A DNA stretch of 64,000 nt from an uncultured virus (IMG/VR IMGVR_UViG_3300010344_001225). Taxonomy: Duplodnaviria; Heunggongvirae; Uroviricota; Caudoviricetes. The stretch lies in the IMG/VR virus record IMGVR_UViG_3300010344_001225. One strand, 5' to 3'. The notes beneath the pieces were generated by a model that searched no databases, was not told the origin of the DNA, and worked only from the letters and a program-made list of their open reading frames with translations. Of this stretch, positions 1 through 64,000 are shown piece after piece (within the stretch, counting starts at the first letter, position 1; each line of letters opens with the position of its first letter). The position numbers and the translations under genes are program-made.

Positions 1-125
1 TTGTAGAGTTTAATGCGCTCTTCTTGACTTATTGTTGGGAATTTGTTGTACCTTATTAAAGCTTCATCAGACAAGCAGCCTACTATAACTTTCCCTCTTT
101 TTTTAGCCTCTTTTATGATATTGAG
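1..125 (-). pseudogene. Cytidylyltransferase-domain fragment of a second PEP mutase-type gene, lacking a start and running off the window edge
   Basis: Hand translation LNIIKEAKKRGKVIVGCLSDEALIRYNKFPTISQEERIKLY aligns with IAIIRKAQKLGKLIIGVLSDEAVASYKRFPLMPYEERKTVF in ORF 10316..12325. Confidence 0.75.
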
Positions 126-378
126 ATCGGCATACACATCTTATCAGCTTCATATGCTCTGTGATTTTCAAGAATTGTCATTGCTACTTTTTGCATAGCA
201 GGAAATGAACTTCTTGTTAAGTGATTAGCATTTACAATAACAGGAAACTGTTGATAATATTTTCGGAGAACCATAGATTCATCAAATCCATGCATCCAGC
301 AAATCTTGTGCGTATTTGGACTTGCTGATATCATCTTTGTAGGGATTCCATATTGAAATGCTATTTCAAGATCGTAAC
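113..378 (-). pseudogene. Chimeric remnant: glycosyltransferase internal fragment joined to a PEP mutase C-terminus
   Basis: YDLEIAFQYGIPTKMISASPNTHKICWMHGFD resembles GT4 N-domain; ANHLTRSSFPAMQKVAMTILENHRAYEADKMCM matches ANQLTRTGFPAMQNAAKLILENHRAKECDDVCM at the end of 10316..12325. Confidence 0.7.
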
Positions 379-494
379 CAAGCCTGTATGTAAGGTCAAA
401 AGAACGGCGGACGGCGGTATGTAGAAAAAAATAAAGCCCCAACCACTACATATTGTGGTCAGGGCTTTGGTCAAGACTGAATGTAAGGTCAAAA
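379..494. repeat. 23-bp imperfect direct repeat (379-401, 472-494) enclosing a hairpin; candidate recombination-site arm
   Basis: caagcctgtatgtaaggtcaaaa vs caagactgaatgtaaggtcaaaa (21/23); between them aaagccc...gggcttt stem at 433-468. Confidence 0.75.
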
Positions 495-746
495 ACACAT
501 TTTCGCCGGGGCATCTTTGACTGTGGGGTCATTTACACCCGTTAGTAAATAAACTCCCGCCTATGTTTCTGTGCCTTACTGTCACTATTCAATTTTTCCA
601 GTGTTTAAGCGGTTTTCCAGCCACCCCCGATTATCATTCTCAGAAGACTTTCAACCGAAAAATTCCGGAGCGATCTGTGGCTATAAAAATGGGGTGTCTG
701 CCCCATTTCAAAAACTGCTAAACTGCGGAACTGCGGAAATCCGCAG

Positions 747-998
747 TCATTTTTTCTTCTTTTCTGCCTTCTGTCGGAGCCAGTCTCGCAGCACAAATTC
801 TGCCTGCGAAGGATCATCGTCCGGCGAATTTCTGAAAACCCTCTCATGTGTCGGGATGTAAATTCCAGCACCCAGTTCCTCATCAGAGAGTTTACTCAAG
901 TCCACCGTTGGCGTGGCAGCTTGATTATCCGGCTCTTTTACCGATACACGGACATAGTGAGCCACGCGCAGTTTCTTAGATGTACGTTGTATTCTGAT
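747..998 (-). CDS. Small protein carrying only the N-terminal serine recombinase motif; start uncertain (ATC at 998 or ATG at 1037)
   Basis: KKLRVAHYVRVS..Q motif; GGAGGAGGT lies just upstream of an in-frame ATC. Confidence 0.4.
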   Translation of the reverse strand: MRIQRTSKKLRVAHYVRVSVKEPDNQAATPTVDLSKLSDEELGAGIYIPTHERVFRNSPDDDPSQAEFVLRDWLRQKAEKKKK

Positions 999-1238
999 CG
1001 CCTTACCTCCTCCCCGGTAACCTTGCAAGATGTACATCGGTGGTTGATCGCCTTACCGTCTTACCGTAAGATGTACGCTCATCGGTGTACACCTTAAACC
1101 ACAAGCGGTAACGTTGCAAGGCGTTCAATCGGTCTTGGTCATCTTACCGCCTTAAAGTAAGATGTCCGATCATCTTAAAATCGGAGCGGTAACCTTGCAA
1201 GATGTACACAGGAGCGTGTACTTCTTACCGCCTTACTT
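977..1238. repeat. Array of six inverted 9-bp box pairs (AAGATGTAC-like) with 91-bp higher-order period
   Basis: Pairs start at 977, 1027, 1068, 1118, 1159, 1199; five have a 10-bp spacer, one has none; spacing 50/41/50/41/40. Confidence 0.9.
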
Positions 1239-1450
1239 TTTAATTTCATTTCTCTCCGCTAAATGCTTTTTTCAGGGCTTAATTCAAAGGTATAAAACCT
1301 CGACCGCCTCAAAAAAAGCCGCTTAAATCGCAAATTTCGCGGTCAAAAAAAATCGGCACTCTTCTAAAAATTCCGCAATTTTCCTTCGAGCCAAAATCCA
1401 GTAAATAAACACCCGCGTTGCCACGTTTTCGACTCGACACTTGTGGTCGG

Positions 1451-1921
1451 TTAATCCTCTTCCGGAAATTCGTCATCATCGGGGAACTCATCAAAGTCCT
1501 CTGCTTCATCTTCCGCCGGACTGAGGACAAAGATTCTGTCTTTTGCCAGTCCTTCAAATTCAGAGAAATCGAACGTGATAACACTGTGTTCCGGAATGAA
1601 AGTGCCTTTTAGCCGATAGGTCTTATTGATATCCAGACCGACCGATCTCAGAACACCTTCCACAAACTGTTTACTGTGGATTCGGAACATGACATTGCTC
1701 GACAGAAAATTCTTCGGAACGGCAAAGGACAATTTCTGCTTTTCACTGCACGGCGCAATAGCGAGGCTGTCTCCTTCCTCGCTCAAAAACAATCCGATGA
1801 ACGGCGGCTCCCGTAGAAACCGAATCACGTCCTTGCCGATATTGATACACTTGTCTCCGCCTTTAAAGGATATTGTCGGTCTGTACGCTGCCGGTCTCTG
1901 AGATTGCTGTTCCTGCGTCAT
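1451..1921 (-). CDS. Recombinase-associated hypothetical protein, paralogous to the recombinase C-terminal domain
   Basis: RPTISF...INIGKDVIRFL...SLAIAPC similar to recombinase MPSMTL...IAFSKPFHKKM...SIAVRPC; acidic tail. Confidence 0.75.
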   Translation of the reverse strand: MTQEQQSQRPAAYRPTISFKGGDKCINIGKDVIRFLREPPFIGLFLSEEGDSLAIAPCSEKQKLSFAVPKNFLSSNVMFRIHSKQFVEGVLRSVGLDINKTYRLKGTFIPEHSVITFDFSEFEGLAKDRIFVLSPAEDEAEDFDEFPDDDEFPEED

Positions 1922-2681
1922 TGCTTTCTCCTTCCGCTTTTTCTGCTTCCGCCTTCGCCTTATCTTTCATGGCATCGGAATAAGTCTTTCCGAGACTGCT
2001 TGTGATATAGTCATCGAAAGGCTCATAATCCTGTGTCGGATGGGAAGCCATGTAGTCACTGTAGGTTTTTCCATAACGTTCTTTGTACTGATCCGGATAG
2101 TATTTTATCCGGCGTTTTTTTGTTTCGCCGGTCTTCGGGTCAATGTATTCTTCCGGCTTTGCGTCAAACATGACGGCCTCTTTTAAATCAAAACGAAGCC
2201 CAAGCCCCCTGTCTGTCATAACCAGTTGACCTATGGCTTTGAACCTTGCCTTTCTGTCCCAGTCCTCCATGATCTTGAAAATATCCTCGACAAAATCCGG
2301 TGAGGTCACATTTTTGTTTACCCACCGGTCATCTTTTATTCTGGCCCATGCTACAGAGGAACTCTCCTCTTCCTTACACATAACGACCAGAAGACTTTTC
2401 TTCTTTTCACTGAGCATCGGAAGGATGTACTCCACACCCTCAAACAGACGAATGCAAGCCATGTTGAAAGCAATCTGCCCGTACTTGATACTGGCGGCAG
2501 GTTTTTTGAGCATGGAGAAATAAGTCCCCGGCGGAACCTCGTAGCTTTCATATTGTTCGTATTCCAGCTGACTCCCCTGCTCCAGTTTTGTTTTGACCAG
2601 TTCCTGGATGAGATTAAATTCCTTCTCGGAGAACCCTCTGGGTGCTGATAGTTTCTTCTCGTCTGTTTCGTTCATATGCAT
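1863..2681 (-). CDS. Recombinase-associated hypothetical protein, paralogous to the recombinase C-terminal domain
   Basis: YEVPPGTYFSMLKKPAASIKYGQIAFN...SLLVVMC vs YQVPYGVYFLNNTMPSMTLSTKRIAFS...SIAVRPC. Confidence 0.8.
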   Translation of the reverse strand: MHMNETDEKKLSAPRGFSEKEFNLIQELVKTKLEQGSQLEYEQYESYEVPPGTYFSMLKKPAASIKYGQIAFNMACIRLFEGVEYILPMLSEKKKSLLVVMCKEEESSSVAWARIKDDRWVNKNVTSPDFVEDIFKIMEDWDRKARFKAIGQLVMTDRGLGLRFDLKEAVMFDAKPEEYIDPKTGETKKRRIKYYPDQYKERYGKTYSDYMASHPTQDYEPFDDYITSSLGKTYSDAMKDKAKAEAEKAEGESNDAGTAISETGSVQTDNIL

Positions 2682-2688
2682 TCTCCGT

Positions 2689-4644
2689 TCACATACTCAT
2701 GAGCAGGTCACTCAGCTCACTTTCGATTTCGTCTCTGGATGGGATAACGCCAATCAGCGGATTGACCATCTTTCTTCCTTTTATATATATGTCATTTTTA
2801 GACACACCCTCGATGATCCGATCCCGCCGTTGACGTTGCAGATAATTGAGACCGTGCTTGGAAAGTTGCCACTCTTCTGGGTAGGCAACATCACAGGCAT
2901 CATCCTTCAGATAGTCATTGCGATTGCAGGAAATGAAGTGCTTGACACTGTCCTCGTCCTGCTCGGTCATGCTTTCAAACAGTGCCTTTTTCTTTCCGAC
3001 CAGGATACGAGGCTCATCCAAGGAAAAGAACATAATCGGCACACCGTCTCTAACTTTCGTAATTCCTCTGAAACGGAATCGGAAGTCCTCCACCCATTCC
3101 ATCTCATCGTAAATCGCCGTGCAGAAAGCACTTGCAGGAAAACTCAACTTCACGTCCCCGTTCTCATTCACCAGTGGTATGGCGTTTAAGGAATCGGGGT
3201 CACAGGGTCTTACTGCGATGGATTTCAGTATCGGATGATAAAGAATTTCTACCGCCGTGCACTGATTCATCTTCTTATGAAACGGTTTAGAGAAAGCAAT
3301 CCGTTTTGTGGAGAGTGTCATGGACGGCATTGTATTATTCAGAAAATAAACACCGTAAGGCACTTGGTATCCGGCACAGCTCATGGATATGACCTTGCTG
3401 TGCTCTTCGCCGAAGAGAATATTTGCTTCATGAAGGATTTCTTCCAGTTCTTCATCGGAATAAACGCTCTCGCAGGAAGCAATAAAAAAGTTATAGGTGA
3501 TTCCCGGCAGCATCGGATTGATACTGACAAAGCCTTTGAGTGTGCCTTCATCAATAACAGATAGTTCCGGAACGCCGTCCAACCGACCACACGTTTGTGA
3601 CATCAGTAGTGCTGCTCTTGCGACTTCCGGCGTTACGATACCCTCATGATGGTTCGGTACAAAGGCACCTTCACGGATGCCTTCGTTCTTAGCAATTTTC
3701 TTCTTTTTGTAATCAAGGACTATGGTCTTTCTGGCTTCCAGATTACCGCAGCGACGCTCGTTCTCGATAATGGCACGAACCATCTGACTGTTCCAGTCGG
3801 TTCTGCCCTTTAAGGTCGGACGCTGTTTTTCTGTCAACACCTCGGCGATTTCACCGGATGTATGTCCGGCAAGATATGCCAGATAAATATATCTGACAGT
3901 CTGTGCCTCTTCCGGCTGAATAATCAGATCTCCGTCCTTGGTGTGTCTGTAACCCAAAAGATCAGATACCGGAAACTGATTTGTGAAAATGCGCTGGTCA
4001 TAGGAAAGAATCATTCGGCGGCTCTTGTTGCCGGATTCCCAATCAGCCAGCAATGCATGAAACCCAAGCGTCTGATCTGCGTCCTTATTTAATGTGAATA
4101 TGTTCTCCGTTTCAAAGTAGACTCCGATTGGCTTTTTCGGGTTCATGGTACGAAGCTCAGTGACATATTCGATACAGTCAGCAATATTACGGGCAAAACG
4201 AGAAACGCTGGCACAAATAATCATGTCGAACTTTCCCGCTTTGGCATCTACCATCATGCGTTTGAAATCTTCCCTATGTCGGGTTGAAGTGCCGGATTTA
4301 CCTTCGTCACTATACACTTCCGTCAGATTCCAGTTCGGCGTCTTGTCAATTTTATCTCTGTAATACAGTTCCTGATTTTCAATTGATGAGGTTTGGTTCA
4401 GGCTTTTGGTGCTGACACGGGTGTAGACCGATACATCTTTTTCCGTATCGTCCATTGGATTCGGGGTCGGTTTGGCATGTTTATAGATTATTCCTTCATA
4501 GGATTTGGCATTGCGAACACGAGCACGGATAGCTTCTCTTTCAGCTTCTTTCTCCTCGTGCTGTTTTTGCCAGTCTGATTCTTTGGGTTTTTCCTGAAGT
4601 TCAGCCTCATGTTTAATAATGTCATCCATGCCTGTTTCCCTCAT
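2689..4644 (-). CDS. Large serine recombinase with C-terminal extension
   Basis: YTRVST catalytic motif, DEGKSG, SVSRFARN, recombinase domain ending HHEGIV; no obvious zinc ribbon. Confidence 0.92.
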   Translation of the reverse strand: MRETGMDDIIKHEAELQEKPKESDWQKQHEEKEAEREAIRARVRNAKSYEGIIYKHAKPTPNPMDDTEKDVSVYTRVSTKSLNQTSSIENQELYYRDKIDKTPNWNLTEVYSDEGKSGTSTRHREDFKRMMVDAKAGKFDMIICASVSRFARNIADCIEYVTELRTMNPKKPIGVYFETENIFTLNKDADQTLGFHALLADWESGNKSRRMILSYDQRIFTNQFPVSDLLGYRHTKDGDLIIQPEEAQTVRYIYLAYLAGHTSGEIAEVLTEKQRPTLKGRTDWNSQMVRAIIENERRCGNLEARKTIVLDYKKKKIAKNEGIREGAFVPNHHEGIVTPEVARAALLMSQTCGRLDGVPELSVIDEGTLKGFVSINPMLPGITYNFFIASCESVYSDEELEEILHEANILFGEEHSKVISMSCAGYQVPYGVYFLNNTMPSMTLSTKRIAFSKPFHKKMNQCTAVEILYHPILKSIAVRPCDPDSLNAIPLVNENGDVKLSFPASAFCTAIYDEMEWVEDFRFRFRGITKVRDGVPIMFFSLDEPRILVGKKKALFESMTEQDEDSVKHFISCNRNDYLKDDACDVAYPEEWQLSKHGLNYLQRQRRDRIIEGVSKNDIYIKGRKMVNPLIGVIPSRDEIESELSDLLMSM

Positions 4645-5129
4645 TCTGTCTCTAAGATAATGTTTTCTTCTATTTTATATAGCCATTCCAGATAGCGATT
4701 TGGCTCCACGGAAATGTACTTCTTTGCTGCCGCCAGAAGCTCTTCCCTCTGTTGCTCCGCGTTCTCAATCGTATTGATATTGTAATCAGCGTCCTCAGTG
4801 ATAAGATCAATCCGGTTCGGCAGCGTGAACAGATAATGAACCACAAAGAAGAAGTCTTCTGTGTTTGCCGCAAGATATGCTTTGGTCTGAGTGGCGATGC
4901 AGTTGATTCGTTTCCTCTTGCAAGCACCAAGCAACTGAAGCATACCGGGGCGTTTCCAGATTTCCTTTCGTCCGGTAATATCGATGTATACATCTATAAG
5001 CTCCATGTTTGGAACAGCCTTAAATTTTTCCTTATAATATTCCTGGTGAAGCATGATAGCCTCTTCTCTTTTTCTCTCCCAGAGCTTTGCCAGCTTCACA
5101 TATCCGACCACCTGGTAATTCTCATTCAT
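4641..5129 (-). CDS. Resolvase catalytic-domain-like protein lacking the catalytic serine
   Basis: VVGYVKLA in place of YxRVS; ELIDVYID, RPGMLQLL, INCIATQT pattern follows the resolvase fold. Confidence 0.65.
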   Translation of the reverse strand: MNENYQVVGYVKLAKLWERKREEAIMLHQEYYKEKFKAVPNMELIDVYIDITGRKEIWKRPGMLQLLGACKRKRINCIATQTKAYLAANTEDFFFVVHYLFTLPNRIDLITEDADYNINTIENAEQQREELLAAAKKYISVEPNRYLEWLYKIEENIILETE

Positions 5130-5350
5130 TCGATTCCTCGTTTCCTAACATCTAATTTGAATCCGTGTCCCAGTTCCTTCAGCTCCAGTGCTTCAGCGAA
5201 CCGCATCATTTCCGTATATCGTGAATCGGATGTGTGATAAATCATTCGGTTGGATTTATTTCGGGACTCTTCCTCGGCAAGTTGTGCAACGGTTACAAGT
5301 CGCAGGCTCTCTAACGCATCTGCTGATAAAGTATTATTCTCTGTAATCAT
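5126..5350 (-). CDS. Small protein resembling the serine recombinase helix E
   Basis: LVTVAQLAEEESRNKSNRM vs FHALLADWESGNKSRRM in the 651-aa recombinase; 4-bp overlaps with both neighbours. Confidence 0.6.
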   Translation of the reverse strand: MITENNTLSADALESLRLVTVAQLAEEESRNKSNRMIYHTSDSRYTEMMRFAEALELKELGHGFKLDVRKRGIE

Positions 5351-6333
5351 GTGTTTGTTTCTCCTTTACCGTCCGGCAAAGACCAATACCACTGACCGTC
5401 TTTTCGGATGGATATAATTCCGAGTTCCTTTTTCGCATTCCGGATGGTACGGTCACTAAGATTCATCCCTTTCAGCGATTCAAAGATTGCATTTGCCGGA
5501 AGCCTACCCTCCTTCAGTCGCTCAGCAATCAGAAATGCAACAGCGCAGGTTTTATTCATAGGCTTATCCGGTTTGCTTTCTTCTACCACAACTTTTCTGA
5601 CAGCCTCGATCCACCGGAAGCCTTCGTTCCGGTTAAGTTCGTAGTATATGTCTGCGCCTTTGGGAGCGAGACTGTTCTTGACCTGCTTAACTCTTTTAAT
5701 ATCAGGATTCTCTGAATCGCTTTCCACCTGCAAAACGCTTCTTGCTGCGGCGACCACATCAATACTGCCAATGCCACGGTAAAGATCTTTTGTGCCCTCG
5801 TTCTTAGTGAAGTGGCTTATCAATATAATGGCACAATCATACATGGCCGCCCAAATGGAAAGCCGGTGCATGAGCTTACGAGCTCTGCTGGTCACAAAGA
5901 TATTAGAATCACTACCGATGTAACTCTGTACCGGATCAATAACCACCAGTTTTGGTTTTACCGTGACAATAGACTCTCTGATTCGTTCATCATCAAGGGT
6001 AAGATTTGCAGCTATTTCTTCATCTATAAAAGCAATGTTACTGCAATCAGCACCGAAGGATTCAAGTCTCGGCTTAATCGTATCCGCCACGCCATCTTCA
6101 GAACACTGGTACATGGATTGAAGCGGTTCTTTTATCTTTGTTCCATCTGGCAATTGTCCCCCTCTTGACAGCTCTGCAATCAGGTTCAGCGCCATTGTTG
6201 ATTTGCCGTCACCCGGATCTCCTTGAAGAAGTGTTATCTTCGCCAGCGGTATGTACGGATACCATATCCAGCGCACTTTTGCCGATTGAATCTGATCGTA
6301 GGTTTTAAGATAATCAAGGTCATTTTCAACCAT
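5347..6333 (-). CDS. AAA_25 / RepA-like P-loop ATPase
   Basis: VRWIWYPYIP, Walker A GDPGDGKS, LVVIDP, SHFTK, GIGSID..AAARSVL; AAGGAGG before ATG at 6333. Confidence 0.88.
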   Translation of the reverse strand: MVENDLDYLKTYDQIQSAKVRWIWYPYIPLAKITLLQGDPGDGKSTMALNLIAELSRGGQLPDGTKIKEPLQSMYQCSEDGVADTIKPRLESFGADCSNIAFIDEEIAANLTLDDERIRESIVTVKPKLVVIDPVQSYIGSDSNIFVTSRARKLMHRLSIWAAMYDCAIILISHFTKNEGTKDLYRGIGSIDVVAAARSVLQVESDSENPDIKRVKQVKNSLAPKGADIYYELNRNEGFRWIEAVRKVVVEESKPDKPMNKTCAVAFLIAERLKEGRLPANAIFESLKGMNLSDRTIRNAKKELGIISIRKDGQWYWSLPDGKGETNT

Positions 6334-6479
6334 ACCGCTTGTGCCTCCTTCTCTTGCAATTGCTGACAATCAGAGCAATTTTAATTACACCTATAATTAT
6401 AGTGACATGGTGGTTGAATACCATGGCCTACAGGCCATATTTATTTCAAAAACTTTACCTATACACCATATTTTTGAGT

Positions 6480-6531
6480 AAGATGTACCACTCGTCTAAG
6501 GGAAAAAGGTGATCGCCTTGCAGCCTTACTT
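6480..6531. promoter_or_regulatory. Copy of the array half-sites in the divergent intergenic region
   Basis: aagatgtac 6480-6488 and gatcgccttgcagccttactt 6511-6531, matching array arms, with a 22-bp spacer. Confidence 0.7.
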
Positions 6532-6650
6532 TCCATAACACATTTTGTTCATAGAAAAGCATCAAAAAATGAGTTGATAACTGTCCACCGTAGAGGTAAT
6601 ATCCCACATGCTAAGTGGGTCTCCGACTCTTATTTACGAGGAGGTTTCAT

Positions 6651-6995
6651 ATGGAGATAAACTACATTAAACTTGGAGAAAGAGTCCGATTCTTCCGGCT
6701 GCAAGAAAAGCTGTCGCAGGAAGAGTTGGCAGAAAAAGCGGCAATTGGTGTAAAGCACGTCAGTTTCATTGAAAACGGGAATACGAATCCCAGTGTTGAT
6801 GTACTTGCCAACATCGCCGCTTCTCTAAACGTCACTTTAGACCAGCTTCTCATCGACAGTCTGTCAGATGATTTGCAAAACAAAAAAGACCTGAATAAGC
6901 TACTTCTGGAATGCACTCCGGAAGCAGCCTCTATTCTGGTCGACAATTTTACGGAATTAAAAAAGGTACTCGAAAAGTACCAGATCAAGGAATAA
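6651..6995 (+). CDS. XRE-family HTH regulator
   Basis: LGERVRFFR...LSQEELAEKA...HVSFIENG; GAGGAGG RBS. Confidence 0.9.
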   Translation: MEINYIKLGERVRFFRLQEKLSQEELAEKAAIGVKHVSFIENGNTNPSVDVLANIAASLNVTLDQLLIDSLSDDLQNKKDLNKLLLECTPEAASILVDNFTELKKVLEKYQIKE

Positions 6996-6999
6996 GGTC

Positions 7000-7067
7000 A
7001 AAAAAGACCCGCTATAGCCCCAGAAGCATCCACACAATGGATGCGATCTGTGGTTATAACGGGTCTG
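7000..7067 (-). terminator. Long hairpin terminator between convergent xre and ppd
   Basis: agacccg...gcatcca-cacaa-tggatgc...cgggtct with an A run on the + strand side. Confidence 0.7.
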
Positions 7068-7083
7068 AACATTTATATTGAAA

Positions 7084-8205
7084 TTATAGCGTTTTCAGAT
7101 ACTCCATAAAGTTCTGTTTGTTTTCCAAGGCAGTAGTGGTTGGTCTTCCGAGATCATCTCTTGCACCGATGGAACATTTCACTTCAATGAGGCTGAGTTC
7201 GTTTCTCGCCTTTGCTGCTTCAAGTTCCTTGTCCAATGCTTCGAAAGAATCAACACATACCGCATTCGGATAGCCACAGGCTTTTGCAATTGCAACAAGA
7301 TCAATAGAAGCGGCTACTGTCGGCATTCCTCCGACTGTTTCATGGGCTCCGTTGTTAATCACAACATGAATCATATTCTTCGGCTTGTTTGCTCCAAGAA
7401 CAGCCATTGAACCCATATGCATCAAAACAGCACCGTCTCCATCAACACACCAGATTCTTGTGTCTGGTTTGTTGATAGCAACGCCTAGGGCTATAGAAGA
7501 ACTATGACCCATTGAACCGACAGTCAAAAAATCATATTTATGGCTCTGTCCGTTGGCAACTCTTGTTTCAAAAAGTTCACGGCTTGCCTTGCCTGTCGTG
7601 CTGACAATCGGATCTTCTCCACTTGCCTTTACAATATGCTGAATGATTTCTTCACGAACCATCGTGTTATCATTTGCATATTTAACTTTCTCATCATAGG
7701 ACAAGGCACCCTTGCGGATAACAAAAGCTACGTCTTTCCCGGAAGCAAGCACTTCACGGTAATCAGCCATCACTGCTTCTACTTCTTCATCTGTGGTTTC
7801 TTTTCCAATAGCAAAAGCCTTAATACCCATATCTTCGAGGAGTTTTACCGTGACTTCACCCTGATAGATATGCTGCGGTTCATCGTGAATTCCCGGTTCA
7901 CCTCTCCAACCGACGATGAAAACAACAGGGATTGCATACACTTTATCATTTAATAAGGAAGCAACAGGATTGATGATGTTTCCTTCCCCGCTGTTCTGCA
8001 TATAAACGACAGGAACCTTACCGGTTGCAAGATGATAACCGGCAGCTAATGCTGTGCAGTTACCTTCGTTTGCCGCTATGATGTGATGCTTCTGATCTAT
8101 GCCATAGGTATTCATTAAGTAATTACACAGAGCCTTCAGCTGTGAATCCGGAACACCGGTATAAAAATCAGAACCAATTATTCTTACTAAGCTTTCTACT
8201 TTCAT
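7084..8205 (-). CDS. ppd: Phosphonopyruvate decarboxylase
   Basis: FYTGVPDSQLK, AANEG, YMQNSGEGN, DEPQH, TPP motif GDGAVLMHMG..NN. Confidence 0.95.
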   Translation of the reverse strand: MKVESLVRIIGSDFYTGVPDSQLKALCNYLMNTYGIDQKHHIIAANEGNCTALAAGYHLATGKVPVVYMQNSGEGNIINPVASLLNDKVYAIPVVFIVGWRGEPGIHDEPQHIYQGEVTVKLLEDMGIKAFAIGKETTDEEVEAVMADYREVLASGKDVAFVIRKGALSYDEKVKYANDNTMVREEIIQHIVKASGEDPIVSTTGKASRELFETRVANGQSHKYDFLTVGSMGHSSSIALGVAINKPDTRIWCVDGDGAVLMHMGSMAVLGANKPKNMIHVVINNGAHETVGGMPTVAASIDLVAIAKACGYPNAVCVDSFEALDKELEAAKARNELSLIEVKCSIGARDDLGRPTTTALENKQNFMEYLKTL

Positions 8206-9269
8206 TATCTCACAATCCTCTCATACATCTCATGAAGCACTTTGCTTTCGAGAGCTACCGGGTTATTTTTCAGTCTCACCGGATTGACAGATTCAGTCAG
8301 CAGATTCACATCTGCTTCTTTGTTTCCAGAAGTCGGATACTCCATTTCAAGGTCGGTCATCAGCTGGGTAAAAGAATCAAGTGAAAACATTTCTGAAATA
8401 TCAGAAAGGGTGTTCTTCAGATACTCTGCCCCTCTGTTATCAATGCAATCCTCTGTATGGGCAAGCATATAGCCCCACACTTCCGGCATACAAACAGCAA
8501 CCGCGTGTCCGTGCGGAAGATTATACATTGAAGTAATCTTGTAACTCATCGCATGAGCTGCTGTTGTTGCAGTGATGTTGATAGCTCTTCCGGCGTAGTT
8601 AGCAGCTTCCATAATCTTTGCCGCCGCCTCATCAGTATTGTCAAAGATATATGCCCTCCAATGGTCAATGATAATCTGAACTGCTTTTTTGGAATAACCG
8701 ATGCTTTCATCGTTACTGTTGACCGACCACCAAGATTCAATTCCCTGGCAAAGAGCATCTAACATCGTACATTTTTTCTGATAAACAGGAAGAGTCTTCA
8801 GCGAGGACGGTTCGAGAACTGCAGTATCAGGAACAATAGACGGATGGGAAATTGACTGTTTCTTTCCTTCATAATAGATAACAGCGTGTCTGGTCGATTC
8901 ACTTCCAGTTCCTGCAGTTGTCGGAATAGCAATCAGTGGAATGCCGGTGTCCTGCTTCTCCTGTTCAAGATAGTTAATGCTCGAATCCATCTTGCAATAT
9001 AACTTGATGCATTTGGCTACATCAATCGTGCTTCCACCGCCGACTGCGACTATCATATTACACTCATTGTCATTGAAAATCTTTACGCCTTCGCAGACCT
9101 GCTCATAAAGGGGATTCGGTGTGAACTCCGAAAACTCAACATGAGGAATCGCATCAAACAAGGTTTTTATTTTCAAATAGTTATAGGCACGGTCACGCAC
9201 CAGAATGAATTTTTGATTCTTAATCTGATCTACTATTTCGTCTATACCATGTACTATTTTCTGTGCCAT
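8205..9269 (-). CDS. Phosphonoacetaldehyde reductase (iron-containing alcohol dehydrogenase family)
   Basis: GGGSTIDVAK, IPTTAGTGSE, TTAAHAMSY, PHGHAVA, RLKNNP; between pepM and ppd. Confidence 0.88.
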   Translation of the reverse strand: MAQKIVHGIDEIVDQIKNQKFILVRDRAYNYLKIKTLFDAIPHVEFSEFTPNPLYEQVCEGVKIFNDNECNMIVAVGGGSTIDVAKCIKLYCKMDSSINYLEQEKQDTGIPLIAIPTTAGTGSESTRHAVIYYEGKKQSISHPSIVPDTAVLEPSSLKTLPVYQKKCTMLDALCQGIESWWSVNSNDESIGYSKKAVQIIIDHWRAYIFDNTDEAAAKIMEAANYAGRAINITATTAAHAMSYKITSMYNLPHGHAVAVCMPEVWGYMLAHTEDCIDNRGAEYLKNTLSDISEMFSLDSFTQLMTDLEMEYPTSGNKEADVNLLTESVNPVRLKNNPVALESKVLHEMYERIVR

Positions 9270-9303
9270 CCTTACTCCTCCAGCCTAAATAGTCTTTTCG
9301 TGT

Positions 9304-10311
9304 TTATACTTTTTCAAGTATTGTCTTTTTGCCATTTAGTATTGGCAAATATTTATTGATAATCGGACATACAACATACCTATACGCAACGAGCACAATT
9401 ACAAGAAAAGGAATCAATATCAAATCGTAATAAATTATGCCAGACGCACCGATTTTTCCCATAATTGCTCCAAATACAGACACCAATGGATAGTGGGTAG
9501 CAACTATTACGACACTGTTATCACACAGGAATCGTGACCATTTCGTACTGGGAATAAAATGGCAAATCGCAAACATCATCACACTCCCGAATAATCCCGA
9601 TGCAATAAAAAATAAGTAATTTCCCAGTTCCATTCCATAAAACGAAACTTTACCATTTAATACCACACCGAAGACAAACCACAAAATTGATGAACATATT
9701 CCCATAACCACAACTTGCTTTTTACTCTTGAATATTTCAAGTGCATTCAGCATTTCTCCGATTCGATAAAAAGCAAAGGCAATGATCACTTTCTTAAATC
9801 CAAAATAATCAGGTATATTAACATTTATGTACAGTAAAAATCCGACTATCAATGCAATGCATATTTCCAACAGATACACCCAGTTTGTACTGCTCTTAAT
9901 TTGATCTGTTATCAGGATTAAAATCTCAATACAGAACAAACATATAAAAAACCAGATTGGATCATTATAGATAAGTCGTCCATATAAATATATAGCAGAA
10001 CTCCAGTTGATTTCATTATGCAAAACAATCGCTAAAGATGTTTCAATTAAAACTTCCCAAATGAGTGCTGGTAATAAAACTCGGAAAAACCTTTTCTTCA
10101 ACCAACTCAAATTTTTCGTTTTTCCTCTTGAAACAAATCCTGCCGCGATAAAAAACATGGGCATATGAAACGAGTATATGGCTCTATTTATACCCCCCCC
10201 GAAAGAAGTTCCATAGAGGAAGTGCCCGAGAACAACTAGGACAACACCTATTGCCTTTGCACTATCTAACCACATAACCCGCTCTGATTGACAAGTTTGC
10301 AGAGATTCCAT
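9304..10311 (-). CDS. Membrane O-acyltransferase (Acyl_transf_3)
   Basis: RVMWLDSAKAIGVVLVVLGH, IYSFHMPMFF, WFF; hydrophobic, visibly AT-rich. Confidence 0.9.
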   Translation of the reverse strand: MESLQTCQSERVMWLDSAKAIGVVLVVLGHFLYGTSFGGGINRAIYSFHMPMFFIAAGFVSRGKTKNLSWLKKRFFRVLLPALIWEVLIETSLAIVLHNEINWSSAIYLYGRLIYNDPIWFFICLFCIEILILITDQIKSSTNWVYLLEICIALIVGFLLYINVNIPDYFGFKKVIIAFAFYRIGEMLNALEIFKSKKQVVVMGICSSILWFVFGVVLNGKVSFYGMELGNYLFFIASGLFGSVMMFAICHFIPSTKWSRFLCDNSVVIVATHYPLVSVFGAIMGKIGASGIIYYDLILIPFLVIVLVAYRYVVCPIINKYLPILNGKKTILEKV

Positions 10312-10315
10312 TTCC

Positions 10316-12325
10316 TTATTCCTCCGGAATCAGTGTGATAATATCCTTGATGCTCATACAGACATCGTCACACTCTTTTGCTCTGTGGTTCTCAAGGATC
10401 AATTTAGCCGCATTCTGCATTGCTGGGAATCCGGTTCGGGTCAGCTGATTGGCATAAATAATGACATTGGCACCGAGTTCTTTCCATTCGTCCTCATATA
10501 CAGCATTGAAGGAAGTCGGCACAAGAACCACAGGCGTTGTCTGATCCTTTTTACGGAACTTGGCAATGAACTCTTTGATTTCGGACGGATCTTTCTTACG
10601 ACTGTGAATCATGATAGCATCAGCTCCGGCTTCCACAAACGCAAAAGCTCTGGTCAGAGCATCATCCATTCCCTGTTCAAGAATCAGGCTTTCAATACGA
10701 GCACAGATCATGAAGTCCTTTGTCTTTTGTGCAGCTTTACCGGCTCTGATCTTGGCACTGAAGTTTTCGATGCTATCCTGTGTCTGCTTGACTTCGTTAC
10801 CAAACAGACTGTTTTTCTTCAGACCGCACTTGTCCTCAATGATAATCATGGAAACACCCATACGCTCCAAGGTGCGAACAGTATATACGAAATGCTCTGT
10901 CAATCCGCCTGTGTCACCGTCAAAAATAATCGGTTTGGTCGTAACTTCCATAATGTCATCAATGGTGCGGAAACGGGAGGTCATATCGACAAGTTCGATA
11001 TCCGGCTTACCTTTTGCCGTAGAATCACAGAGAGAGGAAATCCACATAGCATCAAACTGATAGGTCTTTCCTTCCTGGAGAACCTTTGTCTTTTCAACAA
11101 TCAGACCGGTAATACCGCTGTGGGCTTCCATTGCCGTTACGGTTCCCTTCATATTGATAAGCTTTTTCAGTCTGCCACGACGGAAATCCGGCATCGAGAG
11201 CTGTGCTCTGGACTGCTTCTCTATTTCTTCATATTTATCGTTCTTGGAGTACGGAAACTCTACAAGCTGTCCACCGTATTCGGCAAGTATCGATACAACT
11301 TCATCTCTGATAGGCTTCTGGAATCCTTCTTTCCAATCGTCACCGTGAACCACATAAGTAGGTTTGAACTTATGAAGGTTTTCTGCGTAGCTGAGTTCTT
11401 TCTGCTCAACAACCTTTTCGATTCCGGCGATATTCTCAAACACCGTCTTTCTCTCCTCATACGGCATCAGCGGGAAACGCTTATAGGAAGCCACCGCTTC
11501 ATCGGAAAGCACACCGATGATCAGTTTGCCGAGCTTCTGGGCTTTTCTGATAATAGCGATGTGTCCGCTATGAACCATATCGGTTGAGAAGCACATATAA
11601 ACCGTGCGGTTTTCAATCTCATGCAGTCTGCCGGATACAACAGCCAGGTCTTCCGGCGTGTCAATTTCAGAGCAGAGACGATCCTTTACATCATAAGCAT
11701 AGATAGCACAGTCTTCGGAGATTTCGTTAAATGCAACCTCAGCATAGCATTTGCGTTTATCGTTCTCACAATACTCACAGATCTTATCAAGCCACTTGTT
11801 CCATTCCTTCTTGTTCAGCTTGTATAAAGCCTGTGATTCCATTGCATCGGTAAAGAATTCAACTCCGACCTTGTACACTCTGCCGTCATGAACAACAGAC
11901 TTGAAGTCCTTTTCCGGCAGTGCTATTGTAGATGAAACCTTCATGCAGCTGTCTTCAAACTCAAGAATATCATCAAGCACAGATTCTTCAAACACAAGAT
12001 CACCATGCATCAGGACAATATCCTCATCCCTAAGATAGTCTTTTGCACAGTAGATAGAATATATGTAATTTGTTTCCGCATAAAGCGGGTTGTTTACAAA
12101 GGTGAAATGCAAAGGTAGATTCAAAGAGTGACAGTAATTGACCAAAATCTCGTCAAAATAACCTGTGGTCATGACTACTTCTTCGATACCGGCTTTTGCC
12201 AATAAACGAAGCTGACGGCTCAAAATCGTATCTTTTGCGGAAATTTCAGTCATGCACTTCGGATGCTCCGAAGTAAGGACTCCCATACGGTGTCCAAGGC
12301 CTGAATTAAGAATCAATGCTTTCAT
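10316..12325 (-). CDS. pepM: Phosphoenolpyruvate mutase fused to NTP-transferase (PntC/LicC-like) and HxGH cytidylyltransferase domains
   Basis: N-term ILNSGLGHRMG..PKCM; DMVHSGH; PEP mutase signature EDKCGLKKNS, DGDTGG. Confidence 0.95.
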   Translation of the reverse strand: MKALILNSGLGHRMGVLTSEHPKCMTEISAKDTILSRQLRLLAKAGIEEVVMTTGYFDEILVNYCHSLNLPLHFTFVNNPLYAETNYIYSIYCAKDYLRDEDIVLMHGDLVFEESVLDDILEFEDSCMKVSSTIALPEKDFKSVVHDGRVYKVGVEFFTDAMESQALYKLNKKEWNKWLDKICEYCENDKRKCYAEVAFNEISEDCAIYAYDVKDRLCSEIDTPEDLAVVSGRLHEIENRTVYMCFSTDMVHSGHIAIIRKAQKLGKLIIGVLSDEAVASYKRFPLMPYEERKTVFENIAGIEKVVEQKELSYAENLHKFKPTYVVHGDDWKEGFQKPIRDEVVSILAEYGGQLVEFPYSKNDKYEEIEKQSRAQLSMPDFRRGRLKKLINMKGTVTAMEAHSGITGLIVEKTKVLQEGKTYQFDAMWISSLCDSTAKGKPDIELVDMTSRFRTIDDIMEVTTKPIIFDGDTGGLTEHFVYTVRTLERMGVSMIIIEDKCGLKKNSLFGNEVKQTQDSIENFSAKIRAGKAAQKTKDFMICARIESLILEQGMDDALTRAFAFVEAGADAIMIHSRKKDPSEIKEFIAKFRKKDQTTPVVLVPTSFNAVYEDEWKELGANVIIYANQLTRTGFPAMQNAAKLILENHRAKECDDVCMSIKDIITLIPEE

Positions 12326-12388
12326 CGATTTACGTCTCCTTAAATTATTGGATTACAAAACAGACCGTTAAATCACAACGGCCTGTAT

Positions 12389-12417
12389 AGTATAGCACAT
12401 AAAAGACGATAAATCAA
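12389..12417 (-). promoter_or_regulatory. SigA-type promoter of the phosphonate operon
   Basis: TTGATT-17 bp-TATACT with extended TG. Confidence 0.7.
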
Positions 12418-12447
12418 CCCTTTCATAGAAAATTTACAAATTTCCTC

Positions 12448-12476
12448 TTGAAAATCACCATAAGTTGATTTATAAT
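12448..12476 (+). promoter_or_regulatory. SigA-type promoter of xre-ispD with overlapping palindrome
   Basis: TTGAAA-17 bp-TATAAT; AAATCACC-ataa-GTTGATTT at 12452-12471. Confidence 0.75.
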
Positions 12477-12544
12477 ATATTCATCTCGGATTTTTCGGGA
12501 AAAGTCAATCCGGAATCGAGTATGATAAACGGACGGAGGCCAAT

Positions 12545-13483
12545 ATGGGAATCGGAACAAATATAAAGAAGAGAAGATTTGAACTTAAAATGTCACAGCA
12601 AGACCTGGCAACAGCAATGGGATACACATCAAAATCAACTATCGCAAAAATAGAATCCGGAGAAAACGGTGTGTCCTCAAAGAAACTCTCACTGTTTGCA
12701 AAGGCACTGAACACCACAGTAGAAGAGCTTGTGGCGGGAGCATCGGTTGCACCTATACCGTATGAAGCACCTGCCGTTTCAGATGGGCATAAAAACATAG
12801 CGGTCATTCTTGCCGGAGGCAAGTCAACTAGGAATCAGCAGAATATCCCAAACCAGTTTATTTCCGTTTTTGGAAAACCCATCATCATTTATTCAATGGA
12901 AGCATACCAAAAACATCCAGCTATCAGCGATATATATGTTGTATGTATTAAAGGTTGGGAAGATATTGTACATTCTTATGCACAACAATTCGGCATCACC
13001 AAATTAAAAAAAGTACTCCCATCCGGAGAAACGGGAATACTGTCGGTTAAAAGTGCTGTTGATTATTTGGATGGTATATGCAAAGAAAGCGATACTATAA
13101 TCTTTCAGGAATCAACAAGACCTTTAGTAACAGAAGAAAACATATCCCGGCTTCTTCTTGAATACTCAGAAAAAGGGTCAGCAGCAACTTGTGGCTCTAT
13201 GTCCGAGCATCTGCAATTCTTTGTCAAAGACAGTACAATAAGATATATAGATCGAAATTATCTGATTGAAACACAATCGCCTGAAGCTTATCGGTATGGA
13301 GATCTTGCTTCATTATTTAAAAAGGCAGAAAAGAACAAGCATAGATTTACTGAAAGCTGCTGCAGTATGTTTATGTTCAATCTTGGCATGAAACCTAACT
13401 TCTTTGAGGGTAACCTAAGTAATATCAAAATAATCCGAGCCGAAGATATTGCCCTTTTCACGGCATACATTAAGCAACAATAA
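12545..13483 (+). CDS. XRE HTH fused to a degenerate IspD/TarI cytidylyltransferase domain
   Basis: MSQQDLATAMGYTSKSTIAKIESG then AVILAGGKSTR...PNQF, QESTRP, QSPEAY, NIKII.AED. Confidence 0.88.
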   Translation: MGIGTNIKKRRFELKMSQQDLATAMGYTSKSTIAKIESGENGVSSKKLSLFAKALNTTVEELVAGASVAPIPYEAPAVSDGHKNIAVILAGGKSTRNQQNIPNQFISVFGKPIIIYSMEAYQKHPAISDIYVVCIKGWEDIVHSYAQQFGITKLKKVLPSGETGILSVKSAVDYLDGICKESDTIIFQESTRPLVTEENISRLLLEYSEKGSAATCGSMSEHLQFFVKDSTIRYIDRNYLIETQSPEAYRYGDLASLFKKAEKNKHRFTESCCSMFMFNLGMKPNFFEGNLSNIKIIRAEDIALFTAYIKQQ

Positions 13484-13496
13484 GGCAAAAAGAAAA

Positions 13497-13541
13497 GACC
13501 CAGCTTGCATTCCATCATTGGTGTGGATTGCAAGCTGGGTC
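13497..13541. terminator. Hairpin between convergent xre-ispD and recombinase genes
   Basis: gacccagcttgca...tgcaagctgggtc 13-bp perfect stem. Confidence 0.75.
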
Positions 13542-13550
13542 AAAATTCTT

Positions 13551-14777
13551 TTAAGCTGCATCTTCTATCTCAATCTCAATCCGTCCGTCATTAAAAAGCA
13601 CCACCTTTTTAATCTGTTCAAAAGTCCTCTCCGTGACCGCTTCCACACCATTCCACTTAATGCCCAAGTGTTCTGAAAGGGCTTTAAACAGGTCTTCCTC
13701 GGAAATCACATCGTTTTTGCAGCTCTTGCTGTCTTTCATTCTGCCTTTACATTTCCAGACTTTCTGCTGTTCTCCTCGATAGCAGATGGTTCTGCGGGTC
13801 AGTGGCATTCCGCAATCTCCGCAGAAAAGTTTACCGTGCATGAAGTGTTCCCTTGAAGATGAGTACACACCGTTTGCTTTTCTCTCTTTTTCCAGTTTGA
13901 GCCTTGCCTGAACGGTTTCCCACATCTCACGGCCAATGATGCCTTCGTGATCGTTTTCGATGTAGTAACTTGCGTATTCTCCACCCGGCACAGGCTTCTT
14001 TGTCCGATAATCGGTGTGCGGTTCTTTTTGAAGTCTACGGTCACCGACGTACATCTCATTGCTCAAAATATAATAGATGGTCGAGGGGTTATAAGAATTT
14101 TTGCTTCTCAGTCGCTTGGCTCCCCGTTTATTCAATAGCTTTATGATGTCCTTGACCGGCTTCCCGGCAGCGTACTCCGTGAAGACAAGCTTTGGAATCC
14201 ATGCCTGAGAATTAGGTTCCAACGTACCGTCCACTTCATCATAGCCAACGACTCGGTTGTTACCGATGTGCCTGATGCCCTGCTCTGCCAGCCTTTTGTA
14301 TGCCCACTTGACGTTATCGGAAATGGAGCGAGACTGTTCTTCCGCAACCGCTGACATGAAGTTAAAGACCACTTCGGCTTGAGCATCGAAGGAGGAAAGG
14401 TTCTCTTTTAAGAATTTGACCTCGACCACCGATGCTTTGAGCATGTGAACATACTCCTGAACTTCCGCACTGCTTCTGCCAAAACGGGAAATCGACTTGC
14501 AGAGGATGATGTCGATTTTGCCGTCCAGAGCATCCTGAATCATTCGCATGAACTCCGGACGCTTCTCCGCCATGAGACCCGTTTTCCCCTCATCCGCATA
14601 GATGCCCATGTACTCCCAGCCATTTATGCTTCGTATGTAGGTATCGAAAAACTCCTTCTGGGAAGTAAAGGATTCTTCCTGCTCTTCCTGCAGAGTACTG
14701 ACACGGACATAAGCCGCCACTTTTTTCTTGTGTTCTTGAAATGCTTTTGAAATTTTATTTATTTTCACGTTTCTCAC
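13551..14777 (-). CDS. Large serine recombinase (third of triplet)
   Basis: AAYVRVST, SISRFGRS, zinc ribbon CGDCG...WKC. Confidence 0.93.
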   Translation of the reverse strand: MRNVKINKISKAFQEHKKKVAAYVRVSTLQEEQEESFTSQKEFFDTYIRSINGWEYMGIYADEGKTGLMAEKRPEFMRMIQDALDGKIDIILCKSISRFGRSSAEVQEYVHMLKASVVEVKFLKENLSSFDAQAEVVFNFMSAVAEEQSRSISDNVKWAYKRLAEQGIRHIGNNRVVGYDEVDGTLEPNSQAWIPKLVFTEYAAGKPVKDIIKLLNKRGAKRLRSKNSYNPSTIYYILSNEMYVGDRRLQKEPHTDYRTKKPVPGGEYASYYIENDHEGIIGREMWETVQARLKLEKERKANGVYSSSREHFMHGKLFCGDCGMPLTRRTICYRGEQQKVWKCKGRMKDSKSCKNDVISEEDLFKALSEHLGIKWNGVEAVTERTFEQIKKVVLFNDGRIEIEIEDAA

Positions 14778-16356
14778 CGTCCTTTACATAGGGAATCTGA
14801 AATTCTTCATCGGGTTCCGGCATCTTGATCAGCAGGTTACCGATAAAACGCTGTCTTGCTTCCAATCCTCTGAAAGAGGAAGTGGCTGACTTTCGTTCAA
14901 GGAGGAATCCGCCGAACCGAATCTTACCTTTGACGATCTCCCCGATTTCTGGATATGGGTGAAAGAAAACCGATTCGTATTGAATTGGAACGGTCGTTTT
15001 TGTTTCGTCTTTCCATGTGACTTCCATCTCATTCCATGTCGGGAAGGTGATGCTCTCGACCAAAAGGCGAATAGTGCTGAACATGATGCTGTCGTCCGAT
15101 TCTTTCAACTCTTTGCGGATCGCAGTCAGTTTCTCCTGCATCCGCCAGTCCTGTTTTGCTACAGGGATTTTTCTGATGGCTTCCGCAAGGGCTTTGTCAA
15201 TTACAGATTCAAAAACCATGTACGGTGGGCAGGAGCTTCTGTCTCCCTGACGCTCGGCTTCTCCGTGACCGGAACATACCCACACCTTCGGTGATTTTGC
15301 GGAGTGCAGGCGGCAGGAAACCATCGGCGCACCACAGAACGGACAAACAAGGTAGCCGCTGTAAGGGAACTGAATGTACCCCCGTCTGGAGTCACGCAGT
15401 TGTAGAATTCTTCGCACCTCTTGGTGATCTTCTCGGCTGATGATTGGGTCGTGATGATCTTTGAGGTAATACTGCGGAACAAGCAGGTCGTTGTTTGTCT
15501 GGCTTTTATGGTTCAGGTGGTCAACCGTGTAGCTTTTTTGCATCAGGACATCACCGATGTATTTCTCGTTCTTTATCATGCTGAGAATAGTCGAACAAGT
15601 CCACTCTGTTACTTTACCCGACCTTGTAGGAATGAACTCATGATTCAGATAATCCGCAACCTGTGTCGGTGTATACCCGTCGATCAGCAGGGAGAAAATA
15701 AGCCGCACAATCTGTGCTTCTTCTGGCACGATTTCCCAGTTTCCATCCTTATCTACGCTGTAGCCGTAGGCTTTGGTTTTCATGGGAATACCGAGCTTGA
15801 AGCGGTTTCTGATTGCGGTCTTTAAGGATTCGGAAATCTCATGAGATTCTTCCTGGTTGAAGGCTGCGTACACCGTCAGAAGAAGTTCCGAGGTCATGCT
15901 CAAAGTGTTTATGTTTTCTTCATCAAAATAGAAGCCGACCCCGATGTCACGCATCATTCTGGTGTACTCCAGCATGTCCCTTGTGTTTCTCGCCACACGG
16001 GAAACCGACTTTGTCAGAATCAGGTCGATCTTTCCGGCTTTCGCATCTTCAATCATTCTAAGGAAGCCTGACCTGCCCTTTACCATCGTTCCTGTTTTAC
16101 CCCTGTCGGAATAAATCTCAACAATTTCCCATTCGGGATGCTCCGAGATGGTCTTTTCAAAGGCTTCCATCTGAAGTTCAATACTGCTTTCCTGAATCTC
16201 CATTTCCGTGGAAACTCGGCAGTAAGCCGCTACACGGAGTTTTGCGGTTTCCGCAACCGTACTCTTTTTCCTTGAAATAATCTTGAGGCCTTCTGTCATG
16301 GCAGAATCTTCTACCATTCCGTTTTTTCTTACAGCCGTTGACATTGCCATTGTCAT
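14755..16356 (-). CDS. Large serine recombinase (second of triplet)
   Basis: AAYCRVST, SVSRVARN, CPFCG...WVC. Confidence 0.93.
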   Translation of the reverse strand: MTMAMSTAVRKNGMVEDSAMTEGLKIISRKKSTVAETAKLRVAAYCRVSTEMEIQESSIELQMEAFEKTISEHPEWEIVEIYSDRGKTGTMVKGRSGFLRMIEDAKAGKIDLILTKSVSRVARNTRDMLEYTRMMRDIGVGFYFDEENINTLSMTSELLLTVYAAFNQEESHEISESLKTAIRNRFKLGIPMKTKAYGYSVDKDGNWEIVPEEAQIVRLIFSLLIDGYTPTQVADYLNHEFIPTRSGKVTEWTCSTILSMIKNEKYIGDVLMQKSYTVDHLNHKSQTNNDLLVPQYYLKDHHDPIISREDHQEVRRILQLRDSRRGYIQFPYSGYLVCPFCGAPMVSCRLHSAKSPKVWVCSGHGEAERQGDRSSCPPYMVFESVIDKALAEAIRKIPVAKQDWRMQEKLTAIRKELKESDDSIMFSTIRLLVESITFPTWNEMEVTWKDETKTTVPIQYESVFFHPYPEIGEIVKGKIRFGGFLLERKSATSSFRGLEARQRFIGNLLIKMPEPDEEFQIPYVKDGEKRENK

Positions 16357-17306
16357 GATTTCTTGCTCCTTCCTCTTTTTCTGCCGGTCATCAACTTCTG
16401 GACATGTTCAAACTGTTCTCTGCTGATAATCGCCGGATGATGGTCTTCTAAGTAATACTGGTTCCTAATGCCGTTGTTTTTCACGGGCTTTCCGCTCAAA
16501 TAATCTGCTACCACTGTTTTGTTCGTCAAAATGTCGCCCACATAAGCAATGTTTCGAAGCATCCCGCACACCTTGCCGGAATACCACACAAATTCGCTTC
16601 CTTTTTCACGCTCAATCTCGTTCATCTTTTGAGCGACAGAGTAGGAAGTTCCGCCTGCTTCAATCATGTCAAACATCATGCGGACGTGTTCCGCTTCTTC
16701 CTTGTGGATGATCCATTTATGTCTTTCAACTTCCTGCGGGGCTTTTCGGTAGCCGTAGCAGGCTTTGTAGACCGGTTTTCCGATGGCGGCACTGGCATCC
16801 ACCGACCAGCGGATCGCCTGACTCTGCACGTTGCTTTGCTGTTGAGCGAAGCTTGCGAGAAGCTTCAACACCAGCCGTAGTCTTTCATCATTGCTTTTGA
16901 TCTGCTCTTTTTCAAAAATTACGTAGACACCGTTTTCGTGCAGGGTGTCCAAAAGTTTCTGACACTCGGAGGCATTTCGTGCGATTCGGGAAATGGATTT
17001 TGTGTAGATCACATCGACCTTTCCGTCCTTACAGTCCTGAATCAGCCTTTGAAGTTCCGGTCTGCTTTCCATGCGAAGTCCGGAAAGTCCGTGGTCTCCG
17101 TAAATGTCTACCAGCGTCAACATCGGATTCGTTTCAATAAATGTTTTGTAGTACGTCACCTGACTTTCAAAAGAAAAATCCTGTTCTTCCAACAAGGTAC
17201 TGACCCGGCAGTATGCCGCTGCCCGCAGTACCTTTTTCTTTTCGTTTTCGTCATCCGCTTTTACATTGTGCGTGGTGACGATGATCTGTTTTTTTACTCT
17301 TGCCAT
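16353..17306 (-). CDS. Serine recombinase (first of triplet, no zinc ribbon)
   Basis: AAYCRVST, SISRIARN, ends after HHPAIIS. Confidence 0.92.
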   Translation of the reverse strand: MARVKKQIIVTTHNVKADDENEKKKVLRAAAYCRVSTLLEEQDFSFESQVTYYKTFIETNPMLTLVDIYGDHGLSGLRMESRPELQRLIQDCKDGKVDVIYTKSISRIARNASECQKLLDTLHENGVYVIFEKEQIKSNDERLRLVLKLLASFAQQQSNVQSQAIRWSVDASAAIGKPVYKACYGYRKAPQEVERHKWIIHKEEAEHVRMMFDMIEAGGTSYSVAQKMNEIEREKGSEFVWYSGKVCGMLRNIAYVGDILTNKTVVADYLSGKPVKNNGIRNQYYLEDHHPAIISREQFEHVQKLMTGRKRGRSKKS

Positions 17307-17726
17307 CTGTGAACCTCTCTTTGCTCTTATTTTTGGGTAAAAAATTACCCGGCTCTTTTTCAGAGACCGGGTGATCGGTGGAATGCCTGCATTCTTCTAT
17401 GTTGTTTTGTACGTGGCCGTTTCAATTGTCGGAGCATGGTTTTCGACTCCTTTCGCTGGATTTGCCCTGGCTTCAAGGCATGATCATTGATCACTCGAAT
17501 AGTAATTAAAGTCAAGTTGTTTCGGCAAATCAAATTGATAAATAATTGTGTCTGACTGCATCTTTGACTATACCCAGTTTATCCCATACAAAAGTATCTG
17601 CAAGTACCATTCCCGGCAAAACGGACATTTTTCACCTGAATCAAAAAATAAAAAAAAGCCGGTCACAGAACAACCACAAAAGGGCTGCTCCGCAACCGGC
17701 TAAACACAGATGGCATTATTCAATTG

Positions 17727-18659
17727 TTATCTCACACGAATCTTCTGTCCCGGATAAATCAGATCCGGATTTGCGATACCGTTAACCTCGGCAAGGTGCT
17801 GGTAGGTCGTGCCGTACTTCGCCGCAATAGCAGAAAGCGTATCACCGGATTTCACCGTGTAGTATTCTGCGGAAGATGCACCGCAGAGTTCGTTGACTCT
17901 GTTCTGCACAGCGTTATAATCATAACCGGCTGCCGTCAGACGGTTTTTGCGGTCGTCACCGTTGCCCCACTTGCCTTCAAGGACTTCATGGGCAAGGGTG
18001 TCCACGGACTTATCTCCGCTTGGCACAGGAGCCGGTGTGGGCTTACTGCCGCCCTTCGGATTGGCGTACTTGCCCCAGGCTTCCGCGTCCATATAGGCTT
18101 TATCCAAGTCGAGCCATCCGGAATAACCGGAAAGTTGGCCGTGAGAACTGTACTGACGAATCGCGCAGTCGTAGGCTCCCTCGTTCCACGGATTTTCCTG
18201 ATAGCCGGTGGGATCGTTGTCCGCATACTGGGCAATCCACATACCATAGTCACCGATGCCGTCAAAACGGCTTCTGAATGCTGCGGAACAATACAAGAGC
18301 GGACGAACTCCCGTCCTGCTGTACACACGGTCAAGCCAGGTCTTACACCAGTTGAAATCATTGACTCCGAAGGTCGGATTGTCCGTGCTTTCCCAGTCAA
18401 GCACCAGAATGGCATCGCCGATATAACCCTCAATATTTTTGAGGAAATAATCGGCTTCTGCGATGGCGTCCCCGCCTTCTGCGTAGTGATAAACACCTCG
18501 TAGTTTTCCTGCTCTCTTGCACTGCTGATAGAAATTATCGCAACAGGAATCCACAAGCCATGTTCCCTGCGTTGCTTTCATAATCACAAAATCGGCGGGA
18601 ACAGCTGCTACATTCATTCCCTTCTGCCAACTGGAAATATCAATACCTTTTAAACTCAT
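17727..18659 (-). CDS. Endolysin: GH25 muramidase + CW_7 + LysM
   Basis: [59 protein letters not shown]. Confidence 0.95.
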
Positions 18660-18666
18660 AGTCTTT

Positions 18667-18990
18667 TTACCTCATATCTTTCTGTTTTTCGAGCGGCAGT
18701 TCCTCCATCACTTTCTCATAAAGTGTTGCAGCGTTATGGTTGCCGCCCATCGCCTTGTAAGGCATAAACAATACCTGGAGCTGTTCCCGTTCCTCGTTGG
18801 TGGCATAGCCTTTTCTGAGATATGACTCACACAGTCGGCAGATACGGTCATGCAACAAACCCATCAGGGCATCCTGCACCAGCTCCACTTTCTTCATCTG
18901 TTTTTTGACACTTTTATAAATGGGAGCGAACAAAGCGATGATTACCGCAATGCCTCCTGCGATCTCAACGATCAAACGAAAATTCTCCAT
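18667..18990 (-). CDS. Lysis-module membrane protein (holin-like)
   Basis: N-terminal TM, LLHDRI..Y..MGGN pattern, between holin and lysin. Confidence 0.65.
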
Positions 18991-19058
18991 AGCGTTTTTT
19001 CTCCCTTTAAAAATTGAACGGCAGAAGTTTTACCCTCTGCCGTCTCTGAATCTATGGC

Positions 19059-19295
19059 TTATTCAGCCTTCTGTGCTGCCTGCTCTTTTGCTGCCTCAAC
19101 TTCAGGAAGACCTGCAATTGAAGTGGCAATTGAGAGGATACCTGCCAGAACGGATGCGGATGCTACTGCAATCCAATTCACGTCGGAAAGCAAAGCCGCA
19201 GTACCGATGGTGGCAATGGCAGTCTGGCAGACAGTTTTCAGGGCACGAATGCCCGCTGCCTTGATCCACAACTTCATGGTTGCGTTCTTATCCAT
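19059..19295 (-). CDS. Phage holin
   Basis: WIKAAGIRALKTVCQTA...TSIAGLPEV. Confidence 0.9.
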   Translation of the reverse strand: MDKNATMKLWIKAAGIRALKTVCQTAIATIGTAALLSDVNWIAVASASVLAGILSIATSIAGLPEVEAAKEQAAQKAE

Positions 19296-19395
19296 GGCTT
19301 TTCTCCTTTCCGCCCTCCAAAGAGAGCTGTGTAATATAAAAACAGAGGCTGTTACACCTCTGCTTCTAACGAGTTTCTACATATTATATTGGGTG

Positions 19396-19599
19396 CTAAT
19401 TGCTGTACTTCATTTCCGGCGGACTATCCTGAACGATCAGGGTTTCCCCTGTGTCCTCCCGAACTTCCAGATGCCAGCCATCGGGAATGCCGAATGTTTG
19501 ATCGTTCATCTTCTGCAGTACTGGCCTTGCGTCCATATACAGACAAAACGTAATCATCCAAAGGATGAAAAGAATAATTGCTGCTATTTTATATCTCAT
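19396..19599 (-). CDS. Small membrane or secreted hypothetical protein
   Basis: MRYKIAAIILFILWMITFCLY hydrophobic N-terminus just after the upstream stop. Confidence 0.45.
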   Translation of the reverse strand: MRYKIAAIILFILWMITFCLYMDARPVLQKMNDQTFGIPDGWHLEVREDTGETLIVQDSPPEMKYSN

Positions 19600-19604
19600 T
19601 TTTT

Positions 19605-20348
19605 CTACTCGCTTTCTTCCCAAAGCAATACACCATTGCGATGGATCTTTTTCACATATCCGCCCACAACATCTGCACCTTTTTGGAATGTACCGCTTCC
19701 GAGGTTGACATAAAACGGTGTTCCTGTTTGTGGGCAAATCGAACCACAGAGGTCATAAAGACCAATTTCTCCATCGGATTTGCGGTAGCAAGGAATGAAA
19801 CTTCTCACCATCGTTCCGGTACTGTCAAAGAAGCGGAGATAATAAAATCTTCCATTAAAGAAGTAATCTGCTGTTCCCTGTGCATCGAATCTTGTTGCCA
19901 GGACATAATCCGTCATGGGACAACCGGCAAAGAAATTCGTCTGGCTGTTCAGGTAAGTATCTGAGCCGCCGTTTATCGTCAGTTTCAATCGTTGTTCATC
20001 GGCAACAGTCCCGACAATTTTTACATTACCTTCGTAGATTTTATCCAGAACCTGCTTTCCTTCTTCAAAGGTGATTGGTCTTCCGCCGTTTCCGCAATAA
20101 ACGTTCTGTCCAAAGATATGTCCATGCATCAGTCGTCCGAGACCGAGGATCGTGCTCGTATCCACACCGAATAAATTGTTATTCAGCGATTCCAATTTCA
20201 TATACTTAAATTCAACTTTGAGTTCCGGTTCCGTGAAAGCATAGCCGCTGTCGATATATCCTTGGACATGTGTTTCCAAATACTCGACTTCCTGATACTC
20301 TTTCGGCAGCCTCGGCACACGAAGGTGCTTCACATTTCTCATGTCCAT
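19605..20348 (-). CDS. Tail-associated beta-rich (lectin-like) protein, paralog of the N-terminus of 23668..26124
   Basis: IDSGYAFTEPELKVEFKY...RLMHGH...GNGGRP shared with the 818-aa tail protein. Confidence 0.75.
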   Translation of the reverse strand: MDMRNVKHLRVPRLPKEYQEVEYLETHVQGYIDSGYAFTEPELKVEFKYMKLESLNNNLFGVDTSTILGLGRLMHGHIFGQNVYCGNGGRPITFEEGKQVLDKIYEGNVKIVGTVADEQRLKLTINGGSDTYLNSQTNFFAGCPMTDYVLATRFDAQGTADYFFNGRFYYLRFFDSTGTMVRSFIPCYRKSDGEIGLYDLCGSICPQTGTPFYVNLGSGTFQKGADVVGGYVKKIHRNGVLLWEESE

Positions 20349-20632
20349 AAGGTGATCTCCTTATTCACAGTCGAACTATCCTCAAGGGTAAATGTCCAGG
20401 TCTCATGGGTCAGCATACCGGATGGGATCTTAGCCACCAGCGCCGCTGTAATGCCGGAGTTCAAAGCAGCAGTCTGTTCCGGAGTTAAAGTACCGAGACC
20501 GTGCTCCGCAATATAGGCAAGCCATTTTTCAATTCTCGACTGGGGGTCTTCCGGCTCAATGCCGGCAATCCCGGCAATGACCGCCAGCCATTCTTCTTCC
20601 CGCGACTGCGGGGTTTCAGGTGTTACACTCAT
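20339..20632 (-). CDS. Small tail-region protein with internal repeat
   Basis: PQSREEEWLAVIA / PQSRIEKWLAYIA. Confidence 0.65.
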   Translation of the reverse strand: MSVTPETPQSREEEWLAVIAGIAGIEPEDPQSRIEKWLAYIAEHGLGTLTPEQTAALNSGITAALVAKIPSGMLTHETWTFTLEDSSTVNKEITLWT

Positions 20633-20797
20633 ATGCTACCTCCACTTCCATAAACAAATAGGATTAAGATAAATAAGAAAAAGCCGTAGAGCGATGACCA
20701 CAACCGATAAGAGATGTAAGCCACCACGCCAAGGCTAAGGATCATAAACATTACTAACACATATTCAGGTTTTTTCCATTTCAAAGTTTGCCCCCTT

Positions 20798-23671
20798 TCA
20801 TTCCGTTGCAAACAGTTTACCGAGCCCCACCGCTTCAATGGCAAAGATCATCTCTTCCGGTGTGTCGCCGCCGTCAAAGAAGGCACGGGAGAAACGCAGA
20901 TGGTCAATCTCGGTGGTTTCCCAAGTGCTGTAATCCGTCCATCCCCAATCCACACCATTATAGGTTGACGGAATCGCGTAGATGATGGTATCGGCTGTGA
21001 TCTTTCCGTCCGGACAGGTCGTCGGGTCAATACAATACATATGCCCGTTTGCCGCCGTATCCGGTGAAAAGGTCGGACTGTAGGAACAGAAATAGCCATC
21101 GCTAAACTTCATCGCCGTATCCTCCATGGGAACGACGTAATAGAGACTGCCGTTATAGGGGCACCAGGCGTAGTATGCTTCCATACCGTACTTTTCAGTT
21201 TTTGCTCCTGTTGTCCAGCCGTAGCCTTCTTCCAAAAAAGCATCGGTGGGCTGTAGTCTGTTTTCAGCACCAAAGACCGTCTCATAGGCGGCTTTTTTTC
21301 TGCGCCAGTATTCTTCATCTTCTTCCCACCACTCAGGGTATTCTTCCGGATCCCAGTCGTTTTCAAAGTCAGGCAGAAGATAATGACCGAGACTGCCGTA
21401 GATGGCTTCCACCTTTTGTTTTGAGGTATAGCCCCAATAGACCATCTGATAATCTGACGGATCACCGTAGGATGACCGTAAGTCCGCATCTGCCGCCGAC
21501 AACCTGCCGTATCCGATCCGTTCTTCCAGGTCAAAGGTAAAGCGGTTCAAGTCGATGGTTGCCAGTCGGAAGGTCAAGGTCGTGTTCCTGTCGATCTCTC
21601 CGGTATTCAGGTTGATCTTATAGAATCGCACTTTGTCGATTTCCGGTGTCGGTCCGGGCGGTGCAGGCTCATCTTGATGGATATTGGTAATCCGTGCCAT
21701 ATAGTAAACCTGCCTCAGGGTCTTCGGAAACAGCACATCCGGGTTCTTTATCAGAAGATATAACCAAGCAGACGAAACGACACTCTCCCACACATGAAAT
21801 TCCCATGGAAGCTGTGCGTGGGTAGCTGTCACATACAGCACACCGCCCGTGCCGTTTTCCATGTTCTGAAGCTCTATGCACTCATCCACATAGGTCTTGG
21901 CTTCTTCGCCATGCCCCAAAAGCAAGGCAAGTGCCGCATAGCCCAGCGTTCCTTCCGACCAGACAATATCCGGTGAACCGGTATAGCCGCCGTCACGGTC
22001 GCTGTAAGGCTTGAAGCCGGAAAAGGTACGACTGCTTGCATACCGCTGATTGTAATAATCCTGCTCACCGCTTTGAACGATGTACTTCCCATCGGTCAAA
22101 AACTCACCCTTTGCAGCATTCTCACAGGCAAAAGAACACTCTTTGTTGAGAATCGAAAAAGCGGTCAGTCCTGCCCATGTGGTACAGTCCAGTGCCCATG
22201 CACTGTCCGGCACTGCACTGATACCTTGATAGAATCGCCCGTTTTCCTTGTCAAACAGTTTGAAATAGATCTGATCCCGTATCAGTTCGGCGGCTTCCTT
22301 GTACTTTTTCACATTGAGTACAAGAGAGCAGCCCTCAAGTCCCTGCAAGGCCGAACACTGATGTTCCGTGGAGCACCATTCGATTTCCCCTTCAATATAA
22401 GAATAATCATCAAAGTCATAAGTGCCGTAGCCGCCTTTGAGCAGTCCGTACCGAGGGTCTTTGGTGTCGGTGATCTGTCTTGAAATCAGGAAATCTCCTG
22501 CTTTCTTGATCATTTCGTTATAAGCGGTATCTCCTGTAGTCAGTGCATAATAACACGCTCCCCACAAAAGCCAGCCCATAGCACCGGTTCTCACATAATC
22601 CTCAAAAAGTTGCCCGATATAAATATCATAGGAGAAGTTGAACGAACCATCGTAGTTCTGCTCATACATCATCCGGTCAAGCATCTCTTTGCAGATGTCG
22701 TAATCTCCGCTGGTCGTGAAAACGAGCAAAGCCAACCCCACATCGTATGCCCAGGTTCTGGAGTTCAGACAGTAGCCGTAAACGTGTAATGCTTTCGTCC
22801 CGTCCTTGTCGTACTGTGGGTCATCCTCCGGAATTAAAAACGAAGCCGGAAGTCTCCCGCTCTCCAGATTGGCAACCGCACCGGCAAGGCCGATGACTTC
22901 ATAGCCGCCGGGTATGGGATGAATCAGCTTTGCGATTTTATGGCCTTGCGTAACACGATTGGTAAACCAGATATAGCCGCCACTGCCGCAGTTCCAAATC
23001 TTACAGTCTTCCAGAAGATATTCTGTATCGGCAAAAGCGAAGGCTCTGACGGAATAATCGGTCAGATAACCATAGGCATAACCGCCGTTCTCCGGAGTTT
23101 CCTCATGAGAAAGCGAGTAAACTTTCCGATAGGCCTTCATGTCCTCAGTTTCAGATATGAGTTCCCAATAAGAAGTAAGCCCATAGCCAAGTCTAAACTC
23201 TTTCACGCCTTCACCGACTTCTGCCGGAAGGGTGTAATAGACTTCTTCTTCATGGGTCTCGCCGGTTTCAGGATCAGTGACGGTATATACTTCTTTGTAT
23301 TCCCACTGGGCTATCCAGCTTCCACCGGATTGCAAAGGGCAAGTCACCGCCAGATAGGTCTGATCTCTGTACACATAGACATTGACACCGGCATCTGAAG
23401 GACTGCTGACATTTCGCCAGCTTCCGCTAACCTGACCGGTATAGTCGTAACCATAGAACCGGCTTGTAGAGATATATCTCGGTTCGATTTCACTTTCGCT
23501 TCCGGAGAAGCCGGTGACCGAACCCCACATAACATCGCCTTCGTACCAATCGGAATACTCATCACCCCAGTGGATACTATAATCAAAGTGATTGATGTCC
23601 AGCTGATTCTTAATGAACTGCAAAGCTCGTTCAGCTGCAGTCAGATATTTTTCTCCGTCAAATACGCTCAT
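20798..23671 (-). CDS. Tail-associated protein with probable six-hairpin glycosidase-like domain
   Basis: WAYDVGLALL, QNYDGSF, RTGAMGW, STEHQ, WALDCTTW, VWSEGT motifs; Pro linker before an aromatic/acidic C-terminal domain. Confidence 0.65.
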   Translation of the reverse strand: MSVFDGEKYLTAAERALQFIKNQLDINHFDYSIHWGDEYSDWYEGDVMWGSVTGFSGSESEIEPRYISTSRFYGYDYTGQVSGSWRNVSSPSDAGVNVYVYRDQTYLAVTCPLQSGGSWIAQWEYKEVYTVTDPETGETHEEEVYYTLPAEVGEGVKEFRLGYGLTSYWELISETEDMKAYRKVYSLSHEETPENGGYAYGYLTDYSVRAFAFADTEYLLEDCKIWNCGSGGYIWFTNRVTQGHKIAKLIHPIPGGYEVIGLAGAVANLESGRLPASFLIPEDDPQYDKDGTKALHVYGYCLNSRTWAYDVGLALLVFTTSGDYDICKEMLDRMMYEQNYDGSFNFSYDIYIGQLFEDYVRTGAMGWLLWGACYYALTTGDTAYNEMIKKAGDFLISRQITDTKDPRYGLLKGGYGTYDFDDYSYIEGEIEWCSTEHQCSALQGLEGCSLVLNVKKYKEAAELIRDQIYFKLFDKENGRFYQGISAVPDSAWALDCTTWAGLTAFSILNKECSFACENAAKGEFLTDGKYIVQSGEQDYYNQRYASSRTFSGFKPYSDRDGGYTGSPDIVWSEGTLGYAALALLLGHGEEAKTYVDECIELQNMENGTGGVLYVTATHAQLPWEFHVWESVVSSAWLYLLIKNPDVLFPKTLRQVYYMARITNIHQDEPAPPGPTPEIDKVRFYKINLNTGEIDRNTTLTFRLATIDLNRFTFDLEERIGYGRLSAADADLRSSYGDPSDYQMVYWGYTSKQKVEAIYGSLGHYLLPDFENDWDPEEYPEWWEEDEEYWRRKKAAYETVFGAENRLQPTDAFLEEGYGWTTGAKTEKYGMEAYYAWCPYNGSLYYVVPMEDTAMKFSDGYFCSYSPTFSPDTAANGHMYCIDPTTCPDGKITADTIIYAIPSTYNGVDWGWTDYSTWETTEIDHLRFSRAFFDGGDTPEEMIFAIEAVGLGKLFATE

Positions 23672-26124
23672 GACTCTGTCTCCTCCTCATCCACCGGCAC
23701 TGTGCAATAGAACACCAACAGTGTCACCGTTGCCGCCGATACGTTTGAGAGTGTCGCACCGATATAAGCATCAAGTTCCGAACCACCTCGGCGGATGAGC
23801 GTGACTGTTCCCTCGCTTCCGTCATCCGTATGGATATGAAAGTACGGTCTGTCACGATAGGCACGAGTAAAATACATCGTTCCAGTTCCGATCAGTTCTC
23901 CGAACTCAACCGTATACTTAGCCGTGTTCTGACGGATGTCTTCCACGGTTGTTTCCAGCTGATAGAGTGAATCATTGATGGTAGGGATATACTTTCCGAC
24001 TGTGACAGAAACCTCTTTATAGTTAAACGGGTTCCAGTCCATACCGACGATTCGGCTCTGTGCATCAATGCCAAGCTGCGGGAAGACGATATGAAGATTG
24101 TCCCCCATTTCCAGGTCACCTTTTTGATAGAGTGACAAGGAATAGTTCACCGTACTGTCTGCTTCATTGAAGGTGTAGGAAATATCCTGCACCAGCGATG
24201 TCCGCATAATCTCAATGGGTGTGCTTGTTCCAACATGAGAGCGGATACCGATGCTGTATCCGTAATACTCGATTTCCCCACCGGTCAACGCCACAAGCTG
24301 CATCACACAGGCTCTTCGGGTTACGCTTTTATTGACTCGAAGCGTCACTTCATCCGTCGGGTCTACATCTCCAACAGTAAAAGGTGTGCCTGAAAGCAGT
24401 GCCCGCAGAATGTTCTTTGGGGTGTCCGTCATATCAAAAGCTTCTACTTTATAGGCATCGCTGTTGAGCAGATACGACACATGGTCACCGGCAAACTCCG
24501 TGTAGCAGACACCGGATGAAATGTTCTTTTTGATCTCGTTGACCGCAAAGACCAAGCCCTCCACCTCCACACGGTCATCTGCCAGAATGACCCCTTCGGT
24601 CTGCTTTGTCATGATCCTCGCACTGATGGAGCATTCCCCATCCAGCTTCTGAACCACGGAGCAATCGTTGACCCCTCGGTAAGTGTATTTCAGTTCCCCA
24701 CTGCTGCCGTCACCATTTGCCGCATAGACTGAAAGCCTCGGGCTAATGGACAGCTCTCGGTAAACCGGCCAGAAAGTCGAATCTTCTGTAATATACGAAT
24801 AGTTCCCGCTCCATGAAAGAAACGTAAACCGTCTGTATTTCTCCGGAGCAGGCGGAGTCGCACTTTTACCATGCTCCACTTCCTGTTCCGAAACCACGGT
24901 TGTTCTGTCTTTATCCAGAAATCGAACCGTATAGACATTCGGCTCATAGATTGGATTAACGGTCAGGTCACTTGTGACATGAGAAAAATCCTTATCCCAA
25001 CAGACAAAGTGATGCCCTTCTACCAGTAATGGTGTCGGTGCCGTTGCACTGTGACCGTGAACTACCTGCTGCACAGAAGCGTTGCCGCCACCGTACTTGG
25101 TAAACACAACGATGTAGACCCTATCCGAATAAGTCGGACGAACCGTCATATCTTCAATGACGTGGGTGATGTCTGCATTCCAACCGGTGAAGGTCTTACC
25201 GGTGATTACCTCGGGGGTCGGTGCCTGTGAAGTAGCATCTCCACCATAGGTCACAACCGCTGTTCCCAGCAAATCATCACCGGCATAATTTAAGAATCTG
25301 ACCGTGCAGGTTTTATCTGCATAGGTTGCTTTCACCGTGATGGATTCGGTAATATAGGTAATGGGAACTGTCCATCCGTTGAAGACTTTTCCTTCAAAAA
25401 CCTCCGGTGTAGGTGCTTTGCTTGTAATATCCTCACCATATTCCGCAAGGACAGTGCCAAGGAGATCATCCCCGGCAAAGTTCAGAAACCGAACCAGAAA
25501 GACTTCCGGTCCTGCTATAAAGTCTGCTCCGTAACCCTGATTGGTATAGAACACATCATGGACGGTGTCGTACATTCCCGGTTTGTTATCCGAAATTCGA
25601 ACACAGGGTTCAAAGTTTCGGACAAGGGTTCCGGTATTGTCATAGAACCGCACATAATAGAGCCGACCCTGAAACGGGTATTCAGCAGAATAACCACTAT
25701 TGGTTGCAAAAAGAAAATCCGTAATGGTCGTTCCGGCGTAAAAGAATGAAGTTGATGAATTCCTAAAAGTCTGGCTCTTTCCGTTGAGGGTAACCACTCC
25801 CTGTTGATTCTCAAGGGTTGTTCCGGTAATGACTGAACTGCCCTCATAAATGACATCCGTATATTGAGTCAAATCAGAAGACAGGGGTCTGCCGCCGTTA
25901 CCGGAATAGAAATTATTTCCGTAGAAATGCCCATGCATCAACCGGCTGGTACTACCGGTGTCAACACCAAAGGGATTACAGTACAGGTTATTTTTTAAAT
26001 ACTTGAATTCTATTTTCAGTTCCGGATCAGTGAAGGCATAGCCGGTATCGATATGCTGATGCCCGTCGGCCTGCAGATAAGAAACTGCTTTGTAGCCTTC
26101 CGGCAGATTGATGATTCTATCCAT
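23668..26124 (-). CDS. Tail tip protein: lectin-like domain + four InlB-B/Flg_new-like repeats + Tal-like domain
   Basis: Four ~60-aa repeats TVRF...YG..A.AP.P...G..F.GW; follows tape measure. Confidence 0.8.
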   Translation of the reverse strand: MDRIINLPEGYKAVSYLQADGHQHIDTGYAFTDPELKIEFKYLKNNLYCNPFGVDTGSTSRLMHGHFYGNNFYSGNGGRPLSSDLTQYTDVIYEGSSVITGTTLENQQGVVTLNGKSQTFRNSSTSFFYAGTTITDFLFATNSGYSAEYPFQGRLYYVRFYDNTGTLVRNFEPCVRISDNKPGMYDTVHDVFYTNQGYGADFIAGPEVFLVRFLNFAGDDLLGTVLAEYGEDITSKAPTPEVFEGKVFNGWTVPITYITESITVKATYADKTCTVRFLNYAGDDLLGTAVVTYGGDATSQAPTPEVITGKTFTGWNADITHVIEDMTVRPTYSDRVYIVVFTKYGGGNASVQQVVHGHSATAPTPLLVEGHHFVCWDKDFSHVTSDLTVNPIYEPNVYTVRFLDKDRTTVVSEQEVEHGKSATPPAPEKYRRFTFLSWSGNYSYITEDSTFWPVYRELSISPRLSVYAANGDGSSGELKYTYRGVNDCSVVQKLDGECSISARIMTKQTEGVILADDRVEVEGLVFAVNEIKKNISSGVCYTEFAGDHVSYLLNSDAYKVEAFDMTDTPKNILRALLSGTPFTVGDVDPTDEVTLRVNKSVTRRACVMQLVALTGGEIEYYGYSIGIRSHVGTSTPIEIMRTSLVQDISYTFNEADSTVNYSLSLYQKGDLEMGDNLHIVFPQLGIDAQSRIVGMDWNPFNYKEVSVTVGKYIPTINDSLYQLETTVEDIRQNTAKYTVEFGELIGTGTMYFTRAYRDRPYFHIHTDDGSEGTVTLIRRGGSELDAYIGATLSNVSAATVTLLVFYCTVPVDEEETES

Positions 26125-26136
26125 TTGCTATGCCCC

Positions 26137-28971
26137 CTACACTGTTCCAAGATTTCTGAGGGATGCTTTCCCTCGCTGATACTGAATCTGAGATACCACG
26201 GTGGTGATGACCTTGCCGTCAATCATGATCGGCTGAGACAGTTTCACTTCACCGTAGTCTCCGCCGCTGATACCGCCCTGAACCGATGCGGTCAGATTGG
26301 CATTCATATCCGGCAGAGCTTTTTTCAGATTCATCACATCCGCTACACCGGAGATGGCTTTAGCAATCAGCGGTCTGTTCTTACGAATACCCTCCGCTAT
26401 ACCCTTCATGAAGTCCGGCATCCAGTTTTCAAAATCTGTCAAAGGACCTTTGTCCGGCACAGAGAAGTGCAAGTAAGAACGAATGGTGGATGCCACACTG
26501 CTGGCTGCGTCTGCAACAGAACCGATCATGGCTCTAATACCATTAATGATGTTCTGAATAATATCCCGTCCCCAGCTATAGGCTTGGGAAGCAAGATTTA
26601 AGATATAATTCTTCGCACTCTCGAAACCGTTCTGAATCGCACCACGGATGTTATTCACCGTTCCGGTAATGGCAGACAGCATGTTGTTAAATGCTGTGGT
26701 GATAGCATTCCAGATAGCGTTGGCAATGGTGGTCACCGTGGTCTGGATGGTGTTCCATGCCGTACTGATGAAAGTCGAAATGGAAGTCATCACAGTCGTG
26801 ACCGTGGTGGAGATTGCTGTCCATATGGTGGTGAAGAATGTGCTGATGGCATTCCATACCGTCTGGGTTACGGTCAGGATCGTATTCCACGCATTGGAAA
26901 GAAATTCAGAAACCGCTGTCACTACCGTCTGGAAAGTCGTAGAAATCGCAGTCCAAATGGTGACAAAAAAGGTACTGATTGCCGTCCATACCGTTGTTGC
27001 CGTTTCGGATATGACTGTCCACGCATTGGTCAGGAACTCAGAAATGGCAGTAACCACCGTAGTGAAGATAGTTTTGATATTCTCCCATAGGGTCGTGAAG
27101 AACTCACAGATAGCGTTCCACGCTGTGGTAATAGCTTCTCCCATTGCCTGCCAAGCTTCCGCAAGCCACTGCCCCACTGCGGATACAACCGCTTTGATGT
27201 TTTCCCACAGGTCGATCCAGAACTGACGGAACTCTTCACAGTTGTTCCAAAGGTAGATAAAGGCTGCAACTAATGCCGCAATCGCAGCGATAATCAGAAT
27301 GATTGGGTTAGCAGCCAACACAGCATTCAATGCTCCGAAAGCGGTCTTCACCGTACTGATGATTCCTGACAGTTTTGGAAGAATCGTCATTAGTGAACCA
27401 ACGCCGGAGATGATCTTTCCTCCGATAATCAGTACCGGCGACAGAATGGCAATAAAGGAGCCAAGCTGAACGATAAAGTTCTTCGTGCCGTCCGACAGGT
27501 TATTCCACCAGTTCAGCACCACCTGCAAAACGCTCATAAGGTTGCGAAGGATTGGAATCAGAATGTTTCCGATATCCACCGCCACCGCTTTGAAGGCTTC
27601 CTTTAACTGGCTGACCTGTGATGCAAAGGTCTGATACCGCTTGCTTGCTTCATCCGTCAGCGCCGTATTGTTCTGATAAGCCTGACTGGATGTATCGATA
27701 GCATCCGAAAGGACACCGGAAGCAAGAGCCAAGGATTTTAACATATTGGACTGACGGACACCGCTCATGCCCAATTCATCAAGAACGAGGGTGGCGCTTT
27801 CGCCCTTTTCATCCAAAGAGCCAAGCCCTGCGATAAAAGCCTGCAATGCCACGATGGGTCTATCTTCCCATGCTTTCGCAAACTCGGCAGAGGACATTCC
27901 GGCAACAGAAGCAATTCTGTCAAGGGCTGCTGTTGAACCGTTAGCTGCATCGGAAGCGGCTTTTTCGATTGCCGTTAAGGTCTGCGTCATGGCAGTACCA
28001 CCGGCTTCGGCTTCGATACCTACAGAACTCATGGCTGTAGAAAGCGCCAGAATGTCGGTAGTCGTTAAGCCTGCCAATGTACCGGCAGAAGCAAGCCGTG
28101 TACTCATGGCAACGATAGATGCTTCATCGGTGGCGAAATTATTACCAAGGTCAACGATGGCAGCACCCAGTCGGTCTACATTGCTTGTAGATTCACCGGT
28201 GATGTTGAGGAACCTTGCAAGAGCAACGGCGGCTTCATCCGCAGAAAGGTTCGTGGAGTCACCGAGCATGACCATAGTTTTGGTAAACTCAAGAAGATGT
28301 TCCTTTGAGATACCAAGCTGACCGGCGGCTTCGGCAACCGCCGCAATATCCTCCGCAGAAGATGCGGTCTCCGTTGCCATTTTCTGAATACCGGCAGCAA
28401 GCTGTTCATACTCTTCTTCGGTGGCATCCGTTGTTTTCTTGACACCGGCAAAGGCGGATTCCCAGTCGGTTGCGGCTTTTACACCGGCAACACCCACAGC
28501 CGCTACGGTTGCAGAAAGCGGAGCCAGGGATTTTCCCACACCGGTGATGGTATTGCCGACGCTTTGAAGCTTCGTGCCGGTTGCGGCAATCTTCTCTAAA
28601 GCGACAGCCGACTTGGAGGCTTGTGCTTCCAGGTCTTTCAGCTTGGCTTCCGTTTCGGCGATCTCCCTTTGCAGGGCATCATACTGCGCCTGGGAGATGT
28701 CTCCCCGCTGAAGGGCTTCATTGGCCTGTTCTGCCGCTATCTTTAAGGTTGCCAGCTTCTCTTTGGTTTCGGCAATGGCATCTTTTAAGAGCTTCTGCTT
28801 TTGGGTTAACAGTTCCGTATTGCCGGGATCAAGCTTGAGGAGTTTCTCCACATCTTTCAGAGCCGCCTGCGTATTTTTGATTTCACTGTTAACGTCTTTT
28901 AAGGCAGTCTGCAGCTTGGTGGTATCGCCGCCGATTTCGACGGTTATACCTTTGATTCGGCTTCCGGCCAT
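26137..28971 (-). CDS. Tail tape measure protein
   Basis: RIKGITVEIGGDTT, WESAFAGVKKT, Trp-periodic helical repeats, LHFSVPDKGPL. Confidence 0.95.
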   Translation of the reverse strand: MAGSRIKGITVEIGGDTTKLQTALKDVNSEIKNTQAALKDVEKLLKLDPGNTELLTQKQKLLKDAIAETKEKLATLKIAAEQANEALQRGDISQAQYDALQREIAETEAKLKDLEAQASKSAVALEKIAATGTKLQSVGNTITGVGKSLAPLSATVAAVGVAGVKAATDWESAFAGVKKTTDATEEEYEQLAAGIQKMATETASSAEDIAAVAEAAGQLGISKEHLLEFTKTMVMLGDSTNLSADEAAVALARFLNITGESTSNVDRLGAAIVDLGNNFATDEASIVAMSTRLASAGTLAGLTTTDILALSTAMSSVGIEAEAGGTAMTQTLTAIEKAASDAANGSTAALDRIASVAGMSSAEFAKAWEDRPIVALQAFIAGLGSLDEKGESATLVLDELGMSGVRQSNMLKSLALASGVLSDAIDTSSQAYQNNTALTDEASKRYQTFASQVSQLKEAFKAVAVDIGNILIPILRNLMSVLQVVLNWWNNLSDGTKNFIVQLGSFIAILSPVLIIGGKIISGVGSLMTILPKLSGIISTVKTAFGALNAVLAANPIILIIAAIAALVAAFIYLWNNCEEFRQFWIDLWENIKAVVSAVGQWLAEAWQAMGEAITTAWNAICEFFTTLWENIKTIFTTVVTAISEFLTNAWTVISETATTVWTAISTFFVTIWTAISTTFQTVVTAVSEFLSNAWNTILTVTQTVWNAISTFFTTIWTAISTTVTTVMTSISTFISTAWNTIQTTVTTIANAIWNAITTAFNNMLSAITGTVNNIRGAIQNGFESAKNYILNLASQAYSWGRDIIQNIINGIRAMIGSVADAASSVASTIRSYLHFSVPDKGPLTDFENWMPDFMKGIAEGIRKNRPLIAKAISGVADVMNLKKALPDMNANLTASVQGGISGGDYGEVKLSQPIMIDGKVITTVVSQIQYQRGKASLRNLGTV

Positions 28972-28991
28972 GGTTCATCCTCCTCTCTAAC

Positions 28992-29156
28992 TCAAAATTG
29001 ATCGAACTGATCCTGACCTGCGACCACATCAAATGTTTCCGAGTCCCTTTGGCTCTCAGTCACCATGTCAGTGATCATTCCGATGGTGAGCAGGTCGAGA
29101 TCCCGAATGGAGATCCCTAACTGCACACATCGGAGCATAAAGAGCGGGGTGGTCAT
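28992..29156 (-). CDS. Tail assembly chaperone -1 frameshift extension (gpT-like)
   Basis: MTTPLFMLRCVQLGISIRDLDLLTIGM... in the -1 frame, open from slippery A-AAA-AAC at 29177-29183. Confidence 0.8.
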   Translation of the reverse strand: MTTPLFMLRCVQLGISIRDLDLLTIGMITDMVTESQRDSETFDVVAGQDQFDQF

Positions 29157-29530
29157 TTCCCGCTCAGTTTTTGGAAGTTTTTTTTAGACTTGACCTCGGA
29201 TTCGATGTTCAGCCCCCACAGTTCAATGATCTGCGGAAGCACCTGATAAATACTGAAGGTGTTGAAATCCTCCAGCCACTCTTCCGGTGTATCCGGAATG
29301 GTCGGGTCTGCATGACGAGCCATCATATAAGCAATGTTTTCGAAGAGCTCCAGTGAGAAGGTATCCAGCATGGAGCCGTCCTCGGTGCTGGTATCCACCG
29401 CTTTTTCAAGCTGTGCCAAATCTTTATAAATGTCTCTGCGAAACTTAATTCTGTAGAGACGGGGAATGGCGGCAGAGGCTCTGAACAGAACCTCTTTGCC
29501 GTCGATTTCTATTTTCTTTGTAAGTGCCAT
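29153..29530 (-). CDS. Tail assembly chaperone (gpG-like)
   Basis: Between major tail and tape measure genes; ends SKKN at the slippery site. Confidence 0.85.
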   Translation of the reverse strand: MALTKKIEIDGKEVLFRASAAIPRLYRIKFRRDIYKDLAQLEKAVDTSTEDGSMLDTFSLELFENIAYMMARHADPTIPDTPEEWLEDFNTFSIYQVLPQIIELWGLNIESEVKSKKNFQKLSGK

Positions 29531-29541
29531 AGATGTCCTCC

Positions 29542-30372
29542 TTACTCGTCTTCAACCGTCAGAGTCAATACTGCCGTATTGCCGGTAGTTCTTCCGCTAT
29601 CGGTCAGGGTGACGGTGTACAGCACATCGGTTCTCGTCTGGTCAGTAGTTGTCAGAGTTAGCGTCGAACCGGAAACAGAAGCCTGTACCATACCGGAGGC
29701 TTCCCCATCAACGGTTACTGCCGCCGTTACCGTACCGAGGGCGTTGAGGATTGTTGCCGTTCCGCTGTCTTCGAGCCCGAGTGTCAGGGTCGCAGGATTG
29801 ACGGCAAAATCAGCATTCTGCGGCACATACACATTGGAGAACCAGCTGTTGTATGCGGTCGCATTGGTGGTGTCGGACGTTCTTGCCTTCACATAGCCGC
29901 CCTCCAACGGAGCCGCCTTGATGGTCAGCTTTTCGGTCTTGACCTCAATTTCCTCTTCCTTGGTAGCCGATTCGATGGTCGGACGGGATGCCGTGCAGTT
30001 GTAAAGAACGTGACGGATCTTGTTTTTATCCCCATCGAACTCAAAGAGCAGCGCAAAGGCAGCGGTTTCGGCCGTGGCGTCTTCCACCAGCACGTTATTG
30101 CTGTCCATAGTTTCTTTCAGTACGTCGGTACGGAAAGAATCGGGAACAAGTGCAATTTCAAGGTCACCTTCATAACCCTGGTTGTTGGACACCACATAGT
30201 AGGCGTACCCATCCGCAAAAAAGATGGACGGCTCGCCATTGGCTTCGAGGGAAAGGGAGACAGCGCCGGGGATATGCACCGGTGTTCCGAACACAGGATT
30301 GCCCTGTGTGTCAAAAGTAAGAAGCGCATAATGGACGTTTCTCAGGTTATACTTCACTTTGTTTTTGGGCAT
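29542..30372 (-). CDS. Major tail protein (phi13 family) with Ig-like C-terminal extension
   Basis: [40 protein letters not shown]; Thr/Val-rich tail. Confidence 0.92.
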
Positions 30373-30694
30373 TTTCTTGTACCTCCGTTTGAAATGAATA
30401 AAGAACCTCGTAGAGCTTTTCGGAGTCGATCCAGACTTCCGATTTGTTGTAGAAGATCTCGGCTTCATCCAGCACGTCTTCCACGATCAGCTCCGTTTCG
30501 GGGTCCTTGTAGTCGGTATACAGTTCGATGTGAACTGTATTAAACTTCTTGTACACTCTGCCGTCAGCGGAGAAGTTGTCGCTTTCCGGACAGAGATAAC
30601 AGATGAAAGGCGGGTCGGGAGACTCACCTTCCGCAAAATGGTCATAGGCATAAGGAATGCCCATGGCTTTCAGTAATTCGACAATGGTTTCCAT
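30347..30694 (-). CDS. Tail terminator / completion protein
   Basis: PYAYDHF, PPFICY, NFSADG, IELYTD; position. Confidence 0.8.
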
Positions 30695-30698
30695 AGGC

Positions 30699-31073
30699 TT
30701 ATCCCTCCAGTGCCTTTTCGATATCTTTCAAGAGCTTATCCTCCGCCGCTTCCTCTGCGGGTGCGATATGAGGAATGGCTCTTACTCTTCCGCCGCCTCG
30801 TTTGGCATGACCATGCTCCAGAAGATGAGGCAGACCCGGAACAGATGAATACACCGTCACCTGAATGGCGTTAGCGTTTTCCGATGTGGTTTTGTTTCTC
30901 CAGCTTTTTGCATACTTGCCGGTTCTCACCGGAGCGTTGGCGGAGACCTCTTCCTTACAGAACTTGCCTGCGTCTTTGACGGATTTTTTCATTTCGTCTG
31001 TTGAGAGTTTGGCGTATTCCTCCAAACCCTTCATAACGGCATCCGCAAGGCCGTCAACAGATACCCGTTCCAT
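30699..31073 (-). CDS. HK97 gp10-family protein
   Basis: APVRTGKYAKSW, HLLEHGH, PHIAPA. Confidence 0.88.
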   Translation of the reverse strand: MERVSVDGLADAVMKGLEEYAKLSTDEMKKSVKDAGKFCKEEVSANAPVRTGKYAKSWRNKTTSENANAIQVTVYSSVPGLPHLLEHGHAKRGGGRVRAIPHIAPAEEAAEDKLLKDIEKALEG

Positions 31074-31075
31074 AC

Positions 31076-31417
31076 CTACCGCCTCGCTTTCATGCACATG
31101 ATCTTCACGGACTTCTTCCTGTAATTCATGTGGTCAATGCCGGTGATGTTGTAAAGATCCCCCTTAAACAGCACACGGTATTCGGTAGAAGTGACTGTCG
31201 AGATGCTCTGACACCACCGAATGGTAAAGGCGATCTTGCCCTTTTCCACCCTTTGTCCGGCTTCCTCCGCTTCGGAACTGACCGAGCTTTCTTCTCCGCT
31301 GACCGTTGCATGGCAAGAATAGTAATCCGTCCAGACTTCCCGGTGGTTTCCGATGTCGTCCACAGTTGGCACGTTCTTTTGAATCGTGATTTTTTCATTC
31401 ATTGCACCGATGTCCAT
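31076..31417 (-). CDS. Head closure / head-tail adaptor
   Basis: NEKITIQ, DDIGN, FTIRW, YNITGID. Confidence 0.85.
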   Translation of the reverse strand: MDIGAMNEKITIQKNVPTVDDIGNHREVWTDYYSCHATVSGEESSVSSEAEEAGQRVEKGKIAFTIRWCQSISTVTSTEYRVLFKGDLYNITGIDHMNYRKKSVKIMCMKARR

Positions 31418-31695
31418 CAGAATGCCGCCTTTCTGTACCCTTCGAGAATCGACCACAAGTCAAGCTTCAGCTTCTTATGATCGGCTTCCTCACGATGCTC
31501 ATAAAGATATGCCACCGTATAAAGCAAAGCAATGTGGGTCTTTTCATCGGTCGCAGCGATATACTCCTCCACCGTATGGCGGGAAACATCGGCGCAGATG
31601 TCGATAGCAGAATCGATCAGACTTTGGATAAGCGAATCATCATCGGTGTAATCCACACGAAGATAGGTTTTTGTTTCTGCCAGTGTAATGGTCAT
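31417..31695 (-). CDS. Head-tail connector (gp6-like)
   Basis: ITLAETKTYLRVD..DDSLI, YLYEHRE. Confidence 0.9.
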   Translation of the reverse strand: MTITLAETKTYLRVDYTDDDSLIQSLIDSAIDICADVSRHTVEEYIAATDEKTHIALLYTVAYLYEHREEADHKKLKLDLWSILEGYRKAAF

Positions 31696-31752
31696 GTGTC
31701 CCTCCAAAAGAAGGACGGCACCGAAGTATTTCATCCGATGCCGCCCGATTCT

Positions 31753-32091
31753 TTATTCCTTCAAGATGCCTGCCGAGCGAAGCCGCACAAGCAGGTAGTT
31801 ATTGAGAAAGGCATTGATGCCTGCAACATCCGTAGCTTCGCAGTCTTCCAAATCATCCACGGCAAGCACACCGCCTGCCACGGTCTTGGAAGCCGCCGCC
31901 ACCGAAATCGTGCCGGAGTTGACGTTCAAGCCGTCCCCGACCTTCACGATACCTTTCTGGGATTTCGTAGCCGTAGGCACGGCAGTGAAAGAACCGCCTT
32001 CCACTTCACAGCCTTCCTCAAAAATGACTTTACCGCCGAAATGGGTGGTTTCGCCGCCCTGTTCGGTATAGTTTTTTGCGTTATAGCTCAT
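31753..32091 (-). CDS. Head fiber / decoration protein
   Basis: MSYNAKNYTEQGG, GIVKVG, L.SAGIL; follows capsid gene. Confidence 0.7.
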   Translation of the reverse strand: MSYNAKNYTEQGGETTHFGGKVIFEEGCEVEGGSFTAVPTATKSQKGIVKVGDGLNVNSGTISVAAASKTVAGGVLAVDDLEDCEATDVAGINAFLNNYLLVRLRSAGILKE

Positions 32092-32160
32092 TGCTTTATC
32101 CTCCATAATTATGTGGGACAGCCACAGTTTCCCATGACTGTCCCGTTGGTTTTATGCCTC

Positions 32161-33363
32161 TTAGTTTGCCTTCTGCTGAAGCACCTTGATGGCTTCGGGA
32201 AGGATGAGTCTTCCGTCCAGACGCTTAGAAACCAGGAAGCCGACCTGACCGTTACCGGCATAAAGCTCGTTCAGACGCTTGATGCTGATACCCTGACGGT
32301 CGCCTACCCAATAGTAATAAAAGTCGCCGAACGCGATGGTCTTTGCACCAGCAGCGATTTCCGGAGCGAATGCAGAGGTGAAGTAACGCTTACCGAGAAT
32401 GGTATCGACTTCCCCATCCTTGATGGCAGGCTGCCACAGATAATTTCCGGTGCCGTCCTTCAGCTTGCGGATCGCCTTGATGGTGGAATCGTTGAGAATC
32501 CAGATGGCATTCTTGCGGTAAGGAGACTTGAGGCTGTAGAACAGGTCAATCAGCTCATCCGCAGTGATTGCCGTTGCACTGTTGGTGGTAACGCCCACCT
32601 GTGCGCCGCCGGTTCCGTTGAGGATGCCGGTGGGCTTATGGCTGCCGTCACCGTTTAAGAAGCCGTCTTCTTCCTTTGCGCCGATTCTGCGGGCAAACTC
32701 GCCGTGGATATACTGTTCCAGGTTGAAAGCGGAATCCTGCAGGAGTTCCTCGGATACCTTGATGAGAGAACCCACCTTGTGGGCATCCAGGTTCACCTGA
32801 CCGAAAACTTCATCGGATTCGGTGTAGGCATCTTCCTCTTCCATCCAGGAAGCAGTACCGTGAGAAGCCACGACCGGGATCTTGTGCAGACCGTTGGAAG
32901 TGGTGATCACGTGGGCATGGGCACGGATGACGTTTTCCTCTTCCAGTCCCTTGATGAGCTGATGTTCAAACTCATCCGGAACGAGGTAGCCACCCTCAGA
33001 ATCAGTGCCTTCGGAGAGAGCATTTCTCAGTTCCGGAGTAACGCCCCTCATACGGATCTGGTTCCAGAACGCCTTTTTGTAGGCATCGGAAGCACGACCG
33101 GTCTTGGTGTCGTTCTTCTGATTATCGGGTTTGGAAGTGAGAGGGGTATTGACAGCCGCCTGCATTTCACGTTCCATAGCATCCAGTCTTTCCTGACGGT
33201 CAATTTCATGACCGAGATCTACGATTTCCTGTTCCATACGCTCATAGGTCTGCGTATCCTCTGCGGACAGGAGACCCTTTTCGTTGCGGTGGGAATCCAG
33301 GAATGCCTTTGCCTGTTCCCAGGTCTTTGCACGGTTGGTGCGCAGTTCATTGATTTTGCTCAT
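32161..33363 (-). CDS. Major capsid protein, HK97 fold
   Basis: SEGGYLVPDEF, VSEELLQDS, GDGSHKPTGI, FGDF, RLDG. Confidence 0.95.
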   Translation of the reverse strand: MSKINELRTNRAKTWEQAKAFLDSHRNEKGLLSAEDTQTYERMEQEIVDLGHEIDRQERLDAMEREMQAAVNTPLTSKPDNQKNDTKTGRASDAYKKAFWNQIRMRGVTPELRNALSEGTDSEGGYLVPDEFEHQLIKGLEEENVIRAHAHVITTSNGLHKIPVVASHGTASWMEEEDAYTESDEVFGQVNLDAHKVGSLIKVSEELLQDSAFNLEQYIHGEFARRIGAKEEDGFLNGDGSHKPTGILNGTGGAQVGVTTNSATAITADELIDLFYSLKSPYRKNAIWILNDSTIKAIRKLKDGTGNYLWQPAIKDGEVDTILGKRYFTSAFAPEIAAGAKTIAFGDFYYYWVGDRQGISIKRLNELYAGNGQVGFLVSKRLDGRLILPEAIKVLQQKAN

Positions 33364-33379
33364 GGTAAAATATCCTCCG

Positions 33380-34153
33380 TTATTTCAAAAGTTCGAGCCT
33401 TTTTTCAAGCTCGGTAATCGGTGTGCCGGTTTCCCCCGGCTGGGGTTCGGGTTTGGGTTCTTCGACAGATTCCTGCTCCTCCGCTTTTTCTGCGGATTTG
33501 CATTTGGCTGTCAGTTTGTTCAGAAGAGCCATTTCGGTCTTTCTGCCTGAGAAGCTGAAAGAGGCATCACTGCACTTCTTCTTTTTCTCATCGGTCAGGA
33601 CATCGTCCGCAAAACCAAGCTCAATGGCTTTGTTTGCGTTCATCCATGTTTCCTGATCCATCAGATGACTGAGTTTTGCTCTCGACATGCCGGTCTTAAT
33701 CTCATAAGCATTGATAATGCTTTCTTTGACCTCATCCAGCATATCGATGGCTTTCTCCATATCATCGTGATTGCCAAAGGCAATGGTCATGGGGTTATGG
33801 ATCATCATCATGGCCGTGGGAGCCATCAGGACATTGGTACCCGCCATAGCCACAACAGACGCAGCGGATGCCGCAATGCCGTCAATCTTGACTGTCACGT
33901 TTCCCTTGTAATCCATAAGCATTGCGTAGATCTGACTGGCAGCAATGCAATCGCCGCCTGGACTGTTCAGCCAGATTGTCACAGGACCGTCACCGGCGAA
34001 CAGCTCATCATGGAACATCTGCGGAGTCACATCGTCATCAAACCATGATTCTTCAGCGATGGTTCCGTACAGTTCCAGGATTCGCTCAACCTGTCCCGAC
34101 TCTGTGTCTGTCTGGTTTACCCAGTTCCAGAACTTCTTTTTGTTCTGATTCAT
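33380..34153 (-). CDS. ClpP-type prohead protease
   Basis: NSPGGD, GIAASAAS, MMIHNP, ETWM. Confidence 0.93.
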   Translation of the reverse strand: MNQNKKKFWNWVNQTDTESGQVERILELYGTIAEESWFDDDVTPQMFHDELFAGDGPVTIWLNSPGGDCIAASQIYAMLMDYKGNVTVKIDGIAASAASVVAMAGTNVLMAPTAMMMIHNPMTIAFGNHDDMEKAIDMLDEVKESIINAYEIKTGMSRAKLSHLMDQETWMNANKAIELGFADDVLTDEKKKKCSDASFSFSGRKTEMALLNKLTAKCKSAEKAEEQESVEEPKPEPQPGETGTPITELEKRLELLK

Positions 34154-35453
34154 TGGAATTGGAATCCTCCTCTACATAATTCTTTTCATTTGTTTCGCTC
34201 GTCATATTGCGATTATCCAGATAGGCCGCGCCCGACATCGACAAAGGTAATACGTTCCCGTTAACCAAATAGAGATCACCGCCCTCTTCCGCAGGAATGC
34301 GGTCGAGGTTTTCCAGTTCTCTGATGTCGTTTGCGGACATCCAGCCGTTTTGTCTTGCGGTGGCGTAGCCCTGCATACGGCTTGCGTAGTCTCCTCTCAG
34401 AAGCCCCTCAACATTAAACTTGAAGAACAGTTCTTTCTTTTCTTCGGCAGAAAAAAGAGCCCGTGACAGGCTCTGTTCCCAGCGGATCACCCACGGGTCA
34501 AGACTGTATTTCACGAACTCAAGTGACTGTTGTTCAATATTGGAAAAGGAACTCTTATCGAGGTCTCCCACCATATGAGGCGGGATGCGGAAAATACGGG
34601 CGATTTCATCGATCTGAAATTTTCTCGTTTCAAGGAACTGTGCCTCTTGGGGCTTGATACCGATAGGCACATAGTGAAGCCCATTTTCCAGTACCGGTGT
34701 TTTTCCGGCATTTCCGCTACCGCCGAACTGAGACTGCCATGCGGTTCTCAACTTATCCGGATCATTTAATGTGGTCGGATATTCGAGAACACCGGAAGGG
34801 GCTGCACCGTTAGCAAAGAACTTGGCTCCATATTCCTCACAGGCAATGGCCATACCGATGGCATTCTTTGCCATGGCAATCGGCGAATACCCCACGATAC
34901 CGTCAAAGCCAAGTCCCGGAACATGCAATACCTCGGACGGATCAAGGACAACCATGCCGCTTTTCATAGTCGGCGCATCCTCGTTTGACATCTGGTATTG
35001 ATAAAACAAATGTCCGTCTTTATCTCTGTCCACGGTCATTCGGCTCGGCATCAAAGGATACAGTGCTATGACCTCTCCTTTTCCGTTCCGGATGATCTGT
35101 GCGTAAGCGTTGCCCCACAGCAAAAGGTGGGTCATGAGCGTTTCCCGAAAAACAAAGGATGTCATTTCAGGATTCGGCTCATCGTGGAGCAACCTATACA
35201 GCGTGTGGTCGGTTGCCTTTTCCTTGCCGCCCTCATCGTTATATCGATAAAGGTGCAGCGGAAGTCCGGCAATCGCCTCCGACAGAATACGCACACAGGC
35301 GTAAACCGCCGTCATCTGCATGGCTGACCGTTCGTTGACATATTTACCGGATGTGGAGCCGCCCATGTAAAAGGTATACCCGCTTCCGGCTGTCCGGTTC
35401 TGAGGAGCATCCCTCGACTTGAATAAACCTGATATTGCTTCTTTGATTCCCAT
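34086..35453 (-). CDS. Portal protein, HK97 family
   Basis: AVYACVRIL, LLWGNAY, GYSPI, EIARIFRIPP, FSNIEQQ. Confidence 0.95.
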   Translation of the reverse strand: MGIKEAISGLFKSRDAPQNRTAGSGYTFYMGGSTSGKYVNERSAMQMTAVYACVRILSEAIAGLPLHLYRYNDEGGKEKATDHTLYRLLHDEPNPEMTSFVFRETLMTHLLLWGNAYAQIIRNGKGEVIALYPLMPSRMTVDRDKDGHLFYQYQMSNEDAPTMKSGMVVLDPSEVLHVPGLGFDGIVGYSPIAMAKNAIGMAIACEEYGAKFFANGAAPSGVLEYPTTLNDPDKLRTAWQSQFGGSGNAGKTPVLENGLHYVPIGIKPQEAQFLETRKFQIDEIARIFRIPPHMVGDLDKSSFSNIEQQSLEFVKYSLDPWVIRWEQSLSRALFSAEEKKELFFKFNVEGLLRGDYASRMQGYATARQNGWMSANDIRELENLDRIPAEEGGDLYLVNGNVLPLSMSGAAYLDNRNMTSETNEKNYVEEDSNSNESEQKEVLELGKPDRHRVGTG

Positions 35454-35558
35454 TTCATTCTCCGTTTCTGATTATTTTCATCAACTTCATTACTGTTTTA
35501 CAGATACCAGCTATGGCATCCGCTCTGGCATATAAGTGTCTGAATGCTTTTTCCATGT

Positions 35559-35753
35559 TTACCTCGTTTCTGTTGCGGTGGTATAAAGGGTTTTATTGCA
35601 CCAGGGACATTTCACTACCACCGTATCTTCGTTGTACTGCCCCATTTGAATCTCGTATTCGTCTTTCAATGCTTCAAAAACACAGCCGCAGTTATAACAC
35701 CGCAGCCGTAACTTCTTCGGTTTCGGGTCACTGCCCGGTACGATTATTTTCAT
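35559..35753 (-). CDS. Small zinc-ribbon protein between terminase and portal
   Basis: CYNCGC...CPWC; AAGGAG before ATG. Confidence 0.6.
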   Translation of the reverse strand: MKIIVPGSDPKPKKLRLRCYNCGCVFEALKDEYEIQMGQYNEDTVVVKCPWCNKTLYTTATETR

Positions 35754-35763
35754 TGTCTGCTCC

Positions 35764-37383
35764 TTACACGAACAAAATTGATCGATGATCGTAGGGATTG
35801 TAGTCTTCGGCATGACGGATACAGCGGTCTAATGCCATAATTGCTGCGACAATACCGTCGATTTTCTCCGGCGATTTCGCTTTGGTTGGCTTGATGTTTC
35901 CGGCAGGATCGGTCTCAATCACCACATTGCCCGCCATCCAGCGAAGCACCGGATTGCCACCATGGATAATTTTCCCTTCCATCATCAGCTTAAAGAACTC
36001 CTTTGACGCAGGGCTCATATCTTTATAGCCCTGACCAAAAGGCACCACGGTAAAACCCAGACCTTCAAGGTTCTGTACCATTTGAATGGCTCCCCAACGG
36101 TCAAAGGCGATTTCTTTGATGTGATAGTGCTTTCCAAGCTCGTCAATGAAATGCTCGATAAAACCATAATGGATGACGTTTCCTTCGGTCGCGTTGATGT
36201 AACCTTGCCGATGCCACACATCGTATGGCACAGAGGCTTTTCGTACACGCTTCGGAATCGTATCCTCCGGAATCCAGAAGAATGGCAGCATAATATAGCT
36301 TTCGTCTTCCGTCCTCGGCGGGAACATCAAAACAAAAGCGGTAATATCCTCTGTACTGGAAAGGTCAAGTCCGGCGTAACAGTCCCTGCCTTCCAGCATT
36401 CTGAGGTCTATCGGCTGATTGCCCTGCATATACACCGCATCCGGAATCCATGCTGTGGTGCTGTTCACCCACTGATTTAGACGAAGCCACCGGAAAGTGA
36501 TTTCATCCGCCGGATTCTGTTTCGCTTCTAAGAAAGCGTCCCGCATTCGGTCAATGGTAATGGTGTACCCAAGAGACGGGTTCACATCGTACCAGTTCTT
36601 TTCGTCTTCCCAATCTGCATCATCCGGCAGGCTGTAAACCACCGGATAGAAAGACGGGTCGATTCGCACACCTTTCAAAATATCAAGGGCTTTGCTGTGC
36701 AGTTCATAACAGATGGAGTTTCTGTCCGTTCCGGCTGTGGTAATAATGCAGTGAAGCGGATTGCTTCGTGCATCAGAGGAACCTTTTGTCAGAACATCAT
36801 AGAGCTTGCGGTTCGGCTGGTTATGGATCTCATCAAACACAAGTCCCGAAACAGAAAAGCCGTGCTTGTTTCCTACATCCGCCGACAGCACCTGATAGAT
36901 GCCTGCGTTGGTGTAGTTGACGATACGCTTTGTTGCCGCCATGACCTTGCTTCGTTTCAAAAGTGCCGGTGACATTTCCACCATCTGTTTGGCAACCTCA
37001 AAAACGATGGATGCCTGCTGACGGTCAGCTGCCGCACCGTAAACTTCGGCAGAGGGTTCGTTATCTGCGTAAAGCAGATAAAGGGCGATGGCCGCCGCAA
37101 GTTCCGACTTTCCGTTCTTCTTGGGAATCTCAATAAAGGCAGTACGGAATTGCCTCGTTCCGTCTTCATTGACAATTCCAAACACGTCTCGAACGATCTG
37201 CTCCTGCCAAGGTAACAGCCAGAACCTTTTTCCTGCCCACTTGCCTTTGGTATGCCGCAGGTTTTCGATGAACTGCACCGCACGGTCGGCTTTCTCTTTA
37301 TCGTAATGGGATGTGGGCAGCATAAACTTGGACGGCTGATAGTTCTTCAGCTTCGGGTAATTCGCCGGTCTCGATTCAGCCAT
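35764..37383 (-). CDS. terL: Terminase large subunit
   Basis: LLPWQ, IPKKNGKS, FDEIH, ITTAG, GLDLS, KIDGIVA. Confidence 0.96.
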   Translation of the reverse strand: MAESRPANYPKLKNYQPSKFMLPTSHYDKEKADRAVQFIENLRHTKGKWAGKRFWLLPWQEQIVRDVFGIVNEDGTRQFRTAFIEIPKKNGKSELAAAIALYLLYADNEPSAEVYGAAADRQQASIVFEVAKQMVEMSPALLKRSKVMAATKRIVNYTNAGIYQVLSADVGNKHGFSVSGLVFDEIHNQPNRKLYDVLTKGSSDARSNPLHCIITTAGTDRNSICYELHSKALDILKGVRIDPSFYPVVYSLPDDADWEDEKNWYDVNPSLGYTITIDRMRDAFLEAKQNPADEITFRWLRLNQWVNSTTAWIPDAVYMQGNQPIDLRMLEGRDCYAGLDLSSTEDITAFVLMFPPRTEDESYIMLPFFWIPEDTIPKRVRKASVPYDVWHRQGYINATEGNVIHYGFIEHFIDELGKHYHIKEIAFDRWGAIQMVQNLEGLGFTVVPFGQGYKDMSPASKEFFKLMMEGKIIHGGNPVLRWMAGNVVIETDPAGNIKPTKAKSPEKIDGIVAAIMALDRCIRHAEDYNPYDHRSILFV

Positions 37384-37859
37384 TACGAACCACCCCCAAG
37401 CAATGCCTCCATTTCATCATCGATACCACCGCTCGAAGTCGAGTCTGCAATGATACGGGAGCGGGATGCCGGGGTCAGACCGAACTGCTCCGCAAAGCGG
37501 TTCATGATTTTCAGATAGGTCTGAGCGATGGACACCTGCGGCACCTGCTGCCAATAGCCCGATGGGGTCTTAACGATAGAACCGTGCTGCGTAATAAACT
37601 CTTCGGCTTCTTTCCACCTTGCGTAGGCCTGACAGTAACCGGCAAAAGCTGCCATATCCACTTGGGTCAAAATGCCCAGGGTTTCCATCTGTTTGACGAG
37701 CCGCCGCCATTCCTTTTTCGCTTCCGGCTCCAGCCACTTGGGGCAGGCCGGAGCTTTCTTCACGGGCTTTGGCTCTTTATTATTCAAAGGTCGCTTTCCG
37801 GGATTGCCTTCAAGCTCTTTGATTGCGGTCGGTGTTGGTTTTCTTCCTCTCGTTGCCAA
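37383..37859 (-). CDS. terS: Terminase small subunit, P27 family
   Basis: RGRKPTPT, GNPGKR, FGLTPASR. Confidence 0.93.
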   Translation of the reverse strand: MATRGRKPTPTAIKELEGNPGKRPLNNKEPKPVKKAPACPKWLEPEAKKEWRRLVKQMETLGILTQVDMAAFAGYCQAYARWKEAEEFITQHGSIVKTPSGYWQQVPQVSIAQTYLKIMNRFAEQFGLTPASRSRIIADSTSSGGIDDEMEALLGGGS

Positions 37860-37983
37860 TCTCGAAACCTCCCCTCTTCAAAAATAAAAAAGGGTAAAAA
37901 ATAAGCCGCCACCGTCATGGGTGCGACTTCTGTACTACGAGCAACAACCCCCTTCGGAGCTGAAGCCTTGTTTTATGTTTTTT

Positions 37984-38163
37984 TTAGAATCTCTGGATGC
38001 TGGCGTTTCCTTCCGTATCGAAGCTCACGTTGTAGCGGTATTCGAATCCGCACTCATCCTTGCTGATCACCCGAATGCCGCCCTCGAATGCGGTATACGC
38101 TCTGTCGAAGTGCTCTCCTTCGGGAAGCTGGCTGATTACCTGCTGTAACTGTCTTTCTGTCAT
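37984..38163 (-). CDS. 59-aa moron protein not in the ORF track
   Basis: MTERQLQQVISQLPEGEHFDRAY...; own RBS and promoter TTGCTA-17-TAATAT at 38210-38238. Confidence 0.65.
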   Translation of the reverse strand: MTERQLQQVISQLPEGEHFDRAYTAFEGGIRVISKDECGFEYRYNVSFDTEGNASIQRF

Positions 38164-38275
38164 GGTGTTTTCCTCCTTGATTCCGGGCTCTGCCCTTTTG
38201 GTAGTGTGGATATTACCATTGTGTTTTGACTATAGCAAGTCATTTAGCGATAATAAGTTACACAATCTTTAGGCT

Positions 38276-38920
38276 TCATTTCTGGTGTAATTGTGCTGTT
38301 TTCTTCTTCCGAAATACCCAGAAAAATGAGCAAAACTTCCGTGCATGCTTCTGATTCCGCTGCCAATTGGCAACCAGACGACTCTTCGCAACCAGTACAA
38401 ACAGATCTTCCGCTTCAAAGCCGTTTTTCATCGCCAGTTCATACGCAAAACAGTGCATCCAGTATTGTTTGCCGGAGGAAACCTTATCCTGACACTTGAA
38501 CACGAAAATACCACCGGGTTTCAGCACTCGCTGTGCTTCCCTGACGGCATCCCGATATAACTCCTGCAATTCTGCTTCGCTCCGGCAGACTGTAAAGCGC
38601 CGGTTGATAATATTACCTTCATCGGATTCCAGCGACTTCCCGGTCGTTGCTAAAAACGGTGGATCAAACATCAGACTGCTGATGGATTCATCTTCAATCG
38701 GAAGATTTCTGCAATCCGCCTGAATAACATCCTCGCTTTGCGGGTTCAGGTCAAACCGCAGCCTCGGCGGTGGAATGTCTTTATAAAAGCCACCTTTGGA
38801 ATAAGTACTGTCTGCTTCAAACCGGCCATCCGGAACATACAACTTCAATATCCATTTGAGGATTTCCGTCTGGTCAGTAGAAACGGAACGAATGAGATCA
38901 TCCATTGTTCGCCACCACAT
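38276..38920 (-). CDS. Small amino-DNA methyltransferase-like protein
   Basis: DSTYSKGGF, ADCRNLP, FDPPF, RVLKPGG. Confidence 0.75.
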   Translation of the reverse strand: MWWRTMDDLIRSVSTDQTEILKWILKLYVPDGRFEADSTYSKGGFYKDIPPPRLRFDLNPQSEDVIQADCRNLPIEDESISSLMFDPPFLATTGKSLESDEGNIINRRFTVCRSEAELQELYRDAVREAQRVLKPGGIFVFKCQDKVSSGKQYWMHCFAYELAMKNGFEAEDLFVLVAKSRLVANWQRNQKHARKFCSFFWVFRKKKTAQLHQK

Positions 38921-39878
38921 TCTGAATCCGCTCTTCGGCCAGCGCTACATAATTTTGATTCAGGTCGATGCCGATATAGTGTTTCCCCTGCTGCTTTGCA
39001 ACAACAGCCGTCGTTCCTGCCCCCATGAACGGGTCTAAGACAATGCCATCTTCCGGACAACCGGCAGCCACACATCGGCTGGCCAGTTCCTCGGGGAAGG
39101 TAGCAAAATGTGCACCCTTATACGGCTTCGTATTAATCTGCCAGACATCTCTGGCATTTCGCTTGCCGTCCTTGGCGTAGTAATCGGCGCGACTGCGGCA
39201 CAGGTCGGGTCTTACGCCCTCATAGCTATCCTTACCGCCACCTTTATTGGTCAGGGTTTTTCGTCGCTTAAAGTCGGCCAGTGACGCTTCACTGCAAGGT
39301 TCTCTGATGGCATCGCTGTTGAAATAATAGCCGATACTTTTTGTCAGGAGAAACACATGCTCATAGGACTTGGTGCAGCGGTCTTTCACCGGCTCCGGCA
39401 TGACATTGGGTTTATACCAGATAATGTCCTGCCTTAAATACCAACCGGCATCCCGAAGGGCAAAGGCCAGCTTCCAAGGAATGCCGATCATATCCTTTCG
39501 CTTACAATCCTGCACGGTGAGCAGCTTACTTTTGAACCCTTCTACCTGCATGTGGCTCATGCCGCGATTGCTTTTCTGTTTTGCAGACGGATTCTTTGTT
39601 CCGGCACCCTGACCGCTACCGGCATAGGCATCGCCGATGTTGAGCCACAGGGTTCCTTCTGGTTTTAACACTCGATGAACTTCAGCGAACACGGCCAGCA
39701 GCCGGTCGATATATTCATCCGGTGTTGTTTCCTGCCCGATCTGTCCGGCCACATCGTAATTTCTTAAACTGAAATACGGCGGACTGGTTAAGCACATATC
39801 GATACTTTCATCCGGCAGACTTTTTAATTGTTCTACGGCATCGCCGCATAAAATCGTATCTGTCATTTTCCTCACCAA
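38898..39878 (-). CDS. Beta-class DNA methyltransferase, probably N4-cytosine
   Basis: TSPPY, IIWYKPN, HFATFP, DPFMGAGTT. Confidence 0.9.
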   Translation of the reverse strand: MVRKMTDTILCGDAVEQLKSLPDESIDMCLTSPPYFSLRNYDVAGQIGQETTPDEYIDRLLAVFAEVHRVLKPEGTLWLNIGDAYAGSGQGAGTKNPSAKQKSNRGMSHMQVEGFKSKLLTVQDCKRKDMIGIPWKLAFALRDAGWYLRQDIIWYKPNVMPEPVKDRCTKSYEHVFLLTKSIGYYFNSDAIREPCSEASLADFKRRKTLTNKGGGKDSYEGVRPDLCRSRADYYAKDGKRNARDVWQINTKPYKGAHFATFPEELASRCVAAGCPEDGIVLDPFMGAGTTAVVAKQQGKHYIGIDLNQNYVALAEERIQNVVANNG

Positions 39879-39959
39879 TAAAAAGAGTCGCCTGTTAAGC
39901 GACTTTCTGTACTACAAGAGAAAGAGCCCAAAGGCTCGATCTCATATTTTTGTTATTGT

Positions 39960-40172
39960 TTATTCTTCTTCCGGCGCTTCCCCACGGTCGCCCGTCAGGA
40001 TGAAATGGAAGTACTCTTTGGGGTGCTCCTCAATCAGGTTGACCAGATGGTAACAGTTCATGTGGAAAGCGTGATACTGGACTTCTTTCGTCAGGCACAT
40101 ATTCACGATTCCGGAATTTCTCACCTTCATGATTTCTTCAAAAACCTGATCATCAATCAATGGCTTCTTCAT
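39960..40172 (-). CDS. DUF5049-like small phage protein
   Basis: VRNSGIVNM...YFHFILTG. Confidence 0.65.
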   Translation of the reverse strand: MKKPLIDDQVFEEIMKVRNSGIVNMCLTKEVQYHAFHMNCYHLVNLIEEHPKEYFHFILTGDRGEAPEEE

Positions 40173-40392
40173 CGTCGCACCTCCTACAACGGTCTTCCGG
40201 GAAAGCGACTGCCAAACCGCATCCGTTGTCCCACGCTACCCCAACATCGCCCAGGTCGTCGATATATTGAACGGTTCCCTTGGTTCCAATTGGCGGAGCA
40301 AACACATCTGACATGCTCAAAAGCTCTACTCTGCATCCGATAGGAAATTCCTTACGCAGCATTGCCAACTGCTCTTTTGAAATCTGCTTCAT
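40153..40392 (-). CDS. DUF4314-like protein
   Basis: PIGCRVELLSMSD, PPIGTKGTV..IDDLG, WDNG. Confidence 0.8.
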   Translation of the reverse strand: MKQISKEQLAMLRKEFPIGCRVELLSMSDVFAPPIGTKGTVQYIDDLGDVGVAWDNGCGLAVAFPEDRCRRCDDEEAID

Positions 40393-40404
40393 ATGCCGCT
40401 CCTT

Positions 40405-40614
40405 TCATAACAGCAGGTCGAAAATGTAGTCCATTTCCAGACCCAAATCTTCAAGCAGAACATCTTCTGCTTCTTCGTAGCTGCCGCCGTTTTCCATAAT
40501 GTCGTTGATGGCATCTACCGCATCCTCGACCTGCTCTCTGGCTTCTTCTTCAGTCAGTTCATCCCGTTCCATCAGGATGGCGATGATTCTGTCCTGTCCC
40601 GTTTTCATCTGCAC
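40405..40614 (-). CDS. Small acidic hypothetical protein
   Basis: ILMERDELT..EA, LGLEMDY; overlaps upstream gene. Confidence 0.65.
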   Translation of the reverse strand: MQMKTGQDRIIAILMERDELTEEEAREQVEDAVDAINDIMENGGSYEEAEDVLLEDLGLEMDYIFDLLL

Positions 40615-41456
40615 ACCGCCTTTTCCGGATTACTGAGTTTCGCAACAACCTCGGTCTTGATGACCGGCTCGTCATCCTCGTCTTCTCCGTTTAAAATGGC
40701 TTTGATTTCTTCCTGCACCTTTGGGTCTTGAAGCCGTTCTCTCGCTTCCTCCATATCAAAAGCCACCGTGTTCTCCGGTGTTGGAATCGGATCGCACCCC
40801 GGAGCGTAGTCCTTTCGAATATCGTGCTTGAACGCCGAGGATCCTGACAGGCGGGAAAGAATCACCTTCCTCGCTTCCTTGTACTCTTGTCCTATCAGGC
40901 CGATTCGTAAGCATACGCAGCGCATCGTGTACTTGGGATTGTCGATGGGCTTTTCGGTAGCGGTCACCCGCTTGGCGTTTGCCATCATCTCGCAGAGCTT
41001 GCACACGAAAGTGCTGTAAGCCTGTACCTGTTCGGGTGTTGCATTCCCGTCGAACCAAGGGAAGGAAACCTTCTCCTTATCGGCTTCAATAGGAAGCTCG
41101 TCCGTTCCGAAAGCCTCGCAGAAAAGGTCGTGCTTGGCTTCAACGTACTTTTTGAGGTTCGCAAGCCCGTCCTCGCCGAGCTTAGCCATCGGGTAGGCAA
41201 TGGCGATGACGCCTTCTTCGGTTTCGACCTCCGCCTCAAAGCCTCTTTCACATAGGGCTTCAATGAGCTGCTCGACTTCCTCGCTGTCTGCGCTGTCGTC
41301 AAAACTTAAGATGCCATTTTTATCAACTGTAAAGTAGTCGATCTGGTATGCGCAGGATGGAACCCCGAGGTACTTGGCGTCGCATTCCAGAATCTCTGAA
41401 ATGGTCTGAACCAGTTTTTTGCGGTCTGCCCCGCTTACGTTGTAGTTAATTGTCAT
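40605..41456 (-). CDS. Conserved phage protein (so-called virulence-related protein family)
   Basis: RKKLV..I, YLGVPSCAY, VSFPWF, NPKYTMR, LSGSSAF; promoter TTGCAA-17-GATCAT at 41511-41539. Confidence 0.75.
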   Translation of the reverse strand: MTINYNVSGADRKKLVQTISEILECDAKYLGVPSCAYQIDYFTVDKNGILSFDDSADSEEVEQLIEALCERGFEAEVETEEGVIAIAYPMAKLGEDGLANLKKYVEAKHDLFCEAFGTDELPIEADKEKVSFPWFDGNATPEQVQAYSTFVCKLCEMMANAKRVTATEKPIDNPKYTMRCVCLRIGLIGQEYKEARKVILSRLSGSSAFKHDIRKDYAPGCDPIPTPENTVAFDMEEARERLQDPKVQEEIKAILNGEDEDDEPVIKTEVVAKLSNPEKAVCR

Positions 41457-41588
41457 GGTAAAAATCCTCCTAAATGCTTATTCCATAAGGGTTTCCCTTT
41501 GGTGTGACACATGATCCCTCTGTTTTTCTCATATTGCAAGGGGTGTGTGCGATATATATCAGAAAGTTCACATCTTTCTAAGGAATCC

Positions 41589-41849
41589 TTAATGCCATTC
41601 AGGAGAGATGACCGCCGCCTTGAGAAGATCTGCTGGCTGAAAGCCCACAAACCGTGCCTTCATCAGACCACCCTCCTCAATCACAATGGTTGGCGTACTC
41701 ATGACCAGGTATTTCCCTACCCTTGGGTCTTCGGTTTCAACATTAATAAACTCATAGTCAGCAGCACATTCCTCGGCTACTTCTTTGATAATGGGTTTCA
41801 TCGCCTGACAGGGTTTGCACCAATCGGCGGTGAATAATAAGATTTTCAT
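41589..41849 (-). CDS. Thioredoxin
   Basis: FTADWCKPC, STPT. Confidence 0.88.
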   Translation of the reverse strand: MKILLFTADWCKPCQAMKPIIKEVAEECAADYEFINVETEDPRVGKYLVMSTPTIVIEEGGLMKARFVGFQPADLLKAAVISPEWH

Positions 41850-42946
41850 TGCATCCTCTCAAATTTCATATCCGAATACATAGCGGCTTCCGGAACAGCT
41901 TCTTCAAAAGCCGTCAGGTACCGCATCGCCGAACTGTTCACGCCGTTGGCTTGTGCAAATTCACGAAGAGATTTCTTTTTGAAGAACCCCGGCTGATTAC
42001 ACCAACGGGCAATGGTGATATACATCCCACGATGGGGACTTTCCGTATACCGGTTAAACCGCATGACATAAGGTAGACAGCGGTATTTCATCAGAAGCTC
42101 GATCCTGCGGAACAGGTCGATAATGTCCTGCCGCCAGAAGTCCGCATCCCACTTGTCCGCTCGGTCAAAACCGCAAAAGCAGTAGAACTTCGGCACGGCA
42201 TTCGTGTATTTGCGGATCAGCTTCAACTTTTCCTCGATGAGCGGCATATCCGCAATGTTGTCAAAAGCGAAGATATAGTCGCTGTCGTAGTTGGAACGGA
42301 ATAGAACTTCACATTTTTCCTCGGTGAGCAGCCGCTCATCCAATCCCTGCTTGAACTGAAAGGGTCTGCCGGTTGCCTGCAGGATTTCCAAAAGCATCCG
42401 CCAATTGGGACAACCGAAGAAGTTATCATCCAGCAGACAGATCTTTGGACGGCTTTCATCATAAAACTCAAACAGCGGACTGTGCATCTGCACACGGTTG
42501 TAATTTCTGTTGACGCAGAAATCACAGTGACGGAAACAACCACGAGTGAGAAACCCGATGGAATACTCTGTATAGTAGGAAAACTCTGCAGAGTTTTTCC
42601 CGTTTGCAACCTGTTCCCTCACCCAGTCGTCATACAAATGGTAATCCGGTTTGTGATGTTCTACCTCATCCGGCAGTTTCGGTGCTTTGTCATAATAAAA
42701 GCCGGTACCGCCGAAGCTCACATTTGAAAGCTTCAGAACGGCATCCGGCACTTTTGTGTCTATAAACACCCTGGAGATATATACTTTGTCGTAGCTTCCC
42801 AGATTTTCATAATCGGTTTTGAGAATGACCTCATCACCTTTTTCTTTATGAAATCCGGACAGCTTCATGCAGGCGAGGTTGGGAAAACGATGTCTCTTCC
42901 TGCCGATCAGGTCGGCATCAATCACCGCAACTCTCATTGTCCTCAC
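41846..42946 (-). CDS. Radical SAM protein with B12-binding-like N-terminus
   Basis: TRGCFRHCDFC (CxxxCxxC), LDDNF; N-term FPNLACMKLSG..YDKVYIS. Confidence 0.82.
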   Translation of the reverse strand: MRTMRVAVIDADLIGRKRHRFPNLACMKLSGFHKEKGDEVILKTDYENLGSYDKVYISRVFIDTKVPDAVLKLSNVSFGGTGFYYDKAPKLPDEVEHHKPDYHLYDDWVREQVANGKNSAEFSYYTEYSIGFLTRGCFRHCDFCVNRNYNRVQMHSPLFEFYDESRPKICLLDDNFFGCPNWRMLLEILQATGRPFQFKQGLDERLLTEEKCEVLFRSNYDSDYIFAFDNIADMPLIEEKLKLIRKYTNAVPKFYCFCGFDRADKWDADFWRQDIIDLFRRIELLMKYRCLPYVMRFNRYTESPHRGMYITIARWCNQPGFFKKKSLREFAQANGVNSSAMRYLTAFEEAVPEAAMYSDMKFERMQ

Positions 42947-44192
42947 CTTTCATGTCCGCTACTACTTCATCGTATGTCAGCTTCTGCCCGTCACGGATGA
43001 CATACACATCTGCTGCTTTTTCCGGATATGCCAAGCGAAAACGCTCGCATATGACATCCACGAATTTCGGGTCAAGTTCAATACCCAAACAAACACGGTT
43101 CGTTTCCTCGCAGGCGATCATGGTAGAACCACTGCCAAGGAACGGATCCAAAACAATCCCGTTGGTCATGGTGCTGTTCTTAATCGGATAGCTCATCAAT
43201 GCCACCGGCTTCATGGTCGGATGGTCTTTGCTGGCTTTCGGACGGTCATATTCCCAGATGGTGGTCTGCTTCCTGTCGGAATACCACTGATGTTTTCCGC
43301 CTTTCTTCCAACCGTAGAGAATCGGCTCGTGCTGCCACTGATACGGGGAACGCCCTAAAACAAGGGCGTTCTTCTTCCAGATGCAGCAGCCGGAAAGGTA
43401 AAATCCTGCATCGTCAAAAGCACGGCGGAAGTTCAACCCCTCGGTGTCTGCATGGAACACATAGATGGAACCGTCATCTGCAATAGCATCGTGCATCGGA
43501 GTGAAGGCCGCCAACAGGAACTTGTAAAAATCCTCTTTCGACATGTTGTCGTTCATGATCTTTCCGGCAGTTTCTTCCACGTCCACGTTGTACGGCGGGT
43601 CGGTCAGAATCAGATTGACTTTCACACCTTCAAGCAGTGCCTGATAAGTCTCCGGCAAAGTAGAATCGCCACAGATGACTTTGTGTCTTCCAAGGTGCCA
43701 GATGTCACCGGACTTAGAAAAGCACGGTTTCTTCAGTTCCTCTCCTACATCGAAGTCATCCTCTTTTACATCCTTGTCATGGACTTTATTAAAGAGCGTT
43801 TCGATTTCCGGAGGTTCAAAGCCGGTCTTGCCAAGATCAAAGTCCGAGTTCTGGATGTCTTCCAAAAGATCAGCCAGTAGGCTTTCATCCCACGCACCGG
43901 TGATTTTGTTCAGTGCAATATTCAGTGCCTTTTCTCTGACCTTATCAATATCGACCACGGCACAGGGCACTTCGGTGTAGCCAAGCGCCATGCCTACAGT
44001 CAGTCGCTGATGTCCGCCGATGATCGTCATATCAGAATTGACAACCAGCGGATCAGCAAAACCGAACTCTTCAATCGATGCTTTTATTTTTTCGTACTCT
44101 TTATCCCCCGGCTTGAGCTTCTTCCTGGGGTTATAGTCCGCAGGTTTCAGTTCGCCCACCGGAATGGTTTTTAATTCACAGGTTTTCTTCAT
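42918..44192 (-). CDS. ParB-like domain fused to N6-adenine DNA methyltransferase
   Basis: YNPRK, GGHQRL; TDPPYNV, HPTMKP, DPFLGSGST. Confidence 0.92.
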   Translation of the reverse strand: MKKTCELKTIPVGELKPADYNPRKKLKPGDKEYEKIKASIEEFGFADPLVVNSDMTIIGGHQRLTVGMALGYTEVPCAVVDIDKVREKALNIALNKITGAWDESLLADLLEDIQNSDFDLGKTGFEPPEIETLFNKVHDKDVKEDDFDVGEELKKPCFSKSGDIWHLGRHKVICGDSTLPETYQALLEGVKVNLILTDPPYNVDVEETAGKIMNDNMSKEDFYKFLLAAFTPMHDAIADDGSIYVFHADTEGLNFRRAFDDAGFYLSGCCIWKKNALVLGRSPYQWQHEPILYGWKKGGKHQWYSDRKQTTIWEYDRPKASKDHPTMKPVALMSYPIKNSTMTNGIVLDPFLGSGSTMIACEETNRVCLGIELDPKFVDVICERFRLAYPEKAADVYVIRDGQKLTYDEVVADMKGEDNESCGD

Positions 44193-44195
44193 GTT

Positions 44196-44534
44196 CTAAT
44201 AAATCCTTTCTTTTGCCCTCGCCCGATTCGCACAGGCATGGGAACAATACTTTCTTTTTCTGCTTTCGGAGGCAATGAACACACGACCACAAACAGGGCA
44301 GATGATCTGCTCGACCTTTTTCCAGTTATCCAGATTGATATGTTTACGGTGCCAAGCTCTCCGGCATTTTTCCGAACAGAATAATTTCGGTCTTCCGATG
44401 GGGTTTCGTTTGTAGGCCGTGCCACACTCCGGACAGAAGCGTTTTGCGACATTGTCATAGAAATCCTGCATATCCTGTTCTTCAAATCCGTCTTCAAACA
44501 CATCTGCTTCTGTGGGTTCTCTGTTCTCGTTCAT
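44196..44534 (-). CDS. Double zinc-finger protein
   Basis: CPECG..FCSEKC and CPVCG..YCSHAC. Confidence 0.75.
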   Translation of the reverse strand: MNENREPTEADVFEDGFEEQDMQDFYDNVAKRFCPECGTAYKRNPIGRPKLFCSEKCRRAWHRKHINLDNWKKVEQIICPVCGRVFIASESRKRKYCSHACANRARAKERIY

Positions 44535-44794
44535 GTCGTTTCTCTTTCATAATCCGGCGAAAGTGCCGCCTAATTCTGCGAAAACAATCAAAAAGCATAT
44601 AAAAAGAACGCGGTAATTGCCCCGTTCCGATGCTGTTTTTCCTAGCGGTTCAGCCACCGCATTTTGCGCTGTTCATTTTGCGATTTTTCATTGAAAATCA
44701 CATAATATCAGCGTTTTTCGCTTCTTTTCTCACATTTTTCTATGTTCCGGCACAGACGGTATTTACATTTTGCGATACCGGTCCCGCACCCATA

Positions 44795-44885
44795 GACCCC
44801 CGCCCTAGCAATTTCGCGTTTTTTAACGCAAGAGGGGGCGCCGGTCTCCGTGCGATAGGCCGTAGAGATTGAAAATCCCCCTCCG
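44795..44885 (-). other. Probable cos packaging region
   Basis: GC-rich GGGG..AATCTCT..GAGACCGGCGCCCCCTC..CGCGAAAT just downstream of the HNH gene, as in HNH-dependent cos phages. Confidence 0.5.
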
Positions 44886-44935
44886 GTCGGGCTCCCGCCC
44901 CGCCTCAGGGCGCAGTCGCAAGGGCTCGGCCACCG

Positions 44936-45301
44936 TCAGAAGGTGTAGGTCGGTCGGCTGTCCTCACATCCGGTCTTGCTGTCGTGGTGTCGCTTGCACA
45001 GCGGCTGCCAGTTTGTCTTGTCCCAGAACAGTCGCTGGTCACCACGGTGCGGAACGATGTGGTCAACCACCGTTGCCTTGGTGTAGCGTGGTGGTTGTTC
45101 CTTCAAGCACTCTGCACAGAAGCGGTGCTCCTGCAGGAACAGGCGGCTCACCCGCTGCCATCGCTTGCCGTAACCACGCTCGGATGCGGAGCGAGTGACT
45201 TCCGGATGCAACGGCAGATGCTTTGCACAATACAGTTTCCCTGGTTCTACCAATTCTGGGCAACCGGGTTGATGACAGGGTTTCATTGGTTTGTATGGCA
45301 T
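44936..45301 (-). CDS. HNH endonuclease (terminase-associated)
   Basis: CAEC, VVDHIVPHRGD, NWQPLCKRHHDSKT. Confidence 0.92.
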   Translation of the reverse strand: MPYKPMKPCHQPGCPELVEPGKLYCAKHLPLHPEVTRSASERGYGKRWQRVSRLFLQEHRFCAECLKEQPPRYTKATVVDHIVPHRGDQRLFWDKTNWQPLCKRHHDSKTGCEDSRPTYTF

Positions 45302-45574
45302 GGGCTTCACCCCTTTCCTTTTTTTCATAAATCAGCCGTCTTATTTTCAACAATCGCTTCCCTGAAAACGAGCATTGAAAATAAGACAGCGAACTGACAT
45401 GCGAGGGATTACCTACACATGACAGCTCGCTGAAATACAGGAGGCATGATTAATTTTCAACTGCTGACAAACTGTAAGCAGTTGACTACAAGATGAAGTC
45501 ATCTCGTTTTCTTGGATTCTTTTTCGGATTCTGCTGTTTTGTAAATTCAGTTTTGGAGACCCCCACCCCTGGGG

Positions 45575-46645
45575 TTACTGTTCCCAAGGAAGTTCAGGTT
45601 TCCCGAAATGTCCGTAAGTTGATGTGAGGTTGTAGTCCACATCAAGCAAACCCAACCCGTCAATAAGACCTCTCGGTGTCAGGTCGTAGCTGTCTTTCAC
45701 AAAGGCATCGATGAACTCTTTGCTTTGGTACTCCGTGCCGAAACAGTCCACCGTAACGGATACCGGATCTTCCTTACCGATGGCATAAGCGATACTGACC
45801 TCACACTTATCGGCGTAACCGGCACGGACGATATCACGTGCAATCTTCCTTGCAGCGTAAGCCGCCGAGCGGTCAACCTTGGTCGGGTCTTTTCCTGACA
45901 TAGCACCGCCGCCGATATGACCGACACCGCCGTAAGTATCACAGGCAAGTTTTCTGCCGGTGACACCGCAGTCGGCAACGGGACCGCCGATGACAAATCT
46001 GCCGGTCGGATTAACGAGCTTTTCAAAGTCACCGTTCAGTCCGTACTCGGAAGCAGCCAATACCATCAGGCTTTCGATAATATGACGGAAGTCACTCACT
46101 TCCACATCCGGGCTGTGCTGTACCGAACAGAGGAAGGTGGTGATGCGACCGGTATCGTAATCGAAACTGACCTGTGCCTTGGCATCCGGCTTAAACATCT
46201 TACTGGGATGGTTCTTCAGCACTTTCAGAAACTTGGTCGCAACTGCAAACGGAAGCGGCAGCATCTCCGGCGTTTCGTTTGTAGCGTAGCCGTACATGAT
46301 TCCCTGGTCACCCGCTCCGCCTTTGTCCACACCAAGGGCAATGTCCGGTGACTGTTCTCTGACCATGATTCCAATGTCAAGGTTGCCGGGGAAAGGCTGG
46401 ATGTACGCATCCTCGTATCCGATGCGTTTCAGCACACCGTACACCAAACCGGCATAGTCAGGACGGCGTTTGCTTGTCAGCTCTCCGGCGATAATCAGGT
46501 GGCTGTCCTTAAACAGGCACTCGATAGCCACACGGCTGTTTTTGTCATGGGCAAGGCAGTCGGTCACGATGGCATCCGCGATCTGGTCACAGATTTTATC
46601 AGGATGTCCGTCCGACACCTGCTCACAGGTAATAATTCTGCTCAT
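45575..46645 (-). CDS. metK: S-adenosylmethionine synthetase (phage-borne)
   Basis: GHPDKICDQIAD, GAGDQG, NPTGRFVIGGP, GGGAMSGKDPTKVDRS, YGHFG. Confidence 0.96.
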   Translation of the reverse strand: MSRIITCEQVSDGHPDKICDQIADAIVTDCLAHDKNSRVAIECLFKDSHLIIAGELTSKRRPDYAGLVYGVLKRIGYEDAYIQPFPGNLDIGIMVREQSPDIALGVDKGGAGDQGIMYGYATNETPEMLPLPFAVATKFLKVLKNHPSKMFKPDAKAQVSFDYDTGRITTFLCSVQHSPDVEVSDFRHIIESLMVLAASEYGLNGDFEKLVNPTGRFVIGGPVADCGVTGRKLACDTYGGVGHIGGGAMSGKDPTKVDRSAAYAARKIARDIVRAGYADKCEVSIAYAIGKEDPVSVTVDCFGTEYQSKEFIDAFVKDSYDLTPRGLIDGLGLLDVDYNLTSTYGHFGKPELPWEQ

Positions 46646-46750
46646 AGGTTGTTCCTCATCTTTCTGATTGATATTTAGGCAAAAGAAAAACCCCACGGGT
46701 ACGCACGGGGCGCACACGCGAGGCTCTTGATGCACTCTTTCATCGTACCC

Positions 46751-46805
46751 ATTTTACCGCTATGAAAAGTATCCGCAAGTATCATTTTGGACATTTCGGA
46801 CATTT
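46751..46805 (-). promoter_or_regulatory. Probable activator-dependent late promoter
   Basis: TAAAAT -10 with no -35; tandem aagtatc x2 and ggacattt x2 at about 10-bp spacing at the end of the RinA-like gene. Confidence 0.55.
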
Positions 46806-47198
46806 TCAAAATAATTTGTCTGAAATGACCTTTTCAATCGTATCATCATGGATTCGCTTGCATTGCCTTTCGGTATAACCTACTCGCTTGGCTATATCTG
46901 ACCAGACCTGGTTGGAGAAATACTTCAACTTAAAAATTTCCCTTGCTATATCATCTTCTAGTTCGAGGATGATCTTCTCAACCAGCTCCTTTTCCTTTTG
47001 CAGGTCAGCAATCTGCTGTTCCAGCTTTTTGATACGCTCATCCACTTTCGATTGTACTTCATCATCAAGGGTGATCTGAAACTCGTCCAGGGTTTCCAGC
47101 ATTTCTTTTGCCGTCCGCAGTTCCGTTTCCAGATAATGCATCTCCACTTTCTGCAGACTGTATTTTCTCAGCCTTCTTTCAATAGGATTATGTAGCAT
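46806..47198 (-). CDS. RinA/ArpU-like late transcriptional regulator
   Basis: REIFKLKY...WSDIAKRVGYTERQCKRIH. Confidence 0.75.
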   Translation of the reverse strand: MLHNPIERRLRKYSLQKVEMHYLETELRTAKEMLETLDEFQITLDDEVQSKVDERIKKLEQQIADLQKEKELVEKIILELEDDIAREIFKLKYFSNQVWSDIAKRVGYTERQCKRIHDDTIEKVISDKLF

Positions 47199-47610
47199 TG
47201 ATTTTGACCTCCAATTCCTTCAGTGCCTCACGGTGCATTCTGAACATCGAGGCTCTGGGTAAAGACAATTCCATTAAAACGTCTTCCCAATCCATCAGCC
47301 GGATGTACCGGTTCAAAAGCACCAGCTGTGCCAGCGGATCTTCCAGCAGATAAATAACCGCTGTCACTTCCCGTTTCAGTTCCGCCAGTTCACCGTACTG
47401 CCGCTGTATAACCCGTTCCAGGTCAATTGCTTTTTCCAGGGGTGCGACAAACGGAGCGTTGGTGTTTCTGCTTGCTGCTACTCTTTCACGGTCATAGGCG
47501 GGAGCAGATACGGTAGATGCCATACGATGCCAGTGAGCGGCACAGTCCTCGTTCTTTTTAATCTTTTGATATAACCTCGTGGGTTTCATTAAATAGTCTT
47601 TTATTTCCAT
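47188..47610 (-). CDS. RinA/DUF1492-like regulator
   Basis: VLLNRYI..MDWEDV...FRMHREAL. Confidence 0.75.
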   Translation of the reverse strand: MEIKDYLMKPTRLYQKIKKNEDCAAHWHRMASTVSAPAYDRERVAASRNTNAPFVAPLEKAIDLERVIQRQYGELAELKREVTAVIYLLEDPLAQLVLLNRYIRLMDWEDVLMELSLPRASMFRMHREALKELEVKINAT

Positions 47611-47881
47611 ACTCTCTCACCTTAGCATCCAGTTTTTCTTTTACGGCTCTGCCGTTGGTATCCGACAGCATCTCGTACCACTCGGAAAGAAGAAAGTGCC
47701 GACATTCCAGATACGACCGTCTGCTGTCCATAAAACTTGTAATCAGCCGGTTGCCCTTGCCTGTCTCTTCCTCAGTCAGATAGATGATTGAAAGTTTTAC
47801 CACCGCCTTGGCATACAGGAGATAATCCTTGATTCCCTGTACAACGATGGCAGAAGCCAATTCCTGATAAGCATCTCTCAT
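47558..47881 (-). CDS. Conserved phage hypothetical protein
   Basis: YQELASAIVVQGIKDY...FLLSEWYEMLSD. Confidence 0.7.
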   Translation of the reverse strand: MRDAYQELASAIVVQGIKDYLLYAKAVVKLSIIYLTEEETGKGNRLITSFMDSRRSYLECRHFLLSEWYEMLSDTNGRAVKEKLDAKVREYGNKRLFNETHEVISKD

Positions 47882-47948
47882 GCCGACACCTCCGTTCTTA
47901 CTTTTGTTTCAGAAGCATCGCTGCATTGATGCGTTGTCTCGTTATTCT

Positions 47949-48245
47949 TTACTTATCGTTGCATTGCACAGAGCCTTCGATCACGCTCTGCACCTCGGCA
48001 ACCGAGCGGACAACCAGGGCCGTCCCGCCCGCTCCGAGGATTTTTCGGATGGTTGCTTCCTGGAGCTTTGTGGGGTTTCCCTTATCGGTTTTGACCTCAA
48101 AGCCATAGAAGCAACCGCTCACGCAGGCAATAATATCCGGGATACCTGCCGTCCCGTACATTCCGCCGTGCTCTTTCCAGGCGAAGCACTGCGGTACGGT
48201 TTTTAAGTATTTCAGAATTGCTTTTACAATATCTGCTTCCGACAT
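47949..48245 (-). CDS. VRR-NUC nuclease
   Basis: GIPDII, GFEVK, TKLQ, VVRSV. Confidence 0.9.
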   Translation of the reverse strand: MSEADIVKAILKYLKTVPQCFAWKEHGGMYGTAGIPDIIACVSGCFYGFEVKTDKGNPTKLQEATIRKILGAGGTALVVRSVAEVQSVIEGSVQCNDK

Positions 48246-48460
48246 CGTCTCTCTCCTTTCCGCTGCCGCCGACACATGTGTCAAACGGCATCTGCTCAAA
48301 AGGCAGGAATCACACGGTTTTCCGGATTTCCTTTGACACATTGACACGAAAATCCCTATTGCACATATGGAGCAAAATAAACAAAGGTTTTTGTGTTTTA
48401 ATTGGTATATATAAGAAATAGAAAAACCGTGTTCATCTGTTACCTGTTCTTGATATGGCT

Positions 48461-50962
48461 CTACCCAAGGACCTCCGTCAGACGGATTCCTTTCAGAATG
48501 CGCCGTTTGCCGAGCCGGTCGATGTCCCTCGTTACGGTATCAAAGGAAGAAATAATCTGCTGAATGCACATTTTCTGTGAAAATGGCTTCAAACCACATT
48601 CTTCGCAGTACCGCTTATAGGCATTATACAGTTCAGTCGAACCAACGCTCGACGGTTTCTCCTGATTGTCATCCAGCTCACAGCACTCATTGACAAAGGA
48701 CAGCACGGAATCGGAGTCCTCACGGTACTGCTGAAGCTCTGCCCTGTTCGCCTCGGTTTCGCTGAACATAAAGTTATTATCCATCAGCCGTTTCAAGCCT
48801 TCCAATGCAAACATGAAGATGCCATCTGCTTCCGCACGGAACTTTTCAATGAGATGCGGATCTCTTTTCTCCTCCGGCACCGCATGATTGAAACGGACGA
48901 TGATGAGCCTACGGTAAAAGCCGTCGCTCTTATCTCCATAGTTCTTCGGGATCGTATTGCAGGAAAACAGGAGTCTTGCATAGGATTGAAAGCTGAAGGG
49001 GTTCTTGTTCTTCTTCTCCACGGTCAGATAGTCCTCACCTACAAGGGCTTTGAATATACCATTGTCATCAATGTTCTTTGTCGGAAGGTCAGCGAAGATA
49101 TTCGCCAGCTTGCCGAAAAGCTCCGCTGTCTTGAAACGCTCATTCAGCGACTGCCAGGAAACATTCGACACATTCTGCCTACCAAGCAGAATCTCATTGA
49201 GGACACGAAGCAGCACGGATTTACCCGCACTCGCCACGCCCACCATGACAAAGCATTTCTGCGCCGATTGTACCGGAATCAGGAAGTAGCCAAGCATCTC
49301 CTGCAAAAGCTTTACCTGATCCGCATCACCGCCCATTGCTTCCATGAGAAAGAGCTTAAAGCGAGGACAGTCTGCCTTCGGGTCATACTTCACGCCAAGC
49401 TGTACCGTTGATAGATACTCCGGTGTATGTCCGGAAAGGCTGCTTTCCAGCACATTGAACAGTCCGTTTTTCAGATTGATGATATAGGGATTCGGATTCA
49501 GGTCACGGATATTTTTCTGAATGATCAATTCCCATTGATTCTCTGCATCCACGATCTGACTCATCTTTGTTTCAGACGGAAGCATCTTCTGCTGAACCAT
49601 ACGGAGCGACTGCTTTTCGGTCAGTTCCTCATACACACCGTTGTTATAGAGGAAATGCTGATCGGCGGCATAGATGACATTTTCATCCCTCGACATAGAA
49701 AGAGCGAGGATGCCGGGAAGGAACTTCACTCCGTAATTTCCTACCGTGTACCATGCGGGAAGTCCCATATCTTCCGAGGTCTTGCGGACGTGAGATGCGT
49801 TCTCATGCTTCTTCGCACAGCGTTTGTAATGCTGCAGAAGCGGACGCAGGAAGTCGGTCTTGAAATGAAAATGCTCCCGCATTGCCGAATTGATAATCGC
49901 CGTTGCAGTCACTTCATCCTGATTGTAGAGCCAGCGTTCAATGAACTCCTGGGCTGTCTTCGTATCCTTAATGGGATCATTGGTAATGGTCAGTTCGGAA
50001 ATCATCTGCACAATCGTCTCAGCATCTAACGGCATATAGCACATGGAAGCCGGGGACTTGCAGGGACACTCACCGGTTGCCAGTTTCGGACAGCGATAGC
50101 CTTTCTCCGCAATGGTCACACAGTTGATGGGTCTCGTTCCGCTTTCAAAATAGTGATTGATCTTCTTCTGCGTTGCCTGTGCATCGTAACCGGGATAGGG
50201 TTTCGACAGCTGATGAATCAGCTCCACACCCCCCTCAAATGGTGCAAGGTTGGTGATCATCGCATACCAGTCGTGTTCCGCAAGGTGAGCGGCATTCTCT
50301 TTACAGTGCTTAATAAAATCACAGCCACGGCAGATAATATCGAGACCTTTCTCATTTCCCTTCTGAGCGATGATTCGCTTTTCTTCCGCATCGGGCAAAA
50401 GCTCCGAAAGCTGATCCTGCGAGTACTTGCGTTCCGGATGAAAGAGGATGCACTCTACCATAACCGGCGTATCCCCTTTGCAATGATTGAATCCGGGAAG
50501 ACGCATGACACGGGATTCATTGACGCAGACAGGATCACCGTCAAACTGCTTGACGAGCTGTTCCTGAATCTTGCGGAAACGACCGACCTCGGCTTTCTTA
50601 TCCATGAACCAGTAAACATGAAGGGAGCGTTTTGTCTTGATGATCATGGACGGCGGAAGAAGAAATGCATCGATTCTCTTCTGCTGCTCTTCAAAACTGC
50701 AATCGTCCATCTCCACGAACTGCGCATTGACACGGGAGATTGCATCATCCGACTGACCGCCGTAATTGACCACATAGAACACGCCACGGTCATGAGAGTT
50801 ATGCTCCTCCAGAACCGGCTCCATCTGAGCGTATTTTCCGAGCTGACATTCCAGCTTCATGCCGGGAAAAACGCCACGCTTTTTATCATCAAACACACGG
50901 AAACAGACCGTCTCATCCGGCTCAAATAAGCACTTCAAAATATCAAATGCCGATATCTTCAT
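48461..50962 (-). CDS. Primase-helicase: RepB-type primase + Cys-rich domain + D5/P4 SF3 helicase
   Basis: FVEMDD, HVYW, RVMRLPGF; INLKNG; GVASAGKS, FSCN, GFYRR. Confidence 0.9.
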   Translation of the reverse strand: MKISAFDILKCLFEPDETVCFRVFDDKKRGVFPGMKLECQLGKYAQMEPVLEEHNSHDRGVFYVVNYGGQSDDAISRVNAQFVEMDDCSFEEQQKRIDAFLLPPSMIIKTKRSLHVYWFMDKKAEVGRFRKIQEQLVKQFDGDPVCVNESRVMRLPGFNHCKGDTPVMVECILFHPERKYSQDQLSELLPDAEEKRIIAQKGNEKGLDIICRGCDFIKHCKENAAHLAEHDWYAMITNLAPFEGGVELIHQLSKPYPGYDAQATQKKINHYFESGTRPINCVTIAEKGYRCPKLATGECPCKSPASMCYMPLDAETIVQMISELTITNDPIKDTKTAQEFIERWLYNQDEVTATAIINSAMREHFHFKTDFLRPLLQHYKRCAKKHENASHVRKTSEDMGLPAWYTVGNYGVKFLPGILALSMSRDENVIYAADQHFLYNNGVYEELTEKQSLRMVQQKMLPSETKMSQIVDAENQWELIIQKNIRDLNPNPYIINLKNGLFNVLESSLSGHTPEYLSTVQLGVKYDPKADCPRFKLFLMEAMGGDADQVKLLQEMLGYFLIPVQSAQKCFVMVGVASAGKSVLLRVLNEILLGRQNVSNVSWQSLNERFKTAELFGKLANIFADLPTKNIDDNGIFKALVGEDYLTVEKKNKNPFSFQSYARLLFSCNTIPKNYGDKSDGFYRRLIIVRFNHAVPEEKRDPHLIEKFRAEADGIFMFALEGLKRLMDNNFMFSETEANRAELQQYREDSDSVLSFVNECCELDDNQEKPSSVGSTELYNAYKRYCEECGLKPFSQKMCIQQIISSFDTVTRDIDRLGKRRILKGIRLTEVLG

Positions 50963-51155
50963 CTGTAGGCACCTCCGTATTTTCTTCTTGTTTTGTAGTA
51001 ATAACGATCTTTTCAGCCTGCTTCGGCTGATTTGATTTCGGTTGCGGAGAATGCTTCTTTCGTTCTCTCCGCTCATCTCTTATAATATTGCTCATCGCTT
51101 CCCCGGCTGTCGGGTCATAGCAGCCGGAGGAGTTGTGATATAAACTGTTTTTCAT
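50943..51155 (-). CDS. Small phage hypothetical protein
   Basis: NSSGCYDPTAGEAMSNI; coupled to neighbours. Confidence 0.6.
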   Translation of the reverse strand: MKNSLYHNSSGCYDPTAGEAMSNIIRDERRERKKHSPQPKSNQPKQAEKIVITTKQEENTEVPTDEDIGI

Positions 51156-51158
51156 GAC

Positions 51159-53081
51159 TTACTCCATTTCTTCCATTGCCCCGAAGTCATGACCGTAGGA
51201 TGTTTCTGCCACGAGAGGGAGATCAAATTCCGGGAAAGGCTGTGCTTCCATGCAGGCACGGATAAAGGTCACGGCTTCATCCAGCTTATCCTCCGGAATG
51301 ACAAAGGTCAGCTCATCGTGAATCTGCAGGATGGGTTTGAGCCATTCCCTCTCCGGTAAGCCCTCAAGGATACGGACAATCGCAAGTTTTAATATATCTG
51401 CTGCCGTTCCCTGAATCGGAGTGTTTAAGGCGCACCGCTCCGCAAAGGACTTCTGTCCCCAGTTATCTGAAAGGATAGACGGAAGATACCGTCTTCTGCC
51501 GAGCCACGTTTCGGTATATACTCTCCTTGCGGCTTCGGCTTTTGTTTCTTCCTGCCAGGTATGCAATGCCGGATATCCATATTTCAGACTGTTTATGATC
51601 TCCTCGCATTCGCCCAGAGAACGTTCCACACCGGCTTTGAATTTCAGAGTCTTCTGCAACCCTCTCGGAAACAGTCCGTAGAAGGTGCCGAAGTTCACGT
51701 TCTTGGCAATGGTGCGATGCTCTTTATATCCGGGGAAATTCTTATCCTTCGCTTCCTCGTAGGTACATCCGAAAATGACCGAGGTCGTTGCCGCATGAAT
51801 GTCTCCACCCTTTCGGTAGACTCCCATCATAATTTCATCTCTGCAGTAGAAAGCACCCACACGAAGCTCGATCTGTGAAAAGTCCAGAGACAGGATATAG
51901 TGTCCTTCCGGTGCTTTGATGAAAGAACGGATACCGATAGGGTCATTGGTCTTTCGGGGCATATTCTGAGCATTGGGATTGCGGCAGTTCATTCTGCCGG
52001 TGTCGGTCGAGAGAGCGAAAAGATCCGGGTGGATCTTCAAAGTCGCACTGTTGATGTACTTGGCATAGCCGTCGATATAGGTTGATTTGATTTTTCCCCA
52101 CTTGCGGTATTCCTGCACCAGTTCAAAAAGATGAGACAGCTCCGGTCGGAACTCATCACACCATTCCTTCAAACGAACCATGGTCTCATCATCAGCGGCT
52201 TCACGGTTTGTCTCTGTGGTTTTGAGAATCGGCAGTCCCAGATCTTTGTAAAGATAGGTTTTGAATGCCATAGTCGAGCAGTTGGCACCGATAGGCACAT
52301 CACCAATAATGGCGGCAATCTCACCTTTGAGCCTTTCCATCTCCGCTTCGGCTTCCACCTTGCGTTTTTCCATCAGATCAATATCCACCGGGATACCGTT
52401 GGTCTTCATGATGCCAAGGTAAACCGCCGTCGGGCTTTCGATGTTCTCCACAATCCAGCGATGCTTCGGCAGAAAACGGTCAAACCATTCATTGAACCTG
52501 TGATAAAGCCGCAGAGCAAAATCCGAGTCGGCACAGCCGTACCTCACGGTTTCCGGGTCATGCCCGTCCAATTCATCAAAGGACTTTCCGTCTGTGACCG
52601 CTTCAAAGGTCGGCAGCGGCTCATCAAAGAGCTTCTTTGCCAGGGTCTTCAAACCGCTATCCGAGAGATTGCGGAAATCATAGGTGTCTTTCAGCGACAT
52701 TTGAGAAGCGCAGATCGTATCGTAGACCGGCGGCAGAATCACCATGCCGGACGCATAGGAAATCGCCGATTCAAAGGCAATGTTGTGTGCCACCTTGACT
52801 TTGCTTCTGTCCGAAAGAAATCCGTGAAGAAAATCATAAAAGGCTTTCTTTTCAATGTTTTCTCCGGCAAGATGTGCCACCGGCACATAGATTCCGGTAT
52901 ACTCTTTTACCGAGAAGGAACAGCCGACAATATGGGCTTTCGCCGGATCAAGCGCCGCCCGCTCCTCACTGCGGTATTCATCATTCGGTGCGGTTTCATA
53001 GTCAAAGGCAATCACATCGGCATTACCAAGGTAGTCTCTGATGCCGTCAACCGTTGTGACACATTTATAATCCGTACTCAT
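51159..53081 (-). CDS. Family A DNA polymerase with 3'-5' exonuclease
   Basis: AFDYET, TGRMNCRNPNAQN, DFSQIELR, AKNVNFGTFYG, NTPIQG, QIHDE. Confidence 0.95.
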   Translation of the reverse strand: MSTDYKCVTTVDGIRDYLGNADVIAFDYETAPNDEYRSEERAALDPAKAHIVGCSFSVKEYTGIYVPVAHLAGENIEKKAFYDFLHGFLSDRSKVKVAHNIAFESAISYASGMVILPPVYDTICASQMSLKDTYDFRNLSDSGLKTLAKKLFDEPLPTFEAVTDGKSFDELDGHDPETVRYGCADSDFALRLYHRFNEWFDRFLPKHRWIVENIESPTAVYLGIMKTNGIPVDIDLMEKRKVEAEAEMERLKGEIAAIIGDVPIGANCSTMAFKTYLYKDLGLPILKTTETNREAADDETMVRLKEWCDEFRPELSHLFELVQEYRKWGKIKSTYIDGYAKYINSATLKIHPDLFALSTDTGRMNCRNPNAQNMPRKTNDPIGIRSFIKAPEGHYILSLDFSQIELRVGAFYCRDEIMMGVYRKGGDIHAATTSVIFGCTYEEAKDKNFPGYKEHRTIAKNVNFGTFYGLFPRGLQKTLKFKAGVERSLGECEEIINSLKYGYPALHTWQEETKAEAARRVYTETWLGRRRYLPSILSDNWGQKSFAERCALNTPIQGTAADILKLAIVRILEGLPEREWLKPILQIHDELTFVIPEDKLDEAVTFIRACMEAQPFPEFDLPLVAETSYGHDFGAMEEME

Positions 53082-53542
53082 TCGTCATTCCCCCTTTCTT
53101 CACGGAGCCATCCTTGTTTCTTCTGAAATGGTGCCTCTGCTCTTACTTTTCTGAACGGTTTATGTGACAGATAACAAATGGCGTTGATAATAATTCCCTG
53201 CGCGGCATTATCCATTCCGAGTCCGCGAAGGAAATCAAAATAGGTATACAGTTCTGCTATCGTTTCATCCCGGTCATAGTTTTCATCCGGTTCTCTGCGA
53301 CTGAAAATGCTGCCGCTTTCACACAGCAGAATAATGCCTGCCTTGTACAGGGCTTCGGCACCGTTCCTGTCTTCACTTGCCTTCGGCGCAACTATGAAGA
53401 GGAAATGCGAATACTCAAGACACAGAATAACGGTATCTTTCTTTGTCATCTTCGCGTCGATGCCGGTTTTATACTCACTGATGCGGCTTCTCATTTCGGT
53501 CTCCTTTCTTCGGGTATTTATCTTTGATATACAGCCGTTCAC
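53078..53542 (-). CDS. Hypothetical protein
   Basis: Fills the operon, 4-bp overlap with polymerase; start uncertain. Confidence 0.55.
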   Translation of the reverse strand: MNGCISKINTRRKETEMRSRISEYKTGIDAKMTKKDTVILCLEYSHFLFIVAPKASEDRNGAEALYKAGIILLCESGSIFSRREPDENYDRDETIAELYTYFDFLRGLGMDNAAQGIIINAICYLSHKPFRKVRAEAPFQKKQGWLREERGNDE

Positions 53543-53765
53543 CGCTGTTCCAGATGCCGGTCATCATCGCCTGAACGTGTTCATACGCTCGGATTTTGGC
53601 ATCTCTCTCCCGTCTCGTGATTTCGCTGCAAGGTCCTTCACAGCTTTTGATTTCTTCTTTCAGCAGCTGAAACAAAATGGTGGCATTCAGATATTCATCG
53701 CAGCCTTCTTTATAAGCCGGAGAACAGATATATTCACAACAAGGGCTTAACATAGTTTCCTCCAA
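53475..53765 (-). CDS. Hypothetical protein
   Basis: GGAGG RBS after a hairpin, co-oriented. Confidence 0.55.
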   Translation of the reverse strand: MEETMLSPCCEYICSPAYKEGCDEYLNATILFQLLKEEIKSCEGPCSEITRRERDAKIRAYEHVQAMMTGIWNSGERLYIKDKYPKKGDRNEKPHQ

Positions 53766-53809
53766 TCCGGGAGCGGAAGAAGCAATGCCACTTCCGCTCC
53801 CATAAAACC

Positions 53810-54598
53810 TTAGTTCAACGGTTCAATGATCTCTCCGGTTTCCGGATCGACAAGCGGTGCGTTCTCCGGAGCTTCCTCAAGATCAGTCTCGAAGCCTACT
53901 GTGTTCTGCATCAACTTCACCTGATTAGTCAGTCCGTCAATGAGTGCGTACTCTTCCTTGGTCAGCACACGGTCAATAGAAAACTGTGCCTGGGAATAAG
54001 CAATGCCATCACTACTGGTAGCTTTTTTCAGTGTGAAGCGGGTTACCACGGAATTGGACTTATAGCCCTTGCCGAGCAGCTTCATGATGTACTTGCTGAA
54101 GGTCTGCAGAGAGCCGGTCGGCAGAGAGAAGATGATCGGGAAAATCTGACCTTCCATCAGAAGGTAAATGCGACGGCGCTCCTTGCAGGCTTTGCCCTTT
54201 TTGCCGTCAGAACCGAACTTGTTGTACGGACAGGTCTTGCAGTTGCCGCCCACACACCCGCTGTTCTCGCCGGGAATACCAATAACGCCATCATACGAAC
54301 CGCAGTCGGGCGGATTGGAACCACCGGTGTACTGAGTCTTATAGTAGGCACGGAGCGGATGATGGGAAAGGATAACGGCGGAGAACTCTTTCACCGTTTC
54401 GGGGTTATCCGGATCATCGCTTGGCATTTCAAAGACAGTCATGCCACCTGCCGGAAGCTTGATGCGGTCGAAGGTAACGGAAAGACCGTCCATTTCCTCC
54501 GCCATTGCAGATGCCAGGTCAAAATCACTCAGTGCAAGAAATCCTGTATTCTGAACTGCGATCTCCTTCGCTTCTTTTTTCATTACTTCATTACTCAT
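53810..54598 (-). CDS. Putative ssDNA-binding protein with Cys cluster
   Basis: PPDC.S.DG, CKTCPYNKFGS, ACK; acidic tail DPETGEI. Confidence 0.6.
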   Translation of the reverse strand: MSNEVMKKEAKEIAVQNTGFLALSDFDLASAMAEEMDGLSVTFDRIKLPAGGMTVFEMPSDDPDNPETVKEFSAVILSHHPLRAYYKTQYTGGSNPPDCGSYDGVIGIPGENSGCVGGNCKTCPYNKFGSDGKKGKACKERRRIYLLMEGQIFPIIFSLPTGSLQTFSKYIMKLLGKGYKSNSVVTRFTLKKATSSDGIAYSQAQFSIDRVLTKEEYALIDGLTNQVKLMQNTVGFETDLEEAPENAPLVDPETGEIIEPLN

Positions 54599-54617
54599 TG
54601 TTATAATCTCCTATCAT

Positions 54618-55076
54618 TTAAGAATTTTTCTTTGCTGATTTGCGTACTCCGATTCTTTTCTGGTCGTAAACATTGACCAAACCTTCGAGCCAATCGGGAA
54701 GCTCGTCTTCGTTGTTTTCGATCTGTTCTCTCACAAAAGCGGAGAGGCTGTTGGCATTGACCGTCTCATAGACAAGGTCTCCGTAGCCTTCTTTTTTCAG
54801 CGTTTCAAACAGCTCGGTCTTGCAGTCCGCTACCGCAGATGCACGGGTTGTCGTGGTCAGAGAGAAGGTAAATCCGGAGCGGGTAAAGCTCGGTGTTTCG
54901 GTATCGATCATCAGAGCTACCATTGCTTCATCCGTTTCCTTAATTTCCGCTTCTACCTCTTTCTCACGGTTTTCAAGCGAAGTCTTCTCATCCCGCAGGG
55001 CTTTCAGCTTGTCCGAAAGCTCATAGATCTGAGCAAACTTCTGTTCATTCGATAATGATTTCTGTTCGTTATCCAT
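54618..55076 (-). CDS. Coiled-coil phage replication-region protein
   Basis: ETVNANSLSAFVRE; between helicase and SSB-like gene. Confidence 0.7.
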   Translation of the reverse strand: MDNEQKSLSNEQKFAQIYELSDKLKALRDEKTSLENREKEVEAEIKETDEAMVALMIDTETPSFTRSGFTFSLTTTTRASAVADCKTELFETLKKEGYGDLVYETVNANSLSAFVREQIENNEDELPDWLEGLVNVYDQKRIGVRKSAKKNS

Positions 55077-56514
55077 TTGTCACCTCATACTTAAAGGGAT
55101 TCTTGCCCTTCCGGAAATCATCCACCAAGGTTCTTGCAAGGTCGGCTTTTCCTTTCAGGGCTTTCAATACTTTTTCATCGACGGTCTTTTCAGCAATCAG
55201 ATAGACATATGTGCAGGGATACTTCTGTCCGGCACGGTGAATACGAGCTTTTGCCTGTTCAAAGTTCGCCATACTGTAATCCAGCGAGTAGAAAACCATC
55301 GTGCTTGCGGCTGTCAGCGTAATACCCATACCCGCCGTTGCAATCTGTCCGACAAAAACCATCGTGTCAGGGTCTTTCTGAAACCTTGCCACCTGTTCTT
55401 CCCTGTCCTTCACGCCTCCGGCAATCACTGAGTAACCGATGTCTTTGCTTTCAAGCATCTTCTTGATGGCTTCAATCTCCGCCACGAAACGGGCAATGAC
55501 CACAATCTTCTGTCCTTCCTGCACCGATGCATCAATAAGGTCTGACAACACTTCCATCTTGGCGGTGCTTACTTCTTCCGCTCGGCTTGAATCATCCGCA
55601 CAGAGGAAACCTCCGGTAAGCTGTGACAACCTTAGAATACGGGTCAGCACATTGGTGACGGTGAGCTCTCCCTTGGAAAGCTCCGCATAGGATTCCTCCA
55701 CCAGTCCGCTGTACAGCTTCATGGCTTTCGGCTCCAGCTTGATTTTGTGAACGATGTCCGTCACTTCCGGCAGATCCAGACAGTCGGCTTTTCTCGCACG
55801 GAATGCGATACTGTGCATCCGTTTCATGAATTCCTCTTCTTTTTCTTTCTTCATCACCGGCGTGTGATTGCCGTAGCCGGTCATATTGAAGAAGCGAGTG
55901 CGGAAAGAGTAAAAGCTCGATCCGAAAATGCGGGGATCGGTGAACTTATACTGACTGAAAATATCAATGGCTTTGTTGGTGATGGGTGTGCCGGTCAAAA
56001 GCAGCCGGTATTTTGCCTGTACGCCGAGATGGTGCATTGCCTTGGAAGCCTGGGTTTTATGTGATTTCATTTTGTGTCCTTCATCCGCAATGATCATGTC
56101 CGGTGACCAGTCGGAGAGTTCCTTTTCAAGCCGCCAGCAGCTTTCATAATTCACAACCACGACCTGCAGACCGTTTCCACGAAACCATCTCAGCTGTTCA
56201 CGCTTCTTGTCGCTTGTCCCCTCCAGCACTTCCAGGGTGTAAGGAAAATCGGCGAACTTTTCAAATTCCTCTTTCCAAACACCGAGGATGGAGAGCGGAG
56301 CCACGATCAGCAGTCGGTTGATCCGCATTTCTTCCGAAAGCGTCCCCGCCACCGCAATGGCGGTCAGCGTCTTACCAGTTCCCATTTCCATGAGCAGGCT
56401 TGCTCCACCGCTGCCACCGTTCTGCCGGAATGTCTTCAAGACGAAGTCGTAGGCATCTTTCTGATGACGATAGGCATTTACCTTGATCGGCATTGCCGAT
56501 GCATCAGCTTTCAT
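55069..56514 (-). CDS. SNF2-like helicase
   Basis: EMGTGKT, DEGH, LTGTP, GMGITL, QAKARIHRAGQ. Confidence 0.93.
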   Translation of the reverse strand: MKADASAMPIKVNAYRHQKDAYDFVLKTFRQNGGSGGASLLMEMGTGKTLTAIAVAGTLSEEMRINRLLIVAPLSILGVWKEEFEKFADFPYTLEVLEGTSDKKREQLRWFRGNGLQVVVVNYESCWRLEKELSDWSPDMIIADEGHKMKSHKTQASKAMHHLGVQAKYRLLLTGTPITNKAIDIFSQYKFTDPRIFGSSFYSFRTRFFNMTGYGNHTPVMKKEKEEEFMKRMHSIAFRARKADCLDLPEVTDIVHKIKLEPKAMKLYSGLVEESYAELSKGELTVTNVLTRILRLSQLTGGFLCADDSSRAEEVSTAKMEVLSDLIDASVQEGQKIVVIARFVAEIEAIKKMLESKDIGYSVIAGGVKDREEQVARFQKDPDTMVFVGQIATAGMGITLTAASTMVFYSLDYSMANFEQAKARIHRAGQKYPCTYVYLIAEKTVDEKVLKALKGKADLARTLVDDFRKGKNPFKYEVTNG

Positions 56515-57052
56515 GACGGACCTCTTCTCCGCTTATCCAGTCAGAAATGAATAGAATGAAAGAGATATCCATCGGACGAATTCCTACATAATCTCCTACT
56601 TTCTGGGCAAAGGGATAAGACCTGTTGTCTTCATATTTCAGATTTCTCAATCTGAATCTTTCGAAGATTTCAATCAGTTTCGCATAAGCATCCAACGGAG
56701 CATCGCAATAGCGCACTGTAATATCCGATTCCTTCGCCTGCCTGATCTCTGCCTGCATACCTTCAGAAATACGCTCTCCAAATACCCACAGTTCGTCACA
56801 GCCGCAGAGCAACTCTCTTCCAAGAAGCATTCCTTTTTCACGTTCATTCGGATTGTTGTCATCCATAAACTGCGGAAAGAACAAATGCGGTGCGATAGGT
56901 ACCATGCCAAGCTCTGTCACCAAGCGGCAGGCAGACTGTGCAAGTTTTATATTGTTCTGTTTCTCCTCTTCTGCTCTTTCTGGTTCTCTGCTAACCGGAC
57001 GAAAGGGTGAGCAGACAAACACCTTCGTCATCGGTTCATTGGGTAGTTTCAT
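56504..57052 (-). CDS. Nucleoside deoxyribosyltransferase-like (DUF4406-type) protein
   Basis: VFVCSPF, PIAPHL.FPQF, CDELWVFG..ISEGM..E. Confidence 0.75.
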   Translation of the reverse strand: MKLPNEPMTKVFVCSPFRPVSREPERAEEEKQNNIKLAQSACRLVTELGMVPIAPHLFFPQFMDDNNPNEREKGMLLGRELLCGCDELWVFGERISEGMQAEIRQAKESDITVRYCDAPLDAYAKLIEIFERFRLRNLKYEDNRSYPFAQKVGDYVGIRPMDISFILFISDWISGEEVRHES

Positions 57053-57055
57053 CTT

Positions 57056-57271
57056 CTATGCCTCCTGTACGCATTTTTCATTACTGCAGTTTTGATCAAG
57101 GTCCACGATCTGAACCTCTGCTACGTCACAGCCGGGAACAAGAATCGTGACTTTCTCTGACTGTCCGAACAGCCAGTTCATGATCCACTTTTTGATTTTC
57201 TTTTCCCGGCAGGAGACAATGCCTCCGCTGTCCATCTTCTGGGAGACTTTGATTCTCAGTGCATTTCTCAT
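57056..57271 (-). CDS. Small phage hypothetical protein
   Basis: GIVSCR, VTILVPG; AAAGGAGG RBS. Confidence 0.7.
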   Translation of the reverse strand: MRNALRIKVSQKMDSGGIVSCREKKIKKWIMNWLFGQSEKVTILVPGCDVAEVQIVDLDQNCSNEKCVQEA

Positions 57272-57350
57272 GGGGTGACCTCCTTTCCAAGATTCGAAGG
57301 AACATGTCCCTCTATTACCTTTGCGAAAAGGAGGCGTTTTGTGGGGTACC

Positions 57351-57890
57351 TCATTGAAATTTTTCTGATATTTTTTTCAGAGCCTTTTGCACACCGTTTA
57401 AGGAATCGCGTACCGTAGAAAAGTCAACGCCCTCTTCTTTTGCAATCTCCCTTAAAGTTTTGTGTGCAATATAGTGTGCAATCACACGTCTTTTCTGAAT
57501 TTCAGTAATTGAAGAAAACAACTCCGCAAGAATAGCTTCCGCTTCCGTCTGGCATTCCTTTCCCTGCAAAATCTTTTCCGGATTGAAGGTGTCATCCGGA
57601 ACAAGATCTAAGCGATCAACTTCTTCCTCACCCTCAAAACCTTCATCCGCTTTTACTGTCTGCTTCTTGTCCTGCAGATACCAATACCGCCGGTCGCTGT
57701 TATAGTGGTCAGCGTTCATTTCATCCATGATCTGCTGTGCAGTACGAGGGGTAACCTCGTTGCCTTTTTCCTGCCGTCTCTGCGCATAATCGATCTGCAC
57801 CCAACGGTCAGCTTCGCTTTCGTCAATTTCGATTCTCTGGTAGGTTGCCTTACCGTCTTTGTCCAGTCCGTCATACAAATAAAGTTTCAT
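57351..57890 (-). CDS. Sigma-70 region 4-like regulator
   Basis: ITEIQKRR...TLREIAKEEGVDFSTVRDSL. Confidence 0.8.
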   Translation of the reverse strand: MKLYLYDGLDKDGKATYQRIEIDESEADRWVQIDYAQRRQEKGNEVTPRTAQQIMDEMNADHYNSDRRYWYLQDKKQTVKADEGFEGEEEVDRLDLVPDDTFNPEKILQGKECQTEAEAILAELFSSITEIQKRRVIAHYIAHKTLREIAKEEGVDFSTVRDSLNGVQKALKKISEKFQ

Positions 57891-58282
57891 AATTCTGCCC
57901 TTTCTGCCGGACACAGTGGACAGAGGAAAACAAAAACGGGCTCCGATGAAGCTGTTATCAGCGACACCTGGAGCCCGTCCATCCATTCAAAGACGCACAA
58001 GACCAAGGGTATCTGATACGCTTCTTTTCGCAGCGGCAAATACCGCAACTTTTCTCGTATTTGATATCCTCTGTCCGTATGCATCCGGACCTTTGATATT
58101 TATTTTTTATAACTTATTTTCCCTATGGGAACAAAAAAGCCGAAGCAGATGGTCACATACAAACACAGAAATAACTGTCCTCATATGCAACTCATCCACT
58201 TCGGCTTCACTCTGGACGGTTTCCAAGCCGTCCGGTTTGCTCAAAAGTGTTTCGTGCGGAAAATGTTCTCGACAATCTATGG

Positions 58283-58597
58283 TTACTCGATACGATTCGG
58301 CTCTGCAGCCTGCACAAAACTGTCATCGGGGGAATCGCTCCGTATAACATTTGTGGCCATATCGCATGATTGCCTGAGTTTGACTACATTCGGGTTCCGC
58401 TTTTTACTCCCTTTCAATCGCTGCTGAGATTTCAGGGAAGGATTCAGTGCCTGCAATTGCAGGTCTGTAAACTTGAGTGCACAGTTTTTACTTTCCAGTA
58501 TCACCTCGCCTTGTTCGTTTTCCCGTCTCATACAGAAGAGCTTTCCGTCCTCTGAATAAATTGGATAATCCGTTCTTAATTTCATGTGAAAGCTCAC
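58283..58597 (-). CDS. Hypothetical protein, first gene of the probable early operon
   Basis: GAGGAGGTG RBS; ORF 104 aa. Confidence 0.55.
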   Translation of the reverse strand: MSFHMKLRTDYPIYSEDGKLFCMRRENEQGEVILESKNCALKFTDLQLQALNPSLKSQQRLKGSKKRNPNVVKLRQSCDMATNVIRSDSPDDSFVQAAEPNRIE

Positions 58598-58686
58598 CTC
58601 CTCAAAGTTCGCTTTGTTAGCAATTGTTGTTTACACTAAGGGCCAAAAAATCGGGGTCGAGAGGTTACCTCAACCCCGTAATTCGA

Positions 58687-59463
58687 TTAATAATACATTG
58701 CGAAAGAAGCCCGATACAAATCCCGGTCGACAAACAGTCCAAGCTGCGTCATACGAATCTGTGCAGCCTGTTTTGATACGCAGAATTGTTCAGCAACATC
58801 TTCTACAACCTGATACACCTTATTCTTCCGGTCTTCTCCTTCTACGAGAAAACCACGACAGATGCCTACATGACGTATTACACTGCTGGCATATTCTTTG
58901 AAAGTGCTCCTCGGCATCAGGATGGCAGCGGCAAAATGGTCAGCCTGCCACTCTTCCCAGTCGCTGTCGGTCTTTTCCCTGTTATATTTACTGCGTTCAA
59001 TGCTTTCAGTTCTGCAGGCAATATAACTGTTGGCTTTTGCCGTGCGCAACTCAAACTGCTGATTGTCCGGGGAATGATACGGTCTGTGACAAACCCAGTG
59101 TCCGGTTTCATGCGCCTTGGTAAAGCGTTCTCTCGGCAAATTGTCTCTGCCGATCAGACTGTAATCAATCACAATCGTTCCGGCGGGAATATGACACGTG
59201 CTTGGTCTGTACATCATATCCAGCATCGGAATTGTCGCATCGTCAAATGCAATCAGACCGAGAATTGATCCATCATAGCAGATGTGCTGATGTTGAATAT
59301 CCAGGTAGAAACACTCCTGCGCCAGATGATCAATGTCAACTGCCCTCGGATATTCAAGGGCATACGGCATGTGTTCTTTCAGAATTGCCGTTGCAATATC
59401 GTCAAAGTCTCCGCTTTTCAGAATGTACATACCGTTTGACTTCATGGGGTAATTCAGTTTCAA
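58687..59463 (-). CDS. ImmA/IrrE-family metallopeptidase
   Basis: RFTKAHETGH, EWQADHFAAAILMP, FCVSKQAA.IR. Confidence 0.92.
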   Translation of the reverse strand: MKLNYPMKSNGMYILKSGDFDDIATAILKEHMPYALEYPRAVDIDHLAQECFYLDIQHQHICYDGSILGLIAFDDATIPMLDMMYRPSTCHIPAGTIVIDYSLIGRDNLPRERFTKAHETGHWVCHRPYHSPDNQQFELRTAKANSYIACRTESIERSKYNREKTDSDWEEWQADHFAAAILMPRSTFKEYASSVIRHVGICRGFLVEGEDRKNKVYQVVEDVAEQFCVSKQAAQIRMTQLGLFVDRDLYRASFAMYY

Positions 59464-59603
59464 TGCTCTCATCCTCCAATCTTGTATCCCAGCAGATAAA
59501 GACACCAATAGCACTGTTGCCTGCTCTCTCTGCCATGCGTGACTTATAAATTCCGGCTTTGTAGGGCGGTGTAACAGTGCTACATCGTCAGGCGATAAAC
59601 GCC

Positions 59604-60026
59604 TTATTTATCTGATACAGAAGATTCGTCAGACTGGGAATCAATTGATTCGATGAATGCTTCCCACTGCGCATCCGATATATCATTGTCTCTTGCTTTG
59701 CGAAGCGCCACCCTCGCAAGCGAACTTTTGCCTAAATACGGGCCGATGTCCTCGTACTTAAATCCCTTTGATGCTGATGCCAGATCCTCGAATTCTGTAA
59801 TCATGTCTTCCGGCACCCCGAGTGCTTTTCGGATCAATTCAAAACATTTTGTCGGTGCGGCTCTGTTGCCTTTCTCTATATCACTCAGATATGCTGGGGT
59901 GATATCCAACTCGGCGGCAAAGCCACGTATGGTTTTCCCCAGTTCCTCCCGGCGTTGTTTTACGAACTGTCCGAAAGTTCTCTCGTCAAATTCTTTGTTG
60001 TTTTCTATAAACTCTCTTAAATTCAT
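59604..60026 (-). CDS. XRE-family repressor
   Basis: FGQFVKQRR...ITPAYLSDIEKGNR; upstream of immA. Confidence 0.9.
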   Translation of the reverse strand: MNLREFIENNKEFDERTFGQFVKQRREELGKTIRGFAAELDITPAYLSDIEKGNRAAPTKCFELIRKALGVPEDMITEFEDLASASKGFKYEDIGPYLGKSSLARVALRKARDNDISDAQWEAFIESIDSQSDESSVSDK

Positions 60027-60222
60027 GATATCCGATACCTTTCTTTGCAGCTTTGGCCTATGGCATCGTCCTACGATGCAGCTACGGACAATGATTCTTA
60101 CCGAACCATAGAAATCGCCTTTACTTCCGACGCAGGCAGCGCTTGGATATCAGCAGCATGTTTCTGGTCGAAAGCACACAGCCATAATTGCAGCAATCGC
60201 TGTGTTCGCTTTTCTTGTTAAC

Positions 60223-60251
60223 ATTATAGCAAAGAAAAATCCACTCGTCAA
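60223..60251 (-). promoter_or_regulatory. SigA promoter of xre-immA
   Basis: TTGACG-17 bp-TATAAT with extended TG. Confidence 0.8.
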
Positions 60252-60301
60252 TGCCTTTCTCAAAAAATTCAAAAACATTTCACAAGTGGACAGATTATTC
60301 T

Positions 60302-61087
60302 CTATTCGCCTGTTTGATTGCTATAAAACTCATCGAGGTATTTCGCCTGATGGATGGTAATGCCGATATTCGGATAGGCTGCCTTCAGGGCTTCAATATC
60401 CTTTTCAAGCGCAGCGGAACCGAGGTTCCAATACGTCACGGTTTCTTCCAACCCCTTCTCCCTCGCAGGATCAGATATTTCAAGAGCAACCTGACAGACC
60501 TTATTGAACTTTCGGCACAGCTCAACTTCTGTCCGAACATTTTCTACAGCCGTGCTGCAATAATAATCCATGACAATCAGTTCATCACAATTCTGGATGA
60601 TTGTCTGCAGTGTTTCTTCCCCATAGACGGTATCTACCCAATAAGGAATACACAGGCACAGCCTGATTCCGAGAGAAGTTGCTTGGCTGTATGCTTGTGT
60701 AACCAAGTCCAAATATTGTGGCGTGTCCACTGCACCGTTAGAATTGTACCATTCGGCATCTATAGCCAATGTCCTGACCGATGATTTACCGACCGCCTCT
60801 ACACAATCAAGTGCTTCTTTCGCTGTCCAGTTACTATCGCCGTCAATGTAGGCAATATGAATCCCGGCATCTTCAAACGCATCGACCGAGCCGAGATTTT
60901 TTCGATCAAACTGCACAAAGACCCGGTCGTATGGTTCAGCCATTTCTGTATTGATATGATCCCAAGACCATGCAATAAGGTCGTTGCTCGGACCGGCTAC
61001 AGGTTCATATGCTTTTTTGATTTTGGTTTTTCCGCATCCGGTCATCAGAAATCCCAATGCTAAAAGAAATATCGTCAATCTTTTCAT
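60302..61087 (-). CDS. Lipoprotein with possible TIM-barrel glycoside hydrolase-like domain
   Basis: Lipobox LMTG-C; IDAEWY, CIPYW.D, VMDY, ALE pattern. Confidence 0.6.
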   Translation of the reverse strand: MKRLTIFLLALGFLMTGCGKTKIKKAYEPVAGPSNDLIAWSWDHINTEMAEPYDRVFVQFDRKNLGSVDAFEDAGIHIAYIDGDSNWTAKEALDCVEAVGKSSVRTLAIDAEWYNSNGAVDTPQYLDLVTQAYSQATSLGIRLCLCIPYWVDTVYGEETLQTIIQNCDELIVMDYYCSTAVENVRTEVELCRKFNKVCQVALEISDPAREKGLEETVTYWNLGSAALEKDIEALKAAYPNIGITIHQAKYLDEFYSNQTGE

Positions 61088-61827
61088 TCATTCTCATCTT
61101 TCATTTCTATGATTACAAGTTCCATGGGATTGAATAGTCTCGGCACGCTTGCTGGATTCGATAGCCCCGCAGATACAATCATTTTTCCGTACTGTCCTCT
61201 GCTATATTTCGGAAATAATCCTTGCCCCGGTGCAAATATCCCTCGACCGAAAAAACGCCATTGTCCACCGTGGGTATGGCCGCTAAAGACATAATCCACA
61301 TAATCTTTGATTAAATCGTAGTATTCAGGGTGGTGGCACAAAAGCAGGCTTTTGAATCCTTCCGGTTTTTTCCGCATCCACTCAATATCCGGTAGCGGTG
61401 CTTTTTCAGTTGCTCCTTCCAGACCATAATGTTTTGCCGAAGTCAAGCCACCGATCCACACATCTCCAAACCTCATCCACTTGTCTTCAAGAAGAACTGC
61501 TCCGGTAGCTTTTACCCGTTCACGATATTCATTATTACATCCATGTTCATGATTTCCTCGTGAATAATACACGGGCGAAATCTGAACAGCGGTTTCCAAA
61601 AACTCAAGTGCTCTTTTCTGCTCTTGTAATCGCCGCTCATGTTTTACCGAATCAACCACTCTACCTTCGGGTTCGTCTATGGTACATAAGTCACCCGGTA
61701 TGGCGATCAAGTCAGGCTGTTCTGCTTTCAATGCCGTAATCAATTCCTCTGTAGGTTCTCCATGAAGATCTGCCACAACAGCGATCTTTAATGTTGGGCC
61801 TTTTATTTTGTATCTCGTTACCTTCAA
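61084..61827 (-). CDS. Calcineurin-like metallophosphoesterase
   Basis: ADLH, GD, GNHE, CHHP, SGHTHGGQ. Confidence 0.92.
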   Translation of the reverse strand: MKVTRYKIKGPTLKIAVVADLHGEPTEELITALKAEQPDLIAIPGDLCTIDEPEGRVVDSVKHERRLQEQKRALEFLETAVQISPVYYSRGNHEHGCNNEYRERVKATGAVLLEDKWMRFGDVWIGGLTSAKHYGLEGATEKAPLPDIEWMRKKPEGFKSLLLCHHPEYYDLIKDYVDYVFSGHTHGGQWRFFGRGIFAPGQGLFPKYSRGQYGKMIVSAGLSNPASVPRLFNPMELVIIEMKDENE

Positions 61828-61914
61828 GAAAAATCACCTCGCTTTTTCGGATTCGTAGTAAGTGATCTTACCATAAAAGTGCGGGATAGTGTTGTCTGAA
61901 ATGATAAATTTCTT

Positions 61915-62859
61915 CTACGATTTCTTCCCCGTCAACTTTTTCAACATTGCTATTGCAGCTTCACATTCCCAGTCATTTTCAACTGTTTTTGCCAATGTTC
62001 CAAGGCAATAAAGCCATTTTGCATCTACATTCCAGTATGCTCCGTAATTCTCGCTGTCATTATTTGCATTCTCTTTTTCCAAAGCATAAAGTTTATGATC
62101 GCAAAAACGGGTTAATGCAGCAAAGTCTTCTGCGGTACTTCCGCTCAAAGCATCAAAACCCAGAGCCATTTCCGGGGTTACTTCCCGCATGGCTTCGAGC
62201 GACGGATCGGTGAGCAGATAAGCAATATACATACCGAGCGTATAGTAATCTATCGTTCCATTCGATAAAAACGACTGACCGAATAGTGAAAAAGCAGTAT
62301 CCTGTACAATAAATCTATGCCGATAAAGGTATGAGCCAGAAGCCACCCCGTCCTGTGTTTCCTTTTGTGAAATATACTCTTCGTAAACACGATTAGCGAT
62401 AGCCTCGGCGATGCATTCCGACCAGATCATTGCCCCCAGTTTTACAGTTTTGATTTCTTCGCTGTCGATTTTTATCGCATCAGAAACTTTTGCATAATCC
62501 GGACTTGAAATCGCAGATATGGCATGTCCGGCTTCGTGGAACAGCACCCTTGCAAACTCGTTTTCGTCTTTGATCTTTCTGTAAAACATCAGAATCAGAA
62601 AGTTCGTTTTGTCTGATGAGGAAATTGTCTCACCTTTTGTTGTCCTTGTATGCTCAAAAGGCTCTAGTCCAAGTTCTGCAAAGCAAGCCGTTCTTTTTTC
62701 ACCGGAATCTGCTAAAAGACGAATATGCTCCGGCGTGATTCTGTATTCATTCGCATTGGCTGGAATACCGTCGGCACTGATTTCAAATTGGTGGTAAATA
62801 TAGTTATTGAAGAAATCCAATAACTCCAGCACAATTTCTTGTAGTTCTACTTTCTTCAT
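61915..62859 (-). CDS. HExxH metallopeptidase-like hypothetical protein
   Basis: VLFHEAGH...WSECIAE. Confidence 0.65.
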   Translation of the reverse strand: MKKVELQEIVLELLDFFNNYIYHQFEISADGIPANANEYRITPEHIRLLADSGEKRTACFAELGLEPFEHTRTTKGETISSSDKTNFLILMFYRKIKDENEFARVLFHEAGHAISAISSPDYAKVSDAIKIDSEEIKTVKLGAMIWSECIAEAIANRVYEEYISQKETQDGVASGSYLYRHRFIVQDTAFSLFGQSFLSNGTIDYYTLGMYIAYLLTDPSLEAMREVTPEMALGFDALSGSTAEDFAALTRFCDHKLYALEKENANNDSENYGAYWNVDAKWLYCLGTLAKTVENDWECEAAIAMLKKLTGKKS

Positions 62860-63608
62860 AGTCCGTCTCCATTTTCTTGTTTTCCCGTTACCCTTCCCAT
62901 TTTTTCTTTAATCTTTTCGCTGACCTCTATCAAGCCAAAACGATAAAAAATCGGGAATAAATAACTGATTCCACGGCTGTCCGATAAATCCTTCGGTCGT
63001 TCATATACCTTGCCATCCTCTATCTGTTCAAAAGCCAACAGCACCGAACTCCACACCAGGCTCTTCCCTTCGGTTCTGTCGATCCACAGCTCTTTGGTGT
63101 AGGCTCCATTTCTGCCTTTTTTGATTTCATACCTGAATCTCAATCCAGTAGCTGTGCGGAATTCATAATTCCGAAAAAGCAGTATTGCTTCCCACAAAGA
63201 TGCTTCATCAGAATGCTCTTGGAGCTTCTGCATCGCCGCCTTCCGCTTCCTATACAGATCGCACCACTCAGCATTGGAGCTGATGTCTTCTTCTTTGTAT
63301 GGAATTTTTTTATATGGCAAATACGAATTGATGGATGCGCGGGACAAACCGGTCGTCCTGATAATCTCATCGATATTTCGTCCTGCTGCCTGCAGTTTCA
63401 GAATATCCTCTGTTTGTTGATACTTAATTCTCCCCGCTGTAATAAGGAGCTTTTTTACTTTGAGCGGTGCAAGATCTAGTTCATCTGCTGTGGCTTTGAT
63501 TTCCTTTGTTTCATCAAAAACTTCACACACAGTAGATAGTATTCTGTTCAACACTTCTTGCGGATTATAATTTGGTTTATTGAGCGGTCGCCCTCTTTTC
63601 GCTGTCAA
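62856..63608 (-). CDS. Probable DNA-binding protein
   Basis: KRGRP, KVKKLLITAG, GLSRASINSYLPY, F.TATGL.F.Y. Confidence 0.7.
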   Translation of the reverse strand: MTAKRGRPLNKPNYNPQEVLNRILSTVCEVFDETKEIKATADELDLAPLKVKKLLITAGRIKYQQTEDILKLQAAGRNIDEIIRTTGLSRASINSYLPYKKIPYKEEDISSNAEWCDLYRKRKAAMQKLQEHSDEASLWEAILLFRNYEFRTATGLRFRYEIKKGRNGAYTKELWIDRTEGKSLVWSSVLLAFEQIEDGKVYERPKDLSDSRGISYLFPIFYRFGLIEVSEKIKEKMGRVTGKQENGDGL

Positions 63609-63687
63609 TCTATTTCACCTTCTGCTATACAACAACAATTGCTCTTCTTTTATTTTGCCGTCAATCTACTTCCTTGACTCTGAAAAA

Positions 63688-63717
63688 ATCTCCTCACATT
63701 TTGAGCGAGAGGAGATT
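63688..63717 (-). terminator. Terminator after capF/wbjC
   Basis: aatctcctc...gaggagatt stem with T run on the minus strand. Confidence 0.65.
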
Positions 63718-63739
63718 TAATCCTCAATTCGTAAAGGCC

Positions 63740-64000
63740 TTACACCTTTTCGAAGAATGTATCCGGCTTATTGGGATCAAACTGCTCGTTTGCCCACATA
63801 ACCGTTACAAGGTTCTCAGTATCGGAAAGATTGATAATATTATGCGTATACCCCGGAAGCATATGAACAGCTTCTATCTTATCTCCGCTAACTTCAAACT
63901 CAAGAACCTCATCAGTTCCGATTTTTCTTTCCTGAATCAATCCATGGCCGGAAACAACAATGAAGAATTCCCATTTACTGTTGTGCCAGTGCTGCCCCTT
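63740..64000 (-). CDS. wbjC: 3' end of CapF/WbjC (UDP-L-FucNAc pathway), cupin domain; partial
   Basis: KGQHWHNSKWEFFIVVSG...PGYTHNIIN...MWANEQFDPNKPDTF. Confidence 0.88.
   Translation of the reverse strand, partial: KGQHWHNSKWEFFIVVSGHGLIQERKIGTDEVLEFEVSGDKIEAVHMLPGYTHNIINLSDTENLVTVMWANEQFDPNKPDTFFEKV

Follow-up and report, generated by a model that had tools for sequence, protein, structure and literature searches.

A conserved serine-recombinase operon with free-standing domain paralogs at the end of a prophage-bearing composite

The stretch of DNA analysed here, a window of 64,000 nucleotides (64 kb) from an uncultured virus, carries on its minus strand a compact recombinase operon (1451–6369) encoding, in order, an AAA_25 ATPase, the small proteins p74 and p162, a 651-residue serine recombinase, p272 and p156. 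ATGA overlaps connect the first four genes, a 7-nt gap follows the recombinase gene, and the genes for p272 and p156 overlap by 59 nt. All these genes are translationally coupled behind the AAA_25 helicase-type ATPase and lie opposite an XRE regulator (HTH_3, E 4.7e-13), which diverges from the operon on the plus strand (6615–6995) and probably starts at ATG 6652, after GAGGAGG. The ORF list and Pfam confirm the operon content and order given in a preliminary description of this DNA, as well as the divergent XRE gene; the reported absence of relaxase and T4SS genes also holds, as no ORF scanned in the window matches either group of families. The identical arrangement recurs at 100% identity in two further assemblies, equivalent to window positions 323–8690 (L081) and 2251–14644 (L080).

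The 651-residue protein (2689–4644, minus strand) harbours Resolvase and Recombinase domains (Pfam), an unbroken YTRVST motif, and R76 and S78, which are invariant in the family alignment; judged by motif and domains, it is a catalytically intact large serine recombinase. Its C-terminal half is atypical. Pfam finds no Zn_ribbon_recom match in the protein, no conserved cysteine beyond C157 is present in the family alignment, and the structure model, which agrees with solved integrases only over residues ∼62–356, lacks a long helical hairpin past residue 356. The zinc-ribbon/coiled-coil part usual in such enzymes is replaced by a beta-rich domain, which also occurs free-standing as p272 and p156.

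The first of these, p272 (1863–2681, minus strand), is a paralog of recombinase residues 391–614 (hhalign 98.7%, E 3.9e-16); the core of its model has pLDDT values above 90, and the protein has no name in Pfam, PADLOC or Atlas. The shorter p156 (1451–1921, minus strand) is related both to the recombinase tail (hhalign 90.6%, E 1.3e-6) and to p272 (95.4%). Searches with the fold of this domain gave no confident match, the best being MraZ (Z 3.9; Foldseek E ∼0.05). Upstream of the recombinase gene, p162 (4641–5129, minus strand) is a copy of the catalytic domain (hhalign 94.5%, E 7.8e-8, against recombinase residues 67–206) without the catalytic serine: in all 40 homologs aligned, alanine takes its place, and GYVKLAKL is invariant. 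A copy of the helix-E segment is encoded there too in this lineage, as p74 (5126–5350, minus strand) is 35% identical to recombinase residues 179–238 (BLASTP, E 3e-4). This gene, with a dN/dS of 0.19, is lineage-specific and is found only in L083, L093 and L095, plus the identical L080 and L081.

The AAA_25 protein (5347–6369, minus strand; PF13481, E 1.5e-21) is a RepA/DnaB/RadA-like ATPase of the RecA fold with a DNA-binding-like C-terminal tail; it matches PHROG helicase/primase families, and a separate match covers residues 263–336. Some loci lack the gene or have it deleted (L014, L094, L143), so the core can do without replication. Between the XRE and AAA_25 genes (6477–6535) lie operator-like motifs, TAAGATGTAC and GATCGCCTTGCAGCCTTAC, and these putative operator words recur in a repeat array at 978–1255, which consists of three ∼69-nt copies and inverted pairs with three GTACATCTTGCAAGGTTACCG-type words and GGTAAG words. 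Another word, AAGGNTGCA, is family-wide, with 28 of its 67 matches inside the 1 kb that precedes the AAA_25 start. The palindrome array noted earlier is present, but it is no family feature (7/52 loci versus 5/52 shuffles) and varies among relatives, with contig joints from 1038 to 1268 and from 1236 to 1268. As to the accompanying mini-ORF, the 96-aa frame (747–1037, minus strand) has no family match, occurs in two close relatives only (L082, L083) and is a doubtful gene, with a dN/dS of 0.37–0.52 against 0.06–0.13 for the core operon genes. Purifying selection acts on the operon gene set, which recurs in many different neighbourhoods; dS within the operon is mosaic (p272 0.21, recombinase 0.81, AAA_25 2.4). 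A strong terminator-like hairpin (433–468, minus strand; 14-pair stem and T run) is flanked by two copies of a 23-nt direct repeat (379–401 and 472–494, 21/23 identical), and a long hairpin (7004–7075), kept in L083 and L094, separates the XRE gene from that for phosphonopyruvate decarboxylase.

The preliminary description missed the wider context, in which the operon forms the terminal module of a bigger mobile composite. Along the minus strand the composite runs from a prophage through three serine integrases, an HTH-IspD gene with a phosphonate operon, and the XRE gene to the module and broken glycan genes. The prophage (17727–61083, minus strand; family scan) comprises lysin, tail, head, terminase, replication and ImmA/repressor genes; the IMG/VR provirus record G001 corresponds to window 28668–61083. 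The integrase genes (13551–17306, minus strand) are in tandem and overlapping, encode proteins of 408, 533 and 317 aa and have an intact catalytic motif. They are followed by an HTH_3-IspD fusion on the plus strand (12545–13483; family scan). Locus L008 has homologs of all three integrase types in the same order, with an HTH_3-UDP-glucose dehydrogenase fusion where the window has HTH_3-IspD. With the prophage and the three tandem serine integrases upstream of the recombinase operon, the cargo slot of the composite is taken by the phosphonate operon (7084–12325, minus strand; Pfam). It encodes an NTP-transferase/cytidylyltransferase/PEP-mutase fusion, an acyltransferase_3, an Fe-ADH and a phosphonopyruvate-decarboxylase-type TPP enzyme; other loci carry different cargo between the integrases and the XRE gene, mostly defence or toxin-antitoxin genes. 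Sequence comparison places broken glycan/phosphonate genes outside the cassette (1–377, minus strand), namely a cytidylyltransferase fragment (3–119) and a C-terminal PEP-mutase remnant (125–241), which shares 64% identity with the intact copy. Broken genes on one side (3–241) and an intact phosphonate operon on the other are thus confirmed.

The recombinase family comprises 1301 matches among 8000 scored candidates, and nearly all of the best 120 of these are full-length. The census covers 79 genome loci, 61 dereplicated loci used for neighbours and 45 viral loci. At the genome loci p162 is found in 69/79, p272 in 67/79, p156 in 61/79 and AAA_25 in 55/79; the viral counts are 40/45, 37/45, 30/45 and 40/45, and an XRE-like gene stands at the corresponding place in 31/45. 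The synteny p162–recombinase–p272–p156 is kept at 61–69 of the 79 genome and 30–40 of the 45 viral loci, and gene order persists across phyla-level bins. The operon is a real, conserved multi-component serine-recombinase system, as had been proposed, although conservation of the small genes is family-wide for p162, p272 and p156 and not for p74. The hosts are anaerobic Clostridia-type bacteria, and the flanking genes are variable: in 39/45 viral and 18/61 genome loci the cassette is immediately preceded, on the same strand, by further serine integrases; tyrosine integrases are upstream in 9/61, and other loci have host genes. Just past p156, the target genes that are cut include comM (L016, L020), Bac_transf (L005, L025, L057), Polysacc_synt (L066) and DegT (L008).

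The whole cassette spans ∼6.7 kb (378–7075, minus strand), both ends being approximate. A mobile/host break at 377/378 is supported by two runs: in X1, the source sample, contigs over 126–377 have a depth of 17–18 against 7.1 for 348–8362, and an alternative continuation begins past 377; in X8 a relative matches 376–742 and diverges before 376. At the high end, L094 shares the hairpin and the 3′ end of the XRE gene to ∼7062–7075 and then diverges. In addition, a ∼70-nt block aligned with L094 (1279–1345) is situated in that locus ∼60 nt from the XRE-side hairpin, and a joint from 7032 to 1279 on a single X13 contig, with a 32-nt side, recreates this adjacency. This close pairing of p156-side block with XRE-side hairpin, seen in L094 and one X13 contig, is circle- or tandem-like.

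No att sites were identified for the cassette, and the runs compared, all of them contigs, showed neither a raw-read circle nor an empty site. An 11-mer, TAAGGTCAAAA, has a third copy at 6993–7003 (plus strand) besides those at 391 and 484, three in 64 kb against 0.05 expected, and is a candidate core only: for that search space, sharing of an 11–12-mer by the two end regions is no rare event, and the XRE-side end of L083 does not have this word. Its presence at both ends is not statistically safe. End repeats were found in none of ten IMG/VR records checked (four proviruses, six linear).

In its layout the cassette resembles SCC elements, whose core, as outlined in the available text of PMC7581432, consists of a helicase operon (Cch or CCPol-MP-Cch2), CcrAB or CcrC, and then three small ORFs, with replication proposed to follow excision. 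Here too a large serine recombinase comes after a helicase operon and before small conserved ORFs, and both are cargo-carrying integrative elements without conjugation genes. The resemblance suggested earlier stops at this level, since the systems are not homologous: the helicase is an AAA_25 protein of the RecA fold, whereas Cch and Cch2 are MCM-like, the recombinase's score of 77 bits falls short of the CcrB cutoff of 900, and the small ORFs encode paralogs of domains of the recombinase itself. The hosts (anaerobic Clostridia-type) and the targets (comM, sugar transferase genes and others) differ as well, and the cassette is usually carried on prophages.

A second parallel is offered by the Firmicutes ICE triplets (Ambroset et al. 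2016, PMC4701971), in which, according to the available text, three serine integrase genes stand in tandem, all oriented towards a disrupted target and separated from it by CDSs. The window's triplet fits this scheme; however, the cassette constitutes the CDSs between triplet and junction, has its own fourth, atypical recombinase and is carried by a prophage, not an ICE. That portion of the paper contains no description of the cassette. The recombinase model matches phage large serine integrases (phiC31, Bxb1, SPbeta, TP901-1) structurally over residues 62–356 (Z 12.7–14.6), a span that takes in the catalytic and recombinase domains together with helix E, whereas the 651-aa protein is without their zinc ribbon match, conserved cysteines and modelled coiled-coil hairpin, and its accessories are domain paralogs, not known recombination directionality factor types. 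Tn4451 and Tn4453 are small clostridial transposons of ∼6 kb that encode a large serine recombinase, TnpX, and form a circular intermediate. The TnpX catalytic domain resembles the recombinase model (Z 9.5), but the 651-aa protein has no DUF4368 match, and the cassette differs in its accessory gene set and has no Mob/relaxase gene.

The interpretation we favour, at about even probability, is that window ∼378–7075 holds a serine-recombinase cassette for integration and excision that is self-contained and exchangeable, brings its own helicase and is located at the junction-proximal end of a larger composite. Loci L014 and L015 have in common only a 4.26-kb unit (88–91% identity) of XRE, deleted AAA_25, p162, recombinase, p272 and p156; their flanks are unrelated, those of L014 being host genes (guaA, AraC/Fe-ADH). 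Many recombinase homologs lie on 4–8-kb contigs, and XRE and AAA_25 have been swapped between L020 and L023.

A tentative alternative, clearly less probable, is that the operon belongs permanently to the lysogeny/integration region of the temperate phages and small elements that carry it, as a fourth recombinase system working with the integrase triplet (for example in second attachment specificity or directionality control) and moving only with its carrier. The upstream integrases in 39/45 viral loci, together with an 11.2-kb unit of L055/56/59 in which two integrases and the cassette move together, indicate that the cassette may not move alone. The same view is favoured by the 18/61 genome loci with such integrases, the order of integrase types in L008, holin, lysin and tail genes upstream of the integrases (L012, L016, L017, L020), a 34–38% identical recombinase homolog beside integrase, invertase and endolysin in GenBank 'complete' Ca. 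Heliusvirales genomes, the lack of an att-like duplicate between integrases and XRE in L016 and L020, and the CDSs that can separate published triplets from their target gene (PMC4701971, available text). It accords poorly with the cassette standing alone between host genes in L014/L015, with the tyrosine integrases found instead at 9/61 loci, with identity that is mosaic within the cassette and differs from that of the flanks, and with the possession of a regulator and helicase of its own.

It is unlikely that the cassette is a phage-dependent, satellite-like hitchhiker, which would insert at the prophage–host junction, be derepressed on induction, replicate through AAA_25 and exit with or inside the phage genome. 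In proviruses the cassette is always terminal, whether at the end of the record or at the junction (most 'reversed 1-N' loci have it 1–5 kb from that end); it has a divergent repressor and helicase as in chromosomal islands, and has defence cargo nearby (Fic, ToxN, AbiE, RloB, AAA_14). Against this, packaging, capsid-remodelling and primase genes were not found in it, its core proteins have no PADLOC match, and some copies have no phage with them (L014, L055).

Still more improbable is the earlier proposal of a dedicated machine that integrates, excises or swaps surface-polysaccharide cassettes. The window does lie within a glycan/phosphonate locus with an older, broken PEP-mutase copy, Bac_transf is cut in three independent loci besides the Polysacc_synt and DegT cases, and HTH-fused sugar-nucleotide enzymes occur in L008 and the window. 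Yet glycan genes are among the nearest ORFs at just 8/61 dereplicated loci, so that the tie to polysaccharide loci is partial and not exclusive; PEP mutase or decarboxylase is found at 0/45 viral loci; and comM, the guaA side and the mostly defence or toxin-antitoxin cargo point elsewhere. Hardly credible, finally, is a decaying, functionless remnant of duplicated integrase genes. In its favour, the pieces resemble fragments of one recombinase, L014 has a deletion in AAA_25, and L067 and L095 have a cut recombinase gene; against it, all core genes are under strong purifying selection, residues are invariant across 30–41 family sequences at ∼50% identity, and order is kept across phyla-level bins.

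If the cassette is self-contained and exchangeable, XRE would hold the operon off, and upon derepression the recombinase would cut and rejoin the cassette ends, or ends common to cassette and carrier. The domain paralogs would be non-catalytic partners setting assembly or direction, p162 and p74 acting at the dimer/tetramer interface and p272 and p156, through presumed DNA binding, on sites of which the AAGGNTGCA clusters and the array are examples. AAA_25 may then unwind the excised circle and replicate it, in the manner suggested for SCC elements. The cassette has the appearance of a self-contained module for DNA mobility and not of a machine dedicated to capsule swapping, and the phosphonate operon would be cargo that alters the surface glycans of the lysogen.

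The cassette comprises six genes on the minus strand of the window (1451–6369), in the order AAA_25 ATPase (5347–6369), p74 (5126–5350), p162 (4641–5129), a 651-aa recombinase (2689–4644), p272 (1863–2681) and p156 (1451–1921), the small proteins being named by their length in amino acids. ATGA overlaps couple the first four genes; a 7-nt gap then precedes p272, whose reading frame overlaps that of p156 by 59 nt. Divergent from the operon is an HTH_3/XRE gene which, judged by Pfam and the sequence around its start, begins at 6615 or 6652 and ends at 6995. Gene calls and Pfam thus agree with the multi-gene operon and divergent XRE of the preliminary description, and the arrangement is repeated at 100% identity in two other assemblies. 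Pfam recognizes the ATPase and the Resolvase and Recombinase domains of the recombinase; p74, p162, p272 and p156 have no Pfam match, and the tail domain of the recombinase, p272 and p156 belongs to no Pfam family. PADLOC returned no defence system for the core proteins, just XRE-type HTH matches and one 20-bit AAA match, and these proteins are likewise unnamed by PDB sequence search and the Atlas. Within the cassette, no relaxase, coupling protein or T4SS gene was matched by Pfam, NCBIfam or PHROG. The helicase-type ATPase and the divergent repressor were compared with the features of phage-inducible chromosomal islands and satellites; neither Pfam nor PHROG matched a packaging or primase gene in the cassette.

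The recombinase is built on a serine-recombinase core: a Resolvase domain (PF00239, E 1.5e-21), whose catalytic Arg, R76, and nucleophilic Ser, S78, are invariant across 30 aligned sequences, and a Recombinase domain after helix E (PF07508, E 1.2e-15). The predicted model (mean pLDDT 72) matches solved serine recombinases and integrases over residues ∼62–356 only, with structural Z-scores of 16.1 for 3g13, 14.6 for TP901-1, 13.0 for SPbeta and 12.8 for phiC31; 4kis matches over residues 219–354 (Z 9.2). Past this region the tail domain at 441–549 is modelled with pLDDT above 90. The zinc ribbon PF13408, matched in three neighbouring integrases and in many flanking ones, is not found in the 651-aa protein at E ≤ 0.01; the 30 aligned sequences contain no conserved Cys beyond C157, and the model shows no long coiled-coil helix, none exceeding ∼15 residues past residue 356.

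The small proteins are paralogs of recombinase domains, and sequence or profile comparison upheld every such relationship first proposed for them. Profile comparison equates p272 residues 13–222 with recombinase residues 391–614 (98.7%, E 3.9e-16), p156 with 446–556 (90.6%; p156 against p272, 95.4%) and p162 with the catalytic domain, residues 67–206 (94.5%), while p74 aligns with the helix-E stretch at 179–238 (35% identity, E 3e-4). All 40 p162 homologs examined carry Ala at the catalytic Ser position, inside GYVKLAKL. The core of the p272 model is predicted with pLDDT above 90: Foldseek found nothing at E ≤ 0.001, the best hits being sliding clamps at E ∼0.05, and VIA-align gave a weak best match to MraZ 1n0e (Z 3.9, rmsd 4.1, 93 residues), with B3 domains at Z 2.7. 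These modelled folds give a hint that p272, p156 and the recombinase tail could form a DNA-binding barrel. In a speculative mechanism p162 would be a Ser-less catalytic-domain decoy controlling the recombinase, the helix-E peptide p74 would act as a further mimic in some lineages, and p272 and p156 would serve as two free copies of the DNA-binding tail, regulating the protein from which they are copied.

Members of the recombinase family abound in Firmicutes of gut, rumen and digester and in the prophages of these bacteria, yet the family has no name in the databases or literature examined. There were 1301 matches among 8000 scored candidates; among the 120 matches listed nearly all are full-length, with at least 50% identity, and many lie on contigs of 4–8 kb. 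The hosts of 79 genome loci include Lachnospiraceae, Oscillospiraceae and other Clostridia, together with bins labelled Sphaerochaeta, Gastranaerophilales, Anaerovibrio, Bacteroides and Prevotella. In these loci, many of which are ended by contig edges, tblastn detected p162 in 69, p272 in 67, p156 in 61 and AAA_25 in 55, and found neither p74 nor p96, a doubtful 96-aa ORF at 747–1037. In 45 IMG/VR loci the tallies are 40 for p162, 40 for AAA_25, 37 for p272, 31 for XRE and 30 for p156. Purifying selection acts on the core genes (dN/dS 0.06–0.13). Conservation thus extends to the small genes, which disposes of the objection, anticipated in the preliminary description, that they might not be. 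The 96-aa ORF has a dN/dS of 0.37–0.52 and is present only in two close relatives. Two related loci have a broken recombinase gene: in L067 (10001–11566) it is broken at residue 313 and the sequence past the break is inverted relative to L071/L074, and in L095 (747–4358) the cut falls at residue 113, with two canonical integrases coming next on the opposite strand. In-gene rearrangement and misassembly are both possible.

GenBank genomes of Ca. Heliusvirales labelled complete harbour a 34–38% identical recombinase homolog and a p272-like gene, the former adjoining an integrase, an invertase and an endolysin. The words recombinase, integrase and serine do not occur in the main text of the Heliusvirales paper. 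The 5441-nt record MT838295 is a linear scaffold with no terminal repeat.

The remainder of the window is a prophage with lysin, tail, head, terminase, polymerase and primase genes and an ImmA-type repressor pair; IMG/VR provirus record G001 corresponds to 28668–61083. The minus-strand order is prophage, integrase triplet, HTH–IspD gene and phosphonate operon, XRE, cassette, and finally broken host genes. The triplet consists of three overlapping serine integrases of 317, 533 and 408 aa at 13551–17306, directly after the prophage lysin, with YxRVST intact in all. They lie in tandem and in one orientation, pointing at the target, and homologs of the three keep their order in L008, a related locus. 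This fits the module named a 'triplet of serine integrases' in PMC4701971, where CDSs can intervene between the triplet and its target gene, with the difference that the modules described there are carried by streptococcal ICEs and this one by a phage. Other genes of the prophage include, at 38276–46735, two N6/N4 DNA methylases (one fused to ParB_N), a methyltransferase-like gene and a SAM synthetase.

Broken genes on one side and an intact phosphonate operon on the other had been recognized from the outset, and both family matches and identity to the intact fusion gene at 10316–12325 confirm this: the left flank retains a 40-residue PEP-mutase tail (64% identical to that gene) and a cytidylyltransferase piece (49%), and the operon in the right flank is intact. 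Between integrases and XRE, at 12545–13483, an HTH_3 domain forms the N-terminus of a sugar-nucleotide enzyme, an IspD-like cytidylyltransferase; L008 has an HTH_3–UDP-glucose dehydrogenase fusion in the equivalent interval (6093–7580). Such fusions may be repressors sensing a nucleotide sugar.

The neighbourhood scan covered 271 flanking ORFs in 61 dereplicated loci, 18 near-duplicates having been dropped. One or more canonical zinc-ribbon serine integrases lie upstream of the cassette in 18 of the 61, and tyrosine integrases, often with DUF4379, in nine; the cargo between integrases and XRE includes Fic, ToxN, AbiEii, AAA_14/DUF4143, RloB/AAA_21, Schlafen-type and MazF proteins and a restriction enzyme. 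A second scan looked further upstream, past the integrases, at 61 ORFs from 16 loci: L012, L016, L017 and L020 carry holin, lysin or tail genes there, and L001, L008, L019, L066 and L074 have runs of three to four integrases. Of 45 viral loci, 39 have extra integrases upstream on the same strand, and in this collection only a few kb separate the cassette from the end of the record. In several loci a cut host gene lies just past p156: comM/Mg-chelatase in L016 and L020, and by reading in L023, Bac_transf in L005, L025 and L057, Polysacc_synt in L066 and DegT in L008. In six to seven loci (among them L013, L026, L027, L036, L038 and L047) a calcineurin-like phosphoesterase (Metallophos) of ∼250 aa follows p156, and a gene of the same type and size lies at the far prophage end of the window (61084–61827). 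The directionality factor of Bxb1, gp47, is phosphoesterase-like, which bears on these genes.

It had been proposed that the system integrates, excises or swaps surface-polysaccharide cassettes, and a test for enrichment of homologous operons in cps/eps loci had been suggested. In 8 of the 61 loci the nearest ORFs include glycan-related genes, other targets being comM and further genes, and PEP mutase or decarboxylase occurs in none of the 45 viral loci; the polysaccharide link is therefore real but partial. The multi-component serine-recombinase system with its SCC-like layout stands, and capsule-specific swapping does not. Glycan loci look like the target-gene choice of some lineages, beside comM and others. 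The cassette looks like a mobility module of general use, placed at the ends of prophages and other elements, with the phosphonate operon in the cargo slot. A phosphonate surface-decoration operon in this slot of a prophage composite is a candidate for lysogenic conversion of surface glycans.

The repeat array at 978–1255, downstream of p156, is iteron-like, confined to this lineage and variable in length among relatives; arrays follow p156 in 7 of 52 loci versus 5 of 52 shuffles. Of 67 occurrences of the word AAGGNTGCA in 962,633 nt of loci, 28 lie in the kilobase preceding the AAA_25 start and one in the kilobase after p156; related words lie in the window's XRE–AAA_25 gap (6477–6535) and in the array. 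A strong terminator-like hairpin (433–468) is located just inside a break at 377/378. The 11-mer TAAGGTCAAAA has three copies in 64 kb (391–401, 484–494, 6993–7003), against 0.05 expected: two lie inside a 23-nt direct repeat flanking the hairpin, and the third overlaps the XRE stop codon. It was rejected as an att core on two grounds: a fair test against the search space does not bear it out, and L083 does not retain it. The promoter scan was at chance (10 found, 10.1 expected), and Rfam gave nothing at gathering level, sar RNA scoring 29.6 bits against 43.

The break itself emerges from comparisons with contigs of four sequencing runs. In X1, the source sample, contig depth is 17–18 over 126–377 and 7.1 over 348–8362, with an alternative continuation after 377, and a relative in run X8 matches 376–742 and diverges before 376; depth step and divergence place a mobile/host break at 377/378. 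The 30-letter alternative continuation is absent from the window. One X1 contig joins 231 to 7402 (depth 11.9), skipping 7170 nt; with sides of 21 nt, it is distrusted as a deletion. The same contig then joins 7422 to 7489, again with 21-nt sides, and L083 starts at the equivalent of 7402. The pattern may come from another strain's phosphonate locus.

Whether the cassette moves on its own has evidence on both sides. L014 and L015 have only 4.26 kb in common, at 88–91% identity, between unrelated flanks; this stretch runs from ∼55 nt past the XRE stop to the 3′ end of p156, encompassing XRE, an AAA_25 remnant, p162, recombinase, p272 and p156, and in L014 the flanks are host genes. The same side is supported by the mosaic dS between the window and L083 (0.21 for p272, 0.81 for the recombinase, saturation for AAA_25 and p162), and by L020 and L023, which differ solely in XRE and AAA_25. 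The rival reading makes the cassette an integral part of its carrier. In its favour, the 11.2-kb unit common to L055, L056 and L059 comprises two integrases plus the cassette, no att-like duplicate separates integrases from XRE in L016 and L020, not one of the ten IMG/VR records examined shows repeats at its ends, and the Ca. Heliusvirales genomes place the homolog beside an integrase. Weighing these observations, we therefore consider it about evenly balanced whether the cassette is an exchangeable unit able to stand alone, mostly riding integrase-bearing elements, and rather unlikely that it is an integral carrier part. The ends of L055, L056, L047, L020 and L050 have no repeats. In a search for an empty site, which took in 201 relatives from the family of L014's genome, the closest, G096, has neither guaA nor the cassette beside its AraC side, which is 72–75% identical to that of L014.

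The break at 377/378 counts in favour of a unit of its own, as does the place of a 70-nt block (1279–1345, after p156), which lies ∼60 nt from the beyond-XRE hairpin in L094 and in one contig of run X13. A circular or tandem form would bring block and hairpin together in this way, but in L094 the far side of the block carries other genes, not p156. In L094 (3640–4216) the block precedes XRE, which is followed directly by the recombinase without AAA_25 or p162, and the upstream genes include RloB/AAA_21. Run X13, from another study (2024), has contigs 99.3–100% identical to the window over 7315–7768 (decarboxylase gene) and 6603–6884 (XRE), and just 90–94% identical over the recombinase operon (1590–6117). 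These identities suggest that the XRE–phosphonate side was recently exchanged independently of the operon.

The preliminary likening to SCCmec survives for gene layout. The SCC core contains a helicase operon, one or more Ccr recombinases and three small ORFs, and replication after excision has been proposed (PMC7581432). Its resemblance to the cassette is confined to the helicase upstream and small ORFs downstream: the protein families are not homologous, and the AAA_25 helicase belongs to a different fold class. Membership of the Ccr family fails, the recombinase scoring 77 (CcrB), 52 and 45 bits against cutoffs of 900, 900 and 700, in that order, for the NCBIfam CcrA/B/C equivalogs. Tn4451 is a further system for comparison. 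IME_Rho_tet and the Faecalibacterium mobilome elements are different elements, and a search of abstracts and text passages found no published description of the cassette.

Taken as a whole, the most far-reaching reading is a speculative one, to which we lend limited credence: large serine recombinases of a new class would dispense with zinc-ribbon and coiled-coil logic and be governed by free-standing mimics of their own domains. Recombinase, mimics and helicase would together make up a minimal cassette capable of replication, one that inserts at the attachment junctions of prophages and of other elements with integrases and that spreads with them among Clostridia-type gut and digester bacteria. 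Serine recombinases are widely used genome-engineering tools. If the domain paralogs do control assembly or direction, they would represent a new mode of serine-recombinase regulation and would account for the unannotated stretch found at the ends of a Ca. Heliusvirales-type lineage of abundant gut phages.

Follow-up and report, generated by a model that had tools for sequence, protein, structure and literature searches.

The 64,000-nucleotide stretch of DNA analysed here (the window) carries a predicted regulator gene at positions 12545–13483 on the plus strand, whose 312-residue product combines an XRE-type helix-turn-helix (HTH) domain, a variable linker and a putative pseudo-enzyme domain of the IspD/TarI fold. 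The HTH domain (12563–12730, residues 7–62) matches Pfam HTH_3 with an E-value of 5e-12 and a score of 46 bits against a gathering score of 23, which places it in the XRE family, and the second domain (12797–13474, residues 85–310) matches Pfam IspD (PF01128, E 1e-19). The fusion of an XRE domain to an IspD/TarI domain reported in a first-pass annotation of the sequence is thereby confirmed. In a structure model, the IspD-like domain matches IspD/TarI structures (Foldseek E 2e-19; TM 0.8), and its scores fall far below the NCBIfam equivalog cut-offs (TIGR00453, 105 versus 181 bits; NF001183, 83 versus 166). The linker (residues 66–82) is poorly conserved and modelled with low confidence; mean pairwise identity across loci is 79% for the HTH domain versus 13% for the linker.

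Divergently oriented to this gene, as had been noted, lies a minus-strand phosphonate operon whose first gene (10316–12325) encodes a triple fusion of an NTP transferase resembling PntC/LicC (NTP_transf_3), a cytidylyltransferase-like domain (CTP_transf_like) and a PEP mutase (PepM; TIGR02320 above cut-off, EDKCGLKKNS motif), with the catalytic residues R13, K23, D109 and K142 of the NTP transferase intact. A triple fusion of PF12804, PF01467 and Ppm has been described in 42 proteins (PMC6697681), and the regulated genes resemble phosphonyl tailoring clusters of the PntC/Fom1 type. The same strand encodes an acyltransferase-3 (9304–10311; low GC, about 33%), an Fe-containing alcohol dehydrogenase (Fe-ADH; 8205–9269) in the PhpC-type position, which would convert phosphonoacetaldehyde to 2-hydroxyethylphosphonate (HEP), and a phosphonopyruvate decarboxylase (Ppd; 7084–8205; TIGR03297 above cut-off). 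Following the branch-point logic of PMC8942020, the operon is assigned to the HEP pathway. Most bacterial phosphonate capacity is directed to surface tailoring (PMC6697681), and the cassette in the window is without LicD or another acceptor enzyme. RNA-library contigs from four runs span the operon and part of the regulator gene; their ends (12202, 12372) disagree, and such contigs cannot show transcript starts or levels. The acyltransferase gene is a variable insert: the related locus L001 does not have it, and the contigs of two runs leave it out, joining 9268 to 10313. A second, stand-alone XRE gene (6615–6995, plus strand) converges on the end of the operon, and short minus-strand remnants at 15–241 resemble the cytidylyltransferase-like domain (49%) and the C-terminus of PepM (64%), suggesting that a second pepM fusion has decayed there.

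On the other side of the regulator gene, a 13-bp inverted repeat (13497–13541), likely a terminator, separates it from convergent recombinase genes. The minus-strand region 13551–60100 begins with three serine recombinases, followed by genes that look prophage-like from their ORF translations (endolysin, tail, capsid, portal, terminase, methyltransferases, a MetK-like protein at 45575–46735 and DNA polymerase). As a second recombinase module lies at 2689–5129, mobile-element genes border the phosphonate cassette on either side. Comparison of 12200–13700 with the related locus L082 reveals high DNA identity upstream and through the HTH region that falls off sharply from about codon 83 onwards (pS 0.28 versus 0.82). 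The recombinases adjoining the regulator are only 34–54% identical to those of L082, and the pattern points to a mosaic junction within the regulator gene or close to it. Three imperfect, non-coding direct repeats of about 65 nt, spaced by 81–91 nt, occur at 978–1235, and an Rfam search of positions 6000–18000 returned no match. No full-length homologue of the regulator was found in 50,697 annotated phage records and only two viral contigs matched it, which argues that the regulator is not a typical phage gene.

The same architecture recurs in many bacteria. HTH_3 is joined to IspD in all of the best 120 of 1445 homologue matches, although not every match is fused, and in two ESM Atlas clusters of 96 and 120 members. 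The 80 genome loci collected here are titled mostly as Clostridia, and the source names of the ESM Atlas members include Eggerthellales and one Spirochaetota bin. These source names call the members IspD or XRE regulator; labelling the family as IspD, or simply as an XRE protein, is a misannotation. Within the open literature, screened by title and opening of the abstract, no description was found of an XRE–IspD fusion, of a transcription factor with an IspD/TarI fold or of a regulator of phosphonate tailoring; neither PMC6697681 nor PMC8942020 mentions a regulator. The family is real and conserved, and as a regulator family it seems to be undescribed.

Inactivity of the IspD-like domain had been proposed from two motifs, PNQF in place of PKQF and QESTRP in place of HDxxRP. 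Both variants are present (N103 and residues 188–193); in the alignment they stand opposite PKQF and HDSARP of IspD enzymes whose structures are solved. Overall, the regulator of the window has S94, N103 (codon 12851–12853), Q188-E189 and I297 in place of the catalytic G, K, H-D and T, and it keeps G91, G92, G161, S167, R192, R237 and K295. N103, S94 and I297 stand at the equivalents of K27, G18 and T215 in E. coli numbering. In a set of 121 close proteins, position 103 holds N in 81 and S in 40, and all of them have Q188-E189. A wider comparison set 94 fused rows against 112 stand-alone relatives; the fused rows comprise the 80 genome loci minus one partial locus, plus viral, window and divergent representatives, three of them being the window's own sequence. 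Four rows from other lineages misbinned as fused (P0223, P0225, P0233, P0261) and two HTH-less or fragmentary family members (P0136, P0140) were left out of the counts. Lysine at position 103 is found in 0/94 fused versus 112/112 stand-alone rows (2/98 versus 112/114 with the six rows put back), P-loop glycine at position 94 in 0/94 versus 108/112, and L2-loop threonine at position 297 in 12/94 versus 100/112. Arginine at position 96 (R20-equivalent) is retained in 77/94 fused and 111/112 stand-alone rows. In IspD, the Gly, Arg and Lys contact the triphosphate and the Thr pairs with the Arg (PMC5099578), and the K27A exchange in the GxG(T/S)Rx4-8PK motif abolishes activity (PMC6697681). The window reads GKSTR…PN at this motif and has isoleucine (I297) where the conserved threonine would pair with the P-loop arginine.

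Residues of the pocket that contact the cytosine and the phosphate are, by contrast with these losses, kept. Ala10, Gly80 and Ser86 contact cytosine in IspD (PMC5099578, the source of the ribose contacts as well), and the corresponding positions, mapped by motif spacing, retain G91 in 94/94, G161 in 84/94 and S167 in 94/94 fused rows; R192 (94/94), K295 (91/94) and R237 are likewise conserved. Lost triphosphate contacts combined with a retained cytidine pocket would suit a binder of CMP/CDP conjugates or of cytidine nucleotides. The IspD-like domain differs from that of L082 with a pS of 0.82 and a pN of 0.05, and is thus maintained under purifying selection rather than decaying.

Loss of HDxxR was rejected as proof of inactivity, since stand-alone IspD-like neighbour genes that look active also lack the D and R and keep the lysine; the argument for inactivity therefore rests on the Lys, Gly and Thr losses, from which we infer that the domain is catalytically inactive. 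Five such stand-alone genes (L003:8914-9684, L010:9112-9831, L044:6743-7558, L063:6280-7011 and L073:3746-4510) keep the catalytic lysine, have SFGVSP or HMSVSP in place of HDxxRP, and are probably cytidylyltransferases for other substrates. Residual activity of the regulator domain is possible, as R96 and K295 are mostly kept. A bifunctional protein, in which a still active nucleotidyltransferase of altered specificity would regulate via its own substrate or product, could draw on the conservation of R96, R192, R237, K295 and the cytosine pocket, on the intact fold and on the precedent of NadR (PMC12421817). We nonetheless regard it as improbable, because the K27-equivalent, the P-loop glycine and the L2-loop threonine are lost family-wide, R96 is replaced in 17/94 fused rows, and the gene beside the regulator encodes an intact transferase in 76 of the 80 genome loci.

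In these 76 loci, the first divergent gene encodes a nucleotidyltransferase, namely a PntC/LicC-like stand-alone enzyme (type A) in 64, an IspD-like enzyme in nine, a LicC–choline-kinase fusion in two and a PepM fusion in one. A GlpT/PgtP-like MFS transporter is next in 57 of the 64 type-A loci, and four of the other seven are cut by contig ends. In three of the remaining four loci, an IspD-like gene lies upstream and points the same way, accompanied in two of them by an aquaporin and an FGGY kinase. In L164 and L165, a LicD-LicD-aquaporin-IspD-like-FGGY operon ends with the regulator gene, which lacks its own palindrome. The divergent operon contains pepM in only two of the 80 genome loci (L001 and L018), and pepM occurs anywhere in 10 of the 80 (incomplete) genomes. 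The earlier proposal that the regulator controls phosphonate synthesis thus fits the window, L001, L018 and L082 but cannot be extended to the family: linkage to a nucleotidyltransferase is general among its neighbourhoods, while linkage to pepM is rare. Control of distant pepM operons in trans was considered and rejected, as none of eight pepM operons found elsewhere in genomes with the regulator has a promoter palindrome and a target-type half-site occurs only in L137 and, in part, in L139.

The loci are phylogenetically related, and a FastTree tree groups all 64 type-A regulators in a single clade, so that locus counts are not independent. The clade of the window stands apart, adjoining L063 (support 0.79), whose target consists of an IspD-like enzyme and an FGGY kinase. 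From this position, the phosphonate link appears to have originated more than once; the window's clade offers only about three independent loci with pepM (the window, L082/L143 and L001). With 41% identity to the window's domain, the type-A transferase has the same catalytic and pocket residues; at the position of the amine-contacting Glu104 of T. denticola PntC it carries histidine. Among the 120 best long relatives of this transferase, the fusion partner is an Fe-ADH in 118 and PepM in two, and the Fe-ADH of these 118 fusions shows a median identity of 47% to the alcohol dehydrogenase of the window versus 29% to an unrelated one. LicD is present in 43 of 50 type-A genomes, a count made without a taxon-matched background. 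The commonest target accordingly looks like an import-and-cytidylylation module, consisting either of a PntC-like transferase and a GlpT-type transporter or of an IspD-like enzyme and a kinase. That the type-A module salvages HEP has, on these sequence comparisons, a slightly better than even chance of being right. AepP provides a precedent for a GlpT-related phosphonate permease (PMC8316502); it feeds catabolism, whereas the MFS transporter of the regulon, which may resemble it, is paired with an activating transferase.

The intergenic region holds a predicted operator, the palindrome AAATCA-N8-TGATTT at 12452–12471, which fills the spacer of the predicted regulator promoter (12448–12476, plus strand; TTGAAA at 12448–12453, 17 bp, TATAAT at 12471–12476). 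The palindrome had been placed in this promoter before, and its second arm indeed ends at 12471. It is the sole site within one mismatch in the 64-kb window. Upstream of the genome homologues, it is found exactly in 61/80 loci and within one mismatch in 74/80, as against no exact and six near matches in 1,203,441 other positions, and spacers of 2–15 other than 8 gave no exact match. Conservation reaches about 2 bits in the arms, while the centre of the palindrome varies freely. In 68 of the 74 palindrome-bearing loci, the palindrome fills a 17-bp spacer between the −35 and TATAAT; three loci, L032, L044 and L073, retain the palindrome although the flanking promoter hexamers are missing, and six of the 80 loci are without it. 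A genome-wide pattern scan recovered it in 43/50 genomes, typically once, versus 0/50 for the reversed control, and a metagenome scan found it in 23/26 loci, many of them near-duplicates. The sequence footprint of a conserved palindromic operator at the regulator's own promoter is therefore well supported. A wider regulon was sought via the palindrome and rejected: 12 extra exact sites were found, most inside ORFs and none beside a cytidylyltransferase or phosphonate gene, which indicates that the regulon is local.

Boxes related to the palindrome arms had been reported at 12370, 12411 and 12452, and all three are present. The half-site AAATCAAC (12411–12418), 41 bp from the palindrome, covers the −35 element TTGATT (12417–12412) of the predicted phosphonate-operon promoter (12389–12417, minus strand; TTGATT, 17 bp, TATACT), so that its proposed overlap with the pepM −35 is borne out; the target −35 is also TTGATT in L001 and L082. 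The leader box (12370–12376) lies 82 bp from the palindrome and in helical phase with it, yet it is the weakest of the three, being enclosed in a leader hairpin (12360–12386, minus strand; z −1.9) of uncertain role, shifted in L082 and absent from L001. TGATTT sequences just before start codons were treated as derived from ribosome-binding sites (RBS) and not as operators.

Across the family, half-sites within 70 nt number 66 in one orientation and 8 in the opposite one, compared with 13.6 ± 3.3 in shuffles, and at least one same-orientation half-site is present in 59/74 loci. Their distances from the palindrome arm peak at 30, 41 and 52 bp, with a resultant of 0.74 at a period of 10.3–10.5, and relative to the divergent −35 they lie at −12, −1 or +10/11. 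The target promoter in L029, L044 and L073 is separate from that of the regulator and carries tandem half-site arrays, reaching the RBS in L029, and a second promoter in L001, ahead of a transferase and an MFS transporter, has a one-mismatch palindrome. The AT-rich intergenic DNA, the 38 occurrences of AAATCA[AC] in the 64-kb window and the serine recombinases flanking the cassette might suggest that the boxes are chance matches or promoter elements and that the fusion is an accidental neighbour of pepM at a prophage edge. This reading is largely refuted by the footprint, shuffle, spacer-length and reversed-pattern controls together with the gene linkage in 76/80 loci, and retains hardly any credibility.

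The divergent −35 is found about 12, 23, 34, 45 or 56 nt from the palindrome edge, at 34 nt in the window and in 34/77 loci. Such quantised spacing is also compatible with activation, in which the same regulator on the same operator would repress its own gene as a palindrome-bound dimer and contact RNA polymerase at the divergent promoter while keeping to one face of the helix, possibly with imported substrate as the inducer. The weak target −35 of the window (TTGATT) and the suitability of substrate induction for salvage modules speak for this alternative, but half-sites that cover the −35, fall within the spacer or extend past the start site as far as the RBS occupy polymerase-occluding positions, most target promoters are near-consensus, and substrate induction fits the de novo operons of the window, L001 and L018 poorly. 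Activation is accordingly considered unlikely, and the half-site placements favour cooperative repression.

The mechanism that we favour, and hold to be reasonably probable as a whole, is that of an autoregulated repressor family that senses a cytidine metabolite and locally controls donor activation. The IspD/TarI-fold domain, its catalysis lost, would serve as a module for dimerisation and ligand sensing, and the dimer would bind AAATCA-N8-TGATTT in its own promoter spacer, causing autorepression. From the palindrome, the regulator may engage half-sites on the same helical face, 3–5 turns away, over the divergent promoter, which is most likely repressed. The targets would always be operons led by or containing a cytidylyltransferase and making CMP/CDP-activated donors for LicD-type surface-glycan decoration. 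In the window, this would be de novo HEP synthesis (PepM, Ppd, Fe-ADH) plus activation to CMP-HEP, and in most relatives import plus activation. The first-pass proposal of a one-component regulator with a pseudo-enzyme sensor, an operator and divergent control hence gains strong comparative support, although its phosphonate-specific form is too narrow for the family.

The signal is most likely a cytidine-containing metabolite. Q188, E189, R192, S245, E247, N293 and K295 are nearly fixed across all target types, although positions 214, 217, 242 and 249 vary by type. A pocket that is nearly invariant across differing target chemistry favours a shared cytidine moiety over a sensor specific for a CMP-phosphonate. 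The activated product acting as a feedback co-repressor is a serious candidate for the ligand, if one somewhat short of an even chance, and would fit because both synthesis and salvage are controlled, as in NadR (PMC12421817). Recognition of CTP, CDP or CMP is possible but less easily credited, and recognition of the unactivated substrate appears distinctly doubtful. That the protein is a regulator without ligand, or an active enzyme, is in sum also rather unlikely. In particular, the IspD-like domain might act purely as a scaffold for oligomerisation, or as a module through which the protein contacts the neighbouring transferase, with ligand-independent cooperative repression. IspD dimerises via its beta-meander (PMC5099578) and phased half-site arrays imply oligomerisation, but an invariant polar pocket (S167, Q188, E189, R192, Q224, S245, E247 and K295) would be needless for a scaffold, and this version is given very little weight. 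More speculatively, the favoured repressor may be devoted to sensing cytidylyl donors in activated form (CMP-2-hydroxyethylphosphonate, CDP-polyols) and spread cooperatively along phased half-sites from the nucleating palindrome, its commonest regulon (GlpT-type transporter and PntC-like transferase in pepM-less genomes) serving to salvage community-made phosphonate onto the surface glycans of gut Clostridia. This extended picture is offered tentatively; no precedent for such a dedicated sensor was found in the open literature.

Two known regulators offer the closest parallels. NadR of Salmonella and E. coli also fuses an N-terminal HTH to a nucleotidyltransferase domain, senses NAD, its product, against ATP, and represses synthesis as well as salvage/uptake genes (PMC12421817). 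Its transferase, however, has another fold, is active and carries an added kinase, whereas the domain described here has the IspD/TarI fold, lacks the catalytic lysine and is linked to cytidylyl-activation operons. Only HTH_3 and IspD/NTP_transf_3 were detected, and not the NMN adenylyltransferase and ribosylnicotinamide kinase of NadR, and no NAD genes are among the recurring neighbours of the regulator. NrtR shares an enzyme-derived effector domain with a degraded catalytic signature, annotation as an enzyme, linkage to its regulon and regulon plasticity, but combines a Nudix domain with a C-terminal winged HTH, neither of which the present regulator has, senses ADP-ribose and controls NAD metabolism (PMC2330246). 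Moreover, the NrtR signature decays "more or less randomly" (PMC2330246), while the replacements seen here are fixed (N/S/T103, Q188, E189). From IspD and TarI, which have the same fold and cytosine-pocket residues, the regulator differs in its XRE HTH, in the replaced K, G and T and in a context without MEP- or TarJ-type genes. With a DNA-binding domain, a degraded enzyme fold and linkage to the cognate pathway, it probably qualifies as an enzyme-derived one-component regulator that works like NadR and NrtR and belongs neither to these families nor to active IspD/TarI.

Across many gut and digester bacteria, the family is probably an undescribed metabolite-sensing switch for the import or synthesis, and activation, of phosphate and phosphonate building blocks of surface sugars. 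It offers a precise predicted operator of 20 bp, defined target promoters and a short list of ligands, and its regulons hint at salvage modules that have yet to be characterised in abundant, uncultured gut bacteria, namely one for probable HEP uptake and one combining a polyol facilitator, an FGGY kinase and an IspD-like enzyme. HTH–nucleotidyltransferase fusions of other kinds occur as well: P0223 joins an XRE-like N-terminus to an IspD domain with an intact lysine, and a 74-member ESM Atlas cluster of 374-residue proteins joins HTH_3 to NTP_transf_3, a good match that is taken as a lead only.
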